Below, one piece after another: positions 1 to 64,000 of a stretch of 64,000 bases of DNA. Made by a program: the position numbers and the translations under genes. Positions within the stretch are counted from its first letter, which is position 1. Each line of letters starts with the position of its first letter. The stretch is taken from positions 2,624,001 to 2,688,000 of the forward strand of contig OY760937.1 in assembly GCA_963664225.1 (NCBI GenBank). The letters run 5' to 3'. Under the pieces are notes generated by a model. It ran no database searches and was not told the origin of the DNA. It worked only from the letters and a program-made list of their open reading frames with translations. Origin of the DNA: Verrucomicrobiia bacterium (GTDB lineage Bacteria; Verrucomicrobiota; Verrucomicrobiia; Limisphaerales; UBA1319).

Positions 1-895
1 GCAGACGCATTTGGACGGAATCGACAAAAGGCTGGTCCGAAGGCCCCAGACTCCCGCCAACGAGCAAACGCAGGTCAGGCAGGCTGTTCCTCATCTTGAG
101 GACCAGAAAGGCTTCCACGAGAAAATCCAGGCCCTTTTCGGGGCACATGCGGGCAAAAAATCCGATGGCGGGAGGTGTGGGCGGCTCCTTGGCGGGACCA
201 AAGCCCGCGAGGTTAATGCCATTGAACACGACCTTGACCTGACGATCAGGCAGGTTGAGGCGTTTCTTCATCAACTCAGCGAAATACCGGCTTGGGGCGA
301 TGAACAAATCGATATCGCGCGCCCGATCGGTCAACAGGTCATAGGCGCCGCGACGCTGGGCATCGGGCAGCGCGTCGAGGAAGCTGTCCTCGCCCTGGAG
401 CGTGCAAACGACGGGAACCTTGAGTTCCTTTTTCAGCCGGCGGGCCATCCCAATCAACAGGGCGTTGGAGAGGCAAATCACGCCAATATCGGGCTGGGTT
501 TTGAGCCAAAGGATCAATTCCTCGATCTCGCGGGCCTGGCGGCCCTCTTCGCCTCGGAGCATGGAGAGGGTCAGATCGCCGGTATCCTCGGGGCGGATTT
601 TGACGGCGCGTCTGCCAACGCCGCGGAGCAGGCCCGGCGCGGCAAACCAGCGGCGCAGCCATTTGGGAGCATTGCGGAAAAAGGGATATTTCTGCTCAAG
701 AAAGACGTTGATGCCGCTGAAAAACACGGGTGTGCCGGCGCTTTGATCCGGCTCCTCGAGGTTGAGGGGCAGATAAAGGGGCACCATGAGCGTATCATGA
801 CCCGCGCGGCGCAAGGCGGCCACCAGGGCGTTGTCGCGAAAGCAACCGCCGCAGTACATGGCTCCAGCGCCCGGAGTTAGATGCACAATGGTCAT
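1..895 (-). CDS. Glycosyltransferase family 4 (GT-B fold), truncated at the window edge
   Basis: Manual minus-strand translation from ATG 895 (alternative 904): MTIVHLTPGAGAMYCGGCFRDNALVAALRRAGHD...FIAPSRY...VFNGINL...IGFFARMCPEKGLDFLVEAF, which are GT4-type motifs. Missing from the ORF track because it has no stop in the window. Confidence 0.85.
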   Translation of the reverse strand, partial: MTIVHLTPGAGAMYCGGCFRDNALVAALRRAGHDTLMVPLYLPLNLEEPDQSAGTPVFFSGINVFLEQKYPFFRNAPKWLRRWFAAPGLLRGVGRRAVKIRPEDTGDLTLSMLRGEEGRQAREIEELILWLKTQPDIGVICLSNALLIGMARRLKKELKVPVVCTLQGEDSFLDALPDAQRRGAYDLLTDRARDIDLFIAPSRYFAELMKKRLNLPDRQVKVVFNGINLAGFGPAKEPPTPPAIGFFARMCPEKGLDFLVEAFLVLKMRNSLPDLRLLVGGSLGPSDQPFVDSVQMRL

Positions 896-1102
896 TTGTG
901 GCATGACAGGGAGGGATGAATGCAACCCGTCATGAAACCGTTACGCAAATAGAATTGCCAAATTTAATGGAAAGCGCAAGAGCCGCGGCGGGAAATAAGT
1001 GAAAAAACGCACTGCGATCCACGCCAATCGCGTCCCGCGCCCCATGCCATGGGAGAGCGGGACACCCAAACTTCAATGCGCTGAATGGATTTGGACCAAC
1101 GA

Positions 1103-4100
1103 TCAAGGCAGGCGCGTCACGCGGTAGAACCGGGCCTGTCCCGCAGGCGGCAGGTCCGTGCAGGCCGCGCTGGCATTGGTGGCCGTAACGACGGAGCCCA
1201 GATCGGTCCAGGCGCCCGGCGTGAGCTGATCGGCAGCCTGCACCTGGTATCGGCCACCTGCCTGGGAGGCCCAGCTCAGGGCGACGTTTTGTCCGGGACG
1301 GGCGGCAATGCTCAAAATGCGCAATTCGACGGGCGGATCGACGATGAGGAAACTCAGGGTCGTAGTGGCGCTGCGAACCGGCAGGCCATTGTCGATTACG
1401 CGGATTACGGCCGGATAAAGCCCCGCAGGCAGCGAGACTGGCGGTGTCCATGTAAAGATGCCGCTGACGGGATCGACGACTGCTCCCGCCGGAGCGCCCG
1501 GAGCGAGGCTGAAGCGGAGGATTTGGCCGGGATCGGGATCGGTGGCGACGATGGGGTATTCCAACGGTTCACCGCGAACGATCTCCTGTAGGCCGCTGTA
1601 ATCGCTGATGACCGGCGGCTGGTTTGTGCCCGCAACAGGGACAATGCTTTGATCGAAGTTAATGCCGAAGCCAGAAAGGCGCAGGACGAGACTGGCGGCG
1701 TTGGTCCCAGGGAGGCACCAGAAGCTCAAGGTGTAGGGCGCGCCGGTCGTTAATCCGGGGACCATGGTTTGAAAGATGGAGGAGCCTCTGGTGGTTCCGC
1801 CGACGGAATCGACCACATGCAGGCTCGAATGACCCGAGTGAGCCACGTTGGTGACGATGGATGAATCGATGAGATTGGGCGAGACGGTCCATGGCCCGGT
1901 CAAGTCGGATTCGAAATCGCCGTTGACCAGAAGGTTGGCTCCCACTCCGGCCTCGCTCCCGCTGACGATTTGGAGGTCGTCAAGGTAGAGTTCACCGGGG
2001 GCGGTCAGATAGATATACAATACGGAACTGCTGCCCGTGCCTGTGTAGGTGAAGTAAGTCCAGGCGGGAAGGTCGTTAACAATGACCGTGAATGCCCGCT
2101 GGTCGGACAGAGCCGGAGAGCCGTTGTCGGTGACGCGCACCAGGATTGTGTTGGTGCCCGGGATTTGATCGGGGGCGGGCGTCCAGTGAAGCGCGCCCGT
2201 GGTGGCATCGAGGGTCATGCCTGCAGGGGCGCCGGACACCAACTCATATTGGAGCTTGTTGGCCGGAACATCCGCGTCCGAGGCGGTGACATCAAGGTTG
2301 AGGGCCTGGCCGCGCGACAGGCTTTGGTCGGGAATGGAATCGAGAACGGGCGCGGTGTTGACCTCGCGAACCACGACCAGAAAGGTGCGCGCGTCACTGC
2401 GGGGAGGCAGGCCATTGTCGGCCACACGAACGGTTACGGTGTTGGTGTATGGACCCTGGATTTCATTGGGTATCCAGCGCAGAACTCCGGTGACGGGATC
2501 GATGGCCATTCCGGCGGGCGAGCCACCATCGAGGCTGTAGGCGAGCGTCTGACCGGGATCGGCATCGGTCGCCGACACCACCAGGCGCAGGATGGTGATT
2601 TCGTCCATGTATTGGTCGGCAATGGGAGCGAGCACGGGCGCGTGATTCAATTTGCTGGCGATGACACGGAAGACCTGGCTGGCGCTGAGCGGAGGCTGGC
2701 CGTTGTCAGCTACACGCACGGTGATGGTATTTGTGGAGGGAATATCGCTGGCGGCGGGAGTCCAGGTCAGAAGACCGGTGGAGGAATCGATCCGCATCGC
2801 GGCAGGCGCGCCAGCATCCAGACCGAACGTGAGCCCCTGGGCCGGGAGGTCGTCATCGGTGACGACGACCTGGAAGGAAAGGGTTTCCCCTTCCATGACA
2901 CTCAAATCGGCCGAGGGCTGGATGCGCGGCGCGGTGTTCACCTCATTCACGATGACATGAAAGGTGCGAACATCGCTCATCGCGGGGGCGCCATTGTCGG
3001 TGACGCGCACGGTGATGTCGTAGGCGCCCGGTCCTTGAATCTCTGAAGGGGTCCACGAAAAGGCCCCGGTCACGGCGTCCAGGGAAGCGCCCGGCGGTTT
3101 GGCGTCCAATGAGTACGTGAGCGTTTGCGCGGGCCGGTCGGCGTCCGTGGCCGCGAGGTTCAGGCTCAGGGTCTGACCTTCGCTGATGGTTTGATCGACA
3201 ATGGAGGGGAGCACCGGCGGAGTGTTGACCTCGTTGACCGTGACGGTAACGCGCTTTTGAGCGGTCAACGGCGGAGCGCCATCATCGGTCGCCCGAACGC
3301 TGATCGAATAAACGCCCGGCCCCTGGAGTTCCGAAGGGGTCCAGGAAAAAACACCGGTGACCGGGTCGATCATCGCTCCTACAGGCGCGCTGCCCAAGCT
3401 GAAGGTCAGGGTCTGGTTGGTGTCCAGATCGGATGCCGTGGCCGTGAATTTGAGAGATTCAAGTTCGTTGACGACGGCGTTCGAGAGGACCGTGAGGACG
3501 GGAGGACGATTGCTCGACGAAACGCGGTTGGGCGCGTCGGGTGTGGGATTCTCCATGAAGAAGAATGGTTCGGCGGCGCCATCGGGCCAACGGCCCTGGC
3601 TGACATCGTTTGTTTGCGGCTCGAAGACGACCATGTCCACCAGGCCGCCGTTCGGATCGAACAGCCCAATGGATTCGCCCGACTGGCTGAGCTTGAAGTT
3701 TGTGTGGATCGCCCGATTGGTGGGGCTATTTTGATTCGCGTCGTTATCGGCCCAGACCAGCAGGAAATCCCCGGCCGCGATCGTGGTGCCCGTAGGGATG
3801 ACGAACTGGGTGGTGTTGGTGGGGGTATCGGTCAACGTATAGCCGCCGAGATCCACGATTTCAGACCCGGCATTGTAGAGCTCGAACCAATCGTCGTAGG
3901 GATTACTGGTTAACGGATTGTTCGCGGGATCGGCCAGGGTGCGGGTATTGGAGGCCATCCATTCGTTGATGAACACCTGGATGGGCTGGAAGGCCGGATT
4001 GTTCGTCGCCCCCGGGGTTGGAAATTGGAACCCCTGGTGGCTGAAGGGCTGACCGTCGGGATAGTCGCCATAGGAACGGCCGGCGCCGACGGTGCGATAA

Positions 4101-7100
4101 TTGAGGTAATCGCAAATCACGGGTTGCTGCTGGCTAGTGAACTGGGATAGAACGACAGTTCCGGCTGCGGGAGCGATTCGGAAACCGGCATGGATTTCGT
4201 TTGCGGTGGTTTCCTGGGTATTGCCGTCGGCCCAGACGAGCAAGAAGGTGTTTCCACCCATCGTCGTCCCGGCTGGAAACGACCATTGGCCGGGGTTGGA
4301 GAAATTGGTGCCCAAGTACAGGCCGGCAAGGCTGACCGCATTTGTGCCGGGGTTGTATAGCTCAATCCATGGTTCGCGGTGGCCCGCGGCGTCCACAGGC
4401 CCAGCCACATTCTCGGGCTGAACTTCATTGATCCACACCGGAGGGAATGCAGGCAGGGAGGCGCGCACGGAGTTGACCACGCCGGGGGTGAACCTGACTG
4501 CGGCATTGGTGGCGGTGCAGGCCCAATTTCCAACGCGCGACCGGTCCCGGGCGGGATCGATCAATTGAAGCGAAGGTCCCTGACCATCGGCGACCACCGG
4601 CCAGGGGGCCGAGTCGTGGTATTCGACCTCATCGACGACAAAATCCGAAGAGGGGTCGGCACCGGGAATCACCAGGCGCAGATGCTCGCCGCCGTGGCTC
4701 AACTGGCCCGTGTAACCGGCGGCCACCGGGATGGACGCGCCATAGGCCGATGCGAATTGCACCGCGTCCTGCGCCAAAACCAGATACCGGCCCGGCTCGA
4801 TCAGCAGGCCGTCCGGGAAGGTGAAGCCCAGGCCGTCAAACCGCCAGCGCGAAAGGTCGAAGGTGGTGGTGGTGGAACGATTATAGAGCTCCACATATTC
4901 CGCGCCCGTGATCACCGGGTGATACATGATTTCGTTGATGACCAGGTTATCCTGCGGCAAATCCGCGACGCCGGTGTAATTGATTGTGAGGCTGGCCGTG
5001 GCGCCTGTGAAGAGAGCGCCGGAACGATCGTAACCACGGACCACCAGGGGGTTGGCCCCCGCCTGCAAGGCGACGCGCGCCGACCAGGCGGTTGCCGTGG
5101 TCCAGGTCAGTGGATAGGCCACTCCATTGATCGTGATCTGTCGAACGTCCAGGGGGGCCAGGCCTGTGATGGTGACCAAACCGGCATTGGTGGAAAAGTT
5201 CTGACCGTTGTTGATCGAGAGTCTGAACCCGACCAGGTTGTTGTTCAGGACCGTCAGCAGGTATTGCCGACGCTGTTCGAGCCGGGTTTTGGCATCCGTG
5301 GTATCGCCGACGGCGATGCCGTTGGCCAGAAGGCCCGCGTAAGTGCCGTCGAGAATGGTGCCCACGGTTTTAGGCAGCATGGGGCCGGTGGCGGCATCCT
5401 GTATGGCCTGCAAATAAATCCGGCGGAAGGACGGTGTGGAATAAATGCGGGTCATGACGGGATCGCTGACATCGAAAACATCCTGGTTGGGATCCTGCAA
5501 CAGGAAGTCGATATCCCAGGGGAGCATGATCCATTTACCGGCGGTCGGCTTGTAGGTGTACATGTTCTTGCCCCGGCGGAAACCGTAGCTGTCCCAGTTG
5601 ACCATGATATGTTCGACGGCGAAGACGCGCATCCACTGGTTGACATCCACCAGGGAATCGAAGTTGCGAACGAACGCGTTGTAATCGACGGTGTTGGCAG
5701 CATCCACCAGATTGAAAACGCTTTGGTAATCGTTGGCCGAACTGTTCACGGCCCGTTTTTTCCAGTGCCACCGATAGCGGGCGGTTTTTTTGACACCGCC
5801 GGTGGTGGTGAAGTTTTCCATGGTGGCCGCGGTGTCCCCGTTGTCGCGGGCGAATCCGCTGCCCGCATCGTCGAACTCGAAACCATCGTCCAATTTATAG
5901 AGGTCCCCGTTATTATCCTTGGGAGCGACTTCGTCGATCACATCGCCGCCGGGTTGGAGGCAGTCCTCGTAGATCGTGCCGCGGCGGTTGCCATTGACGA
6001 AAAGATTGATGTAGCGGCGGTAACACCCGTGGGTACCCAATTGCTCCGCCAGCCAGAAGGCGATGTGCTCGAGCTGTCCGGAGACATCGACTTCGAATTT
6101 TGGCCAATCGAGGGTAAACCCGGTCGTGTTCAGGCAGGGATTATCCTCGGGGAATTCAAAGACGTAACCACAGGCGCCGCCAATCGGACCGGAATAACCT
6201 GGGGAAATGAAGGGGCTGCCGCCGTAGAGGGAGCCGACATTATAAATCACGCGGCTGTCGCCATAGACAAAGGTGGCGTCGATGGGCGCGTTATTGAGTT
6301 TTTCACGGTTGGTCCAGAGTTGAACGGCTTTTTGGGTCAGCCACAAATGGTAATTGCCCAAGTTACCGATGGGCTTGGGTTCCGCGAAGCGCACGAGGCA
6401 CTCACGCGCGGGAGCTCCGGCGGGGAAGACGGATTGGAGCGGTGTGGCGGCGGCATCGGTGGCCTGGATGTAAAAGGCGTCGAGCAGGGTGCTGGATTGC
6501 ACAGGAATGACGGCGCTGTAATAGCCCGCCCCGTTGTAAGCCATATTCACGATGGTGTAATTGGTGGCGGGGTCCACACGGTATTTGAGGACCAGGCTGG
6601 CCAGCCCATCGGGGTCGGACACGCGGGCCCGGACGGTGACGTTCTGGCCGAGAGTGGGCAGCACGGGGCTGTGGGAGACATCGAAAATGGCGGGGCCGGA
6701 ATTGGGCGCGGCGCAGGAGTTGCGCGCTCCGGGGGTTCCGGGATTGGGGGGAACCACGAGACTGCCGGAGGCTTCGAGCCAGTTGCCACGCAAACGCAGC
6801 AGCACCTCGGGCCAGCCTTTGAGCCAGCGCACTTTGGCGCGGAGGGTGGCGGTGTCGCCGGGATTGAGTCCGGTCTGAAGGGCGACCCGGATGCGGTTGG
6901 CGCCGGGATCGCCGCGACCTTCGGCGCGAACATGCAGGCATCCGCTGTTGTTGACGCCGCCGGTGGGTTGCCATGTTGTGGCGCCATGGTTGCCCTGGGC
7001 AACCCAGCCTGCCATGCCGGAAGTGAACGAGGGATTGGCAACCAGATTGACGCCCTGTTTGAGGACCTCGACATCGTCCACGAGGCATTCCCCGGCATCC

Positions 7101-9754
7101 TGAAGAAGAACCTGAAGCTGGGGACCGTAGGCATTGACACCGAGATCGAGCACGCCGGTCCATTCCACGGTGGTCCAGGCGCTTTTGGCTGTTTCATCGC
7201 TCGCGGCCCAATTTACGCCGCGCTGGCGATCGGCGCGCGGGTCGATCAATTCGAGGCTGCTTCCGCCGCCATTGGCCCACTCCGGCCAGGCCCCGCCTTT
7301 TTCGAAATTGACTTCGTCCACCACGACATCGATCCAGTTGGTGGTGACCACCGCGCTGGCGTTGGTGGAAAGAACCGGTTCCGGACGCGCCAGGGCAATG
7401 TGGCGGCCTTTGGCCAGGGAACCCTGAAAATCGCCAAAGGTGATCGCCGGGGTAAGGTTGGGGTAGTTGGTCAGGAAATGGGTGACGTTGCGGCAGACCA
7501 CGAAATATCCGCCCGCAGGGATCGCGCTGCCGGCCGGGAAGGTGTATTTGAGGCCATCCGCAAAGGTCCAACCGCTCAAATCGACTGCGGTCTGGCCCTG
7601 GTTGTAAAGCTCCACATACTGGTCGTTGTCGTCCTGCGTCACGGGCTTATACATGATCTCATTGATCACGATGGGCTGGAACAGGCGGTCGGCATTATTA
7701 CTTCCGGGCGTCGGGGCGGCCAGGGCGCGAAACTCCGGCGCACCGTCGGGTTGCCGTCCCATGGAAATCCCCAGCGCCTGCGGCCCGAACCGTTCGGCCT
7801 GCAGAACCCGCGTTCCGGTCGGGTTGATAAAGTATATGGTCTCGCCGGAGGAACTGAGGCCAAAACCCAACTGCGCTTCGCTGAAGGTAAGAAAGCCCAG
7901 GGCGGGAATCACCGTTCCCGCAGGAAGGACGCATTTATTCGTGGCCGGATTATCGGTCAGGACACAGCCGGCAATATCCACCGCCTGGGTGGAATAATTA
8001 TAAAGCTCGATGAAATCGGTCTGGCTGGCGGTGGTATGGGCGAGAAATTCGTTGATGAGCACCGTGCGATAAATGGGATCGGCGGCAGGATCGGCTACTC
8101 CCGGCGAACCACCGACATTCTCACTGGCCGCCCAGGCCATGGGATTGCCCTCACCGTAGCTGGGCCGGGCCAGGACAAGAGAGTGCCCCGCCCCATCCGC
8201 CGAGGCCGGGAACGGCGGCTGGCTGGTGTATGAGGCATCGTAAATGAGATCGCCATTGGGTTTTACCAGGCGGACCTTGCCCGACGCGTTGGAGAGGTTG
8301 TTGGTGAATCCGCCCAGCACATTGGCGATGCCATAAACGGCCTTGATGTCGGCTGGAACCGGCGCCACGACGAGGAACGCGCGTTTGGCGAGGATGGTGT
8401 TTGTGGGGAAGGTGTAATTGATGTCGCCCGTGATCTGCCAGCCGCCGATGTCCTCGCTCCAATCGAAGGTGTTGAAGATTTCGATGTATTCGAGGTTGCG
8501 GGCATCGGCGCGCGCGGCGGGATGATACATGATCTCTGAAACGACCACGCCCCAGCGGCGATTGGAGGGCCCCAACGGTTCCGAGTTCCGGGTGACCAGA
8601 CTGATGGGCAGCGGGACGACGGATTGTTGAAAGGTCGCTTTGGATCCGGCGGCAATGGTGTTGGGCGAGGACGCGCGGTCGCGGATTCCGCTGACGGTCA
8701 GGGTATAAAGAAGGCCGCTCGCGATGGGCGTGGTCTGGAGAACCACCGAAGAGGTGTCGCCGGCGAATTGGGCGCTTACCACGCCGGCCCCATTATCCAG
8801 GACATAATGCGAAGCATCCAGAGCGGTGACGGGATCGACCGGTTCGGTGAACACCACGGTGACCGTGGTGCTTCCGCCCGGGATGGAAATAGCGCTGATG
8901 GCCGGCGGAGTGGCATCCGGCAACACGGAAAGCACCGCTTCACTGCTGTTGGTAAAACCCTGGGCGTTGGAGACAACACAACTGAATCGGCGGCCATTGT
9001 CCGCCATGGTGACCGGTCCAAAGGTCAGGGTGCTGTTGGTGGCTCCGGGAAAGATTGTGCCATTCGTGCTCCATTGATAAACGGCGGCAAAGCCCTGGCT
9101 GACCTGGAGACTGAAACTGGCCAGCCCCCCTTCCGCGACCTTGACGTCCTGGGGTTGGGTCGTGATCTGGGGTGCGCCAAGGCCATACACCAGAAGCCTG
9201 GAGGCGGGAATGGGTTCTTCCATGGTGCCATCAGGCAATTGCCAGCGCACCGCCAGGTAATCATCGCCGCCGCCCTCCTTCATCAGGGCCTCGATATAAT
9301 ACTTCTTTCCGGCTGTGAGCGTCACAGGTGCGGATTGCTGGTTGGCCTCGACAAACCAGGAGCGCGATGGCGTCCAGCCATTAACCCAGGCGATTGCGCT
9401 TCGGGTGGCCGGGGTGGCGTCCGTGCCCAAATACAGACCGGAGGCGTCGTCGCTCGAAATCCAGAAAACATAATTGCCGGTGGTGGGCGGGATGATCAGG
9501 GCGCGCATGCGCTGTCCGTAGGCTTCCGCGATATTGGCCGGCGCCTCGAAATAGTCGGAGACCACGTTCTGGCTGGAGGGGGAATTTGGAAAGGCGGGAT
9601 TGTTGGTCAGATCGGCCAACGTGCCGCCATCGATGCCCTCATAGACCTCCCGCAACAGGCCGTTCATGGGGGTCTGGGCGCTGGCTGTCTGGGAGCCGAC
9701 CAGCAAGGTGGTGGCACAGGCAATGGAACTGAGAATTGATTGAATGACTCGCAT
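1103..9754 (-). CDS. 2883-aa secreted multidomain protein: PA14, Ig-like, 6 lamin-tail domains, CBM-like domains, CotH kinase-like domain, 6 cadherin/He_PIG repeats, C-terminal sorting-like domain
   Basis: Signal peptide ending ASA|Q; PA14 motif YVFWISSDDASGL; LTD starts (SEIMYHP, INEFLAH, INEIMYKP, INEIMYHP, INEVQPEN, INEWMASN); CotH motifs YKLDD, NWDSY, PWDIDF; repeats beginning NxxPVL with DPVTGVFSWTP; ends RFYRVTRLP. Confidence 0.9.
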   Translation of the reverse strand: MRVIQSILSSIACATTLLVGSQTASAQTPMNGLLREVYEGIDGGTLADLTNNPAFPNSPSSQNVVSDYFEAPANIAEAYGQRMRALIIPPTTGNYVFWISSDDASGLYLGTDATPATRSAIAWVNGWTPSRSWFVEANQQSAPVTLTAGKKYYIEALMKEGGGDDYLAVRWQLPDGTMEEPIPASRLLVYGLGAPQITTQPQDVKVAEGGLASFSLQVSQGFAAVYQWSTNGTIFPGATNSTLTFGPVTMADNGRRFSCVVSNAQGFTNSSEAVLSVLPDATPPAISAISIPGGSTTVTVVFTEPVDPVTALDASHYVLDNGAGVVSAQFAGDTSSVVLQTTPIASGLLYTLTVSGIRDRASSPNTIAAGSKATFQQSVVPLPISLVTRNSEPLGPSNRRWGVVVSEIMYHPAARADARNLEYIEIFNTFDWSEDIGGWQITGDINYTFPTNTILAKRAFLVVAPVPADIKAVYGIANVLGGFTNNLSNASGKVRLVKPNGDLIYDASYTSQPPFPASADGAGHSLVLARPSYGEGNPMAWAASENVGGSPGVADPAADPIYRTVLINEFLAHTTASQTDFIELYNYSTQAVDIAGCVLTDNPATNKCVLPAGTVIPALGFLTFSEAQLGFGLSSSGETIYFINPTGTRVLQAERFGPQALGISMGRQPDGAPEFRALAAPTPGSNNADRLFQPIVINEIMYKPVTQDDNDQYVELYNQGQTAVDLSGWTFADGLKYTFPAGSAIPAGGYFVVCRNVTHFLTNYPNLTPAITFGDFQGSLAKGRHIALARPEPVLSTNASAVVTTNWIDVVVDEVNFEKGGAWPEWANGGGSSLELIDPRADRQRGVNWAASDETAKSAWTTVEWTGVLDLGVNAYGPQLQVLLQDAGECLVDDVEVLKQGVNLVANPSFTSGMAGWVAQGNHGATTWQPTGGVNNSGCLHVRAEGRGDPGANRIRVALQTGLNPGDTATLRAKVRWLKGWPEVLLRLRGNWLEASGSLVVPPNPGTPGARNSCAAPNSGPAIFDVSHSPVLPTLGQNVTVRARVSDPDGLASLVLKYRVDPATNYTIVNMAYNGAGYYSAVIPVQSSTLLDAFYIQATDAAATPLQSVFPAGAPARECLVRFAEPKPIGNLGNYHLWLTQKAVQLWTNREKLNNAPIDATFVYGDSRVIYNVGSLYGGSPFISPGYSGPIGGACGYVFEFPEDNPCLNTTGFTLDWPKFEVDVSGQLEHIAFWLAEQLGTHGCYRRYINLFVNGNRRGTIYEDCLQPGGDVIDEVAPKDNNGDLYKLDDGFEFDDAGSGFARDNGDTAATMENFTTTGGVKKTARYRWHWKKRAVNSSANDYQSVFNLVDAANTVDYNAFVRNFDSLVDVNQWMRVFAVEHIMVNWDSYGFRRGKNMYTYKPTAGKWIMLPWDIDFLLQDPNQDVFDVSDPVMTRIYSTPSFRRIYLQAIQDAATGPMLPKTVGTILDGTYAGLLANGIAVGDTTDAKTRLEQRRQYLLTVLNNNLVGFRLSINNGQNFSTNAGLVTITGLAPLDVRQITINGVAYPLTWTTATAWSARVALQAGANPLVVRGYDRSGALFTGATASLTINYTGVADLPQDNLVINEIMYHPVITGAEYVELYNRSTTTTFDLSRWRFDGLGFTFPDGLLIEPGRYLVLAQDAVQFASAYGASIPVAAGYTGQLSHGGEHLRLVIPGADPSSDFVVDEVEYHDSAPWPVVADGQGPSLQLIDPARDRSRVGNWACTATNAAVRFTPGVVNSVRASLPAFPPVWINEVQPENVAGPVDAAGHREPWIELYNPGTNAVSLAGLYLGTNFSNPGQWSFPAGTTMGGNTFLLVWADGNTQETTANEIHAGFRIAPAAGTVVLSQFTSQQQPVICDYLNYRTVGAGRSYGDYPDGQPFSHQGFQFPTPGATNNPAFQPIQVFINEWMASNTRTLADPANNPLTSNPYDDWFELYNAGSEIVDLGGYTLTDTPTNTTQFVIPTGTTIAAGDFLLVWADNDANQNSPTNRAIHTNFKLSQSGESIGLFDPNGGLVDMVVFEPQTNDVSQGRWPDGAAEPFFFMENPTPDAPNRVSSSNRPPVLTVLSNAVVNELESLKFTATASDLDTNQTLTFSLGSAPVGAMIDPVTGVFSWTPSELQGPGVYSISVRATDDGAPPLTAQKRVTVTVNEVNTPPVLPSIVDQTISEGQTLSLNLAATDADRPAQTLTYSLDAKPPGASLDAVTGAFSWTPSEIQGPGAYDITVRVTDNGAPAMSDVRTFHVIVNEVNTAPRIQPSADLSVMEGETLSFQVVVTDDDLPAQGLTFGLDAGAPAAMRIDSSTGLLTWTPAASDIPSTNTITVRVADNGQPPLSASQVFRVIASKLNHAPVLAPIADQYMDEITILRLVVSATDADPGQTLAYSLDGGSPAGMAIDPVTGVLRWIPNEIQGPYTNTVTVRVADNGLPPRSDARTFLVVVREVNTAPVLDSIPDQSLSRGQALNLDVTASDADVPANKLQYELVSGAPAGMTLDATTGALHWTPAPDQIPGTNTILVRVTDNGSPALSDQRAFTVIVNDLPAWTYFTYTGTGSSSVLYIYLTAPGELYLDDLQIVSGSEAGVGANLLVNGDFESDLTGPWTVSPNLIDSSIVTNVAHSGHSSLHVVDSVGGTTRGSSIFQTMVPGLTTGAPYTLSFWCLPGTNAASLVLRLSGFGINFDQSIVPVAGTNQPPVISDYSGLQEIVRGEPLEYPIVATDPDPGQILRFSLAPGAPAGAVVDPVSGIFTWTPPVSLPAGLYPAVIRVIDNGLPVRSATTTLSFLIVDPPVELRILSIAARPGQNVALSWASQAGGRYQVQAADQLTPGAWTDLGSVVTATNASAACTDLPPAGQARFYRVTRLP

Positions 9755-9810
9755 TTCTTTCCTTAAAACGATAAATAAAATTCAAATAAGACGCTGTGGT
9801 TTTCCACAAT

Positions 9811-11928
9811 TCATTTGCGCGACAGAGGGGCAATGAGCTGATCGAAATCGCGCCCGCGGGTGGCGGGATCGAAATCCAGCGCCGCCTCTTCAGCAACCAG
9901 CGCGGCCCGTTTTTGCTCCACCCGGCTTCGGAGTCCGGCATCAGGCGCGGCCAGGTATATCGCCACGCGGCTTTGCTTGTCGGTAATTTCGACCGTCCGT
10001 CCGGCAACCTTGTGCTCCACATCGTAAACGCCCTCGGAATCGACGCGGAAGACATCCACGGCATTCAACCAGGAGGGCAGATCGAAGCGAAATGTGGCGT
10101 TGCGCCGATGGAACTCAAAGACCTTTTGGGACACGTTCGGCTCGTAATCCAAATCCAGCGCAAAGAGCAGCGCGCCCTGCGGCGCGACAATCGAGGCCAG
10201 ATCCCAGTCCGGTCGGCCGTCCTTGCGGATTTGCTGATAGGACGCCGCGTCGCCATCGATGTAAAAATCGTCCAGCATGCGGATTTCGCGCCCGATGCGC
10301 GTGATTTCGTCGATGGTATCCCGGTATTTGGCGAGCGCCGGAAGACTTAAATTGAACCAGTAAAGAGAGGTGATGCGGCTGGAGAGGGTGTGGTAGGCCT
10401 GCATCCGAATTTCGTCCGGTGTGGGGGTGGCGCGTTTGCGTCCGCCAATCACCTCCCAATCGGTGTTCGGACCTTGGGACCAGGCGGCGATGGGAGCGGG
10501 GCGGCTCAACTCGCGCAGGCAGCGGGTCAGGTCGCCCAGGGTTTCCAGCGGCGCGCCCCATTCGATCGTTTTGTCAGGCCAGCGCCGGTAGGAACGCAAC
10601 TCGTCCGCAGAGGGGGCGCAAACGCGGTAGGCGTCGAAATTCGGATAGTCCGAGAGCCCGGCATAGTAGCGCCAGGCCGATTCGTCGCTCAAGGTGATGG
10701 TGGTGGTGAACCGCGTTTTGGCATAGGGTTCGAGGGATTGAAACACAGTCTGGGGATATTGCGGAGCTCCGGTGTGGGCGGATTGGGGCTCGCCCAGGAA
10801 TTCGACGGCGTGAACGAAAGGCAGTTGGGCGTCCTTCTCGAACGCAGAGCCAGGATCGAGCTTCCCAAACCGTTTGAGGGGGTAGCGCGCATAGAGACCC
10901 TCCGGGCCGGTCTGGTCCGTATAACCGGGCACGGTGGTTATGTTGGCTGTGTTCACATGCATGCGTTTGAGCAACTTCAAAAAAGGCTCATGCGCCAGGG
11001 GATTCACCCCTGCGGGCGCGTTTTGCACCCATCCCCCGCCAATATCAAAGCTCTCCCGCTTGATTCGCAGGCTGCTCCAAAGTGTGAAGCGGCGGCCCCG
11101 CGGATCGGCCATCGTGATTTGCAGTGCGGCAGGGGTCAACGGCAGACGCCCGGTTTTCACACGAATGATCCCCTTTTCACCAGCAGGAATCACACCATTG
11201 GCCGGCCAGGTGCTGATTTGAGAAAAGGGCGGCTGCGGCCATAAAACGTGGCTTTGGGTGTTGGTTTTGGGCCAGTAAAGGCGACCACTGACCAGGCTTA
11301 CGGGTATGGCGGACTGGTTGCTCACATGACATAAGACGGTGTCCGGCAGGCTGTTTTGGTCCGAACTGGTAAAGACGACCGAGGAGAGCCAGACGCCTTG
11401 CGGGGCCATGCTGACCGGCATTTCCGCACGACCCAGCCGCTGCCAGTCCGTGATCGTCAGCGGGAATTGCCGCCCCACGCCCCATTGGGAGGATTTGGTG
11501 TTGAACGACCACACCGTGAGGGCGCCGGGAGGGAGGTTCAACTCCTCCTCCGGCCAGGAGTTGGGTGTGTCGTGCCAGGCCCAGTCACCCTCCAGAATCA
11601 TCCGCTGCGGTTCGCGACCGTCGAAAAGCACCGCGTTGAAGGTTGCGACGCCATTGGTTCCAGAATCGGCCGGGGCGGTATTGCGCAAAAACAGTTCCAC
11701 GCGCGCGCCCATTTCGGTGGATGGGGCGTTCTCGTATTGCAAACTCGACGCGCGGACATGCGGGGTGACGATGACGCCCGAGAGCTCCAAGGGCATCGGA
11801 CGCCCGTTGCCCGCGCCGGATGGAATGGTGTCGTCTGCCAGACCCAAGGCAGAGTACGCCAGGGCGATGGCTAAAACGGCGATGCTTTTCATGGGAAAAA
11901 TCCTGCCGAATTTATTCGAGCGTGGCAA
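9811..11928 (-). CDS. Secreted hypothetical protein; C-terminal half possibly a glycoside-hydrolase-like barrel (start may be 11892)
   Basis: 705-aa ORF with signal peptide MKSIAVLAIALAYSALGLA; co-oriented with the giant protein gene and ending 56 bp before it. Confidence 0.7.
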   Translation of the reverse strand: MPRSNKFGRIFPMKSIAVLAIALAYSALGLADDTIPSGAGNGRPMPLELSGVIVTPHVRASSLQYENAPSTEMGARVELFLRNTAPADSGTNGVATFNAVLFDGREPQRMILEGDWAWHDTPNSWPEEELNLPPGALTVWSFNTKSSQWGVGRQFPLTITDWQRLGRAEMPVSMAPQGVWLSSVVFTSSDQNSLPDTVLCHVSNQSAIPVSLVSGRLYWPKTNTQSHVLWPQPPFSQISTWPANGVIPAGEKGIIRVKTGRLPLTPAALQITMADPRGRRFTLWSSLRIKRESFDIGGGWVQNAPAGVNPLAHEPFLKLLKRMHVNTANITTVPGYTDQTGPEGLYARYPLKRFGKLDPGSAFEKDAQLPFVHAVEFLGEPQSAHTGAPQYPQTVFQSLEPYAKTRFTTTITLSDESAWRYYAGLSDYPNFDAYRVCAPSADELRSYRRWPDKTIEWGAPLETLGDLTRCLRELSRPAPIAAWSQGPNTDWEVIGGRKRATPTPDEIRMQAYHTLSSRITSLYWFNLSLPALAKYRDTIDEITRIGREIRMLDDFYIDGDAASYQQIRKDGRPDWDLASIVAPQGALLFALDLDYEPNVSQKVFEFHRRNATFRFDLPSWLNAVDVFRVDSEGVYDVEHKVAGRTVEITDKQSRVAIYLAAPDAGLRSRVEQKRAALVAEEAALDFDPATRGRDFDQLIAPLSRK

Positions 11929-12058
11929 TCCGCAATCCGCGGTCCAATCGGAGATCCTTGATTTACCGGGATTTTGGACATTCCATCGATTGGAAAGGCC
12001 TCGACAACATTCCAGGAAATATCAATATCTCAAACCAACACTTTACCAGATCGTCAAC

Positions 12059-13663
12059 ATGAACATGAATCGCCGCCTTTTCATTCAACGCATCGGGCTG
12101 GGAACCGCCGCTTTCGGCGCCGCCGGGTTAATACCCGCCAACGCCTGGGCTGCGCTCGATCGTTCCAAGCCATTGCGCCGGAGCGAACCCGAGGCTCAGG
12201 GCGTGGCATCGGGCGGGATTCTGGATTTCGTCAATGCGGCCGAGTCCGCCAAAGTAAATCTGCACAGCTACATGGTTGTGCGCCATGGAAACGTGGTGGC
12301 GGGGGGTTGGTGGGCGCCCTACTCGCCTGAAAGCAAGCACACGCTTTATTCGCTGAGCAAAAGCTTTACTTCCACAGCGGTCGGCCTGGCTGTGGCGGAG
12401 GGACGGTTGCGGCTCGATGACAAGGTCATTTCGTTTTTCCCGGACGATGTTCCGGCGGTGGTCAGCCCCAATCTGGCGGCCATGCGCGTGAAGGATCTCC
12501 TGATGATGGGCTCAGGCCATGCAGAATGCGCCCTGCTCAACGCCCATGTTTCCATTGATTCCAGGAATTGGGTCAAAGCCGTGCTGGCCCAACCGGTGGT
12601 TTACCCTCCGGGAACCCATTTCGTTTACAATAACGGAGCCACCTTCCTGTTATCGGCGATCGTTCAGAAGGTCACCGGGCAAACGGTTTTGGATTTCCTG
12701 ACGCCCCGGTTATTCTGGCCGTTGGGGATCGAAGGCGCCGATTGGGAAGTCAACCCGGCGGGGATCAATAACGGCGCGTGGGGCCTGCGGGTCCGAACGG
12801 AGGACATCGCCAAACTGGGTCAGCTCTACCTTCAAAAAGGAATCTGGAATGGCAAACAAATCCTGCCGGAAAGCTGGGTTGATGCGGCCACCAGCAAGCA
12901 GATTGAGAATTCGGCGCCCGGGGACACATCGGCGCGGGAGAATAGCGAGTGGGCCCAGGGCTACTGCTACCAATTCTGGCGCTGCCGCCACGACGCCTTC
13001 CGGGGCGATGGCGCGTATGGGCAATTCTGCATCGTCCTGCCCAAGGAGGACGCAGTCATCGCCATGACCTCGGAAACGAACGATTTGCAGGGGATTCTGA
13101 ACCTGGTGTGGAAGCACCTTTTGCCTGCCATTCAGGGTGTGGGCCTGACCAACGACGGCAAGGCCCTGGCGGCGTTGAAGCGCAAACAGACCTCGTTGAT
13201 GCTGCCGTTTCCGGCTGGGCTACCAACATCGCCGGTTGCCGCGCGGGTCAACCGCAAGACCTTTGCGATTGCGGATAACAGCCTCGCCGTCAAAAACGTC
13301 TCGGTGCGGTTCCGGGGCAGGGAATGCGTCTTCACCCTGCAGGACGATCGTGGCGAACACCATGTGGCGTGCGGATTTGGACGCTGGCTGGAAGGCCGGG
13401 TGGATTTGCCCATCAAAGAGTTGTTCCTTGTCACCACCGATCCTCGAAAAGAAATCAAGGTCGCGGCCAGCGCGGCGTGGAGCGATGATCACACCCTGGT
13501 GATGCTCTGGCGGTTCTACGAAACCGCGCATTACGAACGCGTGACCTGCCGCTTCGATGGCGACGGCCTTAAAGTGGAGTTCACCAGGAGCCTTGCCGTC
13601 CTGGACGCCAACTCGAAGGATCCGCGTCCGGTGCTTGTCGGAAAATTGCAGATGGATAGATAG
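12059..13663 (+). CDS. Tat-exported serine hydrolase (beta-lactamase class C / AmpC-like family)
   Basis: Twin-arginine signal MNMNRRLFIQ...ANAWA; SxxK (YSLSKS), YxN (FVYNNG) and RGDGAYGQF motifs. The ORF-track start at 11339 is over-extended. Confidence 0.9.
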   Translation: MNMNRRLFIQRIGLGTAAFGAAGLIPANAWAALDRSKPLRRSEPEAQGVASGGILDFVNAAESAKVNLHSYMVVRHGNVVAGGWWAPYSPESKHTLYSLSKSFTSTAVGLAVAEGRLRLDDKVISFFPDDVPAVVSPNLAAMRVKDLLMMGSGHAECALLNAHVSIDSRNWVKAVLAQPVVYPPGTHFVYNNGATFLLSAIVQKVTGQTVLDFLTPRLFWPLGIEGADWEVNPAGINNGAWGLRVRTEDIAKLGQLYLQKGIWNGKQILPESWVDAATSKQIENSAPGDTSARENSEWAQGYCYQFWRCRHDAFRGDGAYGQFCIVLPKEDAVIAMTSETNDLQGILNLVWKHLLPAIQGVGLTNDGKALAALKRKQTSLMLPFPAGLPTSPVAARVNRKTFAIADNSLAVKNVSVRFRGRECVFTLQDDRGEHHVACGFGRWLEGRVDLPIKELFLVTTDPRKEIKVAASAAWSDDHTLVMLWRFYETAHYERVTCRFDGDGLKVEFTRSLAVLDANSKDPRPVLVGKLQMDR

Positions 13664-13900
13664 GATGGATGAGGGAGGCAATGGATAATGGACAACGGCA
13701 GAAGTAGAAGGGGAACAATTTAACATGGATAAGCAGGGGGAAATCCGCTGTGGAATGCAATAAATGACCGTAGAGGCATGGAGTAAGCGCGTTCCTGTGA
13801 TTTGTTGGTTTAACCAGCTGCCGGGAATCAAGGCCCCCCCAATTGGCCAGGAAGGTTGATGGAAACCCATTCAACAAAGGGGTTTGGAAACGGTGAAAGA

Positions 13901-13975
13901 TGGAGCCAATGGAGGGAATTGAACCCCCGACCCACGCTTTACGAAAGCGTTGCTCTACCCCTGAGCTACATTGGC
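13901..13975 (-). tRNA. tRNA-Thr (anticodon CGT)
   Basis: Reverse complement GCCAATGTAGCTCAGGGGTAGAGCAACGCTTTCGTAAAGCGTGGGTCGGGGGTTCAATTCCCTCCATTGGCTCCA forms a cloverleaf with anticodon stem ACGCT/AGCGT, loop TTCGTAA and an encoded CCA. Confidence 0.97.
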
Positions 13976-14140
13976 ACAAGTGAGGCAATGAGGGGAACGC
14001 CCCGCATTGTTACCCGTTATTTAATGAATCGCGGAACCCATTGCAAATAAAAACCGCCAAAATGTCAGGGCGCGTTGAGCGGCTCGGTTTTATGACGGCA
14101 CTCCGGAGAGTTGGCGCAGTAGCGAATCCGGGCGCGACGG

Positions 14141-15127
14141 TTATTTTTTGGGAGGCAGCGGCTGAATCGGGACGGGCACGGGGATCATGGGGGCGATTTG
14201 CGCGGGCTGGGTCATGGCAAATCCCTTGGACAGCAACGCCGCGGCTTTGGCGTCACGCACTTTGCGATCTCCGCTGCCCATGACGATGGCGATGACCCGC
14301 TGGCCGGGGCGCGCGGCGGTGGCGGCGATGGAGTAACCCGCCTTGGTGAAGTAGCCGGTCTTGAATCCATCGCATCCGGTGACTTCGGTCAGAAGGTGGT
14401 TGTGGTTGCGCATGACGACGGTTTTATCTCCCGCGTTGGGACGGAAGGGGCGGGTGAGTGTGGAGGTGTAGCGCAGGACGTCGGGATGCCGGAGCAATTC
14501 GAGGCAGAGAATGGCAAAATCGCGCGGTGTGGAGACATCGGGCTGCTGACCAACACTGGGGGGCAGGCCGTGAACGGACTGAAAGAGGGTGTGGGTCATT
14601 CCCAATGCCTGGGCGCGCTGGTTCATCAAGGCCACGAAGGCCTCGGTGCTGCCGGCGGCTTTTTCAGCGAGAGCCACGGCGGCGTCGTTTGCGGATTGGA
14701 TCATCAAGGCGTAGAGGAGTTCGTCCACGGTGAAGACTTCCTTATCCGCGAGCCAGACCTGGGAGCCGCCCGTCTTGGAGGCTTTGGGGCTGACGACGAC
14801 CTGGTCCTGGAGGGAAAGCTGCTTTTGCTCGATTTTTTCAATCAAGATGAGCACGTCCATGAGTTTCAGAACGCTGGCGGGATAGGCCTGGGCGTCGGCG
14901 TGATCCTCGAACAGGACACGGCGGCCGATGGCATCGACCAGGATCGCGCCCACGTAGGGATCCTTGGCAATGCCGGGTCGAGTGACGGGCGCGGCAGCCT
15001 TGGTTGTTTTGGCCGTTTTGCTTGTTTTGGCTTTGGTGGTCGCAGTGGCGGCCTGGGTTGTCGGCACCAGGTTGGCAAGGATGGCGGCCAGGGAAAGGGT
15101 CAGGGCCAGGGAAAGGATCGATTTCAT
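14141..15127 (-). CDS. D-alanyl-D-alanine carboxypeptidase (peptidase S11, PBP5/6-like)
   Basis: Signal peptide; PASVLK (SxxK), SANDA (SxN), HGL and GFKTGY (KTG) motifs. Confidence 0.93.
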   Translation of the reverse strand: MKSILSLALTLSLAAILANLVPTTQAATATTKAKTSKTAKTTKAAAPVTRPGIAKDPYVGAILVDAIGRRVLFEDHADAQAYPASVLKLMDVLILIEKIEQKQLSLQDQVVVSPKASKTGGSQVWLADKEVFTVDELLYALMIQSANDAAVALAEKAAGSTEAFVALMNQRAQALGMTHTLFQSVHGLPPSVGQQPDVSTPRDFAILCLELLRHPDVLRYTSTLTRPFRPNAGDKTVVMRNHNHLLTEVTGCDGFKTGYFTKAGYSIAATAARPGQRVIAIVMGSGDRKVRDAKAAALLSKGFAMTQPAQIAPMIPVPVPIQPLPPKK

Positions 15128-15155
15128 GCAGCAGGTTACCCGATAAGAGATTTGT

Positions 15156-15584
15156 TTACAAGCCGAGCACTTCCTCCTGGCTGAGCAGGTGGAGATTATT
15201 TTGCTGGAGGACGACGCGCGCGCCGGGGATGTCCCTGACTTCGATGACGAGGACGGCGCGTTTGTTGGAGACGAAGCCGGAGGAATTCTCGACGTTGATT
15301 TTGTTGCGGGCCAGAACGTCGGCGACATGGTGCAAACCGCCCGGGGTGTCGGCCACCTCGATGGCGAGGACATCGATGAGCGAAACGGTGAAGCCTTTTT
15401 GTTTCAGGGTTTCGCAGGCCTTGTCGCACTGGTCCACGAGGAACTTGGTAACGCCAAAGGTGTCTGAATTGGCAATGGTCACCCAGCGGATGTTCACGCC
15501 GGCCTCGGCGATGACCTGGGTCATGGCCGCCAACCGGCCGCATTTATTTTCCGCGAAAACCGCCACGAGTTTGGCCGCGCTCAT
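15156..15584 (-). CDS. Tandem ACT-domain protein (PaaK-associated)
   Basis: VFAENKCGRLA...GVNIR and DTPGGLHHVADVLARNKINVE are two ACT repeats; this is the usual neighbour of phenylacetate-CoA ligase. Confidence 0.9.
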   Translation of the reverse strand: MSAAKLVAVFAENKCGRLAAMTQVIAEAGVNIRWVTIANSDTFGVTKFLVDQCDKACETLKQKGFTVSLIDVLAIEVADTPGGLHHVADVLARNKINVENSSGFVSNKRAVLVIEVRDIPGARVVLQQNNLHLLSQEEVLGL

Positions 15585-15615
15585 AATATTTAATCGGGGT
15601 TGATGGTGATTCGGG

Positions 15616-16908
15616 CTAGAGAATGCGCTGGTCGATGACCCGTTTGGCCTTGCCTTCACTGACGGGCAGGGAACCCGGGGCGACAAGTTCGACCCTGGGC
15701 CGGACCATGATTTCGGCGCGCAGTTTTTCAATGATGTGATTTTGCAGGCTGACCAGATGATCCACCTGACCGTCGAAATTCTCTGCGGAAAACTCGACCT
15801 GGATGATCATTTCGTCGAGGCCTTCCAGGCGGATGAGCCAGTTGCGGCCGACCTGGGGAAAACTCATGAGGACGCGCTCGATCTGCTGCGGATAGACGTT
15901 GGAGCCGCGCACGATGAGCATGTCGTCCGAGCGACCCATGATGCGGTTGATGCGGCGGTGGGTGCGTCCGCAACCGCAGGGTTCGGCAATGATGGAGGTG
16001 ATGTCGCGGGTGCGGTAGCGCAGGATGGGCATGGCCTCGCGGCACAGGGAAGTAAGGACCATTTCGCCCGTGGCGCCATCGGGCAGGATTTCGCCTGTGG
16101 CCGGATCGATGATTTCGAGCAGGTAATTATCCTCCCAGATATGGAGACCGTGGCGCTCCGTGCATTCGAAGCCGACGCCCGGGCCGTTCATTTCGGACAG
16201 ACCGTAGCAATTGAAGACGAGCACGCCGTAGGCATCCTCGATCTTGCGGCGCGTCTCTTCGGTGTACGGCTCGGCACCCACGAAAGCGCGCTTCAATTTG
16301 AGGTCCTTTCGAGCGTCGATGCCCTTTTTCTGGAGAAAATCGGCGTAATAGAGGGCATAACTGGCCGTCACGTGCATTGCCGTGGTGCCAAAATCCTGCA
16401 TCAATAACAATTGTTTCTCGGAATTGCCCCCGCCGGAGGGAATGACCATGGCGCCCACCTTTTCGGCTCCGTATTGCATCATCAGCGCGCCGGTGAACAA
16501 GCCGTAGGTCATCATGTTCTGGAGCACGTCCTGGGAGGTCATGCCGGACATGACGAGGCAGCGGGCGACCAATTCGGCGGCCTGGTCGATATCCTTGCGC
16601 GAGAAGAAGAGGGCCTTGGGCTTGCCGGTGGTTCCGCTGGAAGTGTGCAGACGGACGATCTGGTTTTTGGGATCGATGACCAGCCCATTGGGATAGCTGT
16701 CCCGGAGGTCCGCGCCGGTGGTGAAGGGCAGTCGCCGGACATCGGCCAGAGACTGAATGTGGCCGGGCTTCACGCCCGCTTCGGCGAACTTCTTTTGGTA
16801 AAACGGCACGTGACGCGCCATGCGCCGCACAGTGCCCTGTAATCGCTTCAACTGCAGGGCCTCGAGTTCCGGCCGAGCCAGTGTTTCTATTTTTTCATCC
16901 CAAAACAT
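15616..16908 (-). CDS. paaK: Phenylacetate-CoA ligase family protein
   Basis: HTSSGTTGKP, YGLFTG, YGLSE, RYRTRD, GRSDDMLIVRG and EGKAKRVID motifs; 430 aa. Confidence 0.92.
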   Translation of the reverse strand: MFWDEKIETLARPELEALQLKRLQGTVRRMARHVPFYQKKFAEAGVKPGHIQSLADVRRLPFTTGADLRDSYPNGLVIDPKNQIVRLHTSSGTTGKPKALFFSRKDIDQAAELVARCLVMSGMTSQDVLQNMMTYGLFTGALMMQYGAEKVGAMVIPSGGGNSEKQLLLMQDFGTTAMHVTASYALYYADFLQKKGIDARKDLKLKRAFVGAEPYTEETRRKIEDAYGVLVFNCYGLSEMNGPGVGFECTERHGLHIWEDNYLLEIIDPATGEILPDGATGEMVLTSLCREAMPILRYRTRDITSIIAEPCGCGRTHRRINRIMGRSDDMLIVRGSNVYPQQIERVLMSFPQVGRNWLIRLEGLDEMIIQVEFSAENFDGQVDHLVSLQNHIIEKLRAEIMVRPRVELVAPGSLPVSEGKAKRVIDQRIL

Positions 16909-17142
16909 GAGGCATCCTTATAAAATTAACCGCCGCCGACGGCCATTCGGCCCTGATCAGCGGCACACCACGTAAAGAATCCAAATTTGACGGAATCAGA
17001 ATAGTCCCATTTTGGCCACAGCCAGGCCTTGAGTAGCAAGAGAAATCGTGTCTGGCGGGGAATGCGCGGGTTGACTTTGAAGGGCGCGAATCCCGCGGAT
17101 TCATTCGAAAGGAAGAAGAATCAGGCCGCGGTCACGGCCCCG

Positions 17143-17955
17143 TCAGTATTTTTCGTCGGCCGATTCAAGCACCTGCAGGATGCGGTTAAAGGCATCATAC
17201 AGGTCGGCGTTGTTCTGCAGGTCCATGGTGAACCGGCGGTCCTGATTGGATAAGGAAGAAACGTGGCCATCGGTAAACAGGGCGTTGGCAAATTTTTGCT
17301 TGTGATGGGTGCGGGGCTTGATGTTGTAGGCGGCCACGGCGGGGGCACAGAGAAACTGCGAGTCGATGGCCAGGGCGCGAATGGGCTTGCCGTTGCGATT
17401 GTTGCCGGGGTTGTCCAGGCGGATGGACTCGGGTTCGGCGGGGGGTGTGTAAAACAACTGGGTGACACCGCCGTGGCGGTAATAATAACTGCACTGCACC
17501 TGGCTGGCGCCGATATTCGCGAGCTCGGCGTTCACATCCACATTTTGATCGGCGCCGGGGCAGAAGAGCACTCTGGGGGTTTGTGCCAGGTGCTTTTTTA
17601 GAAGCAAACCCAATCCTGCGGGCGCGCCGCTGCGCAGCGAAAGCAGGCTGGTGGGCGTGCCTGTTGAAGGATAGAAATCGGCCGGATGCGAGAAGGGCGG
17701 CGCCACGGGGCCGTAGGGCATTTTGCCGTCATTATCGCCGGCGTAGCCTTGAATGGCGATGCCGATCTGTCGGAGGTTCGAAATGCAGGCGACTTTCCGA
17801 CCTGAATCCCTGGACCTTGCCAGGGTGGGCAGCAACAGGGAGGCGAGAATGGCGAGGATGGCAATGACGACGAGCAATTCAATGAGCGTGAAGGCACAGT
17901 GCGCGGCGGATGGCGCTTGTGTCACGTTGCGTTCCTGTGCTTTCACTGATTCCAC
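17143..17955 (-). CDS. Prepilin-type N-terminal cleavage/methylation protein with H-X9-DG-like C-terminal domain
   Basis: [50 protein letters not shown]. Confidence 0.9.
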
Positions 17956-17962
17956 TCAACAC

Positions 17963-18930
17963 TCAAGGAGCCTGCCGAGCCTGGTAAAACCGGTTGCCAG
18001 CGGCTGTGTTCGTGTCGGTGAACGAGACGCTGCCGGTCAAATTGGTGATCGTTTCCAGGCTTGTCCAATTGGCCGACGGAAGCGCGCTATTGGTGCAGGC
18101 CAGAATCTCCCATCGCCCGGGCTCGCTTTCGAGAGTGAATCGAAACTGGCCGTTGGTCACGCCCCAGGCCGTCAAGACGGGAGCGGGCACGGTTTCCAAC
18201 CGGACGTTATCCAGGTCCCAATAGCCGCCATTGAGATCGAAACCCACTGTGGAGGCCAGTTCAATGCCGATGTTCTGACCGGCCCACGCGTCGCCCGTCC
18301 GAACGAAGGGAGTCCGGGCTTGAAAATCGACAAAATGAGTGTTGTTGGGAAAGAGCTCCGCAGTGTTTGTGATCGTCGTTGCGGCAACCGTTACTTTGTT
18401 ATTCCCGGCGTCGCGATAATAAAGGCTGATCTGGAGCGGGACACCATTGGACATTCCGCCGCCACCGCCAATGAGTCCGACCTTTAGCGCGTAGGCATTG
18501 CCGACTTCAAAGCGCGCGTTGAATTCGTGCGTTGGAACGGAATTGGTTCCCGAAACCGAGTTGTAATCCTGAAAAATGGAAACGTCCGGCTGCGCAAACA
18601 AAAAGGCCCCCTGCCTGCCCTCAATGTTGTCGATGTGGGTGGGGCTGCCGTTGGTGGTATTCAGGAACTGACCGAGAAACTGGTCCCACGGAAACCCGCC
18701 GCCACCCATATACCACGCGGGTTCGGGGGCCTTCTGCCATGCGTCCATGGCTGGATCCGCGTAGGACGTTTCCGGGGATTCGAACGATCCATTGGGCACA
18801 ACAACGGTTCCCGCTCGAACGGAACCCGTGACTGCCGCCAGGGCGATGAGCCCGGCCAGAAGGGTGAACAAAGACCGGTTGGAGCCGCGCGCATCGGCGG
18901 CCAGATTGCTTTTGAATTCAGGTGTCTGCA
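17963..18930 (-). CDS. Secreted CBM-like jelly-roll protein with C-terminal sorting-like domain (start uncertain, 18930-19006)
   Basis: Signal peptide ending VRA|G; VPNGSFESP...WDLDNVRL frame typical of CBM4/9-like domains; tail ending SFTDTNTAAGNRFYQARQAP. Confidence 0.8.
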
Positions 18931-19133
18931 TTTTATTGAAATGCCTTAACATAATTGAAGTAATAATATGCACAAACGTGCATATCAGGAGGCGTGGCGT
19001 CAACATTCCCGTTTAAAAGGTTTTGCATTTTCGCATTTTTTCATTGGATGAACGAACTGCTGCCGGTCCGTTGCATTGTGGGGCGGGAGGCTTATGTTGA
19101 GAAAGGAAACCCCGAAACGATAAGGAGTCATTT

Positions 19134-19595
19134 ATGCCGGTCTCCAAATTAAAAGCATTTCTAGACAGCCAGAATGTGAAATACATCCGCATCATCCATT
19201 CGCCGGCCTATACCTCGCAGGAAACGGCGGAGGCGGCCCGGATGCCCGGGAGGGAACTGGCCAAAACCGTGATGGTGAAGCTGGATGGGAGCATGGCCAT
19301 GGCTGTTTTACCCACCAATCGAAAGGTGATTCTGGACGATTTACGCGAAGCGACAGGCGCCGCCGAAGCGAAGTTTGCCACCGAGAAGGAGTTCAAGGAT
19401 CTGTTTCCGGGATGCGAGACGGGGGCGATGCCGCCGTTCGGCAATCTCTACGAAATGGAGGTCTTTGTGTCGCCGAGCCTGTCGGAGGGCGCGGATATTG
19501 CTTTCAACGCCGGAACGCACGCCGAACTGATCAAGCTCTCCTACAAGGATTTCGAGCGGCTGGTGCATCCCACGATCTGCCGCTTTGCGACATGA
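19134..19595 (+). CDS. YbaK/EbsC family aminoacyl-tRNA deacylase
   Basis: HSPAYTSQETA, LAKTV, GAMPPFG, FNAGTH; AAGGAG RBS upstream. Confidence 0.92.
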   Translation: MPVSKLKAFLDSQNVKYIRIIHSPAYTSQETAEAARMPGRELAKTVMVKLDGSMAMAVLPTNRKVILDDLREATGAAEAKFATEKEFKDLFPGCETGAMPPFGNLYEMEVFVSPSLSEGADIAFNAGTHAELIKLSYKDFERLVHPTICRFAT

Positions 19596-19607
19596 TTAAA
19601 GTCAGTG

Positions 19608-19838
19608 TTAATGCGGTCTAACGATGGTTTTAAGCACGGTCATAACCAGCGGCGTGCATCGAGTCTCGTCGTATTCACAGGGCACGATTTGAATTTTCAC
19701 GATTCCATTGTCGCCTGCGCCGTCCATTATTTTCTGAGCCGCATTACAACAATCGATAAAGGATGTGAAATGTTCAAACTGGTTGTTGTCAACACGGCCG
19801 GTAATATTCCGCTCTATGTATGTGTAACCAAATGTCAT
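19608..19838 (-). CDS. Small hypothetical protein (76 aa) in a low-GC patch
   Basis: ATG-started ORF converging on the YbaK gene; no recognisable motif. Confidence 0.35.
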   Translation of the reverse strand: MTFGYTYIERNITGRVDNNQFEHFTSFIDCCNAAQKIMDGAGDNGIVKIQIVPCEYDETRCTPLVMTVLKTIVRPH

Positions 19839-20246
19839 CTTATAAACGTTGGCACACGTTTATCCCCATGCCGCCCTGATAAATGCGTACGCGAATAAAG
19901 CCACAACTCAATCCAACAATGCAATGCGGCCAATATAGTGGGCGGGTTTTTGGAGGACAAGAAGAAATTACACACTATACTGGGTCTTGGGGCGCGACCG
20001 TATTCCGCTGAAGGATTTATGATAAGCGAACAAGGTTCTTTCGAAACGGTCTGTGATTTCAGCCAGGCTGGGACGCGAACCAATCTCCTCCGGACCCCGC
20101 CAATTCCGGCCAAAACAATCGTTTAAACAAACCTGATCCCCCTCCCACTTATATGAATACAATATCTTTGGAATCTTTTCCGGGCAAGAGATATTTACAC
20201 ATTATACTGGGTGGATGGAACAGGCGCTTCATGTTTTTGTACCACT

Positions 20247-20465
20247 GTGCATCGACAGCCACATCGTAAAATCCTTGGCGATACAATCCGAATTTATCGC
20301 CAGCAAGCCGGCTTCACCCAGGAGAAGCTGGCTGAGGCCGCCGAATTGCACCACAACTTCATTGGCGAGGTCGAACGCGGCAATATGGAATGCTCGGTGA
20401 CTTCGCTTGTGAGAATTGCAAAGGCCCTCGGCGTGCGCGTTCGCGACCTAGTCGGCGATATTTAG
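20247..20465 (+). CDS. XRE-family HTH transcriptional regulator
   Basis: LGDTIRIYRQQAGFTQEKLAEAAELHHNFIGEVERG...LVRIAKALGV matches HTH_3; GTG start chosen. Confidence 0.85.
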   Translation: MHRQPHRKILGDTIRIYRQQAGFTQEKLAEAAELHHNFIGEVERGNMECSVTSLVRIAKALGVRVRDLVGDI

Positions 20466-20494
20466 GGCTGGGTTTCCTTAGTGCAGGCACCAGA

Positions 20495-24223
<3,729 letters not shown>

Positions 24224-24262
24224 TTGTGGGAAGTGGCAGCCCCGCAGGCGGCCACGGGGGCA

Positions 24263-24291
24263 AATGTAACGGGACCGGGCGGTAAAGGCAA
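24263..24291 (-). promoter_or_regulatory. Putative sigma-70 promoter of metH
   Basis: Minus strand TTGCCT-N17-TACATT, about 40 nt upstream of the ATG. Confidence 0.55.
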
Positions 24292-24304
24292 ATTAAAAAT
24301 CAAC

Positions 24305-24324
24305 GCATCAAGATACGTCGATAT
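24305..24324. promoter_or_regulatory. SahR-like (ArsR-family) operator upstream of metH
   Basis: GCATCAAGATACGTCGATAT is an imperfect palindrome resembling the ATATCAA-N6-TTGATAT box of SahR regulons (consensus recalled, not computed). Confidence 0.55.
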
Positions 24325-24472
24325 GTTCATAAACACCCCGCAAGGATTCCACCTTCGCGCAGAGGCAAAACTGAGTTCGCCGGATTATGGAGTCGTGGCT
24401 TCAGGTTTAGCCGCAAGCGATGTCATCATGCGGTTTGACGCGTTCGGAGAATTCGATAGTTTGACCAGACCA

Positions 24473-25957
24473 ATGGCAAAGGTTATCGACACCCGTGTGA
24501 TCCTTCGTGGAAGCAAGAACTCCAGGACGCGTGCTGGAATCGCACTGGCCGCCCTGGTCTGCGCGGTCGGGCTTGGCGCGGCGGAATTTAGCTGGACCTG
24601 GACCCCGGCGCCCGGCGATCCAATGCCAACCGCCACCGTCTGCCCGCTCAAGTATGACAAGACCTGGGCTTACGCAATTGAGATCGATGACGGTCCCAAG
24701 TGGGTGCCAACTTTTGCCGTGCCGTTCGTGGCCCAATACCACTACACCGACGCGCCTCCGGGTGTGCGTGGCGGAACCGCGCGGCCGTTTGTGGGCTCGG
24801 TGTCGGTGATTGTCGGCGCGACAGGCAATAACGACAGCGCGCTCAATTGGGACGAGCTCAACCAATTGATCGACACGGGCTGGGGGGTGATGAATCACAG
24901 TTTCGATCACCGCGCCAATCATTGGAGCGGGCCAGCGGCGTTATTGAATCCGCAGCAGGCGCGCGAGGACGCCTATTGGAGCCAGAGTATTTTCGCCGCG
25001 CATCTGCGCGGCGGCCGCGTTCCCACAGGCGCGGTTTATGCCAATGGTTACACCGGCTACAATCTCGAGAATGCCATGTCCGAATGCGGGATTGGCATTG
25101 CCACGCGCGTGGGCGGTGGCAGTCCGCGGGATGTCTGCAGCCCGGACGTGAAGTGGATGGATTTCACGCGTTCCTACCTGGATGAGAGTGTGTGGTCCAA
25201 CGAATCGAACAAGAGCCAGCCGATGGCCGACTTTCCAAACGCGGACAAGGCGGGTCCCGAGATCAACAGCCTGATGATCGATTTCACGCATGGAATCGAG
25301 CGAACACCCGACTCCGCGAACCAGGAACGCTGGCGCACGCGCCTCAAAACCATCGAGAGCCGCTGGGGGTCGGGCGGCGCGGACACGCTGTGGTGCGCTC
25401 CCACGGCCGAGGTCGCGGATTATGTGCGCGCGGCAAAAGCGGCCAGGGTCACTGTGGACGCAGGCAGGGTTTCTGTTTCGCTTCCAGAGAACATTCCCGG
25501 CAGCGCAATCACACTGCGCATTGCCGGCATTGGCGCGAAAGCTTCGGTGCGAGCCCCCGATGGCGGCGTGCTTTATCGTCAGGGCGACACCGTGGTGCTG
25601 ACCTCCCCGCGCATCGGCCTGTGGGGAGCGTCCCCGCCGATCCCGCGCCTGAAACGCGTTTACGAGGGACCGGCGGTATCGGTGAATTTCCCCAAGGCGG
25701 TGGGCGTTGCCGGTGTGACGTTGCGTGTGTTTGGCAATCCAACGTCGGCAGTCCCCTACCGTCTGGCCGTGCGCACGGGCGATGGTGAGAAAGTGTTCGC
25801 ACAACGCACCGTGGGCCCCGGCTGGGTCGTTGGCAGCCAGCTATGTCCCATTGTTCCCACCAGTCCGCCCATCGTCGGCACCGCCCTGGTGGTTGAGGCC
25901 CCCGATCCCTTGAAAAGCATGACCGTCTGGGCCGTGGAGAATGTGGGCGCTCGTTAG
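24473..25957 (+). CDS. Secreted protein with polysaccharide deacetylase (NodB/CE4)-like domain
   Basis: Hydrophobic signal ending LGA|A; AIEIDDG (CE4 motif 1-like) and VMNHSFDH (motif 2-like). Start uncertain. Confidence 0.7.
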
Positions 25958-26037
25958 AATGGGATCCAGCAACGACGAACGGGTCACAAGGAATCCCGCT
26001 GGCCAGTCAGGCTGACTTATGGCAGGGTCCACTGCAT

Positions 26038-26841
<804 letters not shown>

Positions 26842-26889
26842 TCCTATTTGCAGAAACGCCGAATTCCGGAGGCGCTTTCATTTTGTCCC

Positions 26890-26916
26890 TAAACTATCCG
26901 CGAAGGTTGCCGATGA
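26890..26916 (+). promoter_or_regulatory. Sigma-28 (FliA-type) promoter
   Basis: TAAA-N15-GCCGATGA. Confidence 0.7.
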
Positions 26917-26923
26917 AATAAGT

Positions 26924-27364
26924 GTGGCATACTTGCACCCACTGGGAAACCGTTGGAAGTCCTCGCTGGCTGAGCCCCGCAAAGCCGGATTTGGGACATT
27001 GCGTCAGCAGATCACCCACACCTCATTACGCCAGGCCAGGGCGATCCATGAGCGTTCTCTGGCGCTCACAGCCCTGGTGCTGATCAACGATTGGCCGGCA
27101 TCGATCCGGCAGGCTCGGATTGTGGCCGCCGATTTGCGGACATTGACCGTTTTACTTGGTTTTTATCGCGACGTATGCGCGGACACAGGCGCCTCGCACG
27201 ATCCGGAAGTCATTGCGCAATATCGCCGTGAATCTCAACTTCTGCTCGTTCAGTTGTCCGGCATCGAGCTTGAACAAAATAATCTCGCCCTTTCAGATTG
27301 GTTGGAATACAATGTGGCCCCATGGACCAGCAGCATGGCAACCAACCTCCAAGGAATGGGCTGA
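26924..27364 (+). CDS. Hypothetical helical protein (146 aa) behind a sigma-28 promoter
   Basis: GTG-started ORF 7 nt after the -10 box; Leu/Ala/Arg-rich with no recognisable motif. Confidence 0.55.
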   Translation: MAYLHPLGNRWKSSLAEPRKAGFGTLRQQITHTSLRQARAIHERSLALTALVLINDWPASIRQARIVAADLRTLTVLLGFYRDVCADTGASHDPEVIAQYRRESQLLLVQLSGIELEQNNLALSDWLEYNVAPWTSSMATNLQGMG

Positions 27365-27729
27365 CGCCACGGATGTTTTCCAAGCCAGGGGCGCAAGAGC
27401 AATGCAATCGCTCCGTTCCCCCGCGCGCTTCGAGTCTGGCGGTTCTGCAATGTGTCTTTCTTCGTCCCCGAGTATTCGTCAAAGTCATCCGCCGCCGTTT
27501 ACGGTCAGCGCGGCGCAAGTAAGCCGCCGCCAGTGATTCCGTGGGGGAGGCAAGGCAACTGTTGAGTTATGTACATCTAGTTTGAGGGCAGTATCTTGTG
27601 AAAGTCAGTCCATGTGGCTTCCCTGGTTCGCAAAATATTGCTTTAATCAGACATCCTCATGCGTGCAACTCTCTCTGTTAGACGGGTTTCGTGCATGCGG
27701 GGCCTGCAATTTTTTGAAAAAATAGCGTC

Positions 27730-27756
27730 TAAAGTTTTGGCGGAAAGTGCCGATAA
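27730..27756 (+). promoter_or_regulatory. Sigma-28 promoter, perfect consensus
   Basis: TAAAGTTT-N11-GCCGATAA. Confidence 0.85.
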
Positions 27757-27810
27757 TTAAAATGCATTGAATGAACCTTGCGCCTGCCACGGAAGGAAAA
27801 ACACGTGCGA

Positions 27811-28080
27811 ATGGATACCAATTTAAATTTGAGCCAGACGACCAGGACATGGTCGGACTCTCGGGCAGGATCCCAACCGATTCAACCTTCGGACTGGGAC
27901 AGGCCAAAGCGTCACCAAACCAATACGCTCAAGGCCGCGCTACGAAAAGAACCGGACGTTCGCCCGGATCAAGTGGAAAAAGCCAGACGATTGATTGGTC
28001 TGGCTCAATGGCCCACGCGTGGAACCATTCGTCGTTTTTCAGCTCTCCTGGCTGCCAATATGTCCGAACGGCTGGAGTAA
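27811..28080 (+). CDS. flgM: FlgM-like anti-sigma-28 factor
   Basis: 89 aa with a disordered S/T/Q/P-rich N-half; C-terminal LKAALRKEPDVRPDQVEKARRLIG resembles FlgM PDVRxxKVxxIKxxI; consensus sigma-28 promoter and GGAAGGA RBS upstream. Confidence 0.65.
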   Translation: MDTNLNLSQTTRTWSDSRAGSQPIQPSDWDRPKRHQTNTLKAALRKEPDVRPDQVEKARRLIGLAQWPTRGTIRRFSALLAANMSERLE

Positions 28081-28149
28081 GCGAGGACGCGAGCCGCCCT
28101 CATTTCCGCATCGCAACGCTCCATCCAATCTGGCCGGTGGCGTGCAAAG

Positions 28150-30384
28150 TCACGGTTTGATCCCAAAGCGTTTTAACACCGTTGGCGGGGCGTTGGTTTC
28201 CAGCGGCGGCGGCGGTTTCAATTGGCTCAAGGCGCTCGGATCAATCTTCGCCAGCGCGTTGGTGACTGATCTAAACATCTTATTCTTTTCCACCCCATCT
28301 GGCGTCATATCCAAGGCTTGAATCACGGCGGGAACGGCCGATTTGGCCTTGGGACCAATGGCTCCCAAAGCTTCAACAACCGATCGACGGTGATCCCGTG
28401 AACTCCTGGCATCAATGGCCTGCTCAGCAAACACGGTGATGCATGGTTCGAGATCCATACCTTTCGAGGACAGGCTCCGTGCCGCGATGAACTGGACGTA
28501 TGAATTCGTGTCCTTCAACAACTTTTGAATTTCCGCGGTGCATTGGCGGTAATCGGCGGAATTAGTGTCTGCGTTGTCAAAGTGGCGTGTCAGCGGGTAG
28601 ATGCCGTTGATGCGAATGTTCGGATCCGTATTCGTGAGGGCCCGGCGCAGGATGGCCTGTGCGGCAGGCAGGTCGCGGTATGGGCCCCATGAGAGAGCAC
28701 TAAAGGCTCTTTGGGCATTATTCGGCTGATCCACTGCGGCGCTAATTTCCTTGAGGACCAACTCCGGTTCTTCGCCGGTTTGGTATGCTTGATAGGCGCG
28801 CGGACTAAGACCTATTTGCTGCCTCTGACGCTCTATATCCCAGGCCTTCGCAACAAAGAACGGGACGCCGATCAGGATCGTTGCGGCGGCGCTCACGATG
28901 ACGAGTTGGAATCCCGCCCGCAGCGGCGCCTCCAACCGACGGTAGTTCAGATAGTTAAGCCAGTGAATGATGGCCAGCATGAGCACTCCACAAATCACAC
29001 CGAACCAGGTGCAACCGAGTCCGAGCGTGGCAGACAACGAATACACATTATCGAAAAGTTCATTGCCATAGTTGTTCCAGTTGCTCATCCCACACAGAAC
29101 CCCCGTGAGAATGAGCGTCTCCATGGTCAGAACGAGGGCGCGCATGCTGGTCCGGGCGAGGCTGGAGGCGAACATAGCCAAAGTGCAGAGCAAGAGACTG
29201 CTGCCGCCCAACGAAAAGGCGATCATAAAAAATTGGAACGAGAACATGCTCTCCGCGCCCGGTTGAAAAGGGCCCGGGTGTGCGAGTAGCGCCAGCGCCA
29301 CCAGACCCACAACAAACGGGAGCACAATGCCCAGGACAATGCAGTGCGCGTAGGCCACCGCGATTTTGATCAGCCACTGCTTCCGATGGGAGGGCGGCAG
29401 GGTCAGGTGCCAGTCGAGCACGCCCATCTGGCGTTCCTCGGCCACAACCCCGGCGCCAACGGTAAATGGAATGATGAGGCCGCAGATAAACACCACCACG
29501 ATGACCAGATTCATAATGATCTGATCGTCCCGCGGCTCGGGCACTGTGCGGACGTAAATCGGGTTGTAGGCCATGAGCAGGCCACTGGCCAGAATCATGA
29601 AACCGGCAATGATGTAGCTGACATCGTGCAGCCGGAACTCCTTGGCCAATATCCTTCCCCAGGCGTTTCCCTGGATGTGTGGCTGGGCGGTGGCCGCCGC
29701 GCCGGTACGCCCGATCCACGGCATCCATGCAGGCATGCGAATGGCCGCGCTCGGGAAACCGGAGGTTTGGAGGTTCAGGAATTGGTTCTTGCCCATCTGA
29801 TGGATCGCAATGGCCATGAGCAGGAGCGGAAGACCAAAAACACAGAAGACGGCATTGGCCTCCGAGGCACCCGGTCCCATATCTTTCGGCATAAGCAGTA
29901 AGACAGTGACAACCCACATCAAAGGCGCCCCCAAGGTTGAAACAACCGCCGCAATTCCATTGCCCATGGTCAACGACATGAAAGGCCCCGCGCTCAAGGC
30001 CCACACAATGGGAAAGATCAGCCAAAACAACGCGAAGATGCCCTCACCCACGGTGCCCAGTTCCCCCCCGCTATTCATCAATGCAAAGGCACTTGCGGGA
30101 AGGAGCGTGAGCAAGGCCATACGGAGCATGCTCATTTTATTGCGCCAGATTTGCCGGCGCGAGACCGGCTGAGCGAGGAGCAAATCCATCGTCTGGTGGT
30201 TCCACTCGGTGCTGAAACTGGCGCAGGCCAGGAGCGCGCAGCCGAGCACGTAGCCGGTGATGCTCCACACGGCGGCGGCCTGGGGCGCTGCCACCAACCA
30301 AAATAGCGGAATGACTGGCAGGAGAAAGGCCGCAATCCAGAATGGCCCCAACGACCGGATTTCCTTGATTGTTTGGACGTTCAT
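28150..30384 (-). CDS. ABC-2-type permease (duplicated membrane domain) fused to C-terminal HEAT repeats
   Basis: Two copies of the KE...E.....T..LL..P.SR motif (EWNHQTMDLLLAQPVSR; EERQMGVLDWHLTLPPSH); tail has LLKDTNSYVQFIAARSL and EALGAIGPKAKSAVPAVIQAL. Confidence 0.85.
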   Translation of the reverse strand: MNVQTIKEIRSLGPFWIAAFLLPVIPLFWLVAAPQAAAVWSITGYVLGCALLACASFSTEWNHQTMDLLLAQPVSRRQIWRNKMSMLRMALLTLLPASAFALMNSGGELGTVGEGIFALFWLIFPIVWALSAGPFMSLTMGNGIAAVVSTLGAPLMWVVTVLLLMPKDMGPGASEANAVFCVFGLPLLLMAIAIHQMGKNQFLNLQTSGFPSAAIRMPAWMPWIGRTGAAATAQPHIQGNAWGRILAKEFRLHDVSYIIAGFMILASGLLMAYNPIYVRTVPEPRDDQIIMNLVIVVVFICGLIIPFTVGAGVVAEERQMGVLDWHLTLPPSHRKQWLIKIAVAYAHCIVLGIVLPFVVGLVALALLAHPGPFQPGAESMFSFQFFMIAFSLGGSSLLLCTLAMFASSLARTSMRALVLTMETLILTGVLCGMSNWNNYGNELFDNVYSLSATLGLGCTWFGVICGVLMLAIIHWLNYLNYRRLEAPLRAGFQLVIVSAAATILIGVPFFVAKAWDIERQRQQIGLSPRAYQAYQTGEEPELVLKEISAAVDQPNNAQRAFSALSWGPYRDLPAAQAILRRALTNTDPNIRINGIYPLTRHFDNADTNSADYRQCTAEIQKLLKDTNSYVQFIAARSLSSKGMDLEPCITVFAEQAIDARSSRDHRRSVVEALGAIGPKAKSAVPAVIQALDMTPDGVEKNKMFRSVTNALAKIDPSALSQLKPPPPLETNAPPTVLKRFGIKP

Positions 30385-30392
30385 AACGCGCG

Positions 30393-31283
30393 CTATTTGA
30401 GGGTTGCCACGAAGATTTCTTCCAATGCCAGCGCCTCGCTGAACACCGATTCGGGGCGCAGTGTGCTGATTTTGTCCATGAACGGTTTCCCGTTTTCGCG
30501 GACCAGCAGTTCCACTTCCCGGGCCTCCTGATGCTTTTGGAGAATCTCGGGGAAATTGATCACGGGCGGCTCCTGGGCAAACCGAAGGCGGAAGCGTTTG
30601 TATTGCAGGCGCGCCGCGTCGGCCTCGAGTGTGAGCAGCGCCTTGCCCTGGTCGATGATTGTGAATTCATCGATCAATCCCTCGAATTCCGAGATCAAGT
30701 GGGTGGAGACAAAGATCGTGCGATTGCCCGGGTCGGTTTCCTGGTAGGCGCCGATGACGGTTTCAATAAACTCGCGCCGCACAATGGGATCCAAACCGGA
30801 AGTGGGTTCGTCCAAAATCAAGAGTTCCGGCTCGGGACACACCGCCGCAATGAGCGCCACCTGAACGCGTTGTCCGCGCGAGAGGGTGCTTGTCTTCTGG
30901 TCGTAGGGCAGTCGGAACTGGCTGACCAACTGGCTTTCGGTTGCGGAATTCCAGTTTGGCCGGAACGAGGCCAGGTAGCGGAGCGTGTCGCGGATGGTCA
31001 TCCACGGGTAGAACGCCACGTTATCCGGCACATAGGCCAGGCGGGATTTCACGGCCACCTCGTCGCGCGTGGGGTCCAGTCCAAACAGGCGCACCGATCC
31101 CGACGTGGGTTGCAGGAGGTTGAGCAGGCACTTGATCGTCGTGGTCTTGCCCGCGCCGTTGCGTCCAAAGAATCCATAGCACTTGCCCGGCTGCACGTTG
31201 AGCGTCAATCCATTGACCGCGTCGGTCTTGCCATATTTGCGGACGAGCTTGCTGATGTCGATGACAGGGGAGGAATTATTCAT
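30393..31283 (-). CDS. ABC transporter ATP-binding protein (YtrB-like)
   Basis: GRNGAGKTT, LSRGQ, LILDEPTSGLD, STH. Confidence 0.95.
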   Translation of the reverse strand: MNNSSPVIDISKLVRKYGKTDAVNGLTLNVQPGKCYGFFGRNGAGKTTTIKCLLNLLQPTSGSVRLFGLDPTRDEVAVKSRLAYVPDNVAFYPWMTIRDTLRYLASFRPNWNSATESQLVSQFRLPYDQKTSTLSRGQRVQVALIAAVCPEPELLILDEPTSGLDPIVRREFIETVIGAYQETDPGNRTIFVSTHLISEFEGLIDEFTIIDQGKALLTLEADAARLQYKRFRLRFAQEPPVINFPEILQKHQEAREVELLVRENGKPFMDKISTLRPESVFSEALALEEIFVATLK

Positions 31284-31314
31284 ATCAGGTCGTGGGTTAT
31301 GGGTTGTCAGTCAA

Positions 31315-31731
31315 TCATTTGGGTTGCATGGGGTCCGATCCGCTGGCGTTCCCGGTCCTAAAAGTGGCGAGACGGTCTTTGGCGATTTTCAGAAAATCCT
31401 CGTCGCCCACCTGCAGGTGATGGGCCTGAACGATCGCCGCATCGATATCCCCGGTGAGCATCTCCCGGCGGACCTCCCAGGTGAATGGGGTGTGGTTCTT
31501 GGCCAGAAAACAGCCCTTGCCGGCGAGGGTCTCAATGACCCCCTGGCTCTCCAATTCGGCGTAAGCCTTGGCCACGGTGTTGCGGTTGATGCGCAATTGC
31601 TCCGCCAGGGTGCGAATGGTGGGGAGGGGATCGCCGGGCCGCAGGGAGCTGGAGGCGGCGGCGGCCTTGATCTGATCGACCACCTGAAGATAGGCGGGCT
31701 TGCCCGAATTGAAATGGAGTTGAATGATCAT
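31315..31731 (-). CDS. GntR-family regulator, YtrA subfamily
   Basis: PAYLQVVDQIK...LPTIRTLAEQLRINRNTVAKAYAELE...GKGCF; short C-domain; first gene of the ABC operon. Confidence 0.93.
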   Translation of the reverse strand: MIIQLHFNSGKPAYLQVVDQIKAAAASSSLRPGDPLPTIRTLAEQLRINRNTVAKAYAELESQGVIETLAGKGCFLAKNHTPFTWEVRREMLTGDIDAAIVQAHHLQVGDEDFLKIAKDRLATFRTGNASGSDPMQPK

Positions 31732-31747
31732 AGGGCGTTCATAACTT

Positions 31748-31771
31748 AGTGTCCTATGACACTATGACAGT
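31748..31771. promoter_or_regulatory. Putative YtrA-type GntR operator
   Basis: AGTGTC-N12-GACAGT imperfect inverted repeat 16 nt upstream of the GntR start; resembles AGTGTA-N13-TACACT of Bacillus YtrA. Confidence 0.65.
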
Positions 31772-31946
31772 CTGTCTGCCCCGCGTCAAAAGGATTTTGA
31801 AAATATTTTTAAATGGATTGAAAAGGGTGGGAAAGAAACTGGTGAAAGGGGGACTCAGGCCGGGCAGATACGCAGGCCCAATGTCCCAGCAAACAAGGGC
31901 CGGGCTGAAACCAACGCTGAAATCTTACAGGCCGACTCGATCCCCC

Positions 31947-32396
31947 TCAGCGGGGGTACGTGCCGGAAATATAATCCTCGAGCTGGCCTATGGCGACGTT
32001 CTGGGCGGAGATGATCCAGTTGACCAGGTTGCCGATGGAGACAACGCCGACCACCCGCTCCTCTTCGACCACAGGCAAATGACGCACGCGGTTGTCATTC
32101 ATCAGGCGCATGCATTCCTGCACCGTGTGCCGGGGCGTGACCGTGACCAGGCTGGTGGTCATGATCTCGCGAACGAGCGTTTCCTTTGAAGATTTGCCTT
32201 TGATGGCGATCTTGCGGGTGTAATCGCGCTCTGAAAGCATCCCCACCAGCGCACCGTTCTCCATGACCAGCACCGCGCCGAGATTCTTTTCCGCCATGAG
32301 GCGGATGGCTTCAAACACGGTTTGGTCAGGGGTGACACTCCACACGTCGTGTCCCTTGAGCCCGAGCACCGCATCGATTGTTCCGTTTGGATTCAT
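31947..32396 (-). CDS. CBS-domain pair protein
   Basis: GMLSERDY, MRLMNDNRVRHLPV, GVVSIGNLV. Confidence 0.93.
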   Translation of the reverse strand: MNPNGTIDAVLGLKGHDVWSVTPDQTVFEAIRLMAEKNLGAVLVMENGALVGMLSERDYTRKIAIKGKSSKETLVREIMTTSLVTVTPRHTVQECMRLMNDNRVRHLPVVEEERVVGVVSIGNLVNWIISAQNVAIGQLEDYISGTYPR

Positions 32397-32636
32397 AAAT
32401 GATCGCTATTTCCAGCCTCACCCCACTTTTCCACACTTGCCTGCGCGCCACGGCACAACCCTCCCGACGAACCCAACTGTGACGCGCGGTATTTTACGAA
32501 TTCAAATGTAAACGATCATGGAAGATTTTGCGAATTATTCGACGCCCTGATTCGAGGAAACCCCCTTTTGCTTCATGCGGAACGGTTGTTGTGCCACGGA
32601 GAGCTTGCGCAATGGGTTGGGCTTTGCCAAGAATCC

Positions 32637-33590
32637 ATGCGCATGACGCCATCCAACGGCAACACCGCTCCCGCTCCGGCCTGGATCCGGTTCGCACCAG
32701 GTCTGTTGATCCTGGGCTGGTGGCTTTATGACCTCCAGTATCAGTGGCGCGCGCTGGTGGATTACCAATACGGATACATGGTCGCTGTGCTGGCGGCCTA
32801 TCTGGTATGGGAACGGATGCCCGCCCGTCCGCTTGAGGACGAACCCGCTCCGGCGTGGCTGTCTGGCAGCCTGGTGTTTCTGGGCGCGCCGCTGGTCCTG
32901 TTCGCGGAGCTTTACAAACGGGGGGTGGCCCCCACGCCCATGGCCAGTTTCATGCTGAGCATCGGGTGCGTACTTTTCATGAGCGCGTTTTTGCTGGCGG
33001 GCTTTGGGCGGCGAACCTGGTGGCATTTCTTCTTTCCGTTAATGTTCATGTTTGTGGCGGTGCCCCTGCCGAATTTCCTGTGGTCGCCGGTGGTCAACAC
33101 CCTGCGTGGCGGCATCACCACGATGGATGTGGAAACCCTCAAGCTGCTGGGAGTGCCCGCCGTGCAATTGGGCAACGTGATCCGGCTGCCAACCTGCGAG
33201 GTGGGTGTGGATGAAGCGTGCAGCGGCGTACGCAGTCTGCAATCCAGCATCATGGCGGCGTTATTCATTGGAGACCTGGTTTTCCGGCGAACCAGTTCAC
33301 GGGTGTTGTTTCTGGGCGCGGGAATACTGCTGGCTTTGCTGGGGAATTTCCTGCGATCCCTTTACCTGTCCTTTGTGGCGCACCGGCATGGCATCGACGC
33401 CCTTCATAGCGTTCACGATGCGGCGGGTTGGAGCATTCTGGCCTTCACGGCCATCGGCCTGATCCTCTGCGCCTGGGGCGTCACGCGCCTGGAAAGCGGC
33501 CTGGCCGCGCGCGTTGAGGAATTGAAGGCCAAATCGCGCGCCGCAACGAATCCGCCACTGGACAAATCCAGCTCTCCCCCGCTAGTGTAG
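32637..33590 (+). CDS. Exosortase/archaeosortase family protein
   Basis: Multi-TM; catalytic triad contexts VDEACSGVRS (Cys), GNFLRS (Arg), VHDAAG (His); N-terminal YQYG motif. Confidence 0.9.
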   Translation: MRMTPSNGNTAPAPAWIRFAPGLLILGWWLYDLQYQWRALVDYQYGYMVAVLAAYLVWERMPARPLEDEPAPAWLSGSLVFLGAPLVLFAELYKRGVAPTPMASFMLSIGCVLFMSAFLLAGFGRRTWWHFFFPLMFMFVAVPLPNFLWSPVVNTLRGGITTMDVETLKLLGVPAVQLGNVIRLPTCEVGVDEACSGVRSLQSSIMAALFIGDLVFRRTSSRVLFLGAGILLALLGNFLRSLYLSFVAHRHGIDALHSVHDAAGWSILAFTAIGLILCAWGVTRLESGLAARVEELKAKSRAATNPPLDKSSSPPLV

Positions 33591-33654
33591 CGCCTGCGGT
33601 GGTAATCGCCGCTTCCCCCCCACAAATGAGAGGTTTGGGGGATGACATTGGACT

Positions 33655-34140
33655 ATGAGCCAGGATTGGTATGTGGCGCACACGCGCCCGCGCTGTGAGA
33701 AGAAACTCGTGCAATATTGCGCGCGTGAGGGCTTTTCCACCACGCTGCCGCTCTACCATGTGCTGCACAAATACCGCGGCAAAACCGTGGAATTCCAAAA
33801 GCCGCTCTTTCCGGGCTATGTGTTCCTGCGCCTTGAAAAACCGGAGCGCCAGAAAGTCTATCAGAGCGATTATGTGGCCAACTTGCTTGAAGTGGTGGAC
33901 CAGGTGCTCTTCGAACATCAGTTAAACGACATTCTTCAAGCCATCGATACCGGCATGGATGTCTGCCTGGCTCCGCAAATCACGGCCGGAGACCGGGTGC
34001 GCATCAAATCCGGCCCGTTGCGTGGCATGGAGGGCCTGGTCGAAAATCGCAAGGGCCAGGTGCAGGTCCTTTTACGACTGGATTTCATCAGTCAGGCGGC
34101 CGCAGTCAGCATGGAAGCGGACAACCTCGAACTGATTTGA
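33655..34140 (+). CDS. Specialised NusG paralog (UpxY/RfaH/LoaP-like antiterminator)
   Basis: WYVAHTRPRCEKK, PLFPGYVF, KOW motif GDRVRIKSGPLRGMEG. Confidence 0.9.
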   Translation: MSQDWYVAHTRPRCEKKLVQYCAREGFSTTLPLYHVLHKYRGKTVEFQKPLFPGYVFLRLEKPERQKVYQSDYVANLLEVVDQVLFEHQLNDILQAIDTGMDVCLAPQITAGDRVRIKSGPLRGMEGLVENRKGQVQVLLRLDFISQAAAVSMEADNLELI

Positions 34141-34192
34141 CCGGTTTCCCACTGGAAACCCGTTCCGATCCCTTCATTCCGCCATTCCACAT

Positions 34193-36433
34193 TTATTTGC
34201 GCGCGCGGGGGACGGGAACGACCAGTCCGGCGTCAATGTATTGGCCCCCGCCGGTTTGATGGCAATGGATGGCCATCACATTGCGTCCCGGCTTGAGGGT
34301 GGCGATGGAGGCGGGCGACAGATCGTATTCCTCATAACCGCTGACAAAGCTTGCGGCTTTGACCGCGAGCACGCCATTGAGATAAACCTCCGCATCCTCG
34401 TCGTGGTGCATCTGCAATTCGACCGGACCCAAATTACCAGCGTCCAGTTCAAATTCGCGCCGCAGCCAAATGTCGCTTGTCTTCCACTCGGTGCCCAACA
34501 GCGCGGATGGGGTTTCGGCGGTGCCAAAACCGCCGCGCCCGATCTTCCATTTCGCCGGATTGAAAGTCGGCTCAAACCAATTATCGGCCGGTTTTTCGAA
34601 GGTGTAATGCCAGGAAACCTGTCCATGCTGCGCATTGGGCGCCACCACCTTGAAAATGGGGGTCGTATCCGGAATCTCTCCCCTGTTTGCGGCGGCTGCC
34701 AGCTCGCCATTCACCTTGATCACCGCCCGATCATACGTCATCAACCCATTGCACTCGGTCTCGACATCCGTGGTCTGCGTATAGACGACCGCGCAGAGGC
34801 CGGGATTGTCCTTCAAGGTCCACGCCTTGCTGAGCAAACGGGCATATTGATCGCTGAGTTTGTTTGAATCCGACATGCCCTGATAACCCCAGGTTTGGCG
34901 GGACCATGTATGGCCATCGACCGCGAGGCCCAGGCCGCCAAATTCACCCAAAACCGTCGCGCGACCGGCCTCGGCCGGAGGTGAGCCGGGTCCGGGATAA
35001 TTGTGCATATCGATGACATCGCCGACTTTTTTATCCGTCCATCCACTGGCGTTGTTGACCAGGCGCGAGGGATCGAGGCTCTTGACCCAGCGTGTCAGGC
35101 GCTCCGTGTCGTATTGGCCCCAACCCTCATTGAACACCACCCAAAGGATGATCGAGGGGTGATTTTGACGGCCGGCAATCATGCGGGCGAATTCCGCCTC
35201 GAACTGGCGTTTGGCTTCCGCACTGCCATTGTTGCCGCCGGGCATGTCCTGCCACACCAGGAGACCCAGTTTGTCGCACCAATAATACCAGCGCTCGGGC
35301 TCCACCTTCACATGTTTGCGGGTCATGTTGAAACCCAGTTGCTTGAGAACCTCCAGATCGTAGCGCAGCGCTGCGTCCGTGGGCGCGGTGTAGATGCCAT
35401 CCGGCCAGAAACCCTGGTCGAGCGTTCCCACCTGGAAGAGGAACTCGTCATTAAGCATGAGGCGGTTGATGCCTTGAGCGTCCTTGCGCAACTCGATCTT
35501 TCTCATCCCGAAATAACTGGAAACCGAGTCGATGACCCTGCCCCCCTTTTTCAAACTCAATTTCAAATCATACAAGAAGGGATGCGCGGGCGACCACAGT
35601 TCCAGCTTCTGAAGCGGCAGGGAAAACTCGGCGTTCGCGGGTCCGTGCGCCCGGCCCACCTCCACCCCGTCGGCCAGCGCCACGGCCTCGATTTCAATGT
35701 CCTCGGCCAGGGTCGCGACAGCGCCTTGCACGCGCAGAACCTTTCCCGCCACGTCCGGCACCAACTTCAAATTATCGATGCAGACCTCCGCCACGGGTTC
35801 CAGCCATACGGTTTGCCAGATGCCCGAGGAGGGTGTGTAGAAAATACCTTCCGGCTTGCGGGACTGCTTGCCTCGCGGTTGATCGGCTTCCGTGGGATCC
35901 TGAACCGCCACGACGATCACCTGGGAACCCTCGGGCTTGAGCGCCTGGGTGATGTCCAGACTAAACCCATCGTAACCGCCGCGGTGAACGCCCAACTCCC
36001 GGTCGTTCACGACGACCCTGGCCTGCCAATCGACCGCCCCGAAATGAAGACGGACCCGCTGGCCGGTCCAGGCCTTGGGCACTTCAAAGCTTCGCCGGTA
36101 CCATAACGTGCTTTTCTCGTCAAAGCGCCGCATCACGCCGGAGAGGGCGGATTCGACGGGGAACGGCACCAGAATTTTGCCTTCATACGCCGTGGGTTCG
36201 GAGGCTGGCATCGGGGTGATGGCATAATCCCATAAACCATTGAGATTGAGCCAGTTTTCGCGGACCAATTGCGGGCGGGGATACTCCCGATGCGCGGTTT
36301 CAGGGGTGACCTCCCTGGCCCAACGGGTGACCAACGGCCCTTGCGCGGGCTTCCAATCCGAATCAGCCGCGTTCAGGCAGGCCACTGCGGCAAGACTCAG
36401 GGCCGCACACACAATTCCTGTTTTCATATTCAT
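34193..36433 (-). CDS. Glycoside hydrolase family 2 with C-terminal beta-sandwich domain
   Basis: EYPRPQ, LNGLWDY, LHFGAVD, SGIWQTVWLE, LDQGFWPDG, RKHVKVEP, WVVFNEGWGQ, LGEFGG; signal peptide. Confidence 0.93.
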   Translation of the reverse strand: MNMKTGIVCAALSLAAVACLNAADSDWKPAQGPLVTRWAREVTPETAHREYPRPQLVRENWLNLNGLWDYAITPMPASEPTAYEGKILVPFPVESALSGVMRRFDEKSTLWYRRSFEVPKAWTGQRVRLHFGAVDWQARVVVNDRELGVHRGGYDGFSLDITQALKPEGSQVIVVAVQDPTEADQPRGKQSRKPEGIFYTPSSGIWQTVWLEPVAEVCIDNLKLVPDVAGKVLRVQGAVATLAEDIEIEAVALADGVEVGRAHGPANAEFSLPLQKLELWSPAHPFLYDLKLSLKKGGRVIDSVSSYFGMRKIELRKDAQGINRLMLNDEFLFQVGTLDQGFWPDGIYTAPTDAALRYDLEVLKQLGFNMTRKHVKVEPERWYYWCDKLGLLVWQDMPGGNNGSAEAKRQFEAEFARMIAGRQNHPSIILWVVFNEGWGQYDTERLTRWVKSLDPSRLVNNASGWTDKKVGDVIDMHNYPGPGSPPAEAGRATVLGEFGGLGLAVDGHTWSRQTWGYQGMSDSNKLSDQYARLLSKAWTLKDNPGLCAVVYTQTTDVETECNGLMTYDRAVIKVNGELAAAANRGEIPDTTPIFKVVAPNAQHGQVSWHYTFEKPADNWFEPTFNPAKWKIGRGGFGTAETPSALLGTEWKTSDIWLRREFELDAGNLGPVELQMHHDEDAEVYLNGVLAVKAASFVSGYEEYDLSPASIATLKPGRNVMAIHCHQTGGGQYIDAGLVVPVPRARK

Positions 36434-36593
36434 GTAAATGTCTTTTATAAACCCAATGGTATGAGCATGTTGGAATTCCGGTAATCCGGCAAAATGAATG
36501 GGTGAACACCATCGCGCTTTGGTGCGCCGGGATGAAACGCGCCCATCCGAGTCCCTGCAAATCAATACGGGCTTGTTGCGCTCGAAGCGCGGA

Positions 36594-37442
36594 TCAACGA
36601 TCGAGCTGGTTGACTCGCACCGGATCCACCGTCCATGTTACTTCGTTGTGAGGCTTGTTATCGTTATTCCAGCGCGACCGCCATTTGGAGAGCTTTGGAC
36701 TCACGACTTCAATGCGCAATGGGCCTTCCGCATGACCGTCCGGGCATAGGATATTGGTTCTGCGGCGATGCCTGTTCGAAGGCCATTGATCTGCTTGCGT
36801 GGGATCCATGTTGGCATCCCAGGAACCGTCCGGCGTGCTGTCACCCAGCATGATCATGTTGGCGGGGCTGACCACCATGCTCTCGCTCACATAGGCTTTG
36901 AAAAAGCCGCCGTTCACGTCGCCTCCCAGGCCCAATTGTGGATCGGCGTTTATATTAATACCCCAATCGTTGTAGGCGAGCGTGAAGCGAGAATCGTTCC
37001 TGATGCCATACGGATCCCAGCGTCCATCCGGCCCAGTGGCTCCCAGAGTGCGGTTGACGTTGGTGTTCCAGGCGTTGGTGGCGCCGGCGGCGGGACAAAA
37101 AAAGACGTTTCGGTTGGTGCCGATCTGGGACAACAGGCGGGGCGCCCAAACGACACACACTTGGGGGACGATGGAATAGCATCCTGGATAGTAGCGGTAT
37201 TCCTGCAAATACATCACCGTGCCGATGCCCACCTGACGCAAGTTATTGAGGCAGGAGATGGACTTGCTTTTGGCCTTGGCGCTGGCCAGCGAGGGCAAAA
37301 GCATTCCCGCCAGGATGGCGATGATGGCAATGACCACCAACAGTTCGATCAGGGTGAATCCAGGACGTGCCACAGGACGCTCAAGTCCCTTGCCAGGCGC
37401 GATCGGACGATCACCCGAAGTATTTCCAAACTCGATCTTCAT
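36594..37442 (-). CDS. Prepilin-type cleavage/methylation protein with H-X9-DG domain
   Basis: [49 protein letters not shown]. Confidence 0.92.
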
Positions 37443-37679
37443 AACTTTCCTATGTTCTCGCCAAATAAATCGTCAAAAGAATCGTTCCTACAGTACGCCC
37501 TTTTGTGATGGTCGTAAATTAACAATACCCTGGCCAGTTGTATTGTCGCATGAATTGGGGACTGTGCGTTCAAACAACCGGTTCCAGGGCGGCCACATTC
37601 AAGATTTGCTGCAGAAAAGCAGGCTTGCTCCGGGCCAGCGGCTTGCCAGAAGCCCCGCGCGCCCATAGGGTGGAATATT

Positions 37680-38732
37680 ATGGTGAGCGAAGAAAATGTT
37701 CAAAACGCGCTCAAGAGCGTGAAATATCCAGGTTACTCCCGGGACATCGTCTCGTTTGGCCTGGTCCGGGAGATTGAAATCAATGGTCAACGGGTGCGGG
37801 TGTGCCTCCAATTGTCCACTCCAAACCCCGAAGTGGCCCGCCAGCTTCAGGCCGATTGCGAGCAGGCCTTGAAGAAACTGCCTGGAATTGCGGAGGTGGC
37901 CGTCGAGGTCACCGCCCCTGAAACTGCCGCCACACCCGCAGCACGGGCCGGAGATCCCTGGAGCGGCCAGCAGGCCATGCCCGGCATCCGCCGCATTATC
38001 GCCGTGGCCAGCGGCAAAGGCGGCGTGGGCAAATCGACGGTGGCGGTGAACCTCGCCTGCGCTTTGGCCTATATGGGACGCAAGGTCGGTTTGCTGGATT
38101 GCGATATCTATGGTCCCAGCGTTCCCTTGATGATGGGCGTAAACCATCGGCCCACGGTGTCCGATGCGGAAAAGCTCAATCCCCTGGAAAGTCACGGAGT
38201 CAAACTGATGAGCATCGGCTTCCTGCTGGATGGCGATACCCCGGTCATCTGGCGCGGGCCGATGATTGTGAAGACGATCCAGCAATTCCTCGGCGCCGTC
38301 GAATGGGGCGAACTGGATTATTTGCTGGTGGACCTTCCCCCGGGCACTGGCGATGCGCAACTTACGCTTTGCCAGACAGTTCCACTGGACGGCGGAGTCA
38401 TTGTAACCACCCCCCAGGAGGCTTCCCTGGGCGTGGTACGCAAGGGCATGGCCATGTTTTCCAAAGTCAACGTTCCCATCCTGGGCCTCATCGAGAACAT
38501 GAGCTATTTCACCACCCCCGATGGCCAGCGCGTTGAGATTTTCGGCCATGGTGGCGGCAGCCGCGAGGCGGCCCGTCAAAAGGTCGATTTCCTGGGTGAA
38601 ATCCCCATTTTCACTGAAATCCGCGAAGGTGGGGACAGCGGCCTGCCCGTGGCGGTCAGCCAGCCTGACAAACCGCCGGGACAGGCGTTTCGTCAGATTG
38701 CCGAGGCCTTGCGACGCAAATTCAACGATTGA
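37680..38732 (+). CDS. mrp: Mrp/NBP35 Fe-S cluster carrier ATPase (ApbC)
   Basis: N-terminal DUF59-like domain; SGKGGVGKST, DCDIYGPS, WRGPM, DLPPGTGD, GLIENMS. Confidence 0.95.
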   Translation: MVSEENVQNALKSVKYPGYSRDIVSFGLVREIEINGQRVRVCLQLSTPNPEVARQLQADCEQALKKLPGIAEVAVEVTAPETAATPAARAGDPWSGQQAMPGIRRIIAVASGKGGVGKSTVAVNLACALAYMGRKVGLLDCDIYGPSVPLMMGVNHRPTVSDAEKLNPLESHGVKLMSIGFLLDGDTPVIWRGPMIVKTIQQFLGAVEWGELDYLLVDLPPGTGDAQLTLCQTVPLDGGVIVTTPQEASLGVVRKGMAMFSKVNVPILGLIENMSYFTTPDGQRVEIFGHGGGSREAARQKVDFLGEIPIFTEIREGGDSGLPVAVSQPDKPPGQAFRQIAEALRRKFND

Positions 38733-38737
38733 TCTTC

Positions 38738-39085
38738 ATGAGCGATTCTAATACTCCCTCATCCCCCATTCCTGAACCGGTCGCCGGCTTGTGCGAGACG
38801 CGGGTTTGGGATGTTTTACGCACCTGTTACGACCCGGAAATCCCGGTGAACATCGTGGATCTGGGTCTGGTGTATGACGTGGCCATCGAGAACGCCTGCG
38901 TGCGGGTGAAAATGAGCCTTACCGCGGCGGGCTGCCCCATGGCCGGCATGATTGCCGAGAATGCCCGCGCGGCGATTCTGAGCCTTGAAGGTGTGCGCGA
39001 GGCGGATGTGCAGATCGTATGGGACCCGCCGTGGCATCCGAGCATGATCACGGTGGAGGGTAAGAAAACTCTGGGGATGGAATAG
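38738..39085 (+). CDS. DUF59 / SufT-like Fe-S assembly factor
   Basis: YDPEIPVNIVDLGLVY, LTAAGCP, VWDPPW. Confidence 0.93.
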   Translation: MSDSNTPSSPIPEPVAGLCETRVWDVLRTCYDPEIPVNIVDLGLVYDVAIENACVRVKMSLTAAGCPMAGMIAENARAAILSLEGVREADVQIVWDPPWHPSMITVEGKKTLGME

Positions 39086-39088
39086 ACT

Positions 39089-39116
39089 GGCCGCCCGCGA
39101 TCAGGGGGCCTTTTTT
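39089..39116 (+). terminator. Putative intrinsic terminator
   Basis: GC hairpin GGCCGCCC...GGGGGCC followed by T6, directly after the sufT-like gene. Confidence 0.6.
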
Positions 39117-39291
39117 GCGTTATTGGGGTTTATGGAAGGTTTTCCATCAGTTTTTTGAATAAACATCTGGGCAAATCGATCCATTATAACGAATACTGTG
39201 TAACCAATGTCCAGTTGAAGTCGTCTCAATTGGTTCAGACTGGCGCGGGGGAAAATTATTATGCCCGCCCGATTTATTACTAAATTTTACA

Positions 39292-41007
39292 ATGAATGGG
39301 TGTCCGCCGAACTTGTCGAACAAGCCCGGTCCGAACCGCTTTTGCGGTGTCCGGGCAGTGCTATTGTGCTGTTTGTGCGCGGTTTTGGCGGTGGGCAGCG
39401 GTTGTACGCGCAAACAATACCAGAAATCCGCGGATAAGGAAGCCTACAAGGCGATCACCCAAAAAAGCGGCTCCGTGTCGAACATGGAGACCAATTTCTC
39501 CATTCAGACCAATGCGTTGGTGAAGCTTCAGGACTTGAAGGTCATCGATAAGGCTGAGGAGGCGATGGGTCCGGAAGGGACCAACGAGGTTGGGGCGCGG
39601 ATTCTCCCGTTGAGCCGAGCCTTGGAAATAGCCGTAAAAAACAGCCGCACCTACCAAAGCCGCAAAGAAAGCCTCTATCTCTCGGCCCTCGATCTCACGC
39701 TGGCACGGCATCGGTTCACACCCATTTTCTCCGGCGGCGCCTCCTCCCGTTACGAAGGCACCAAGGTGCAGGCCCAGGATAACGTCGATAAACTCACGAG
39801 CCAGCAGGACGTGACCGGCCAGGGCAATGTGGGGGTGGACATGCTGTTGCGCAGCGGCGCGCGCATTGCGGTAGATTTCACTAGCGATTTCACGCGGTTT
39901 GTCGTTGGGGACACCAGCGTGGCCACACATTCCCGCCTGGCGGGCACCATTACCCAGCCCCTGCTGCGCAATGGGGGTTACAAGGCCACCATGGAGAATC
40001 TCACCCAGGCCGAGCGCAACCTGCTCTATGCCTTGCGCGATTTTACCCGGTTCCGAAAAGAATACGCCGTGCAGATTGTCACCGCCTATTACGGAGTTTT
40101 GAGCAGCCGCGACCAGGTGCGCAACGCCTATCTGGGCTACAAGGCCTTTAAGAAGACCTCCGACCGGACACGCGCATTCGTGGAGGTGGGGCAGCAGCGG
40201 GTGGCCGATCTCGGTCGTCTGCGCCAGGAGGAAATTAACAATGAGACGACCTGGATCAACGCCATTCGCTCCTATAAGCAGAATCTCGATCAACTCAAAA
40301 TCCTGCTCGGCTTATCCCCGGAGATGAACCTGGCCCTGGACGATCAGGAACTTGAGCGATTAACGATTGTTCATCCGTCGTTGAGCGTGACGGATGCCGT
40401 GCGAATCGCGATGGCCAACCGCCTGGACCTCTACAACCAGAGGAACCAGTTTGAGGATGCCCAGCGCAAAATCGGCCTGGCCGCCAACGGGCTTCTGCCG
40501 GACCTGGACCTTGTGCTCGCGGCCAATGTCGATAGCAAGCCGGGCAGCGGTTTGCCGGAACTGGATTTTAACAAAACCTCCTGGAGCGGGGGCGTGAACC
40601 TGAATCTGCCCCTGGACCGCAAATCCGAGCGGAATACTTACCGCGCCTCCCTGATCAATTATGAACGGTCCCGGCGCGATCTGGAGTTGAAGGTCGATTC
40701 CATCAAACTCGATATTTACGACGGTTGGCGCAATCTCGATCAGGCCCGGCGCAACTATGAAAGCAGCGATTTGGGTGTAGATTTGAGCAAACGCCGTGTC
40801 GAGGAGCAGAACATGCTTTCCGAACTCGGCCGGGCCACTTCTGAAGAGCAGGTCGCGGCCCAGAACAGCTTAACCGATTCACTTAACAAACGTACCAGTG
40901 CTCTCATCAGCCATTACACGAGCAAACTATCGTTGTGGCGGGATTTGGGCATACTGACGATCAAAGACAACGGCCAGTGGGAGGAAATTTCAGATGTTAA
41001 AAAGTAG
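39292..41007 (+). CDS. TolC-family outer membrane protein (probable lipoprotein)
   Basis: Lipobox-like GSG|C; ITQPLLRNGG, AMANRLDL, LLPDLDL, LNLPLDR; first gene of the efflux operon. Confidence 0.88.
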   Translation: MNGCPPNLSNKPGPNRFCGVRAVLLCCLCAVLAVGSGCTRKQYQKSADKEAYKAITQKSGSVSNMETNFSIQTNALVKLQDLKVIDKAEEAMGPEGTNEVGARILPLSRALEIAVKNSRTYQSRKESLYLSALDLTLARHRFTPIFSGGASSRYEGTKVQAQDNVDKLTSQQDVTGQGNVGVDMLLRSGARIAVDFTSDFTRFVVGDTSVATHSRLAGTITQPLLRNGGYKATMENLTQAERNLLYALRDFTRFRKEYAVQIVTAYYGVLSSRDQVRNAYLGYKAFKKTSDRTRAFVEVGQQRVADLGRLRQEEINNETTWINAIRSYKQNLDQLKILLGLSPEMNLALDDQELERLTIVHPSLSVTDAVRIAMANRLDLYNQRNQFEDAQRKIGLAANGLLPDLDLVLAANVDSKPGSGLPELDFNKTSWSGGVNLNLPLDRKSERNTYRASLINYERSRRDLELKVDSIKLDIYDGWRNLDQARRNYESSDLGVDLSKRRVEEQNMLSELGRATSEEQVAAQNSLTDSLNKRTSALISHYTSKLSLWRDLGILTIKDNGQWEEISDVKK

Positions 41008-43144
41008 CAGTGTCATCCAATTCATCACCCGGCAGCCGAAATGGCGATTGTTCGCTGCGGCAGTGGTTGTCGGCGTCATCTTTTATGCGACTCTGGGGCG
41101 AAAAACGGCCTCAGCCTCCGGCACCACGTTCGTCGCGCGACGCGGCCCGCTGCAAATCTCCGTGCTTGAAGGTGGCAGCGCCGAGGCCCTCGAATCGCAG
41201 GAAATCCGGTCTCAAATCAAAGGCTACCAGGGAACGAAAATCCTGAGCATCGTCGAGGAGGGCTATCTGGTCAACGAGGACGACATCAAGAATGGCAAAA
41301 TCCTGGTTGAACTCGACAACTCGGATCTCAAGCAGCGCATGACGACCGAGGACATTCAATTCCAATCGACACTCTCGGGTTTGATTGAGGCTCAACAGGC
41401 CTACGACATCCAATTGAACCAGAATCGGAGCGATTTGAAGGCTGCGGAACAGAAGGCCAAATTCGCCCGCATGGCCGTGGCCATGCTTCTGGGCAAGAAT
41501 GTGGCGCAGGAAGTGTGCGACAAGCTCGGACTCCACGAGGTCCCCTTCGACAATGAAGTGGACATGGATAAATTGGAAGCGGTGGCTCTGAGCGGGGCCA
41601 ATAAAGTGGGCGATTCATGGGGGACTGCGAATTCTGGGAACATGGGGGGAGGCAATCCAAATTTCAGTCAGAATACGGATCTTCAACAGGGTGGTCCTGC
41701 GGCCCCGCCGCGGGATGCGACCCAGGTTCAAGCCCCTCGCCAGGGTCGGGAAGCCAATGCTGGCGGAGGACAGCGCCGTCGATCCCAGTCGGACGACTCG
41801 GGCGGCACCAATGCACGGCCCAGACGCGCCAGTCCTGATTCAAGCCCGGCCGTTGTCCCGATGGTGGCTGCAGTCACCAATCCGCCGGTGGTCCTCCCTG
41901 TTCCCCAGATCATCTCGATTGGGGATTCCACCAATGCGCCGGTGGTCGATTTCAGCAAATATGCGAAATCGGAACTGCTTGGAGATGGATCCGCGCAACA
42001 GGACTTGCGCAAGATGGAGAACGATTTCCTGGTGGCCACACAGGCGTTGACCGTGGCGCGCATTCATCTTGAGGGCACACAGAAGCTTCTGACCAAGGAC
42101 TTTGTAACCAAGAACGATCTGGATAACGAATTGCTGACCATTAAACGCAACGAAGTGTCCGTAGCCTCTTCGAGCACCGCCCTCGAACTCTACATCCGCT
42201 ACCAGTTTGTCAAAACGGCTGAGGAAACGGTTTCCGCCTATGACGAGGCATTGCGTTCGCTTGAGCGCGCCCGCAAGGAGGCCATTTCCAAACTGGCCCA
42301 GGCTCGTGCGCGGCTCAAATCCGCCGAGGGACGGTATCGGATCGAGGCGGAGCAACGCGCCGAACTGCAGGAGCAGTTTTCCAACTGCGTCATTCGCGCC
42401 AAACGGCCGGGCTTGGTCGTTTATGGTGGCGGCGGGGACGATCGCCGCTTCAACAGTGAGGAACAAATCCGGGAGGGCGCCACCGTGCGCGAGCGCCAGT
42501 CCATCATAACCATTCCAGACATGTCCCGCATGTCCGTCAAAATCAAGATCCACGAATCCCACATCAAGAAAGTTTCCAAGGGTCTCAAGGCGCGGGTCAC
42601 AGCCGATGCCTTCCCTGACAAGGTGCTCGACGGCGAGGTCATCAAGGTGGGCGTGCTACCCGATTCCGCGAACCGTTGGATGAATCCTGACATGAAGGTT
42701 TACATCACGACCATCGCAGTCAATGGAACCTATGAATGGCTCAAACCGGGAATGAGCGCCAAAGTCGAAATCCTGGTCAAGGAACTGCCGGATGTGATCT
42801 ACGTGCCCATTCAAGCGGTGGTGCCAATCAACGGCAAACAGGTTTGCTTCATTCCCACGGTGGGCGCGCCGGAGCAGCGCGTGGTGCAGGCGGGCGATTT
42901 TAACGACGATTTCGTCGAGATCAAAAGCGGCCTCAAGGAGGGCGAGAAGGTGATGCTCACAGCTCCAGCGGGCATTGAGACGGATATGACGAGTGACGAA
43001 ACCGAGGAAGTGGCTCAAAAGAATCCCGCTGCCAAACCCGATGCGGCGGCCCCCGCTCAGGGCGGCGCCTCCAAACGTCCCGAAGGTGCGGCCCCGCGCG
43101 ATCCGAATCGGCAGGCCGGGGCGCCCAGGAATCCGGGGACATGA
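40994..43144 (+). CDS. Periplasmic adaptor (MFP, MacA/HlyD-like) with long low-complexity insertion
   Basis: N-terminal TM; lipoyl halves (IVEEGYLV; IRAKRPGLVVY); WLKPGMSAKVEI, VPIQAV, SGLKEGEKV; 716 aa. Confidence 0.9.
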   Translation: MLKSSSVIQFITRQPKWRLFAAAVVVGVIFYATLGRKTASASGTTFVARRGPLQISVLEGGSAEALESQEIRSQIKGYQGTKILSIVEEGYLVNEDDIKNGKILVELDNSDLKQRMTTEDIQFQSTLSGLIEAQQAYDIQLNQNRSDLKAAEQKAKFARMAVAMLLGKNVAQEVCDKLGLHEVPFDNEVDMDKLEAVALSGANKVGDSWGTANSGNMGGGNPNFSQNTDLQQGGPAAPPRDATQVQAPRQGREANAGGGQRRRSQSDDSGGTNARPRRASPDSSPAVVPMVAAVTNPPVVLPVPQIISIGDSTNAPVVDFSKYAKSELLGDGSAQQDLRKMENDFLVATQALTVARIHLEGTQKLLTKDFVTKNDLDNELLTIKRNEVSVASSSTALELYIRYQFVKTAEETVSAYDEALRSLERARKEAISKLAQARARLKSAEGRYRIEAEQRAELQEQFSNCVIRAKRPGLVVYGGGGDDRRFNSEEQIREGATVRERQSIITIPDMSRMSVKIKIHESHIKKVSKGLKARVTADAFPDKVLDGEVIKVGVLPDSANRWMNPDMKVYITTIAVNGTYEWLKPGMSAKVEILVKELPDVIYVPIQAVVPINGKQVCFIPTVGAPEQRVVQAGDFNDDFVEIKSGLKEGEKVMLTAPAGIETDMTSDETEEVAQKNPAAKPDAAAPAQGGASKRPEGAAPRDPNRQAGAPRNPGT

Positions 43145-43860
43145 GCGCCAAACCCATTGTTCATCTCGATACGGTGCGCAAGACCTACCAGATGGGGGAG
43201 GTCATCGTCGAGGCGTTGCGGGGATTTTCCCTCGAGATTTTCGAGGGCGAATACATCAGCATCATGGGGCCCTCGGGCTGTGGAAAATCCACGCTCCTGA
43301 ACATCCTTGGCTGCCTGGACCGACCCACCTCGGGTCACTATTTTCTGGGGGGCGAGGATGTGTCTCAAATGGAGGATGACCGCCTCTCCAGTGTGCGCGG
43401 GGCCAGGCTGGGATTCATATTTCAATCGTACAACCTGATCCAACAGTTGACCGTGGTGGAGAATATCGAAATTCCCCTCTTCTACCAGGGTCGGCCTGAA
43501 GCGGCCAGTCGCGCACTGGCCACGGAACTGGCCGCGCTTGTGGGGTTGGAATCCCGGCTTTACCACAAGCCCACGGAGCTGTCCGGCGGACAGCAGCAGC
43601 GCGTGGCCATCGCCCGGGCGCTGGTCAACGACCCGCTGGTCATCCTGGCCGACGAACCCACTGGAAATCTCGATTCCACATCCGGGGAGGAAATTCTCGG
43701 CGTGTTCGACGAGTTGCACCAGCAAGGCAAAACCATCATCATGGTCACGCACGACGAGGATATCGCGCATCGCACCGCGCGGAGCATCCGCCTGCGGGAC
43801 GGCCGCATTGAGACGGACACCCACCACAAACGCACGACCGCACCCATCCATGCCAGTTAA
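43141..43860 (+). CDS. ABC ATP-binding protein (MacB/LolD-type)
   Basis: GPSGCGKST, LSGGQQQRVAIARAL, LADEPTGNLD, VTHD. Confidence 0.96.
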   Translation: MSAKPIVHLDTVRKTYQMGEVIVEALRGFSLEIFEGEYISIMGPSGCGKSTLLNILGCLDRPTSGHYFLGGEDVSQMEDDRLSSVRGARLGFIFQSYNLIQQLTVVENIEIPLFYQGRPEAASRALATELAALVGLESRLYHKPTELSGGQQQRVAIARALVNDPLVILADEPTGNLDSTSGEEILGVFDELHQQGKTIIMVTHDEDIAHRTARSIRLRDGRIETDTHHKRTTAPIHAS

Positions 43861-45211
43861 ATTCGAGCACATTAATTTCCAGGCATTGAAAAACGCGCCC
43901 GCCCACACCGAGGGCGCGGGTGTTTCTCTGCGTCGGCTCGACCGCACCATCCGCCTGGGATTAAAGAGTCTGTGGCTGCACCGGTTGCGCTCGCTGCTGA
44001 CGATGCTGGGCATCGTGTTCGGCGTCTGTTCCGTCATCGCCATGCTTGCCATTGGCGAAGGCGCCAGCCATGAGGCTCAGGAGCAGATCAAGAATCTTGG
44101 CAGCCAGAACATCATTCTCCAGAGCATCAAACCGCCCGAGGAACAAAAGGTGGTCTCCGGAAACCAGAGCTTCGCCCTCGATTACGGACTGACCTACCCG
44201 GACATCAAGCGCATCAAGGCCACCATTCCGGGCGTGACCGTCGTGGTGCCCGGCCGCATCATCCGCGAGTATGCGTGGAACATCGGCCGTCGCGCGGACT
44301 GCGAGATCGTCGGCACCGTCCCCTGGTATCCGCAGATGCGCAACCACCGCTTGCGCGCGGGTCGCTTCTTTTCGGATTTGGAAATGGAGGAAGGCTCAAG
44401 CATTTGTGTACTGGGGGCCGAGACCGCGGCGTTGCTCTTCCCCATCACCTCGCCTCTGGGGGAGTCCGTCCGGGTGGGTGGCAATTATTATCGGGTCGTC
44501 GGTGTCATGGAACAGGCCGGCAAGGTTGACAAGAGTTCTGAAGCCGCCAGCGGGGGCGCGCAGGGAAGCTCCGCAAACCGCTTATACATGCCCTTGTCCA
44601 CGGCCAAAACCCGTTTTGGCGAGACCCTCATCAAACGCCGCGCCGGGAGTTTCGAGGCCGAGCGCGTGGAACTTCATGAGGTGACCATCAAGGTGAACGA
44701 CCGCGACCAGGTCATGAACGTGTCCCTTGCCATCAAGGACATCCTGAACCGGAATCATAAAAAACAGGATTACAACATGGTCGTTCCGCTCGAATTGCTC
44801 AAGCGGGCCGAGCGCACAAAACAGATTTTCAATATCGTTCTCGGTTCCATCGCCGCCATTTCGCTGCTGGTCGGCGGCATCGGCATCATGAACATCATGC
44901 TGGCCAGTGTGACCGAACGCACCCGTGAGATCGGCATACGGCGCGCCCTGGGCGCCAAACGCCGGGATATCATCGTTCAATTCCTGGTGGAAACCGTCAT
45001 CCTCTCCGGCTCCGGTGGAATTCTGGGCGTGGCGCTCGGCGTGGCGATTCCCTTTTTGGTCACCCTTTTTGCGGGAATGGTCACCATCGTGACCCTCTGG
45101 TCCCCGATCATCGCCTTCTCCATTTCCGGTCTTGTGGGCATCGTCTTCGGCATCTACCCGGCTTTCCGCGCCGCGAACATGGATCCCGTGGAAGCCCTGC
45201 GCCACGAATAA
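43850..45211 (+). CDS. MacB/FtsX-type ABC permease
   Basis: RSLLTMLGIVFGV, ISLLVGGIGIMNIMLASVTERTREIGIRRALGA, DPVEALRHE. Confidence 0.95.
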   Translation: MPVKFEHINFQALKNAPAHTEGAGVSLRRLDRTIRLGLKSLWLHRLRSLLTMLGIVFGVCSVIAMLAIGEGASHEAQEQIKNLGSQNIILQSIKPPEEQKVVSGNQSFALDYGLTYPDIKRIKATIPGVTVVVPGRIIREYAWNIGRRADCEIVGTVPWYPQMRNHRLRAGRFFSDLEMEEGSSICVLGAETAALLFPITSPLGESVRVGGNYYRVVGVMEQAGKVDKSSEAASGGAQGSSANRLYMPLSTAKTRFGETLIKRRAGSFEAERVELHEVTIKVNDRDQVMNVSLAIKDILNRNHKKQDYNMVVPLELLKRAERTKQIFNIVLGSIAAISLLVGGIGIMNIMLASVTERTREIGIRRALGAKRRDIIVQFLVETVILSGSGGILGVALGVAIPFLVTLFAGMVTIVTLWSPIIAFSISGLVGIVFGIYPAFRAANMDPVEALRHE

Positions 45212-45296
45212 GGCGGCAGAATCCTCCCTCCCCAATCAGGCTGTTGCGCTGCGGATGGAAACATAGTAGATAGTCCGCGCGCAATACCTGCGCTCT

Positions 45297-45920
45297 ATGG
45301 ATACTTTACAAACTGAATTAGCCGAGTTGAAGGGGTTTATTGCGGACCTGAAGGCCGACCGCGTCAACCAGAAGGAAAAGGAAAAGAAGGAGTCGTGGAC
45401 CAAGTTCACCTCCCTCTCGATCGTATTTCTCGCCGTTTTGGCGGCCATTGCCACCCAATGGTCGGGCAAATACGGCAGCCGCGTGCTGGCCTCGCTCAAC
45501 GATTCAACGTTCCAACAGGCCAAGGCCTCCGACCAGTGGAGCTTCTATCAGGCCAAATCCATCAAACAAAATCTCTACGAAATCTCGCGTGAACCCGTGA
45601 CCGCGCAGCCGGAAGCCAATTCCAATTCCTCCGCAGTCAAACGCCAGGAGGACGTGACCGCCAAGATCGCCAAATACGAGGCCGAGAAGAAACAGATCAG
45701 GGAGGAGGCTGAACAATTTGAAAAGCTGCGTGACAAAGCCCGTGAGGATGCCTCTGAAGCCAGCCGACTGGGTTCCGGCATGGGCTCCGCCGTGGCGATG
45801 TTCCAAATCTCCATTGCACTGGGCTCCATCTGTCTGCTCACGAAAAAGAAATCGCTCTGGTATCTTTCCATTGCCGTGGGCGTCATCGGCGCCGTCCGAA
45901 TGGCCCAGGTCTGGATGTGA
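45297..45920 (+). CDS. DUF4337-family membrane protein
   Basis: TM, ASDQWSFYQAKSIKQ, coiled coil, then FQISIALGSICLLTKKK and a final TM. Confidence 0.8.
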   Translation: MDTLQTELAELKGFIADLKADRVNQKEKEKKESWTKFTSLSIVFLAVLAAIATQWSGKYGSRVLASLNDSTFQQAKASDQWSFYQAKSIKQNLYEISREPVTAQPEANSNSSAVKRQEDVTAKIAKYEAEKKQIREEAEQFEKLRDKAREDASEASRLGSGMGSAVAMFQISIALGSICLLTKKKSLWYLSIAVGVIGAVRMAQVWM

Positions 45921-45973
45921 ATGGGCTGGCGCGGTCTTCAGAACCAAAATGAATTCTTCTGCCGTGGGGAAGG

Positions 45974-45991
45974 GGTTTTCAATTGAAAACC
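45974..45991. promoter_or_regulatory. Perfect 18-bp palindrome overlapping a putative -35 box
   Basis: GGTTTTCAATTGAAAACC contains TTGAAA (45983-88); TATAAG lies at 46005-10. Confidence 0.6.
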
Positions 45992-46022
45992 GATAGTGTG
46001 GGTGTATAAGTGAGTCGTTTAT

Positions 46023-46211
46023 ATGAGCACGAAGCCGACAGAAGCCACTTTTGCCAGCCCCAAGGTTGTCCAGCGTATCACCCTTCGAACTGGCCAGAAA
46101 CCGCAGGCCGTGACAGTGCGCATGGTGGGGCGAAAAGATGTGACCAAGTTGGTGACTGGTATCTTTGAGGCTCAAAAATCGTCTCGTCGGATGGTTATGT
46201 TAATGGACTGA
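46023..46211 (+). CDS. Small basic hypothetical protein (62 aa)
   Basis: ATG ORF directly after the putative promoter, ending 20 nt before the next gene. Confidence 0.55.
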   Translation: MSTKPTEATFASPKVVQRITLRTGQKPQAVTVRMVGRKDVTKLVTGIFEAQKSSRRMVMLMD

Positions 46212-46231
46212 GTGGGAAGCGAATAGGGGTC

Positions 46232-47794
46232 ATGTCCAACCTGACGACAGCATCACAGGTCGAAATCTTTCCATCCGACAGGCCCTTCTCGAACTTCGAT
46301 TTTGTTGACGATCATTTCCAGGGAAGTTTTCCAATTCGTCGTCTGTTTTCACAAGCCCGGTCGCGAGGCTGCAAGACATTGGTGCTTGAGAAAGTGTCTC
46401 CATCTGGAGCTGTAGCCGATGAAAACGCCGAAATCCTCAGTTTGTTTCCAGATTATCGGATGGAAGACTTGCGACGGGTTTCTTTTTGGCGCAGTGCATT
46501 TACACAAGCCGAAGAGATACCAAATCAAACGGACGATTGTTGTGCAGGTTTTGCGATTCTAAAACACGATCGCTGCGCATCGCAGAAAGTCGATGCCTGG
46601 CACGTTTTCGAATCTGTCGTTGTTCGATACGATCACAAGCACAATTATGTTTCATTAACCCAGCCTTTCGAGTTTCGAGCACAGGCGAGCCTGGTAAAGG
46701 TGCAAGGCGTTCTTTACTGCCAACAGAACGGATTAAACAAGGCATGTGCACAGGTGGCCTTGAGGAGTCTTTGCGTGACTTATTTAAACGCCCCTGGTCT
46801 GACCTTTCGCCGGATCAACCAACTGGCATTCAGAGCGGGGGAGCCTTTCACTCCTGGTAATGGACTTAATTCCATTCAGATTTTGCGGGTGCTGGATGCG
46901 TTGAATATTCCGCATTTTGCAATTTACTATTCCGCACGACCCGCGAAAGAGAAATGGAGGGCGAAGCTGCCTTACCAAAAGATCGTTTACAGTGGCATCG
47001 AGTCCGGCTCGGGGGCCTTGCTTGCTTTCTCCATGGCCGGGCCACGTGCAGGCAGCGTGGGTCATATCGTGCCGGTGTTTGGCCATACGTTCAATGAAGA
47101 CACTTGGGCGCCAAATGCCGAAGGCGACTATTTCCGCATAGGACGTAAAATTCGTTACATCCCCAGCGAGGCATGGCTCAGCAGTTTCCTGGCACACGAT
47201 GATAATTTTGGATCGAATCTGTGCATTCCAAAGGATTTCATCCATCGCAAGAGAGCTGAATTTGTGGTGGCACTTCGACCACGAGGATTTGAATATCCCG
47301 GCTTCATTGCGGAGATTGTGGCTTCGGATTTCTTTTACTCAATGCTTCCTCAGTTGAATACGCTGCCGAATCGTTGGATGCGTCGTCTTCGAGACTGTGT
47401 GGCAGACCAGAAATTGATTCTACGCACGATTCCAAGCACCAAGGCTGATTATCTGAAGCACCTGCAAACCATGGAGGATTGGCAGGATCAAAAGGAGTCC
47501 CCTCAAACCGTCACAGACATTGCCTGCATGCTCCCTGAGCGGCTCTGGGTGGTTGAGGTCGGAATTCCAGACGTTTTCTCAACGAACAAGCGAAAGCCTG
47601 GCGAATTACTCCTGGATGCAACACGGTCCTACGACGGCAAGGACATTTATAGCTTTTTCATCCTGGCCAGGCTGCCCGGCGTGTATGCTTTTTTTGAGCG
47701 TTTGGACGGACATAAACACCCGAGATTTATCCCGATAAAAAGCGAAATAGGCAGCCATACTCCGGTGCAGGATATTCGGGCTTCGAATATCTAA
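46232..47794 (+). CDS. Hypothetical protein with a papain-like (C39-like) cysteine peptidase core
   Basis: YCQQNGLNKACAQVAL (Q...C), GHIVPVFGH (His), LAHDDNFG (Asp); no signal peptide; lower GC than its flanks. Confidence 0.7.
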   Translation: MSNLTTASQVEIFPSDRPFSNFDFVDDHFQGSFPIRRLFSQARSRGCKTLVLEKVSPSGAVADENAEILSLFPDYRMEDLRRVSFWRSAFTQAEEIPNQTDDCCAGFAILKHDRCASQKVDAWHVFESVVVRYDHKHNYVSLTQPFEFRAQASLVKVQGVLYCQQNGLNKACAQVALRSLCVTYLNAPGLTFRRINQLAFRAGEPFTPGNGLNSIQILRVLDALNIPHFAIYYSARPAKEKWRAKLPYQKIVYSGIESGSGALLAFSMAGPRAGSVGHIVPVFGHTFNEDTWAPNAEGDYFRIGRKIRYIPSEAWLSSFLAHDDNFGSNLCIPKDFIHRKRAEFVVALRPRGFEYPGFIAEIVASDFFYSMLPQLNTLPNRWMRRLRDCVADQKLILRTIPSTKADYLKHLQTMEDWQDQKESPQTVTDIACMLPERLWVVEVGIPDVFSTNKRKPGELLLDATRSYDGKDIYSFFILARLPGVYAFFERLDGHKHPRFIPIKSEIGSHTPVQDIRASNI

Positions 47795-47887
47795 AATAAT
47801 TCTGAGTCGTTCGATATGGTGTCCTCAAATTCATAAATCAGTTGATTCCAAATTCTTCTCAAACAACTCTTGTCTATTGCTGGCATC

Positions 47888-48823
47888 TCACTTCCCCTTC
47901 AACGTCCTGACGCACTCCGCATATTGATCGGATGCCACGAAGTCGGCGCCGGCGTATCGGGCCGCCATCCAGCGGAGCGTGACCGCCTCAAGGGAGCCAA
48001 AATTGTAAATGGGCAGCCAGCCATGACTCGCGGCGTCCAATTCCACATGGCCGTTGAGCGTGTAGAAACGAATCCAGTAGCCGCGCTCATGTGCGCTTTG
48101 AACCAGCGCCTTCAATCGATCCGCGTCTTCCGCGCTCCAATCGCCCGCGTTGTTTAGTCCCTCAGGCTCGACGTCTTTCCAGGAATAATTCAGCCAGCGA
48201 TGAAAGTTGTCGGCCTTTTGATCCGGGTTTCCAACAGCAAACATCAACAATTTGCTTCCGACGGCGACAGATTCATAAAACGTCTTTCTTTGTTGAACGC
48301 CGTCTGAAGTCAGGATCAGGACTGGCTTTAAATCGAGGGGGGCAGCCTGCGCCATGTCGGCTGTTTTGGGCGCTGTGCAAATCCAGGATTCATATTCCCG
48401 AACCAGGCTCCACAGGGCCGCATAGAACTCCGGTTTGGAGGTCCTCAAATCGTTGATATTCAGAGTCAGCAAAGGCCATTGAGCTGTGTTCTTCTCCCGA
48501 AGCGCCTTCTCGACCAGGGGCCGGACCTTTTCAAAGAAATAATCCCTCAATGTGGGCTCGGTGCCTCTGGCCCTGCCGCCATGACCGACCACCACACGCG
48601 GGGATTCAGGGTTCGTGGTGTCCCAGATCAAATCCATTTCGATCCCCAGCGGCAGACCGCATTCCAGGGCGCGGTCCACCCGGTCCATCCACTTGCCGTC
48701 GTAGGGGTAGCAATTATGCGCATCGAGCAACACGCGCTGGCCAGGCAGATAACTCCCCGTCTGACCCCACACCGCCGACTCGAACATCAGCAATGCTGCA
48801 AGTGCCAGGTTGTAGTAACGCAT
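47888..48823 (-). CDS. Secreted PI-PLC/GDPD-like phosphodiesterase-fold protein
   Basis: Signal peptide; DAHNCY, GIEMDL, VVVGH, RFYTLN and GADFVASD are PLC-like TIM-barrel motifs. Confidence 0.7.
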   Translation of the reverse strand: MRYYNLALAALLMFESAVWGQTGSYLPGQRVLLDAHNCYPYDGKWMDRVDRALECGLPLGIEMDLIWDTTNPESPRVVVGHGGRARGTEPTLRDYFFEKVRPLVEKALREKNTAQWPLLTLNINDLRTSKPEFYAALWSLVREYESWICTAPKTADMAQAAPLDLKPVLILTSDGVQQRKTFYESVAVGSKLLMFAVGNPDQKADNFHRWLNYSWKDVEPEGLNNAGDWSAEDADRLKALVQSAHERGYWIRFYTLNGHVELDAASHGWLPIYNFGSLEAVTLRWMAARYAGADFVASDQYAECVRTLKGK

Positions 48824-48980
48824 ATTTGCTTTGTTGGAAAAAATTCAACCAGGAAATCCCGGATGAAGTTAACCTGAAACGGCCATTAATCAACAGTCAA
48901 AAATGCGGCGGGCGACGCAACGGGGCGCAGCCCGGATTCGTCGGCCGCAAGTCCGGGAGGATACCGCATTCTGGCCCCGG

Positions 48981-51536
48981 CTATTTTGGCTGTAACGGTG
49001 CCGCAGCTTTGAAGAAATCCGCGTTCAGAGCCTCGGCCCATTGCTGCGCGGCCTTCTTTTCGCCCGACTCGCTGAGGTGGATTCTGTCCACCGTATCTTC
49101 CCTGGCTAATGTGTCATAGTCCGCACCGGGGAAGCAATGGGGGTATTCCTTGATCATGCGTTCCTGCACCCGGCGGATCTGTCCGATGCCATCCGGGGGC
49201 GATTGGCGGTTGACCACCACTGCCAGGTTCGGAAAGCCGGCGTCCTTGCGGGCCTGGTCGATCCAGGCTTTGTAGTTCGCGATGATTTTGGACTCGTCCT
49301 TCTCCGGCCAATCGTTCTGGCCCTGATCGGCGAGAATTGCGCGCAGCCCCGTGACCGCACAATACTCGGTTAGCGCGTGTTTCAGGCGGATGTATGGCAT
49401 TCCAATCGACGAAAACACGAATGGATGGTCGAACTGTTCGCCGCGCGCGGATTTGGCCCAATGCTCCAGACTGGTGCCGCCAAATGCGGCATTCAAAACC
49501 AGCACCGGCACGTTTTGCGACCTGACGACGTTCTCCGCAAACGCGGCCCAGAAGTAGGTGCCGTTTCCGGCAGGGGCGGGATGGACGTTGGAAGCGAAAT
49601 GCGCTCCGACGGCTTCAGGCAGAAAACGTGGGTTGCCTGTGAATTTATATTGCCGCTGGGATTCCATATCGCCCGCCGGGAGCGCGATGGTGCTGACACG
49701 GTCGTCTTCGGCCCCGGGCAGGTTTATTTGCCCGCCGTGCGCGACCGAATGCCCCACGACAACGAAAACTTCGCCGACGCCGACACGTTCCACCGTGGCG
49801 GTGGCCGAATGGGCATCGTCCAGCGTGCGAACCTCCATCGAATACCAGCCTGCGGCCGCCGTCAGGCTGCCCCGATAGCTGAGATCGGGGCGAACGGTAT
49901 CGAGCCTAGTCCACTCGCCGGCCTTGCCTGTGGCCACATCCACAAGACGCGCCTCCACCATCGCACCCGGCCACGCGCACTTTCCGGCCATAGGAATCAA
50001 CGCGTTCCCGGCCTGATTGCGCTGGAAGACAAGCCGGTTCCCGGGCGAGGTAACCGATAGCGTCGTTTTTGCTGCGGCGCCATCCTTTGGCCGCAAACGA
50101 ATCATCGCGATGCCCGGCGCCTTCAGGTTGAGCCGTAGCGTGGCATGTTCGCCGGAGACCGATTCAATTCGCGCCTTCGAAAAATCATTTTCGACGTCGA
50201 TGATGCGGATTTCCGCAGTCACCCCGCCAGTCCAGGCAAAACCTTTCCAGTCCAGGAGGAACTCCGGGCGCGGATCGGAGTAATTACTCACCAGCAGGGT
50301 TGCTTCCCGTCCGTCCCGGCTCAGTCCAGCCGCAAAGGCCAGTTTTCCGGCAACGGCGCCGCGGGTTTCCACACGCAGGGGCGTTTCCATCAGACCCTGG
50401 AAGGCGCGCAAGCCCTGGTAGGCCTTCTGTGGGACGCCCTGCTCGGTGAAGATGCCGAAACCGCCCAATTCGCCATGGTAGAAATTGCAGACATCGATGG
50501 GCGCATCCTCCAGTTCCAAGAGCGAAGCAACGACAAATGCGGCCCCCGGCGCGCCCGCCATTTCCTTATAGCAGTTTTGCCGCGCGATGGGGGTTGCCGC
50601 GCGGTCAAGCGCCGTCCAGGTGTTGCCGGGAAGATAATTCCATTCGTTCAGGTGATTCTCGGTTTCGGTGAAGCCCTTGGAATCAAGGAGCTGCCTTATA
50701 GCCCGCGAGCGTGAGGAAAGTTCTGCGGGGTCGGCGGTGTAGCAGTGCCAGGAGAAGAAATTCAGCGGCACGTTGTCCTTGCGGCACATGTCCAAAAAGT
50801 TCACGGCAAAATCCGTAGGTTGAAATTCACCTTTGACAAAACTGCCGCTGGCGCCGAGAGCCGGTCCGCCGATCTTCAAGGCGGGGAATTGTTTCTTAAT
50901 GGCCAGTGCGGCGGTTCGATAGAGCCGCAGGTAATCGTCGTCGTTTCCGCTCCACATTGTGGGACGGTTCTCGGGTTCGTTCCAAATTTCCCAATAACGG
51001 ATGTTGTGATGAAATCCATTGGCCCAGCCTTCATTGTAATGGCGGATGATGCCGATGCAGACGGTAGCCCACTTCTCCATATCGGCGGGCGGATGGACAT
51101 GCCGCTTCACGGTCGTATGTTCAATGCTTTCGCCCAGGCGGTAGATCGGTTCCGCGCCAGTCTTGCGCACCGCGTCGATGTATTCGTCGGTCAGCCGGAA
51201 ATCGTAGCTCTCCGGCAGCGTGGGATCGGCATTCGGGTTGGGGAACACCGCATGGTGATCCACGACATACGGATTGGGCCAGCCACAATCGTGCAGGCGC
51301 GTGAATGGTATGCCCAGCTCCTTTTGCTCCTTGATTACATCGAAAATCCCACCCGGCGCCAGCGGCCCCTTGTTGATGCCGTGGAGCGGACGGATGGTTC
51401 CCGTGTGGACGGAGAAGTCGGCCTTCAAAACGGCTTCGTCAGCCTGGAGTGGAGCCGACATCAGCAGGAGGGCGATCAGCCCCAGAGCACGGCGCAGGGA
51501 TCGGGACGAAATCAAACAGGTTTTGTCATTATTCAT
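48981..51536 (-). CDS. GH39-like glycoside hydrolase fused to an SGNH (SASA/CE6-like) acetylesterase
   Basis: RLHD, YWEIWNEPE, GGPA, FFSWHCY, LNEWN (clan GH-A); then LVFQRN, GVGEVFVVVGHSVA, GGTSL, QGQND, DRIH. Confidence 0.85.
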   Translation of the reverse strand: MNNDKTCLISSRSLRRALGLIALLLMSAPLQADEAVLKADFSVHTGTIRPLHGINKGPLAPGGIFDVIKEQKELGIPFTRLHDCGWPNPYVVDHHAVFPNPNADPTLPESYDFRLTDEYIDAVRKTGAEPIYRLGESIEHTTVKRHVHPPADMEKWATVCIGIIRHYNEGWANGFHHNIRYWEIWNEPENRPTMWSGNDDDYLRLYRTAALAIKKQFPALKIGGPALGASGSFVKGEFQPTDFAVNFLDMCRKDNVPLNFFSWHCYTADPAELSSRSRAIRQLLDSKGFTETENHLNEWNYLPGNTWTALDRAATPIARQNCYKEMAGAPGAAFVVASLLELEDAPIDVCNFYHGELGGFGIFTEQGVPQKAYQGLRAFQGLMETPLRVETRGAVAGKLAFAAGLSRDGREATLLVSNYSDPRPEFLLDWKGFAWTGGVTAEIRIIDVENDFSKARIESVSGEHATLRLNLKAPGIAMIRLRPKDGAAAKTTLSVTSPGNRLVFQRNQAGNALIPMAGKCAWPGAMVEARLVDVATGKAGEWTRLDTVRPDLSYRGSLTAAAGWYSMEVRTLDDAHSATATVERVGVGEVFVVVGHSVAHGGQINLPGAEDDRVSTIALPAGDMESQRQYKFTGNPRFLPEAVGAHFASNVHPAPAGNGTYFWAAFAENVVRSQNVPVLVLNAAFGGTSLEHWAKSARGEQFDHPFVFSSIGMPYIRLKHALTEYCAVTGLRAILADQGQNDWPEKDESKIIANYKAWIDQARKDAGFPNLAVVVNRQSPPDGIGQIRRVQERMIKEYPHCFPGADYDTLAREDTVDRIHLSESGEKKAAQQWAEALNADFFKAAAPLQPK

Positions 51537-51550
51537 TCTTCAAAATCCCA

Positions 51551-54439
51551 TCAGTAGTTTGCTCCCGCTTCCATGAACCGGGCCGAACCCCATGCCGCGT
51601 GGTCGCTCGCGTTTCCATCCCCGCCGTTGAGTATCCGCAACGTGACCAGTCGCGCGCCCACGACGCTGACTTGCATGGGATGAACCATGCCCAACCGCAA
51701 GACGGGGCTTTGCGCTTTGAGTTCGCCGTCCACAAGGAGCTGCGCCACCACGCTGCCGCGCCCCGCTGAATCCTCCACGCCCACATCGGCGGCGAAGAGC
51801 GAAAGATTGCGCCCGGCGATATCGAGGGTCACATCCGCCGGAGTTGCATCCCCAAAGGCGTGGGTCCAGATGGCTTTGGGATGCAACTGGCGTCCGATAC
51901 GGACCGTCTGCCCGTGAATGTTATTGTCTCGGCGCACCGCGTTTTCCGCTCCGGCAGTGGCCCTGGCCCAGGGAAGATCGGATGCAAACACAATGCCTTT
52001 GGGAAGCGTTTTGAGCGGTTTTGTGACAACCTTGCCCGGGTTCCCGTTTGACATTCGCAACCCTCCTGCGGACCGCGATTCAACCTTCCAATACCAGGTT
52101 CGTTCCGATGGCAGTCGAAACTCCGTGTTCGTTGCCGCTGTGCATTTCTCAAACGATACACGTTGAAAGTCTGGCTGATCAGAAATCACAACGCGGTAGT
52201 CGCGAGCGAACGCGTTTTCGTTCCAATGGAGCCGCACGGTATTCGTAAAATAATCGGCCTCCACCGAGGCGGGCAGAAGCTTGAACCTGCCGGGTGGAAT
52301 CAAAGCCTTCGGTTTTCCCAGTGAAGCGTCGCGAACATAAACCAAATCGCAGCTAAAACGATTGGTCAGGTGAACGGTCAAACCGTCCGTCATCAGCTCT
52401 GATCCCAGACGCTTGCCCGCGCTGACCGAACCATCTTCGCTCCAAACCCAGTAAAGCTTGTTGGCGGCCAATCCCGCAAGGGGGACCGTCTTTTGCGGCT
52501 CAGGTGAATCGGGCCGAAACACAAAGAACGTTCCGCGCTTGAGGGGTGCGCTCCAGTAGAACAATCCATCCCAATTGGCGCCGGCGGCGCGTGGTAAAAC
52601 ATGATGCACTTTGACGTCCTTGAGCATGGGACGAATCCAGTTCTTGTAGATGCGCGTGGATTGCCGGGCTGAATCGATTTGGTCGTCGCTCCATCCGGCG
52701 GTATCGGTTGGATCGATGTGCCAGGCCCCCATCATTGCGCTGCGCCAGAGGTAATCGCCCGGCTCGTCGCCTTTCACGGGGAAGTAATTGTCGTAGGTAT
52801 AGCATTGAAGAACCAGGGGAGGCAGGGCGAAGGTCGAATCATACATGCTCTGGCGATCCGCGAGGTTGGAGAGCATATCCGTGGTCGCAATCAGGTGTGT
52901 TCGCTGGATGATCCCAAAATCCTTGATGTGCCCTCCGCCGGAGCAATCTTCGATGACCACGTGGGGGTACTTCTTATGCATGGCCTCCTGCACTTCATAA
53001 TAACCAAGCGTCGCCCAGTAGCTTGCATCCACGCCGTAATGGTGCCGGTGCGTTGTCTGCAAACAGCGGTTTACAATCGGATCGCTGTCGTGCTTGAGAT
53101 AGTCCAGATGGTAATCCCGGACGAGTGACTGCGTCTTCTCGATGGCCCACGCCCTGGCTTCCGGCGACCCCAGACACAATTTCGCGCCGTAATGAGGCCC
53201 GGGCGTCCAACCGGCGGGAGTATTGGTGCTGAACCAATCGGGGTGGCCGTTCGGACCCCGCACACTTAACGCGCCGGGTTCTTCCGAAATGCCGCCATTG
53301 CTCCAGGCGCACCAAAGGGCCTGCCGCATGCCGTTTGTATGAACCCATGCCTCTATGGGTTTGATGCCCTGGGGAAAACGGCGTGGATCCCAACGCCAAT
53401 CTCCGCATTCGGGATACCACATGGCGTCGGGCATGAACGCCTCAAAACCGAGTTCGTGACAAAACCGCGCGCTACGCAACACGTCTGCTTCGGTCGCGTT
53501 GGTCATGCCGTAATCGAGATAAAGATTATACGCCAGGATCGGGTCTGGAACGGCCGCAGGCAGCGGTGGGCGCAACTTCTCGATTACAAAGCGGTGAAGG
53601 CTGTAACTGCCCTCCTCCAGATCTCCCGAGTAACATCCGACAAAGGCAGGCGGGATCTTCAGAGTCTCACCCGGCTCGATGTCCGTCTTGAACCCGGGCC
53701 AAAGTCCCGCGGCAATGCTCAAGCCGGCATCTCGTCCCAGGGCCTGCACCCGCCCGAGTCCCGAGAATTCCCAACCGAGGTATAATCCGCGCTTTTCGCC
53801 CTCCTGCACCGCGAGCCATGGCACCGGGCTGGCGCCGTCATCGCAATTATTGGTCAACACCAGGCTTGTCCCGTTGGTCAGAGGTTGGGAAAACGTGCCG
53901 CCCTGCGTCGTGGCAGACGCGCCGCCACGCTTGATCCACCAAAGTTGCGAAGCCGCCCTTGGGCCAATCCCAATCAATGCCAGACTCTCCTGCTGGGAAA
54001 TAGACACGCGCCGGGGCGAAGCGTTTCGAATTTCCACCCAATGCTCAATGGGGCCGCGCCCCGGACGCGCGCGCCAGACCGATTCCAGCACCAGCGATGG
54101 CTCGCGATTCAGGAACTCAACGCGCAAAACGCCCGACTTTTCCAACGCTTTGGAATACTGCCATGCCGCTGGACGATCGCTTCCGTCCACACCGACACGC
54201 TCCAGCAAAGGCAACGGCGATGGGCTCGAAAGCCAGTTTTCACGCGAATGGACATCTTCCAGGCGTTGAACCACGAGCGTGTTGTCGCGCAGGCCCAATT
54301 CAATGACGGTGTCCGAGGTGGAAAGGGTCCAGGTTTGCGCAGCCATCGACGGTCGCGGCGAAACGGCAAACAAAAGCAGGAGAAGGCCGGTCCATCTGCC
54401 GAGCAAACGACGCGGCCGGGAGTTTTGGCCTGGAAACAT
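51551..54439 (-). CDS. GH36-like alpha-galactosidase with C-terminal FN3-like and NPCBM domains (start uncertain)
   Basis: PDAMW, RFPQGIKP, DYLKHD, EDCSGGG, TD; NPCBM tail FAADVGVED...GNASDHAAWGSARF. Confidence 0.82.
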   Translation of the reverse strand: MFPGQNSRPRRLLGRWTGLLLLLFAVSPRPSMAAQTWTLSTSDTVIELGLRDNTLVVQRLEDVHSRENWLSSPSPLPLLERVGVDGSDRPAAWQYSKALEKSGVLRVEFLNREPSLVLESVWRARPGRGPIEHWVEIRNASPRRVSISQQESLALIGIGPRAASQLWWIKRGGASATTQGGTFSQPLTNGTSLVLTNNCDDGASPVPWLAVQEGEKRGLYLGWEFSGLGRVQALGRDAGLSIAAGLWPGFKTDIEPGETLKIPPAFVGCYSGDLEEGSYSLHRFVIEKLRPPLPAAVPDPILAYNLYLDYGMTNATEADVLRSARFCHELGFEAFMPDAMWYPECGDWRWDPRRFPQGIKPIEAWVHTNGMRQALWCAWSNGGISEEPGALSVRGPNGHPDWFSTNTPAGWTPGPHYGAKLCLGSPEARAWAIEKTQSLVRDYHLDYLKHDSDPIVNRCLQTTHRHHYGVDASYWATLGYYEVQEAMHKKYPHVVIEDCSGGGHIKDFGIIQRTHLIATTDMLSNLADRQSMYDSTFALPPLVLQCYTYDNYFPVKGDEPGDYLWRSAMMGAWHIDPTDTAGWSDDQIDSARQSTRIYKNWIRPMLKDVKVHHVLPRAAGANWDGLFYWSAPLKRGTFFVFRPDSPEPQKTVPLAGLAANKLYWVWSEDGSVSAGKRLGSELMTDGLTVHLTNRFSCDLVYVRDASLGKPKALIPPGRFKLLPASVEADYFTNTVRLHWNENAFARDYRVVISDQPDFQRVSFEKCTAATNTEFRLPSERTWYWKVESRSAGGLRMSNGNPGKVVTKPLKTLPKGIVFASDLPWARATAGAENAVRRDNNIHGQTVRIGRQLHPKAIWTHAFGDATPADVTLDIAGRNLSLFAADVGVEDSAGRGSVVAQLLVDGELKAQSPVLRLGMVHPMQVSVVGARLVTLRILNGGDGNASDHAAWGSARFMEAGANY

Positions 54440-54959
54440 GACGGACAAAAAATCGGCGCTATTCATCGGATGTTTCATGACTTGCTTTGTTCTCAATCTC
54501 CATGGTTGCTTCAGCGAAAAACCCTGTTTTCCCTGATCCCGCAGATGACCGCGTCCTTCGGGACATTTCGGGACCGCCATCGATCCTTGCCATAGCCTTT
54601 TGCCATGGACGGAAATTTCAATTGTCTCAATTGCTTCATTGCAGCCAACCGGGGGAATGGGATCGCCCTTATGATGCCTTGATTCGTCCATTGATCAAGC
54701 CGCCATTTTCCGGTTTTTATTAGCAGATGGAGCGCGGAACAAAATCCAAGGCATCGAGCTAAAGCACCCAATCATTCCAGCACAGGGCGCGAAAAGGGTG
54801 GTTTCTTTGCATTGGCCGTAATCCAGGCCCGCACATTGACAATTACGGTTGGACATTCCTCATTTCAGTGCGATTAGTTCTTCATCTGGAAGGTATAAGA
54901 CCTGCGTATGCACGGCAGGGCCGTTTAGTTCGACCAATGAATGAGTAGCTTGATTTGCC

Positions 54960-55517
54960 ATGAAAACGATGAACCGATTATTCCTCAGCGCGGCCGCGGC
55001 TTTTGCCTTGCTCGCCTCCATTTCCACTCAGGCGGCCGTGGACATGTTTCTGGACATGGGCAAAGACATACCCGGGGAATCCACCGATAAAGCGCATCCC
55101 AACACCGTGGATGTCCTGGCCTGGAGCTGGGGAATGTCCAACTCAGGCACGACTCACCTTGGCGGAGGCGCGGGTGCGGGCAAGGCGAGCTTCCAGGACT
55201 TGAGCCTCACGAAATATGTGGACAAGGCCAGTCCCAATCTCATGTTGTACTGCGCCAACGGAAAGCATTTCGCAACCGCCACCTTGATCGTTCGCAAAGC
55301 TGGCGCAGTACCGGTCGAATACATCAAAATCACGATGTCGGAAGTCATGGTAACCAGCGTTTCGACGGGGGGATCCGGCGGGGAGGATCGTCTGACAGAG
55401 AACATCACCTTGAATTTTGCAAAAGTTGATTTCAGTTATGTGCCCGTGGATCCCAAGGGAGGTGCCGGTACGGCCGTCGAGATGAAGTGGGATATCGCGG
55501 CCAACATCGCGCAATGA
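54960..55517 (+). CDS. hcp: Hcp (T6SS tube protein family) with N-terminal Sec signal peptide
   Basis: MKTMNRLFLSAAAAFALLASISTQA|AVDMFL..IPGESTDKAH...VLAWSWGMS...LTKYVDKASPNL...GKH...VRKAG...VSTGGSGGEDRLTENITLNFAKV; closely follows P. aeruginosa Hcp1 motifs. Confidence 0.93.
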   Translation: MKTMNRLFLSAAAAFALLASISTQAAVDMFLDMGKDIPGESTDKAHPNTVDVLAWSWGMSNSGTTHLGGGAGAGKASFQDLSLTKYVDKASPNLMLYCANGKHFATATLIVRKAGAVPVEYIKITMSEVMVTSVSTGGSGGEDRLTENITLNFAKVDFSYVPVDPKGGAGTAVEMKWDIAANIAQ

Positions 55518-55581
55518 TGGCTGGACTCTGTAACTCAGAGCCCGCTTGAGTGCGGTTTGTGTTTTCATTCCTATTGCGCCT

Positions 55582-56397
55582 ATGTCAACATCAAGAACTG
55601 CAATCCTCGCCTTGGGCTTGTTATTGGCCATTGGCCAGAGCGGCTCGCTGCATGCGGCCATCGACATGTTCCTCAAGGTTGGGAACATCAAAGGGGAGTC
55701 CACAGATCCCGCCCACCCGCAGGAAATCAACGTGCTGGCCTGGTCCTGGGGAATGTCCCGTCCCGCTCCTCCCATTCCCGGAGGAGGAACTGCCATCAGC
55801 AAGGTTTCACTGAGCAGCCTGTCACTGACAAAATACGTGGACTCGTCGAGCGCGCCGCTGATGAAATACTGCGCCACTGGAAAAACACTGTCCAACGCGC
55901 AACTGACATTGCGTACGGCGGGCGATCAACCGTTGGAGTTCTGCACCATTACCATGACGAATGTCATGATCGTCGGCATTGCATCCGGCGGTTCGGGCGG
56001 TGAGGATCGCCTGACTGAGAACATCACCCTCGACTTTGAGACGCTCAACGTCATCTACCATCCGGTCGCCAACACCACCCTTGAACCTCGAATCGGTTTC
56101 GATTGGAGCGTCGTAGCGGACACGGGGTTGGCCAGTGTCGTCCCCAATCCCTTGCCCGCTCCGGTTCCCAGCCTGGTCTCAACCCTTTCCCATACCAATG
56201 ACACTCCCTTCGCGCAATTGACCTGGGTGAGCACCGCAGGCGCCATCTACCGGATCTGGGCTGCCGACAGCGTTGAGTCTGGTTATCAGGTTTACGGAGG
56301 AGATATCCCATCCGCAGGAGACGGGACCACTTCCATGACCCTTCCGGCGATCCTGGGACGCAAGTTTTTCAGGATCGAAACGGTCTCTGTTAAATGA
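55582..56397 (+). CDS. hcp: Second signal-peptide Hcp fused to a Pro-rich linker and a C-terminal sorting-like domain
   Basis: MSTSRTAILALGLLLAIGQSGSLHA|AIDMFLKVGNIKGESTD...LAWSWGMS...GGSGGEDRLTENITLDF...PNPLPAPVP...LTWVSTAGAIYRIWAA...RKFFRIE. Confidence 0.9.
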   Translation: MSTSRTAILALGLLLAIGQSGSLHAAIDMFLKVGNIKGESTDPAHPQEINVLAWSWGMSRPAPPIPGGGTAISKVSLSSLSLTKYVDSSSAPLMKYCATGKTLSNAQLTLRTAGDQPLEFCTITMTNVMIVGIASGGSGGEDRLTENITLDFETLNVIYHPVANTTLEPRIGFDWSVVADTGLASVVPNPLPAPVPSLVSTLSHTNDTPFAQLTWVSTAGAIYRIWAADSVESGYQVYGGDIPSAGDGTTSMTLPAILGRKFFRIETVSVK

Positions 56398-56567
56398 GTT
56401 CCCAGTGTGAATGGCCCAATTCCGCCCGCGGTTCCCTGCAGGTGCGGGGGATGTTCTGGTCGGCAGGAAAACTCATATAGCCGACTTGCGGTGACGGCCC
56501 CCACAGTCGCCAAACCCGGGAGGATTATCTTGTTGTCACTTCAATCAGACCTTTTAAATTGACCCAT

Positions 56568-58904
56568 ATGCGTTCGCCACTCTTTCGCCATTCTCGCATC
56601 CCGCATTATGCCGGATGCATTGCCATACCGTTTTTGTTTTTGACTGCCGCCGTTTCCACCTTGCTGGGCGCCCCGGCCGACGCGCAGGACCGGCCTGTGG
56701 ACTATATCCGTCCATTTGTTGGCACCCAGGGTGAGGGAAACACCTACCCCGGCCCTTCGGCCCCTTTTGGGATGGTGCAACTCAGCCCGGATACCGATCG
56801 AGACCTGTGGGAAACGGCTTCCGGTTATGAATACTCGGACACCTCCATCATGGGCTTTACGATGACGCATTTGTCGGGTACGGGCATTCCCGATCTGGGT
56901 GACTTTTTGTTCATTCCGCAGATCGGCGAACCCAAACTGACTTGCGGGACGAAGAAGGATCCGGATGTCGGCTATCGCGCCCGCTATTCGCACGATCAGG
57001 AGTCTGCTTCCGCGGGTTATTACAAGGTCAAACTCCTCAATAACAACGTGACGGTCGAACTGGCCGCGGCGGAGCGGGCGGGCATGATGCGCTTCACCTT
57101 TCCAGAGAGCAATCAGGCCAGCATCATGACGGACCTGCAGCATTTCCTGAGCGGGAATCGCTTTAAACTGATCTGGTCCCACGTTCGCGTCGAAGACCAG
57201 TCCACCGTCACCGGTTTTCATCTGGTCAACGGCTGGGGCAAGGAGCGTTATCTCTATTATGCCGCCCGTTATTCCAGGCCTTTTGACACGTACCGCATCA
57301 TGAGCAATGGCAGCGAAGTCAAATACGACAGCTACAAGACCTACCGCTTTCGCAGCAGGAATGAAGCTGCGGGGACAAATCTCCAATTTCTGGCTGAATA
57401 CAAAACCCGTGCCAATGAGGCCATCACGGTCAAGGTCGCGGTCTCAGCGGTCAGCGCCGCCAACGCGATGAAAAACCTGGACTCCGACATTCCGGAATGG
57501 AACTTCGAGGCCGTGGTTCAAGGCACCCGCGAGAAATGGAATCGCGAGCTGAGCCGGATTGAAATCGAAGGTTCGCCTGCGGACAAGGAAACTTTTTACA
57601 CCAGCATGTATCATCTGTTCCTGGCGCCCAATATTTACCAGGATGTCACAGGCGAGTATCGCGGTCTGGACTCCAATATCCATCAGGCCAGGGGATTCAA
57701 AAACTACGCCGTATTCTCCCTCTGGGATACCTATCGCGCCGCGCATCCGCTCTTCACGCTCATCCAGTCGCAGCGGGATTCAGATATGATCAATTCCCTG
57801 CTGGCTCATTTCGACCAGAGTGTCGATCACCTCCTGCCATTATGGTCGCTCCAGGGCAATGAAACCTGGTGCATGATCGGCTATCACGCAGTGCCGGTGA
57901 TCGTGGACGGCTTTCTCAAAGGCGTGAAGGGTTTCGACAGGGAACGCGCCTACCATGCCATCAAGACCAGCGCCATGAACCCCGACTATGATGGTGTGGC
58001 GGCTTATGCCCAACTCGGCTGGGTTCCCTTCGACAAGGAGAATGAGTCCGTTTCCAAGACGCTGGAATACGCTTATGACGACTATTGCGTCGCCCAAATG
58101 GCCAGGGCCCTGGGCAAAAAGGAGGACTACGCCTATTTCATGAAACGTTCCATGGGATACACGAATCTTTACGATCCCTCGGTGGGTCTCATGCGCGGGA
58201 AAGACTCCCTCGGAAAATGGCGGACTCCCTTTGATCCCCACGGCTACGACGACGCGAGCCGGAACAATGATTTCACGGAAGGCACGAGTTGGCAGTATTC
58301 GTGGTATGTGCCGCAGGATGTTCCCGGAATGATCCAGCTTTTCGGCGGCAAGGATGCATTCATCCAGAAACTGGATAGCCTCTTCACCTATACCAACATC
58401 AACGCCAAAGGACTGGATGACGTTCAGGGACGCATAGGCGAATACTGGCACGGCAACGAACCCAGCCATCATATCATCTATCTTTATAGCTGCGTCGGCC
58501 AGCCCTGGAAAGCCGCCCAGCGCGTGCATGAAGTTCTCAAAACCCAGTATGGCAGCCAGCCCAATTCACTCAGCGGAAACGACGATTGCGGCCAGATGTC
58601 CGCCTGGTATCTCTTCACCGCCATGGGCTTTTATCCTGTTTGCCCGGCCAGCGACCAGTATGTCATTGGCAGTCCTGCATTAAAGAAAGCCGTGATGCAC
58701 CTTTCCAATGGACGGAAATTCACCATGCGGGCGGATGAACTTTCAGAGCAAAATATCTATGTTCAATCCGTGAAGCTGAATGGGAAAACGTGGGACAGCC
58801 CCATGCTGCCATACAACGCGGTGAAAAACGGTGGAACCATTTTGTTCAAGATGGGGCCGCAACCCAACACCTCATGGGGAACAAACGGTTGTTTTGCAAA
58901 ATAA
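56568..58904 (+). CDS. GH92 alpha-mannosidase
   Basis: GNTYPGPSAPFGMVQLSPDT, HLSGTG, FSLWDTYRA, SKTLEYAYDD, FTEG, HGNEPSHH, GNDDCGQMSAWY. Confidence 0.96.
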   Translation: MRSPLFRHSRIPHYAGCIAIPFLFLTAAVSTLLGAPADAQDRPVDYIRPFVGTQGEGNTYPGPSAPFGMVQLSPDTDRDLWETASGYEYSDTSIMGFTMTHLSGTGIPDLGDFLFIPQIGEPKLTCGTKKDPDVGYRARYSHDQESASAGYYKVKLLNNNVTVELAAAERAGMMRFTFPESNQASIMTDLQHFLSGNRFKLIWSHVRVEDQSTVTGFHLVNGWGKERYLYYAARYSRPFDTYRIMSNGSEVKYDSYKTYRFRSRNEAAGTNLQFLAEYKTRANEAITVKVAVSAVSAANAMKNLDSDIPEWNFEAVVQGTREKWNRELSRIEIEGSPADKETFYTSMYHLFLAPNIYQDVTGEYRGLDSNIHQARGFKNYAVFSLWDTYRAAHPLFTLIQSQRDSDMINSLLAHFDQSVDHLLPLWSLQGNETWCMIGYHAVPVIVDGFLKGVKGFDRERAYHAIKTSAMNPDYDGVAAYAQLGWVPFDKENESVSKTLEYAYDDYCVAQMARALGKKEDYAYFMKRSMGYTNLYDPSVGLMRGKDSLGKWRTPFDPHGYDDASRNNDFTEGTSWQYSWYVPQDVPGMIQLFGGKDAFIQKLDSLFTYTNINAKGLDDVQGRIGEYWHGNEPSHHIIYLYSCVGQPWKAAQRVHEVLKTQYGSQPNSLSGNDDCGQMSAWYLFTAMGFYPVCPASDQYVIGSPALKKAVMHLSNGRKFTMRADELSEQNIYVQSVKLNGKTWDSPMLPYNAVKNGGTILFKMGPQPNTSWGTNGCFAK

Positions 58905-58926
58905 CCGCATTGAACCCGATCCATAG

Positions 58927-58959
58927 CCTGGCGACCTGTTCCATCGCAGGTTTGCCAGG
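58927..58959. terminator. Stem-loop after the GH92 gene
   Basis: CCTGGCGACCTG-N8-CAGGTTTGCCAGG; no U-tract. Confidence 0.35.
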
Positions 58960-59161
58960 TGCGTGATTCTTCGGGCTTGCGGGTTTGCATTTGGGATCGC
59001 TTTCCAACATCCGGGGGGTTGACGATGCTTGTGCAGGCCTTCATCACGACCTGCCAAATAATTTTCAAAAAGGTGTAACTCTTTCGCTGCCGGTGGCGTA
59101 AATAACAGAAGCGAATGATTATGATGACATCCTTGAATCGAGCGCGTTTCTTCTGGAGCCT

Positions 59162-61543
59162 ATGCACCGCCTGTTAATTTTGGTCGCAGTTGTTTGCGGC
59201 GCGGCGTGCATTGCCGCTGCACCGCCGCATGTCGTGCATGTGGGATTGGTCGCGCCTGACATCATTGGCATCACAATCTCTGCGGGCCATGTGGAATATG
59301 GACGCCAGACGCCCTACGTGAAACAGGCGGGAGACACCGTGAATTCCAATGACATTCACCGCTTTCTCACTCGCGATGGAAAAGTGGTCGGCAATCTGGT
59401 CGGAACCAATGCGGATATTCTCTGCTCGATGGACGCGGTGGTGGGCGAGAGGTTCAACACCGAATGGGCCGATCAGCCGGTCAACTACACGGTCACTTCC
59501 GGGCAGGACCCCCATTACAGCACTCCCCGGAAGCCCGTTGCGGTGTATCGTAAAAGCAAGGCTTCCGACCTGGCCATGATCGGCATTTACAAATTCGATT
59601 CCCCAACAGAGCACATCGTGTATTTGAAACTGCCGACGCCGTTGATGGCCCGCAAGCAATACGTCATTGCCTTCAAGCAAAGTCCATTGGCAAAGCAGAC
59701 GCTTGCCTTCGATCCGGACGCGTTGCGCAGCGAGGCCGTGCATGTCAACCAGATTGGATTTCGTCCCGATGATCCGGCCAAGGTCGCGTTTCTTTCCTGC
59801 TGGCTGGGGAACGGCGGCGGGCTCAAATATGACGAGGGCCTGCCCTTTACCGTGTTTGACGAGGTAAACGGAAAATCGGTTTTTGAGGGACTGACCGTGT
59901 TGTCCAAAGCCGCCACGGATAAAACCGAGGATGCCTATAAAAAGAACTATAACGGCACGGATGTTTACATGATGGACTTTACGGCCCTCAACAAACCAGG
60001 CCGGTATCGTGTCTCGGTCAAAACCATTGGCTGCTCCTATCCATTCGAGATCGCCGACGATGTCTGGCGAAAGGCGTTCATTGTCTCGGCACGGGGGTTT
60101 TATCATCAGCGGAGCGGCATTGTGCTGGGGGAGCCGTTCACCACTTATAAACGACCGCGATCGTTTCATCCGGAGGATGGCATGAAGGTCTATGCCTCAA
60201 AGACGCCGATCATGGACACCGGCAATGGCCTCAACCAGAAGGACTCCAATTTCGGGAACCTGGTGAAGGGCAAAACGGATGAGATCGTCACCAACGCGTG
60301 GGGCGGCTACATGGACGCGGGGGATTGGGACCGGCGCATCCAGCATCTGAAATCGACCTATCTATTGCTGGAGCTGGCCGAACTATTCCCGGACTACTTT
60401 GCGAAGCTTCCGCTGAACATTCCTGAATCCGGCAATGGCCTGCCGGACATTGTCAATGAAGCCCTCTTCAATCTCGACTTCTTCCGGCGCCTGCAATTGC
60501 CCGATGGGGGCGTGCGCGGCGGCATCGAATCGTCCGAGCATCCACGTCATGGCGAGGCCAGTTTCCAGGAGTCCCTGACCGCGATGGCCTATGCGCCGGA
60601 CATTTTCTCCAGCTACGTCTATTCGGGCGTGGCGGCGCGCGCGGCCCGGTGGCTCGGCGCACGCAATCCTGAGCGCGCGGCCGTGTATCGGGAGAGTGCC
60701 TTGCGCGCCATGCAATGGGCGGAGAACGACCGGGAGCGGGAGGAGCGGGACTATCTGATGGCCAAAGACCCTGCCGTGAAAGAGGTCCGAAACTATGCGG
60801 CGGCAGAATTATTCAACCTGACCGGCGAGTCCAAATGGAACGATCTGTTTGTGTCCACCACCATTTTCAAAGAGACCAGCGCGGATATTCCGTATCATTG
60901 GGACAGCCTGGACCAGGCGGATGCCGCATGGGTTTATGCCCGGACCGATAGACCCGGCATCGACACCGCCGTGCAACTGAACTGCCGCAACGCGGTCATC
61001 AAGGTGGCAGACATCCGACTCGAGAGCATTGCGCACACGGGTTTTCACTGGGCGAAGCATCCCTATGGCCCTGTTGTTTACGGTGCGCTGAGCAGCCCCG
61101 AAGGTTGCGTCAATGTGGTTCGCGCGCATGTGCTCACCGGGGATGCCAAATACCTGCGCGCCATTGTCCTGGCCAGCCAGACGGGCGCCGGCGCGAACCC
61201 CGTGAACATGTGCTACACCACTGGACTGGGCCAGAAAGCCCCGCAGCATCCGCTGCAACTGGATCATCGGATTACCCATCAAGCCCCGCCCCCGGGCATC
61301 ACCGTGGGCGGCCCCATGGACAACAACATGAAAGGAATGACGGACCCGTTCATTGGCCCGTTTGCGGGTGCCACGATTTTTCCGCCGCCGAAAGAGTGGC
61401 CCGCGCTGGAGGCCTTTTGGGATGTCTTTTGGGATCCCATGATTTGCGAATACACCATCCAGAAGCCGATGGCCGGTAACGCCTATGTCTGGGGTTACCT
61501 TGCCGCCCGCGCGAAGTTGCCTGTCACCGCGCCAACCCGCTAA
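59162..61543 (+). CDS. GH9 glycoside hydrolase with N-terminal CelD-like Ig domain
   Basis: VHVNQIGF, DFTALNKPGRY, FYHQRSG, GGYMDAGD, ESGNGLPDI, YTTGLG, CEYTI. Confidence 0.92.
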   Translation: MHRLLILVAVVCGAACIAAAPPHVVHVGLVAPDIIGITISAGHVEYGRQTPYVKQAGDTVNSNDIHRFLTRDGKVVGNLVGTNADILCSMDAVVGERFNTEWADQPVNYTVTSGQDPHYSTPRKPVAVYRKSKASDLAMIGIYKFDSPTEHIVYLKLPTPLMARKQYVIAFKQSPLAKQTLAFDPDALRSEAVHVNQIGFRPDDPAKVAFLSCWLGNGGGLKYDEGLPFTVFDEVNGKSVFEGLTVLSKAATDKTEDAYKKNYNGTDVYMMDFTALNKPGRYRVSVKTIGCSYPFEIADDVWRKAFIVSARGFYHQRSGIVLGEPFTTYKRPRSFHPEDGMKVYASKTPIMDTGNGLNQKDSNFGNLVKGKTDEIVTNAWGGYMDAGDWDRRIQHLKSTYLLLELAELFPDYFAKLPLNIPESGNGLPDIVNEALFNLDFFRRLQLPDGGVRGGIESSEHPRHGEASFQESLTAMAYAPDIFSSYVYSGVAARAARWLGARNPERAAVYRESALRAMQWAENDREREERDYLMAKDPAVKEVRNYAAAELFNLTGESKWNDLFVSTTIFKETSADIPYHWDSLDQADAAWVYARTDRPGIDTAVQLNCRNAVIKVADIRLESIAHTGFHWAKHPYGPVVYGALSSPEGCVNVVRAHVLTGDAKYLRAIVLASQTGAGANPVNMCYTTGLGQKAPQHPLQLDHRITHQAPPPGITVGGPMDNNMKGMTDPFIGPFAGATIFPPPKEWPALEAFWDVFWDPMICEYTIQKPMAGNAYVWGYLAARAKLPVTAPTR

Positions 61544-62838
61544 GGCAGCGTCAATATATAAAGGTATCAACTGAGTTAGTTAGTTGAGGGGTGAATGATG
61601 TAGTTCCAATCCCCATGAAACGAGTTTCGTTTTAGGTTCACCCGCTTGAATTCCTCGTCAGTCACCTTACGACCGGTGGAGTATTTGCGCCGGTCCAGCC
61701 GACAGATCACCTGGAGCCCTTTGGCGGTGGTCGTGCTGGCAATCAGGTTGACGATCGTCTCATAATTCAGGAGCGGCTCGCCGCGCCAATTCGAGGAGAT
61801 GAACGAGAACAACCGGTGTTCCACCTTGTTCTACTTGCTGGTTCCCGGTGGAAAGTGACAGACCGAAATGGAAAGGCCCGTGTCATCGGCAAGCTTTTGC
61901 AGTTCCAATTTCCAGAGCCGCAATCGGGAGCCATTGCTGCCCCCTCCATCGGCCGTGATGACCAGTTCCCGCGCCTGCGCGTACAAGGATCGGCCTTCGT
62001 GGCGCCACCAACCCCGGATGGAGGCGACGGCAAATGCCCCAGTGTCATGATCGGTGCCCACATTCACATACCCCGTGTTGCGCGCCAGGTCGTAAATTCC
62101 ATACGGAAACGTGCGAGGAACCTCGGGAGAAGGAAAATCGTGCCCGTTGACCATGACCGGCTGCTTTGCGGGAAGCCACTGCTGGCCGCTGTTATCGTAG
62201 TTGCCCAGCAGTTCCTTTTTCTTGGTATCCACTGAGATGACCGGCATCCCCGCCGCCAAGGCCCGCTTGACCTGTGCGTTGATATGACGGAATTGCGCGT
62301 CCCGGTCGGGATGGTCCTCCCCTTCCTCCATCTTGCGGTTGCTTTGCAGGCTGTAGTTCTGAGCGCGCAGAAGCTGCGCCACTTTCTCATGACTGACCGG
62401 ATGCTTCTGCCAGGTCAGTTCCATGGCCAGAGTCCGGGTGCTCTTGCATATCCAGCGCAAGGGAGATTCGGGGTCGCCCCGCGTTTCCGGTTCAATCAAA
62501 CATTCCAATGAGGCGAGAAGTTCAGGATCGTTGACGGTGATTTTCCTGCGGCCTGCACCCATGCGGCGAATACGCCCCGGCAGCGAGGTTCCCTCGGTTA
62601 TCTCGTGCATCCCTTTGGCAATCGCTTTTCGTGAGAGCCCACTGGCTCGGCGCACCATCGAGATGCCGCCGTATCCCAAGGATCGAGCTTCGTTGGCAGC
62701 CATGAGCCTTCGACTCCGCTCGTCAAGAAGCGGCCAGACACTGGAAAACTTTTGTCGCAGTTTAATAGCATCACTGTCCATGTGGAAACAGCATACCACT
62801 TCCACAGCCACTTGCTACCTTTATATATTGACGACGCC
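61544..62838 (-). mobile_element. ISAzo13-family insertion sequence, 1295 bp
   Basis: 27-bp terminal IRs with 24/27 identity: GGCAGCGTCAATATATAAAGGTATCAA at 61544-70 and reverse complement GGCGTCGTCAATATATAAAGGTAGCAA at 62812-38. Flanked by a TAA direct repeat (61541-43, 62839-41). Confidence 0.92.
61576..62781 (-). pseudogene. ISAzo13 transposase with an internal nonsense codon
   Basis: GDPESPLRW, HPDRDAQF, ISVDTKKKE, TADGGGSNG; PPGTSK*NKVEHRLFS has TAG at 61831-33 in place of the conserved Trp; the same frame continues to FHGDWNY. Confidence 0.9.
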
Positions 62839-62849
62839 TAAAGGCTGTG

Positions 62850-64000
62850 TTACTTCGCGGCGGGCAGGCGCAGGCCCGGGAGCCAGTGGTCGAGCAGGTT
62901 GCGGCAGTTTAGTATTTTCTCGGCCAGATCGACCGGGACGTAGAAGTAGTGGTTGGACGCCTCGAAGCCGATGCGTGAGTCGCGGGACTGGATGGAATGC
63001 AAACGGCGGGCGAGGGACAGTTCCTCGGTGACCACGTATTCGAGAACATCGATCTGACGGGTGGTGTCCTCGCTGGTTTTTGAGGCCAACAGGGCGCGGC
63101 GCGCAACCACGAACCGGGTCTGGTTGGCGGTGCTGCGGAAATGGATGGCTGCGGCTTCCGCGACACGGAGTTCCGCCTCGAAGGCGCGAAGCTCCGATTT
63201 GGAGAGCGTGTTTGTGACCATCGATGCCGCCTTCCTGAGTTTGACGAGCGCCTGATCGAAACCATCGGCCACTTTCTCCAACTGGCTGATGAATATCTCC
63301 GGCGGATAGACCGAGCGCCAGGCGTCCAGGTCGTCGTAGGGGAAGCCGACCATTGTGGCGTGATAGCCGGTGGGTGCCGCCCAGAGGAGGTTCGCGGGAC
63401 CGTATTGCTGCGGGGCGTTATAGACCACGCCGCCGTCATACGGAAACTCGCTGAACGCGGTGCTGAATTCGCACCAGGCCGCAACGACTGCGGGGGCGAG
63501 GGCTGTTCCGAATCGCCGCTCCGCCACGCGGTTCATCGCGGTGGCTGCGGAACCGCTGGACAGGGCTTCGGCCACCACCTCAAGATTTGGGGACGGGTAG
63601 CCGCCGAGAGTCCAGCCCAGCATCAAGCCAGCGACCTGCGCGCCGCACAAATTGACCGCGTGCCGGGCGACATTCTCCATGGCGGGGATGTAGGGGACGG
63701 CGGATAGTTCCCAGGTGTTCCCGGCCTGAATCTTGGCGATGGTTTTGAGGCCGCGTTTACGGGCCAGTTCCCAGTGGCGCTGCGCGCGCGGTCCGGGGCC
63801 GATGGAGGAAATGGAGTATTCGCCCACGGTGTTTTTGACGCCGCCGCGCTCGATGGGCAGGCTCCATTCGCTCACGCTCATGAGCGAAACTTCCTTTGGC
63901 AACTGGTTGATGATGGCTTCGGCCCATGTGTCGTTCCAGCCCCAGTCCCAGGCGAGCAGGCGTGCGCTGCCGCCCGATTTCTGGATGCCCTCGAAGAAGA
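62850..64000 (-). CDS. C-terminal part of a conserved hypothetical protein (possibly glycoside-hydrolase-like); start lies outside the window
   Basis: Frame open from the window end; WDWGW, GEYSIS, WELSAVPYIP, GWTLGGYPSPN, DSRIGFEASNHYFY. Confidence 0.75.
   Translation of the reverse strand, partial: FFEGIQKSGGSARLLAWDWGWNDTWAEAIINQLPKEVSLMSVSEWSLPIERGGVKNTVGEYSISSIGPGPRAQRHWELARKRGLKTIAKIQAGNTWELSAVPYIPAMENVARHAVNLCGAQVAGLMLGWTLGGYPSPNLEVVAEALSSGSAATAMNRVAERRFGTALAPAVVAAWCEFSTAFSEFPYDGGVVYNAPQQYGPANLLWAAPTGYHATMVGFPYDDLDAWRSVYPPEIFISQLEKVADGFDQALVKLRKAASMVTNTLSKSELRAFEAELRVAEAAAIHFRSTANQTRFVVARRALLASKTSEDTTRQIDVLEYVVTEELSLARRLHSIQSRDSRIGFEASNHYFYVPVDLAEKILNCRNLLDHWLPGLRLPAAK

What the first reader, a model, noticed from the sequence alone, without database searches (positions are those of the whole stretch)
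54960..56397. Orphan pair of Sec-exported Hcp tube proteins: candidate T6SS-independent surface tube/filament system
Seen: two tandem Hcp-family genes, each with a classical signal peptide (TQA|AVDMF, LHA|AIDMF). Cleavage of the first would give AVDMF, the same N-terminus as P. aeruginosa Hcp1 after Met removal. No tssB/C, vgrG, PAAR, clpV or baseplate gene lies in these 64 kb. Known: canonical Hcp has no signal peptide, forms hexameric rings and stacks in the cytoplasm inside the sheath. Inference: Sec export puts these Hcps out of reach of a cytoplasmic sheath, so they appear repurposed. Hcp-A alone could be the major subunit of an extracytoplasmic hollow tube or ring, and Hcp-B a minor anchoring or nucleating subunit, analogous to major/minor pilins or curli CsgA/CsgB.
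Basis: partly seen in the sequence, partly recalled or inferred. Interest (0 to 1): 0.93.

Follow-up and report, generated by a model that had tools for sequence, protein, structure and literature searches.

The report
Exported Hcp ring-protein gene pair
Two neighbouring genes encode the tube protein of the bacterial type VI "injection needle" behind export signals, in a genome with no needle machinery, and the second carries a tail domain shared by over a hundred exported proteins, so this ring-forming protein seems to have an undescribed job outside the cytoplasm.

Summary
Window 54960-55517 (Hcp-A, 185 aa) and 55582-56397 (Hcp-B, 271 aa) are true Pfam T6SS_HCP proteins (E 3e-39, 4e-32). Each sits behind a classical Sec signal peptide ending AxA just before the canonical Hcp N-terminus.

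The signal peptides are real. Of the 120 best homologues, 33 carry divergent but typical signal peptides and 87 start at the canonical Met.

The 5.78-Mb single-contig genome gave no hit for 9 of 9 T6SS or contractile-tail families.

In 401 sampled genomes of the phylum, all 13 that have Hcp but no TssC carry signal-peptide Hcps. All 17 with both Hcp and TssC have leaderless Hcp beside the T6SS. One of these also has an exported copy.

The conserved unit is a two-gene module: an exported Hcp, then an exported partner (usually Hcp) ending in an uncatalogued Fn3-like "FYR" tail. That tail ends at least 116 ORFs in this genome.

My reading is that rings assemble after export and are tethered or targeted through the tailed partner. 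A tube or filament is possible but unsupported.

Related proteins with six tandem Hcp domains point to the ring as the working unit.

This scan has noted signal-peptide Hcps and the FYR tail before on other DNA. I found no paper describing either.

The parts
54960..55517 (+). Hcp-A gene (185 aa plus stop): Sec signal peptide followed by a complete Hcp domain
   Evidence: ORF. Pfam T6SS_HCP E 3.2e-39, residues 35-160. Closest solved structure is P. aeruginosa Hcp1, 1y12, E 4.9e-58.
54960..55034 (+). Signal peptide of Hcp-A (residues 1-25, MKTMNRLFLSAAAAFALLASISTQA). Predicted signal peptidase I cut is after TQA, leaving AVDMF...
   Evidence: Sequence. The same three-part layout occurs in 33 of the 120 best homologues: residue -1 is A in 30 and G in 3, and 32 of 33 have K/R in the n-region.
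55582..56397 (+). Hcp-B gene (271 aa plus stop): signal peptide, Hcp domain, Pro-rich linker, FYR tail domain
   Evidence: ORF. The ATG start at 55582 is fixed by homologues P0122 and others. Pfam T6SS_HCP E 3.8e-32, residues 30-157.
55582..55656 (+). Signal peptide of Hcp-B (residues 1-25, MSTSRTAILALGLLLAIGQSGSLHA). Predicted cut is after LHA, leaving AIDMF...
   Evidence: Sequence. Seven of the ten aligned Hcp-B-type sequences carry a full comparable leader; three are N-terminally truncated records.
55657..56076 (+). Hcp domain of Hcp-B (about residues 26-165)
   Evidence: In the AF2 model, block means of pLDDT in this domain run from 35 to 91, with residues 58-76 below 50.
56077..56172 (+). 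Low-confidence Pro-rich linker (about residues 166-197, ...VVPNPLPAPVPS...)
   Evidence: AF2 pLDDT is below 50 for residues 164-167 and 172-209. An indel occurs here among homologues.
56173..56394 (+). C-terminal FYR tail domain (about residues 198-271, ending KFFRIETVSVK): a small all-beta Fn3/Ig-like sandwich
   Evidence: An iterative search of the own genome found the domain in 132 ORFs, 116 of them within 10 residues of the C-terminus. AF2 on a 52-sequence alignment gave pLDDT 84 and six strands. Foldseek found only weak Fn3/Ig-like matches. There was no Pfam or NCBIfam hit.

Best explanation
This is a self-contained two-gene module for Hcp proteins that work outside the cytoplasm and independently of any type VI secretion system.

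Proposed mechanism:
1. Both proteins are made with cleavable Sec signal peptides and exported unfolded. The sequence shows this; export itself is inferred.
2. Signal peptidase I cuts after AxA, leaving AVDMF and AIDMF. This is the N-terminus that leaderless Hcp has after Met removal (inferred).
3. The mature Hcp-A domain is very close to P. aeruginosa Hcp1 (E 4.9e-58 to 1y12; no identity computed) and 68-71% identical to most leaderless 160-aa Hcps listed. It then folds and most likely forms the usual hexameric ring in the periplasm or on the cell surface. This follows from family knowledge: Hcp1 rings self-assemble without other T6SS parts. It was not shown here.
4. Hcp-B supplies an Hcp domain joined by a flexible Pro-rich linker to an Fn3-like 'FYR' tail. 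That tail ends more than a hundred other ORFs of this genome, enriched about two-fold for exported-type N-termini by a crude test. I read Hcp-B as the subunit or partner that tethers or targets the Hcp assembly to the place where all FYR-tailed proteins go, probably the outer cell surface (inferred).

What the ring does there is open.

Sub-odds:
- Exported and T6SS-independent: about 0.85.
- Ring is the working unit: about 0.6.
- Hcp-B tethers or targets via the tail: about 0.45.
For: Family and signal peptides:
- Both are Hcp-family proteins with signal peptides.
- Among the 120 best homologues of Hcp-A, 87 start MA/MS directly at the first strand. The other 33 have N-extensions. These differ in sequence but keep a K/R n-region (32 of 33), a hydrophobic core (minimum 8-residue hydropathy 1.99, median 2.85) and A/G at -1 (33 of 33).
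- The canonical start Met is replaced by A or G in all 33.
- The possible internal starts are not conserved. The V27 position is V in 27 of 33, and the M29 position is M in 29 of 33.

No T6SS:
- 9 of 9 T6SS or contractile-tail families gave 0 hits in the one-contig genome.

Phylum sample of 401 genomes:
- 30 have a PF05638 hit and 19 have TssC.
- All 13 with Hcp but no TssC have leader-bearing Hcps.
- All 17 with both have leaderless Hcp within about 3 kb of TssC wherever both coordinates were listed on one contig.

The module:
- In 14 leader-Hcp loci, the only gene family shared across more than four loci is the tandem pair itself.
- 12 of the 14 loci have two genes.
- My tail HMM hits the C-terminus of the second gene in 9 of those 12.
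- The genome's third exported Hcp is followed by an exported GW-repeat/TSP3 protein with the same tail. The same arrangement is seen at G327:C29 and, with tails judged by eye only, in G004.

Mature domain barely changed:
- Only 3 alignment columns separate the 33 leader-bearing sequences from the 87 leaderless ones.

Ring as unit:
- Among the 149 best representatives matching Hcp-B, 27 have 3 or more tandem Hcp domains, and 18 of these have exactly six. Pfam confirms 6 stretches in P0126 and P0130.
Against: - No experiment and no signal-peptide predictor was available. Cleavage and location are inferred.
- No RNA data were found, so expression is unknown.
- Ring formation, A-B co-assembly and any role of the tail are untested.
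- The tail is a generic Fn3/Ig-like sandwich with no specific structural match. It also occurs internally in 13 of 134 domain hits, so it may be an accessory domain and not an address.
- Exported Hcp is not strictly an alternative to T6SS. Genome G081 has both a T6SS with leaderless Hcp and a leader-bearing Hcp about 98 kb away.
- The enrichment of signal-peptide-like starts among tail ORFs is only about two-fold by a crude heuristic: 57 of 99 against 541 of 1967.
- The flanking genes (a melibiase/NPCBM hydrolase and a GH92 mannosidase) give no functional hint.
Confidence: 0.6

Rival explanations
1. One reading: exported Hcp-A rings stack into a hollow extracytoplasmic tube or filament, and Hcp-B acts as a minor nucleating or anchoring subunit, as with major and minor pilins or CsgA/CsgB.
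For: The two-gene layout (an untailed Hcp plus a tailed Hcp) is conserved. The mature Hcp-A surface is almost unchanged from tube-forming Hcps, with only 3 group-specific columns. Hcp proteins can stack head to tail inside T6SS sheaths (established knowledge, recalled).
Against: To my knowledge (recalled), Hcp tubes in cells need VgrG/baseplate priming and co-assembly with the sheath. Isolated Hcp1 stays as rings unless engineered. None of those genes is in the genome: 0 hits for 9 of 9 families. The relatives with exactly six fused Hcp domains (18 of 27 multi-domain proteins) fix one ring per chain and point to the ring as the unit. No usher, secretin or nucleator-type gene is conserved next to the pair.
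Confidence: 0.15
2. Binding ring, acting as sponge or carrier. A periplasmic or surface-displayed Hcp ring uses its lumen to bind small proteins. It might capture Hcp-borne effectors injected by neighbours' T6SS (a decoy type of defence), or chaperone the cell's own small exported proteins.
For: Canonical Hcp rings bind small effectors in their lumen (established knowledge, recalled). Exported Hcp-A remains 68-71% identical to most of the leaderless 160-aa Hcps listed, with only 3 group-specific columns, as a mimic would. On the tree, leader-bearing Hcps fall in several places among leaderless ones; starred branches force at least 4 label changes.
Against: There is no direct evidence. No candidate cargo gene is conserved beside the pair. 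The tree is a FastTree of a 160-residue protein with many long branches, and a few leader labels are wrong (P0124 and the second G257 gene). High similarity could equally reflect a recent origin.
Confidence: 0.15
3. Relic reading: the genes are leftovers of a lost T6SS, and the apparent signal peptides are untranslated or non-functional upstream sequence.
For: The genome has no T6SS. In-frame GTG (V27) and ATG (M29) codons exist in Hcp-A.
Against: The leader is kept as an open, typical signal peptide in 33 divergent homologues, while its sequence drifts. The canonical Met is replaced in all 33. V27 and M29 are not conserved in all. All 13 genomes with Hcp but no TssC in the sample have leaders. 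The pairing with a tailed, leader-bearing partner is conserved. The frames are intact and remain 98 to 57% identical across relatives.
Confidence: 0.04

Closest known systems
T6SS inner-tube protein Hcp/TssD, especially P. aeruginosa Hcp1 (PA0085, PDB 1y12; Pfam PF05638)
   Same: Full-length Hcp domain. Hcp-A aligns to 1y12 over residues 24-183 with E 4.9e-58. It is 68-71% identical to most leaderless 160-aa Hcps listed. After the predicted cut, the N-terminus is the canonical AVDMF.
   Different: A cleavable Sec signal peptide replaces the start Met. The genome has none of 9 T6SS or contractile-tail families searched. The gene is not next to sheath or baseplate genes, but next to a second exported Hcp with a tail domain. 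Scores fall below the NCBIfam TIGR03344 cut-off.
Extended Hcps (Hcp with C-terminal toxin domains, 'Hcp-ET'; recalled from the literature, and 'N-terminal HCP1 domains' fused to toxins in PMC3482391, passages seen)
   Same: Hcp-B is an Hcp domain with a C-terminal extension.
   Different: The extension is a Pro-rich linker plus a small Fn3-like tail with no toxin-family hit. Hcp-B has a signal peptide, and there is no T6SS to fire it.
T9SS C-terminal sorting domains of Bacteroidota (Por_Secre_tail; accession numbers recalled)
   Same: The FYR tail is a beta-sandwich of about 70 residues. It sits at the very C-terminus of many unrelated large ORFs, which show about two-fold enrichment for exported-type N-termini by a crude test: 116 of 134 domain hits lie within 10 residues of the end.
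   Different: No Pfam or NCBIfam T9SS model matched 11 tails tested, even at permissive E. No sorting role is shown. The SprA search was uninformative because the control rang nowhere.
Fibronectin type III-like domains of bacterial extracellular enzymes (for example PDB 3mpc)
   Same: The best fold resemblance of the tail model is TM about 0.5-0.56 to Fn3/Ig-like chains.
   Different: No match reached E <= 0.001. There is no sequence-family membership.

Membership tests
Hcp/TssD as a structural family (Pfam PF05638) | Full-length match to the T6SS_HCP profile above the gathering score | tested here: met
   134.6 and 111.7 bits against a cut-off of 23.5.
Hcp1 subfamily (NCBIfam TIGR03344) | Score above the curated cut-off of 58.9 bits | tested here: not met
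   Hcp-A scores 45.9 bits and Hcp-B 37.6 bits. The genome's third Hcp passes with 117.5 bits.
Hcp/TssD as a working T6SS tube subunit | No signal peptide; made and assembled in the cytoplasm | tested here: not met
   Both proteins carry classical signal peptides that are conserved in homologues.
Hcp/TssD as a working T6SS tube subunit | Sheath, baseplate, spike and membrane-complex genes present in the genome | tested here: not met
   0 matches for TssB, TssC, TssE/gp25, TssF, TssK, TssM, VgrG, PAAR and phage sheath. The genome is one contig and 96% complete.
Hcp/TssD as a working T6SS tube subunit | Forms hexameric rings that stack into a tube | not testable with these tools
   Needs purified protein or a multimer prediction of six or more chains. 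Inferred only from the strong match to Hcp1, E 4.9e-58.
Extended Hcp toxins (Hcp-ET) | C-terminal toxin domain | tested here: not met
   The C-terminal 112 residues hit no Pfam or NCBIfam family even at E <= 10. The fold is a small Fn3-like sandwich.
Verrucomicrobial 'FYR' C-terminal tail domain (uncatalogued; named here and in earlier notes of this scan) | Beta-domain of about 65-75 residues with G..Y, L...W and a final [FY][FY]R[VLI] strand, at the very C-terminus of an exported protein | tested here: met
   The Hcp-B tail seeds a family of 132 ORFs in its own genome, 116 of 134 domain hits within 10 residues of the end. Alignment A2 shows W and R conserved in at least 90% of sequences.
T9SS C-terminal domain | Match to T9SS tail models and presence of T9SS machinery | tested here: inconclusive
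   No model hit for 11 tails. The SprA_N search gave 0, but its control rang in no genome.

The most novel reading that the evidence does not exclude
Exported Hcp rings plus FYR-tailed partners form a previously unknown envelope or surface apparatus of PVC-group bacteria, derived from the T6SS tube protein but working without sheath, spike or baseplate. For example, a surface-tethered ring or short tube could capture small proteins, including effectors delivered by neighbours' T6SS. The single-chain six-Hcp proteins would be its fused form in related phyla.
Probability: 0.2. Interest if true: 0.9.

Novelty: new variant of a known kind. Interest (0 to 1): 0.72.

Why it matters
Hcp is treated as a marker and working part of the T6SS, and genome annotation calls these genes 'type VI secretion system tube protein'.

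Here a near-canonical Hcp has been moved behind a Sec signal peptide in genomes with no T6SS. It is kept in a conserved two-gene module with a tailed partner. This implies a second use of the phage-tail-tube ring outside the cytoplasm, one I found in no paper.

Practical consequences:
- Hcp alone should not be used to infer a T6SS in Verrucomicrobiota and related bacteria.
- The pair offers a small, tractable handle (two genes, one shared tail) on what the very common FYR tail does.
- Whether Hcp rings can assemble and act on their own becomes directly testable by expression, fractionation and EM.

Tried and rejected
- Complex prediction of mature Hcp-A with the Hcp domain of Hcp-B: no verdict, score 0.25 against a mark of 0.32. 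It says nothing either way.
- RNA evidence: no RNA holder listed. Five runs from two studies hold the DNA.
- Promoter and terminator scan of 54600-56700: one promoter-like site, at chance level, and no terminator-like site. Co-transcription is undecided.
- Composition: the pair's GC (0.51-0.59) is like its neighbours', so there is no sign of recent import.
- Conserved neighbours: none beyond the pair, so no candidate partner machinery was found.
- Full-length Hcp-B model: mean pLDDT 60.8. Parts of the Hcp domain are well predicted (best 10-residue block 91, residues 58-76 below 50), and the linker and the relative placement of the tail are unreliable. It was not used for fold search.
- Foldseek of the tail model against the PDB: no match at E <= 0.001.
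- Pfam and NCBIfam on the tail of Hcp-B and on 10 other tails: nothing significant.
- A weak NCBIfam hit of the third locus's partner to 'Amuc_1099 family pilus-like system protein' (E 0.0031, 17.1 bits against a cut-off of 50) lies in the TSP3 repeats. I rejected it as membership.
- SprA_N search for a T9SS: uninformative, because the control rang nowhere.
- Cluster look-up for names and taxa of the six-Hcp proteins: the database was off and the query was not made. Their taxonomy is therefore unknown. The planctomycete-like look of their N-termini is my recollection only.
- Literature: five full-text searches on signal-peptide, exported or T6SS-independent Hcp found nothing on exported Hcp. 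One search on a verrucomicrobial C-terminal sorting domain and one on PDB code 7fcf also found nothing relevant. Passages of PMC3482391 and PMC2660368 were read and do not mention signal-peptide Hcps. For all other papers I saw only the search listings.
- First tail HMM with strict inclusion: it held only 2 sequences and was replaced.
Full report
OBSERVATION

Two same-strand ORFs lie at window 54960-55517 (Hcp-A, 185 aa) and 55546/55582-56397 (Hcp-B). Homologues of Hcp-B begin at the position of the ATG at 55582, so I take 271 aa as its length.

Both match Pfam T6SS_HCP over the whole profile: E 3.2e-39 and 3.8e-32, 134.6 and 111.7 bits against a cut-off of 23.5. Both stay under the cut-off of the NCBIfam Hcp1 model TIGR03344: 45.9 and 37.6 bits against 58.9.

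The closest solved structure to Hcp-A is P. aeruginosa Hcp1, 1y12, at E 4.9e-58, aligned from query residue 24 to 183.

Each protein begins with a 25-residue segment of the classical Sec type: a short K/R-containing start, an uncharged hydrophobic core, then TQA or LHA. This is followed at once by AVDMF or AIDMF. There is no Cys for a lipobox and no twin arginine.

ARE THE SIGNAL PEPTIDES REAL?

The homologue search gave 8000 hits among 8000 candidates scored, with the best 120 listed. Of these 120:
- 87 begin MA or MS directly at the first strand (MAVDMF...).
- 33 carry an N-extension.

The 33 extensions differ widely in sequence but keep the three-part layout:
- K/R in the n-region in 32 of 33.
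- Highest 8-residue hydropathy at least 1.99, median 2.85.
- No D/E in the last 22 residues of the extension in 31 of 33.
- A (30) or G (3) at position -1.
- A, L, T, S, V, I or G at position -3.

In all 33 the canonical start Met is replaced by A or G. The two candidate internal starts are not conserved: the V27 position is V in 27 of 33 and the M29 position is M in 29 of 33. Some relatives therefore have no alternative start at all.

Of the ten aligned Hcp-B-type proteins, seven carry a full comparable leader; the other three are N-terminally truncated records.

I had no SignalP. This rests on sequence, a hydropathy heuristic and conservation. I consider the relic or untranslated reading very unlikely.

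IS THERE A T6SS ELSEWHERE?

The window lies in a one-contig genome of 5,783,426 bases, 96.35% complete.

Nine families each gave 0 matches, while the E. coli control rang each time:
- TssC (PF05943)
- VgrG/Phage_GPD
- gp25/TssE
- Phage_sheath_1
- TssF
- TssB
- PAAR
- TssK
- IcmF/TssM

ClpV, TssA, TssG, TssJ and TssL were not searched.

The genome has three Hcp-family genes: the pair, and a third about 1 Mb away. The third (216 aa) also has a signal peptide, then a spacer of about 50 residues, then an Hcp domain that passes TIGR03344 with 117.5 bits.

DISTRIBUTION IN THE PHYLUM

In 401 genomes sampled evenly from the window's phylum, PF05638 hits 30 and TssC hits 19. Named near relatives are Verrucomicrobiota. 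Cross-tabulated:
- 17 genomes have both.
- 13 have Hcp only.
- 2 have TssC only.

In all 17 with both, the best Hcp frame starts at Met directly before the first strand, with no hydrophobic stretch upstream. It lies within about 3 kb of TssC wherever both coordinates were listed on one contig.

In all 13 without TssC, the Hcp frames carry hydrophobic, leader-like N-extensions. These genomes are G000, G138, G231, G282, G312, G327, G363, G004, G104, G257, G299, G317 and G395.

The split is not absolute. G081 has a T6SS and also has one leader-bearing Hcp about 98 kb from its TssC. Relatives are not independent, so I give counts and no test.

Among named public genomes reached with Hcp-A, leader-bearing forms were found in four records:
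- two Verrucomicrobiota MAGs (L034, L062)
- a Pontiellaceae genome (L043)
- one contig binned as Rubrivivax (L056)

The other 76 loci showed no hydrophobic leader by the same heuristic. They are mostly Pseudomonadota, with some Planctomycetota, Actinomycetota, Acidobacteriota and Chloroflexia records, and nearly all start with the canonical Met.

THE CONSERVED UNIT IS A TWO-GENE MODULE

I compared all ORFs of at least 100 aa in 14 leader-Hcp loci. These were the two loci of this genome, L034, L043, L062, L056, and up to 20 kb around the hits in eight sample genomes.

The only family shared by more than four loci is the tandem pair itself. Twelve of the 14 loci have two adjacent members. No secretin, usher, sheath-like or other machinery gene recurs.

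The first gene is a short leader-Hcp. The second is longer (271 to 1325 aa) and leader-bearing, and usually contains its own Hcp domain.

THE C-TERMINUS OF HCP-B IS A GENOME-WIDE TAIL DOMAIN

An iterative search with the last 85 residues of Hcp-B against all stop-to-stop frames of its own genome converged on 134 domain hits in 132 ORFs. Of these, 116 lie within 10 residues of the ORF's end, 5 within 11-30, and 13 further in. The median carrier length is about 815 aa.

The consensus ends ...RFYRV. In a 52-sequence alignment, a Trp and the Arg are conserved in at least 90% of sequences.

Eleven tails, including Hcp-B's, hit nothing significant in Pfam or NCBIfam.

AF2 on that alignment gives a six-strand all-beta domain with pLDDT 84. 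Foldseek finds only weak Fn3/Ig-like resemblances: best E 0.029, TM about 0.5-0.56, for example 3mpc.

By a crude start-site heuristic, 57 of 99 tail ORFs of at least 400 aa have a signal-peptide-like start, against 541 of 1967 other long ORFs.

An HMM of this tail hits the C-terminus of the second gene in 9 of the 12 two-gene loci. The other three end in similar-looking strands (IYRL, LVRIF, FLRFEV) by eye only.

The third Hcp of this genome is followed by an exported 305-aa protein with GW-type repeats, bacterial TSP3 repeats (E 5.2e-05) and the same tail, but no Hcp domain. The same 'Hcp plus TSP3/tail protein' arrangement is seen at G327:C29 and in G004, with the tails there judged by eye.

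Both module types therefore couple an exported Hcp to an FYR-tailed exported partner.

HOW MUCH HAS THE HCP DOMAIN CHANGED?

Very little. Most of the leaderless 160-aa Hcps listed are 68-71% identical to Hcp-A over 85% of its length.

Among the 120 best hits, mean identity is 0.69 within the leader group, 0.74 within the leaderless group and 0.62 between them. Only three columns are group-specific: D32 against K, T65 against A, and A99 against C.

On a FastTree of 181 Hcp domains, Hcp-A sits in an all-leader clade of 33 rows (support 98) next to leaderless sequences. Hcp-B sits in a different leader clade with the Pontiellaceae, L062, L056 and G317 genes. The L034 pair sits among betaproteobacterial Hcps. 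Well-supported branches force at least 4 changes of the leader label.

Caveats on the tree:
- The protein is short and there are many long branches.
- FastTree was the only method used.
- A few heuristic labels are wrong, for example the N-truncated P0124 and the second gene of G257.

So 'several origins or transfers' is suggested, not shown.

SINGLE-CHAIN SIX-HCP PROTEINS

A full-library search with Hcp-B found 7423 representatives at E <= 0.001, of which 62 were at E <= 1e-30. I classified the 149 newly fetched of the best 150:
- 27 have three or more tandem Hcp domains: 18 with exactly six, one with seven, four with five, three with four and one with three. Several of these are visibly truncated records. 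Pfam confirms 6, 6 and 7 stretches in P0126, P0130 and P0134.
- 16 are single Hcp plus FYR tail.
- 59 are single Hcp with a leader-like start and no tail.
- 42 are leaderless.
- 5 have two Hcp domains.

Six fused domains equal one ring. This is the best hint I have that, in the exported branch of the family, the ring is the working unit and an open-ended tube is not.

Many of the six-Hcp proteins start with an R-rich segment followed by LE.LE.R.LL[AS]. I recall this as typical of planctomycete exported proteins. Their taxonomy could not be looked up.

MECHANISM

I commit to the following. Both proteins cross the inner membrane by Sec and are cut by signal peptidase I to the canonical Hcp N-terminus. 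They fold into Hcp rings outside the cytoplasm. Hcp-B, through its flexible linker and FYR tail, ties or targets the assembly to wherever FYR-tailed proteins reside, most likely the outer surface.

What is shown:
- family membership
- conserved leaders
- absence of T6SS genes
- the conserved pairing
- the shared tail

What is inferred:
- export and cleavage
- ring formation
- A-B association
- the tail's role
- the location

Rivals, with my odds:
- A binding ring that sequesters or carries small proteins, possibly incoming T6SS effectors: 0.15.
- A non-functional relic: 0.04.

COMPARISON WITH WHAT IS KNOWN

By fold and sequence these are Hcp proteins. By the defining working features of TssD (cytoplasmic, leaderless, with sheath, baseplate and spike) they are not T6SS tube subunits.

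They are not Hcp-toxin fusions either, because the extension is a small Fn3-like domain with no toxin hit.

The tail behaves positionally like a T9SS C-terminal domain but matches none of its models.

NOVELTY

Five full-text searches on signal-peptide, exported or T6SS-independent Hcp turned up no description. Passages read in PMC3482391 and PMC2660368 did not either.

This scan has noted the same class before on other DNA. Thirty-four notes in at least 34 genomes hold the words searched. The eight shown include Verrucomicrobiota pairs, and one Hcp with 'the shared C-terminal module'. The FYR tail has been noted as an uncatalogued Fn3-like end domain. Those are unchecked AI notes. I re-derived both points here independently. 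They do not count as support.

I rate this a new variant of a known kind, interest 0.72. A T6SS specialist would be surprised by a near-canonical Hcp1 behind a Sec leader in T6SS-free genomes, kept in a conserved module. The module makes both the autonomous behaviour of Hcp rings and the role of the FYR tail testable.

Noticed in passing
Own genome outside the window: G000:C1:3672152-3673720 (L003:1261-2829): This is a third exported Hcp (216 aa, signal peptide plus a spacer of about 50 residues, passes TIGR03344). It is directly followed by an exported 305-aa protein with GW-type repeats, bacterial TSP3 repeats and the FYR tail. It forms a second module type that couples an exported Hcp to a tailed partner. 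Similar arrangements occur at G327:C29 and in G004.
   Followed up: partly
Proteins P0126-P0137, P0141, P0143, P0147, P0151, P0206, P0243, P0265: These public proteins of 1000-2164 aa have exactly six tandem Hcp domains, that is, single-chain pseudo-hexameric rings. Many have R-rich LE.LE.R.LL-type N-termini. I found no paper on them, and their taxonomy could not be looked up.
   Followed up: partly
window 1106-9781 (-) and 17966-19012 (-): Two further ORFs in the window (2892 aa and 349 aa) end in the same FYR tail domain as Hcp-B. Genome-wide, 132 ORFs carry it, and it is absent from Pfam and NCBIfam.
   Followed up: partly
PDB entry 7fcf: This solved entry is labelled 'Fimbrial protein'. 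It holds two different Hcp-like sequences, five chains of one and one chain of the other, which match Hcp-A at E 6e-19 and 2e-16. It is a possible precedent for a mixed 5:1 Hcp ring. No paper was found by its code.
   Followed up: no
Protein P0155: This public 440-aa representative combines an Hcp domain with Pfam Fusion_gly, a viral fusion glycoprotein family, behind a leader. It looks like an engineered construct and not a natural gene.
   Followed up: no
G081:C8:296127-296678 (L196:1127-1678, -): This is a leader-bearing Hcp of the third-locus type in a genome that also has a complete-looking T6SS with a leaderless Hcp. Exported Hcps can therefore coexist with a T6SS.
   Followed up: partly
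window 51551-54691 (-) and 56559-58904 (+): The pair is flanked by a melibiase/NPCBM glycoside hydrolase and a GH92 mannosidase. Neither is conserved next to Hcp pairs in other genomes.
   Followed up: yes

Follow-up and report, generated by a model that had tools for sequence, protein, structure and literature searches.

The tube protein Hcp, in a genome or in a culture supernatant, is the usual hallmark of a type VI secretion system (T6SS). The window studied here (the whole stretch of DNA analyzed, 64,000 nucleotides) holds two tandem Hcp genes on its plus strand, Hcp-A upstream and Hcp-B downstream, and Hcp-B has a C-terminal tail. What is this tail, and where would an Hcp ring that bears it go?

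Hcp-A (54960..55517, plus strand, 185 aa) consists of a predicted Sec signal peptide (about residues 1-25, ending between STQA and AVDMF, by eye and alignment) and an Hcp domain (PF05638 at residues 35-160, E = 3.2e-39), without a tail. It is 51% identical to Hcp-B and 53-64% identical to ten signal-less Hcps. Hcp-B (55582..56397, plus strand, 271 aa) is made up of a predicted Sec signal peptide (55582..55656, residues 1-25, ending between SLHA and AIDMF, again by eye and alignment), the tube-protein domain (55657..56112, residues 26-177), the Pro-rich linker PNPLPAPVP (56143..56169, residues 188-196), and a 75-aa tail (56170..56394, residues 197-271) with the C-terminal letters RKFFRIETVSVK; near its end lies the family motif F-F/Y-R (56365..56373). 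In both proteins the leader runs basic-hydrophobic-AxA and is placed before the usual Hcp start, and we predict that both leaders are Sec signal peptides. Most of 30 aligned homologues have an Hcp-B-like leader of 25-28 residues, and Ala25 is at least 90% conserved.

The tube-protein domain of Hcp-B matched PF05638 at residues 30-157 (E = 3.8e-32; 111.7 bits, cut-off 23.5) and fell below the cut-off of TIGR03344 (37.6 versus 58.9 bits), while in Foldseek its structure model matched Pseudomonas aeruginosa Hcp1 (1y12) with E = 3e-15 and 43% identity. Several Hcp-B homologues have a DxDxDG repeat of the Ca-binding type in place of the Pro-rich linker. An earlier note on this DNA had described an Hcp followed by a Pro linker and a tail, an architecture that was borne out. 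The feature it had placed at 56110..56397 does hold linker and tail, but its first 30 bases still encode the end of the Hcp fold, and the tail is 75 aa rather than about 70 and starts before LTWV.

The gene directly downstream of Hcp-B encodes a GH92 glycosidase, and the neighbors of the pair are glycoside hydrolases (GH92, GH9, GH36-like, and GH39 by Pfam). We also noted a third Hcp gene in this genome (G000:C1:3672152-3673720), of a different subfamily (RQHKP type) and with a predicted signal peptide. The gene directly after it encodes a protein of 305 aa in which GWI-type repeats and a DxDxDG repeat are combined with the tail; the same pair is present in genome G001.

The window encodes two further tail-bearing proteins, both on the minus strand. 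One is a giant surface protein of 2,883 aa (1103-9754), in which PA14, six LTD stretches, a CotH kinase-like domain, and Ig repeats precede a C-terminal tail (1106..1345); the other is a 347-aa frame (17963..19006). The earlier note had likened the Hcp-B tail to that of the giant protein by eye, and the likeness was confirmed: 17 of 54 residues are identical to the last 85 aa of the giant protein (31%; E = 3e-7 in a single comparison), and profiles of the family recovered the Hcp-B tail with Hcp-B itself left out. A first profile, built from 69 long proteins of the genome, was searched against 20,304 ORF ends and placed the Hcp-B tail at rank 126 (23.4 bits, E = 7e-5); 138 ORF ends scored at E < 1e-3, and the first unrelated match came at rank 151 with E = 0.57. 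Against a second profile, built from 41 non-Hcp tails, it scored 25.6 bits, and the best of 2,000 shuffles reached 16.1. Among the 30 aligned homologues of Hcp-B, every tail scored between 11.8 and 36.5 bits. The union of both profile searches comprises 140 tail proteins in this genome, and the Hcp-B tail almost certainly belongs to this genome-wide family of about 140. The F-Y-R strand of the family holds a near-invariant Arg; Hcp-B has a Tyr at the position where a conserved Trp stands in most members. About 15 proteins genome-wide form a paralogous subfamily with a near-identical tail variant (ALYFQTVPGK...QKRVL...FYRVVLVP), which suggests a recent expansion.

As tallies over kin that are not independent, rather than as tests, the tail is present in 60 of the 61 genomes of the order, mostly in tens of copies each, and in 89 of 201 genomes sampled across the phylum; the genome counts of Hcp and TssC below are of the same kind. 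Known families offered no name for it: 22 tails scanned against Pfam and NCBIfam fell into no family, with zero NCBIfam matches, and sequence searches of the PDB gave none either. Weak sequence matches to a CBM32/discoidin domain (2rv9, E = 2e-5 to 1e-3) found no backing in the fold searches, and we rejected this assignment. A search of the ESM Atlas with the tail returned only unnamed Verrucomicrobiota clusters at 0.89, which serves as a lead only.

The structure model of the tail (pLDDT 89) has six strands. Its best structural matches were FN3 domains; with Z scores of at most 7.2 (Z < 8), these matches are moderate and unspecific. An FN3 domain has seven strands (A-B-E / C'-C-F-G), whereas the tail has six predicted, and the alignments stop before the last strand, about a dozen residues short of the domain end (1ten 807-879; Tencon 1-78 of 94). 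From this model we infer an FN3-like sandwich without strand G, in which the F-Y-R strand with its Arg would form a free edge. The top bacterial fold matches were the cellulosomal FN3 domains 5g56 and 3mpc. The Fn3 domain of Pel3 (PDB 4u49) aligned with Z = 6.5 and an rmsd of 2.7 over 70 residues, a Z score tied with those of unrelated FN3 domains. Foldseek with the tail model returned nothing at E <= 1e-3. The structure prediction envisaged in the earlier note yielded an FN3-like fold, and neither by sequence nor by fold did we find a meaningful toxin or enzyme match.

Next, we examined where the tail sits in 125 proteins of the genome that score at least 18 bits. It is C-terminal in 114 and stands right after the signal peptide in nine; two copies occur in one of the 125. 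A crude signal-peptide rule was positive for 74 of the 114 proteins with a C-terminal tail, compared with 550 of 1,819 background frames, a set that includes spurious ones. A DxDxDG repeat precedes 31 of the 114 C-terminal tails. The domains behind the N-terminal copies (G000:C1: 4921153, 4349432, 4980572, 4981751, 3877253, 3592864, 2089739, 3837665, and 2399501) include FGE-sulfatase-like, DUF3160, multiheme cytochrome, and 3-keto-disaccharide hydrolase domains.

We compared the tail with known C-terminal tags. PEP-CTERM and sortase anchors have a C-terminal membrane helix and a basic cluster, whereas none of the 114 C-terminal tails has such a helix (hydrophobic 19-mer above 1.6). [quoted passage not shown] The T9SS CTD family was not among the matches of the 22 tails (Pfam at E <= 0.1; NCBIfam), nor was its fold among the 50 structural matches listed for the tail. 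The lack of a membrane helix and the nine copies behind signal peptides mean that the tail is not strictly a C-terminal tag of the T9SS/PEP-CTERM type. To that extent the earlier note's reading of the extension as an export or anchoring tag needed amending, while its view of the tail as a shared module other than a toxin gained support. In the available part of PMC13524802, the CTD of an Akkermansia sulfatase is likened to the T9SS CTD from an AF3 model.

We then considered whether this Hcp pair could serve an injection machine. Hcp-B shares its fold and sequence family with the T6SS tube protein Hcp/TssD (PF05638; Hcp1, 1y12), but it has a predicted Sec signal peptide, belongs to a tandem two-gene cassette, and resides in a genome without sheath, baseplate, spike, or PAAR genes. 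TssC, TssB, VgrG, and TssF gave no matches in this one-contig, 96% complete genome, and neither phage sheath nor PAAR was found (PF04984, PF05954, PF05488); the positive controls matched in each case. The phage-type sheath and spike genes that mark an extracellular contractile injection system or tailocin were likewise not found here. All three Hcps of the genome carry predicted signal peptides (by eye and alignment).

Hcp is present in 18 of the 61 genomes of the order and TssC in three. In the three TssC genomes a signal-less Hcp adjoins tssC, and the remaining 15 Hcp genomes, all without TssC, have a signal-peptide Hcp. Eleven of those 15 contain the complete pair of a plain and then an extended Hcp, among unrelated flanking genes; in one more the two halves of the pair lie on different contigs, and in the other three a lone Hcp precedes a tail gene. 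Four single signal-peptide Hcps have a separate tail gene after them. We found no conserved small immunity-like gene downstream of the pair, and the downstream genes vary among relatives. Hcp-B has lost its tail in genome G007, and its tail is weak in G060 (6.5 bits), a genome in which one further match was left aside.

The wider phylum sample added 13 Hcp genomes, with TssC in ten. The three that lack it all have signal-peptide Hcps: G164 has a pair of Hcp-A and tailed Hcp-B, G064 a single Hcp beside a tail gene, and G198 a single Hcp without a tail gene within 1.5 kb. In addition, G141 combines a T6SS with a signal-peptide Hcp that is not linked to it and lies beside a tail gene. In a midpoint-rooted FastTree phylogeny of 58 Hcp domains, the exported Hcps did not fall into one clade; support was low, and we therefore draw no order of events. 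Canonical T6SS loci (tssC-hcp-tagJ-tssE order by eye) were seen in G090, G165, and G189, three of the 16 genomes of one tail-negative genus. At G219:C2 and G122:C1, T6SS loci hold a tandem array of three or four hcp genes, divergent and signal-less.

A parallel to the pair came from other lineages. Among 148 new representatives recovered by profile search, 35 contain exactly six Hcp copies and 17 a single Hcp plus tail; two- and three-copy forms are also present. The six-copy chains (P0123-P0264) have a median period of 171 aa, and within the five chains measured the copies are 32-83% identical. A Pfam scan of 30 representatives found RTX repeats in six, dockerin-type repeats in four, and Ig/cadherin stalks in many. 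The LE-R-LL pattern, which we take to be a Planctomycete-type leader motif, was found by pattern search in 16 of 38 chains with at least five copies, and PF07595 gave one match below cut-off among the multi-copy chains; the lineages of these chains were deduced from such motifs and not from labels. Six copies make up one ring, and they occur here in secreted-adhesin architectures, so the Hcp ring would be used as exported cargo with the lineage's own tag. On sequence evidence, then, Hcp rings are exported in several ways. The cassette of Hcp-A and tailed Hcp-B fits the six-copy plan, with several untagged subunits and one tagged, and no other independent evidence speaks as strongly as this parallel for the tail being a sorting module. 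In two other representatives (P0188 and P0208), a signal peptide, one Hcp, and a cadherin/Ig stalk precede another kind of C-terminal module, which ends in Q.RL and may be a second subtype of the tail.

Collectively, the missing T6SS needle, the export signals, and the shared tail suggest that the Hcp ring is surface cargo and not a weapon; it likely goes to the cell surface as ordinary cargo. We propose that Hcp-A and Hcp-B form a self-contained cassette, exported via Sec and assembled into mixed six-membered rings that the tail on Hcp-B directs to the surface or medium, an explanation as a whole for which we judge the chances evenly divided. Its parts differ in strength. Entry of both proteins into the periplasm via Sec is very probable, judging from the predicted signal peptides. 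There they would assemble into the mixed rings, and the Hcp-B tail, as the phylum's common sorting module, would bring the ring beyond the outer membrane, to the cell surface or the medium; that the tail sorts its cargo beyond the periplasm is, in our view, fairly probable. The free edge of the tail might be read by a secretin-based machine of the type II or type IV pilus-like kind, and the untagged Hcp-A would travel with the tagged Hcp-B, as in the single chains of six Hcps and one export tag. Outside the cell the ring could act as a ligand-binding or adhesive head. An Hcp ring is presumably about 85-90 Å wide, near or above the bore of a secretin, so a whole ring may not pass; assembly might instead follow export, which would leave the passage of Hcp-A unexplained. 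The surface display proposed in the earlier note thus gains from the predicted signal peptide, the lack of a T6SS, and the comparative data for an exported ring, all read from sequence; the ring may be held on the surface or released.

The export route was sought among the secretins, of which this genome has seven matches. A PilQ-like secretin is directly followed by one to three tail genes in 26 of 39 relatives (a count made after one downstream region, of 5 bases in G041, had been dropped), a synteny that may go back to one ancestral event. In G149, of another class, each of the four accessory secretin loci has tail proteins after it (13-43 bits). Accessory secretin operons thus often stand directly before tail genes, which indicates a type II-like route. 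We rejected a general coupling of the core Amuc_1098 operon to tail genes: of 20 genomes, only one, and weakly, has a tail gene after its conserved Amuc_1098-type secretin. Nor could the order's split-secretin T2SS be upheld as a universal route, for this query had no close orthologue outside the order (best E about 1e-36). No PilQ-like orthologue was found at E <= 1e-60 in 16 of the 61 genomes, including the tail-rich G009 and G030. Two of the seven secretins of this genome lie within 2 kb of a tail gene (16% at random) and five within 10 kb (41% at random), which does not clearly exceed chance proximity. PorV is absent from the genome (positive control matched), and SprA gave no match in a search in which no positive control matched.

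In this genome, an Amuc_1101-1098-like operon is followed by a cluster of tail proteins. We also observed a pilM-O-P-Q-like operon (G000:C1:1932458-1947705), followed 18 bases later by three tail-bearing NHL-repeat proteins of about 1,000-1,200 aa, a possible dedicated adhesin or cargo set; it is this arrangement that recurs in the 26 of 39 relatives.

A precedent for such a route may lie in the T2SS substrates Pel3 and PelI, in which, according to the available part of PMC7949064, the Fn3 domain or a loop carries a secretion determinant. As in Hcp-B, an Fn3-type accessory domain is there borne by a Sec-exported protein; however, Pel3 has a seven-stranded domain that contributes to a composite signal specific to the protein, whereas the six-stranded tail recurs on hundreds of unrelated proteins. 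From the gene order, we regard a secretin-based export route for the tail proteins as a tentative proposal, with chances somewhat short of even.

In the leading alternative, the tail would instead serve for docking or anchoring, much as a dockerin or SLH domain does: it would bind a surface glycan or scaffold, and Hcp-B would tether the ring while export takes some other route. Its occurrence at either end of the mature protein favors this, since position independence suits an anchor, and the cellulosomal origin of its top bacterial fold matches, the dockerin-type repeats on several six-copy chains, and the DxDxDG repeats ahead of many tails point the same way. Nevertheless, no scaffold or cohesin-like partner was identified, the tail is nearly always present in a single copy per protein, and tail cargo repeatedly follows accessory secretin operons. 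We consider an anchor acting in place of an export tag rather unlikely; anchoring and export roles can coexist.

Alternatively, the ring might never leave the periplasm and act there, docked by the Hcp-B tail, as chaperone or conduit for the machine that exports the tail proteins. T6SS Hcp rings bind cargo in their lumen, and a tail is found at nearly all signal-peptide Hcp loci. However, signal-peptide Hcp is lacking in 45 of the 60 tail-positive genomes, so Hcp is not a required part of tail export and we rejected a need for it; the genes that flank the pair are not secretion genes, and RTX-tagged six-copy chains would bypass the periplasm. We therefore hold a periplasmic helper to be improbable.

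The remaining candidate, in which the tail is a toxin and Hcp-B either an effector of the Hcp-ET type or what is left of a T6SS or extracellular contractile injection system, is already largely refuted and highly improbable: it draws on the identity of Hcp-A to signal-less Hcps and on the toxicity of known Hcp extensions, yet this genome has no sheath, VgrG, TssF, or PAAR, the signal peptides are conserved across families, the FN3-like tail is common to about 140 non-toxin proteins without a toxin or enzyme match, and no conserved small downstream gene offers itself as an immunity gene. The earlier note's premise of toxins as the known Hcp extensions is in line with the available part of PMC5471719, which describes the Hcp-ET proteins of Enterobacteriaceae (Ma et al., 2017) as Hcps with a toxic C-terminal extension. 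Hcp-B has a C-terminal extension in common with them, but theirs is a variable toxin, whereas that of Hcp-B is a conserved FN3-like module on about 140 proteins, with neither a T6SS nor an immunity gene seen.

Returning to export of the ring as cargo, we suggest, more speculatively, that the tail is the address label of a phylum-wide Verrucomicrobiota secretion route, its incomplete FN3 edge being completed by a component of the secretin machine, and that Hcp rings have repeatedly left the T6SS as extracellular binding heads, as a tagged and untagged pair here and as six-copy chains via type I or Planctomycete-type routes elsewhere. The natural six-copy chains illustrate a further role of the tail-tube fold, outside the cell. 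The signal-peptide Hcp class is annotated as 'type VI secretion system tube protein' although the machine is missing, and T6SS calls in environmental genomes can accordingly be wrong. The tail itself marks up to about 140 proteins per genome in an abundant polysaccharide-degrading phylum, by an export route undescribed in the open-access literature; the 271-aa Hcp-tail protein and its untagged sister offer a compact test case for the route of the tail proteins. Open-access full texts contained no description of signal-peptide Hcps, six-copy Hcp chains, or the tail, and the available part of PMC3482391 has nothing on signal-peptide Hcps or the tail.

Lastly, we noted nine loci at which secretin domains lie within open frames of 3,400-5,000 aa, a length well beyond that of ordinary secretins (G010:C16, G050:C5, G047:C147, G008:C77, G007:C1, G009:C18, G038:C8, G016:C162, and G048:C3).
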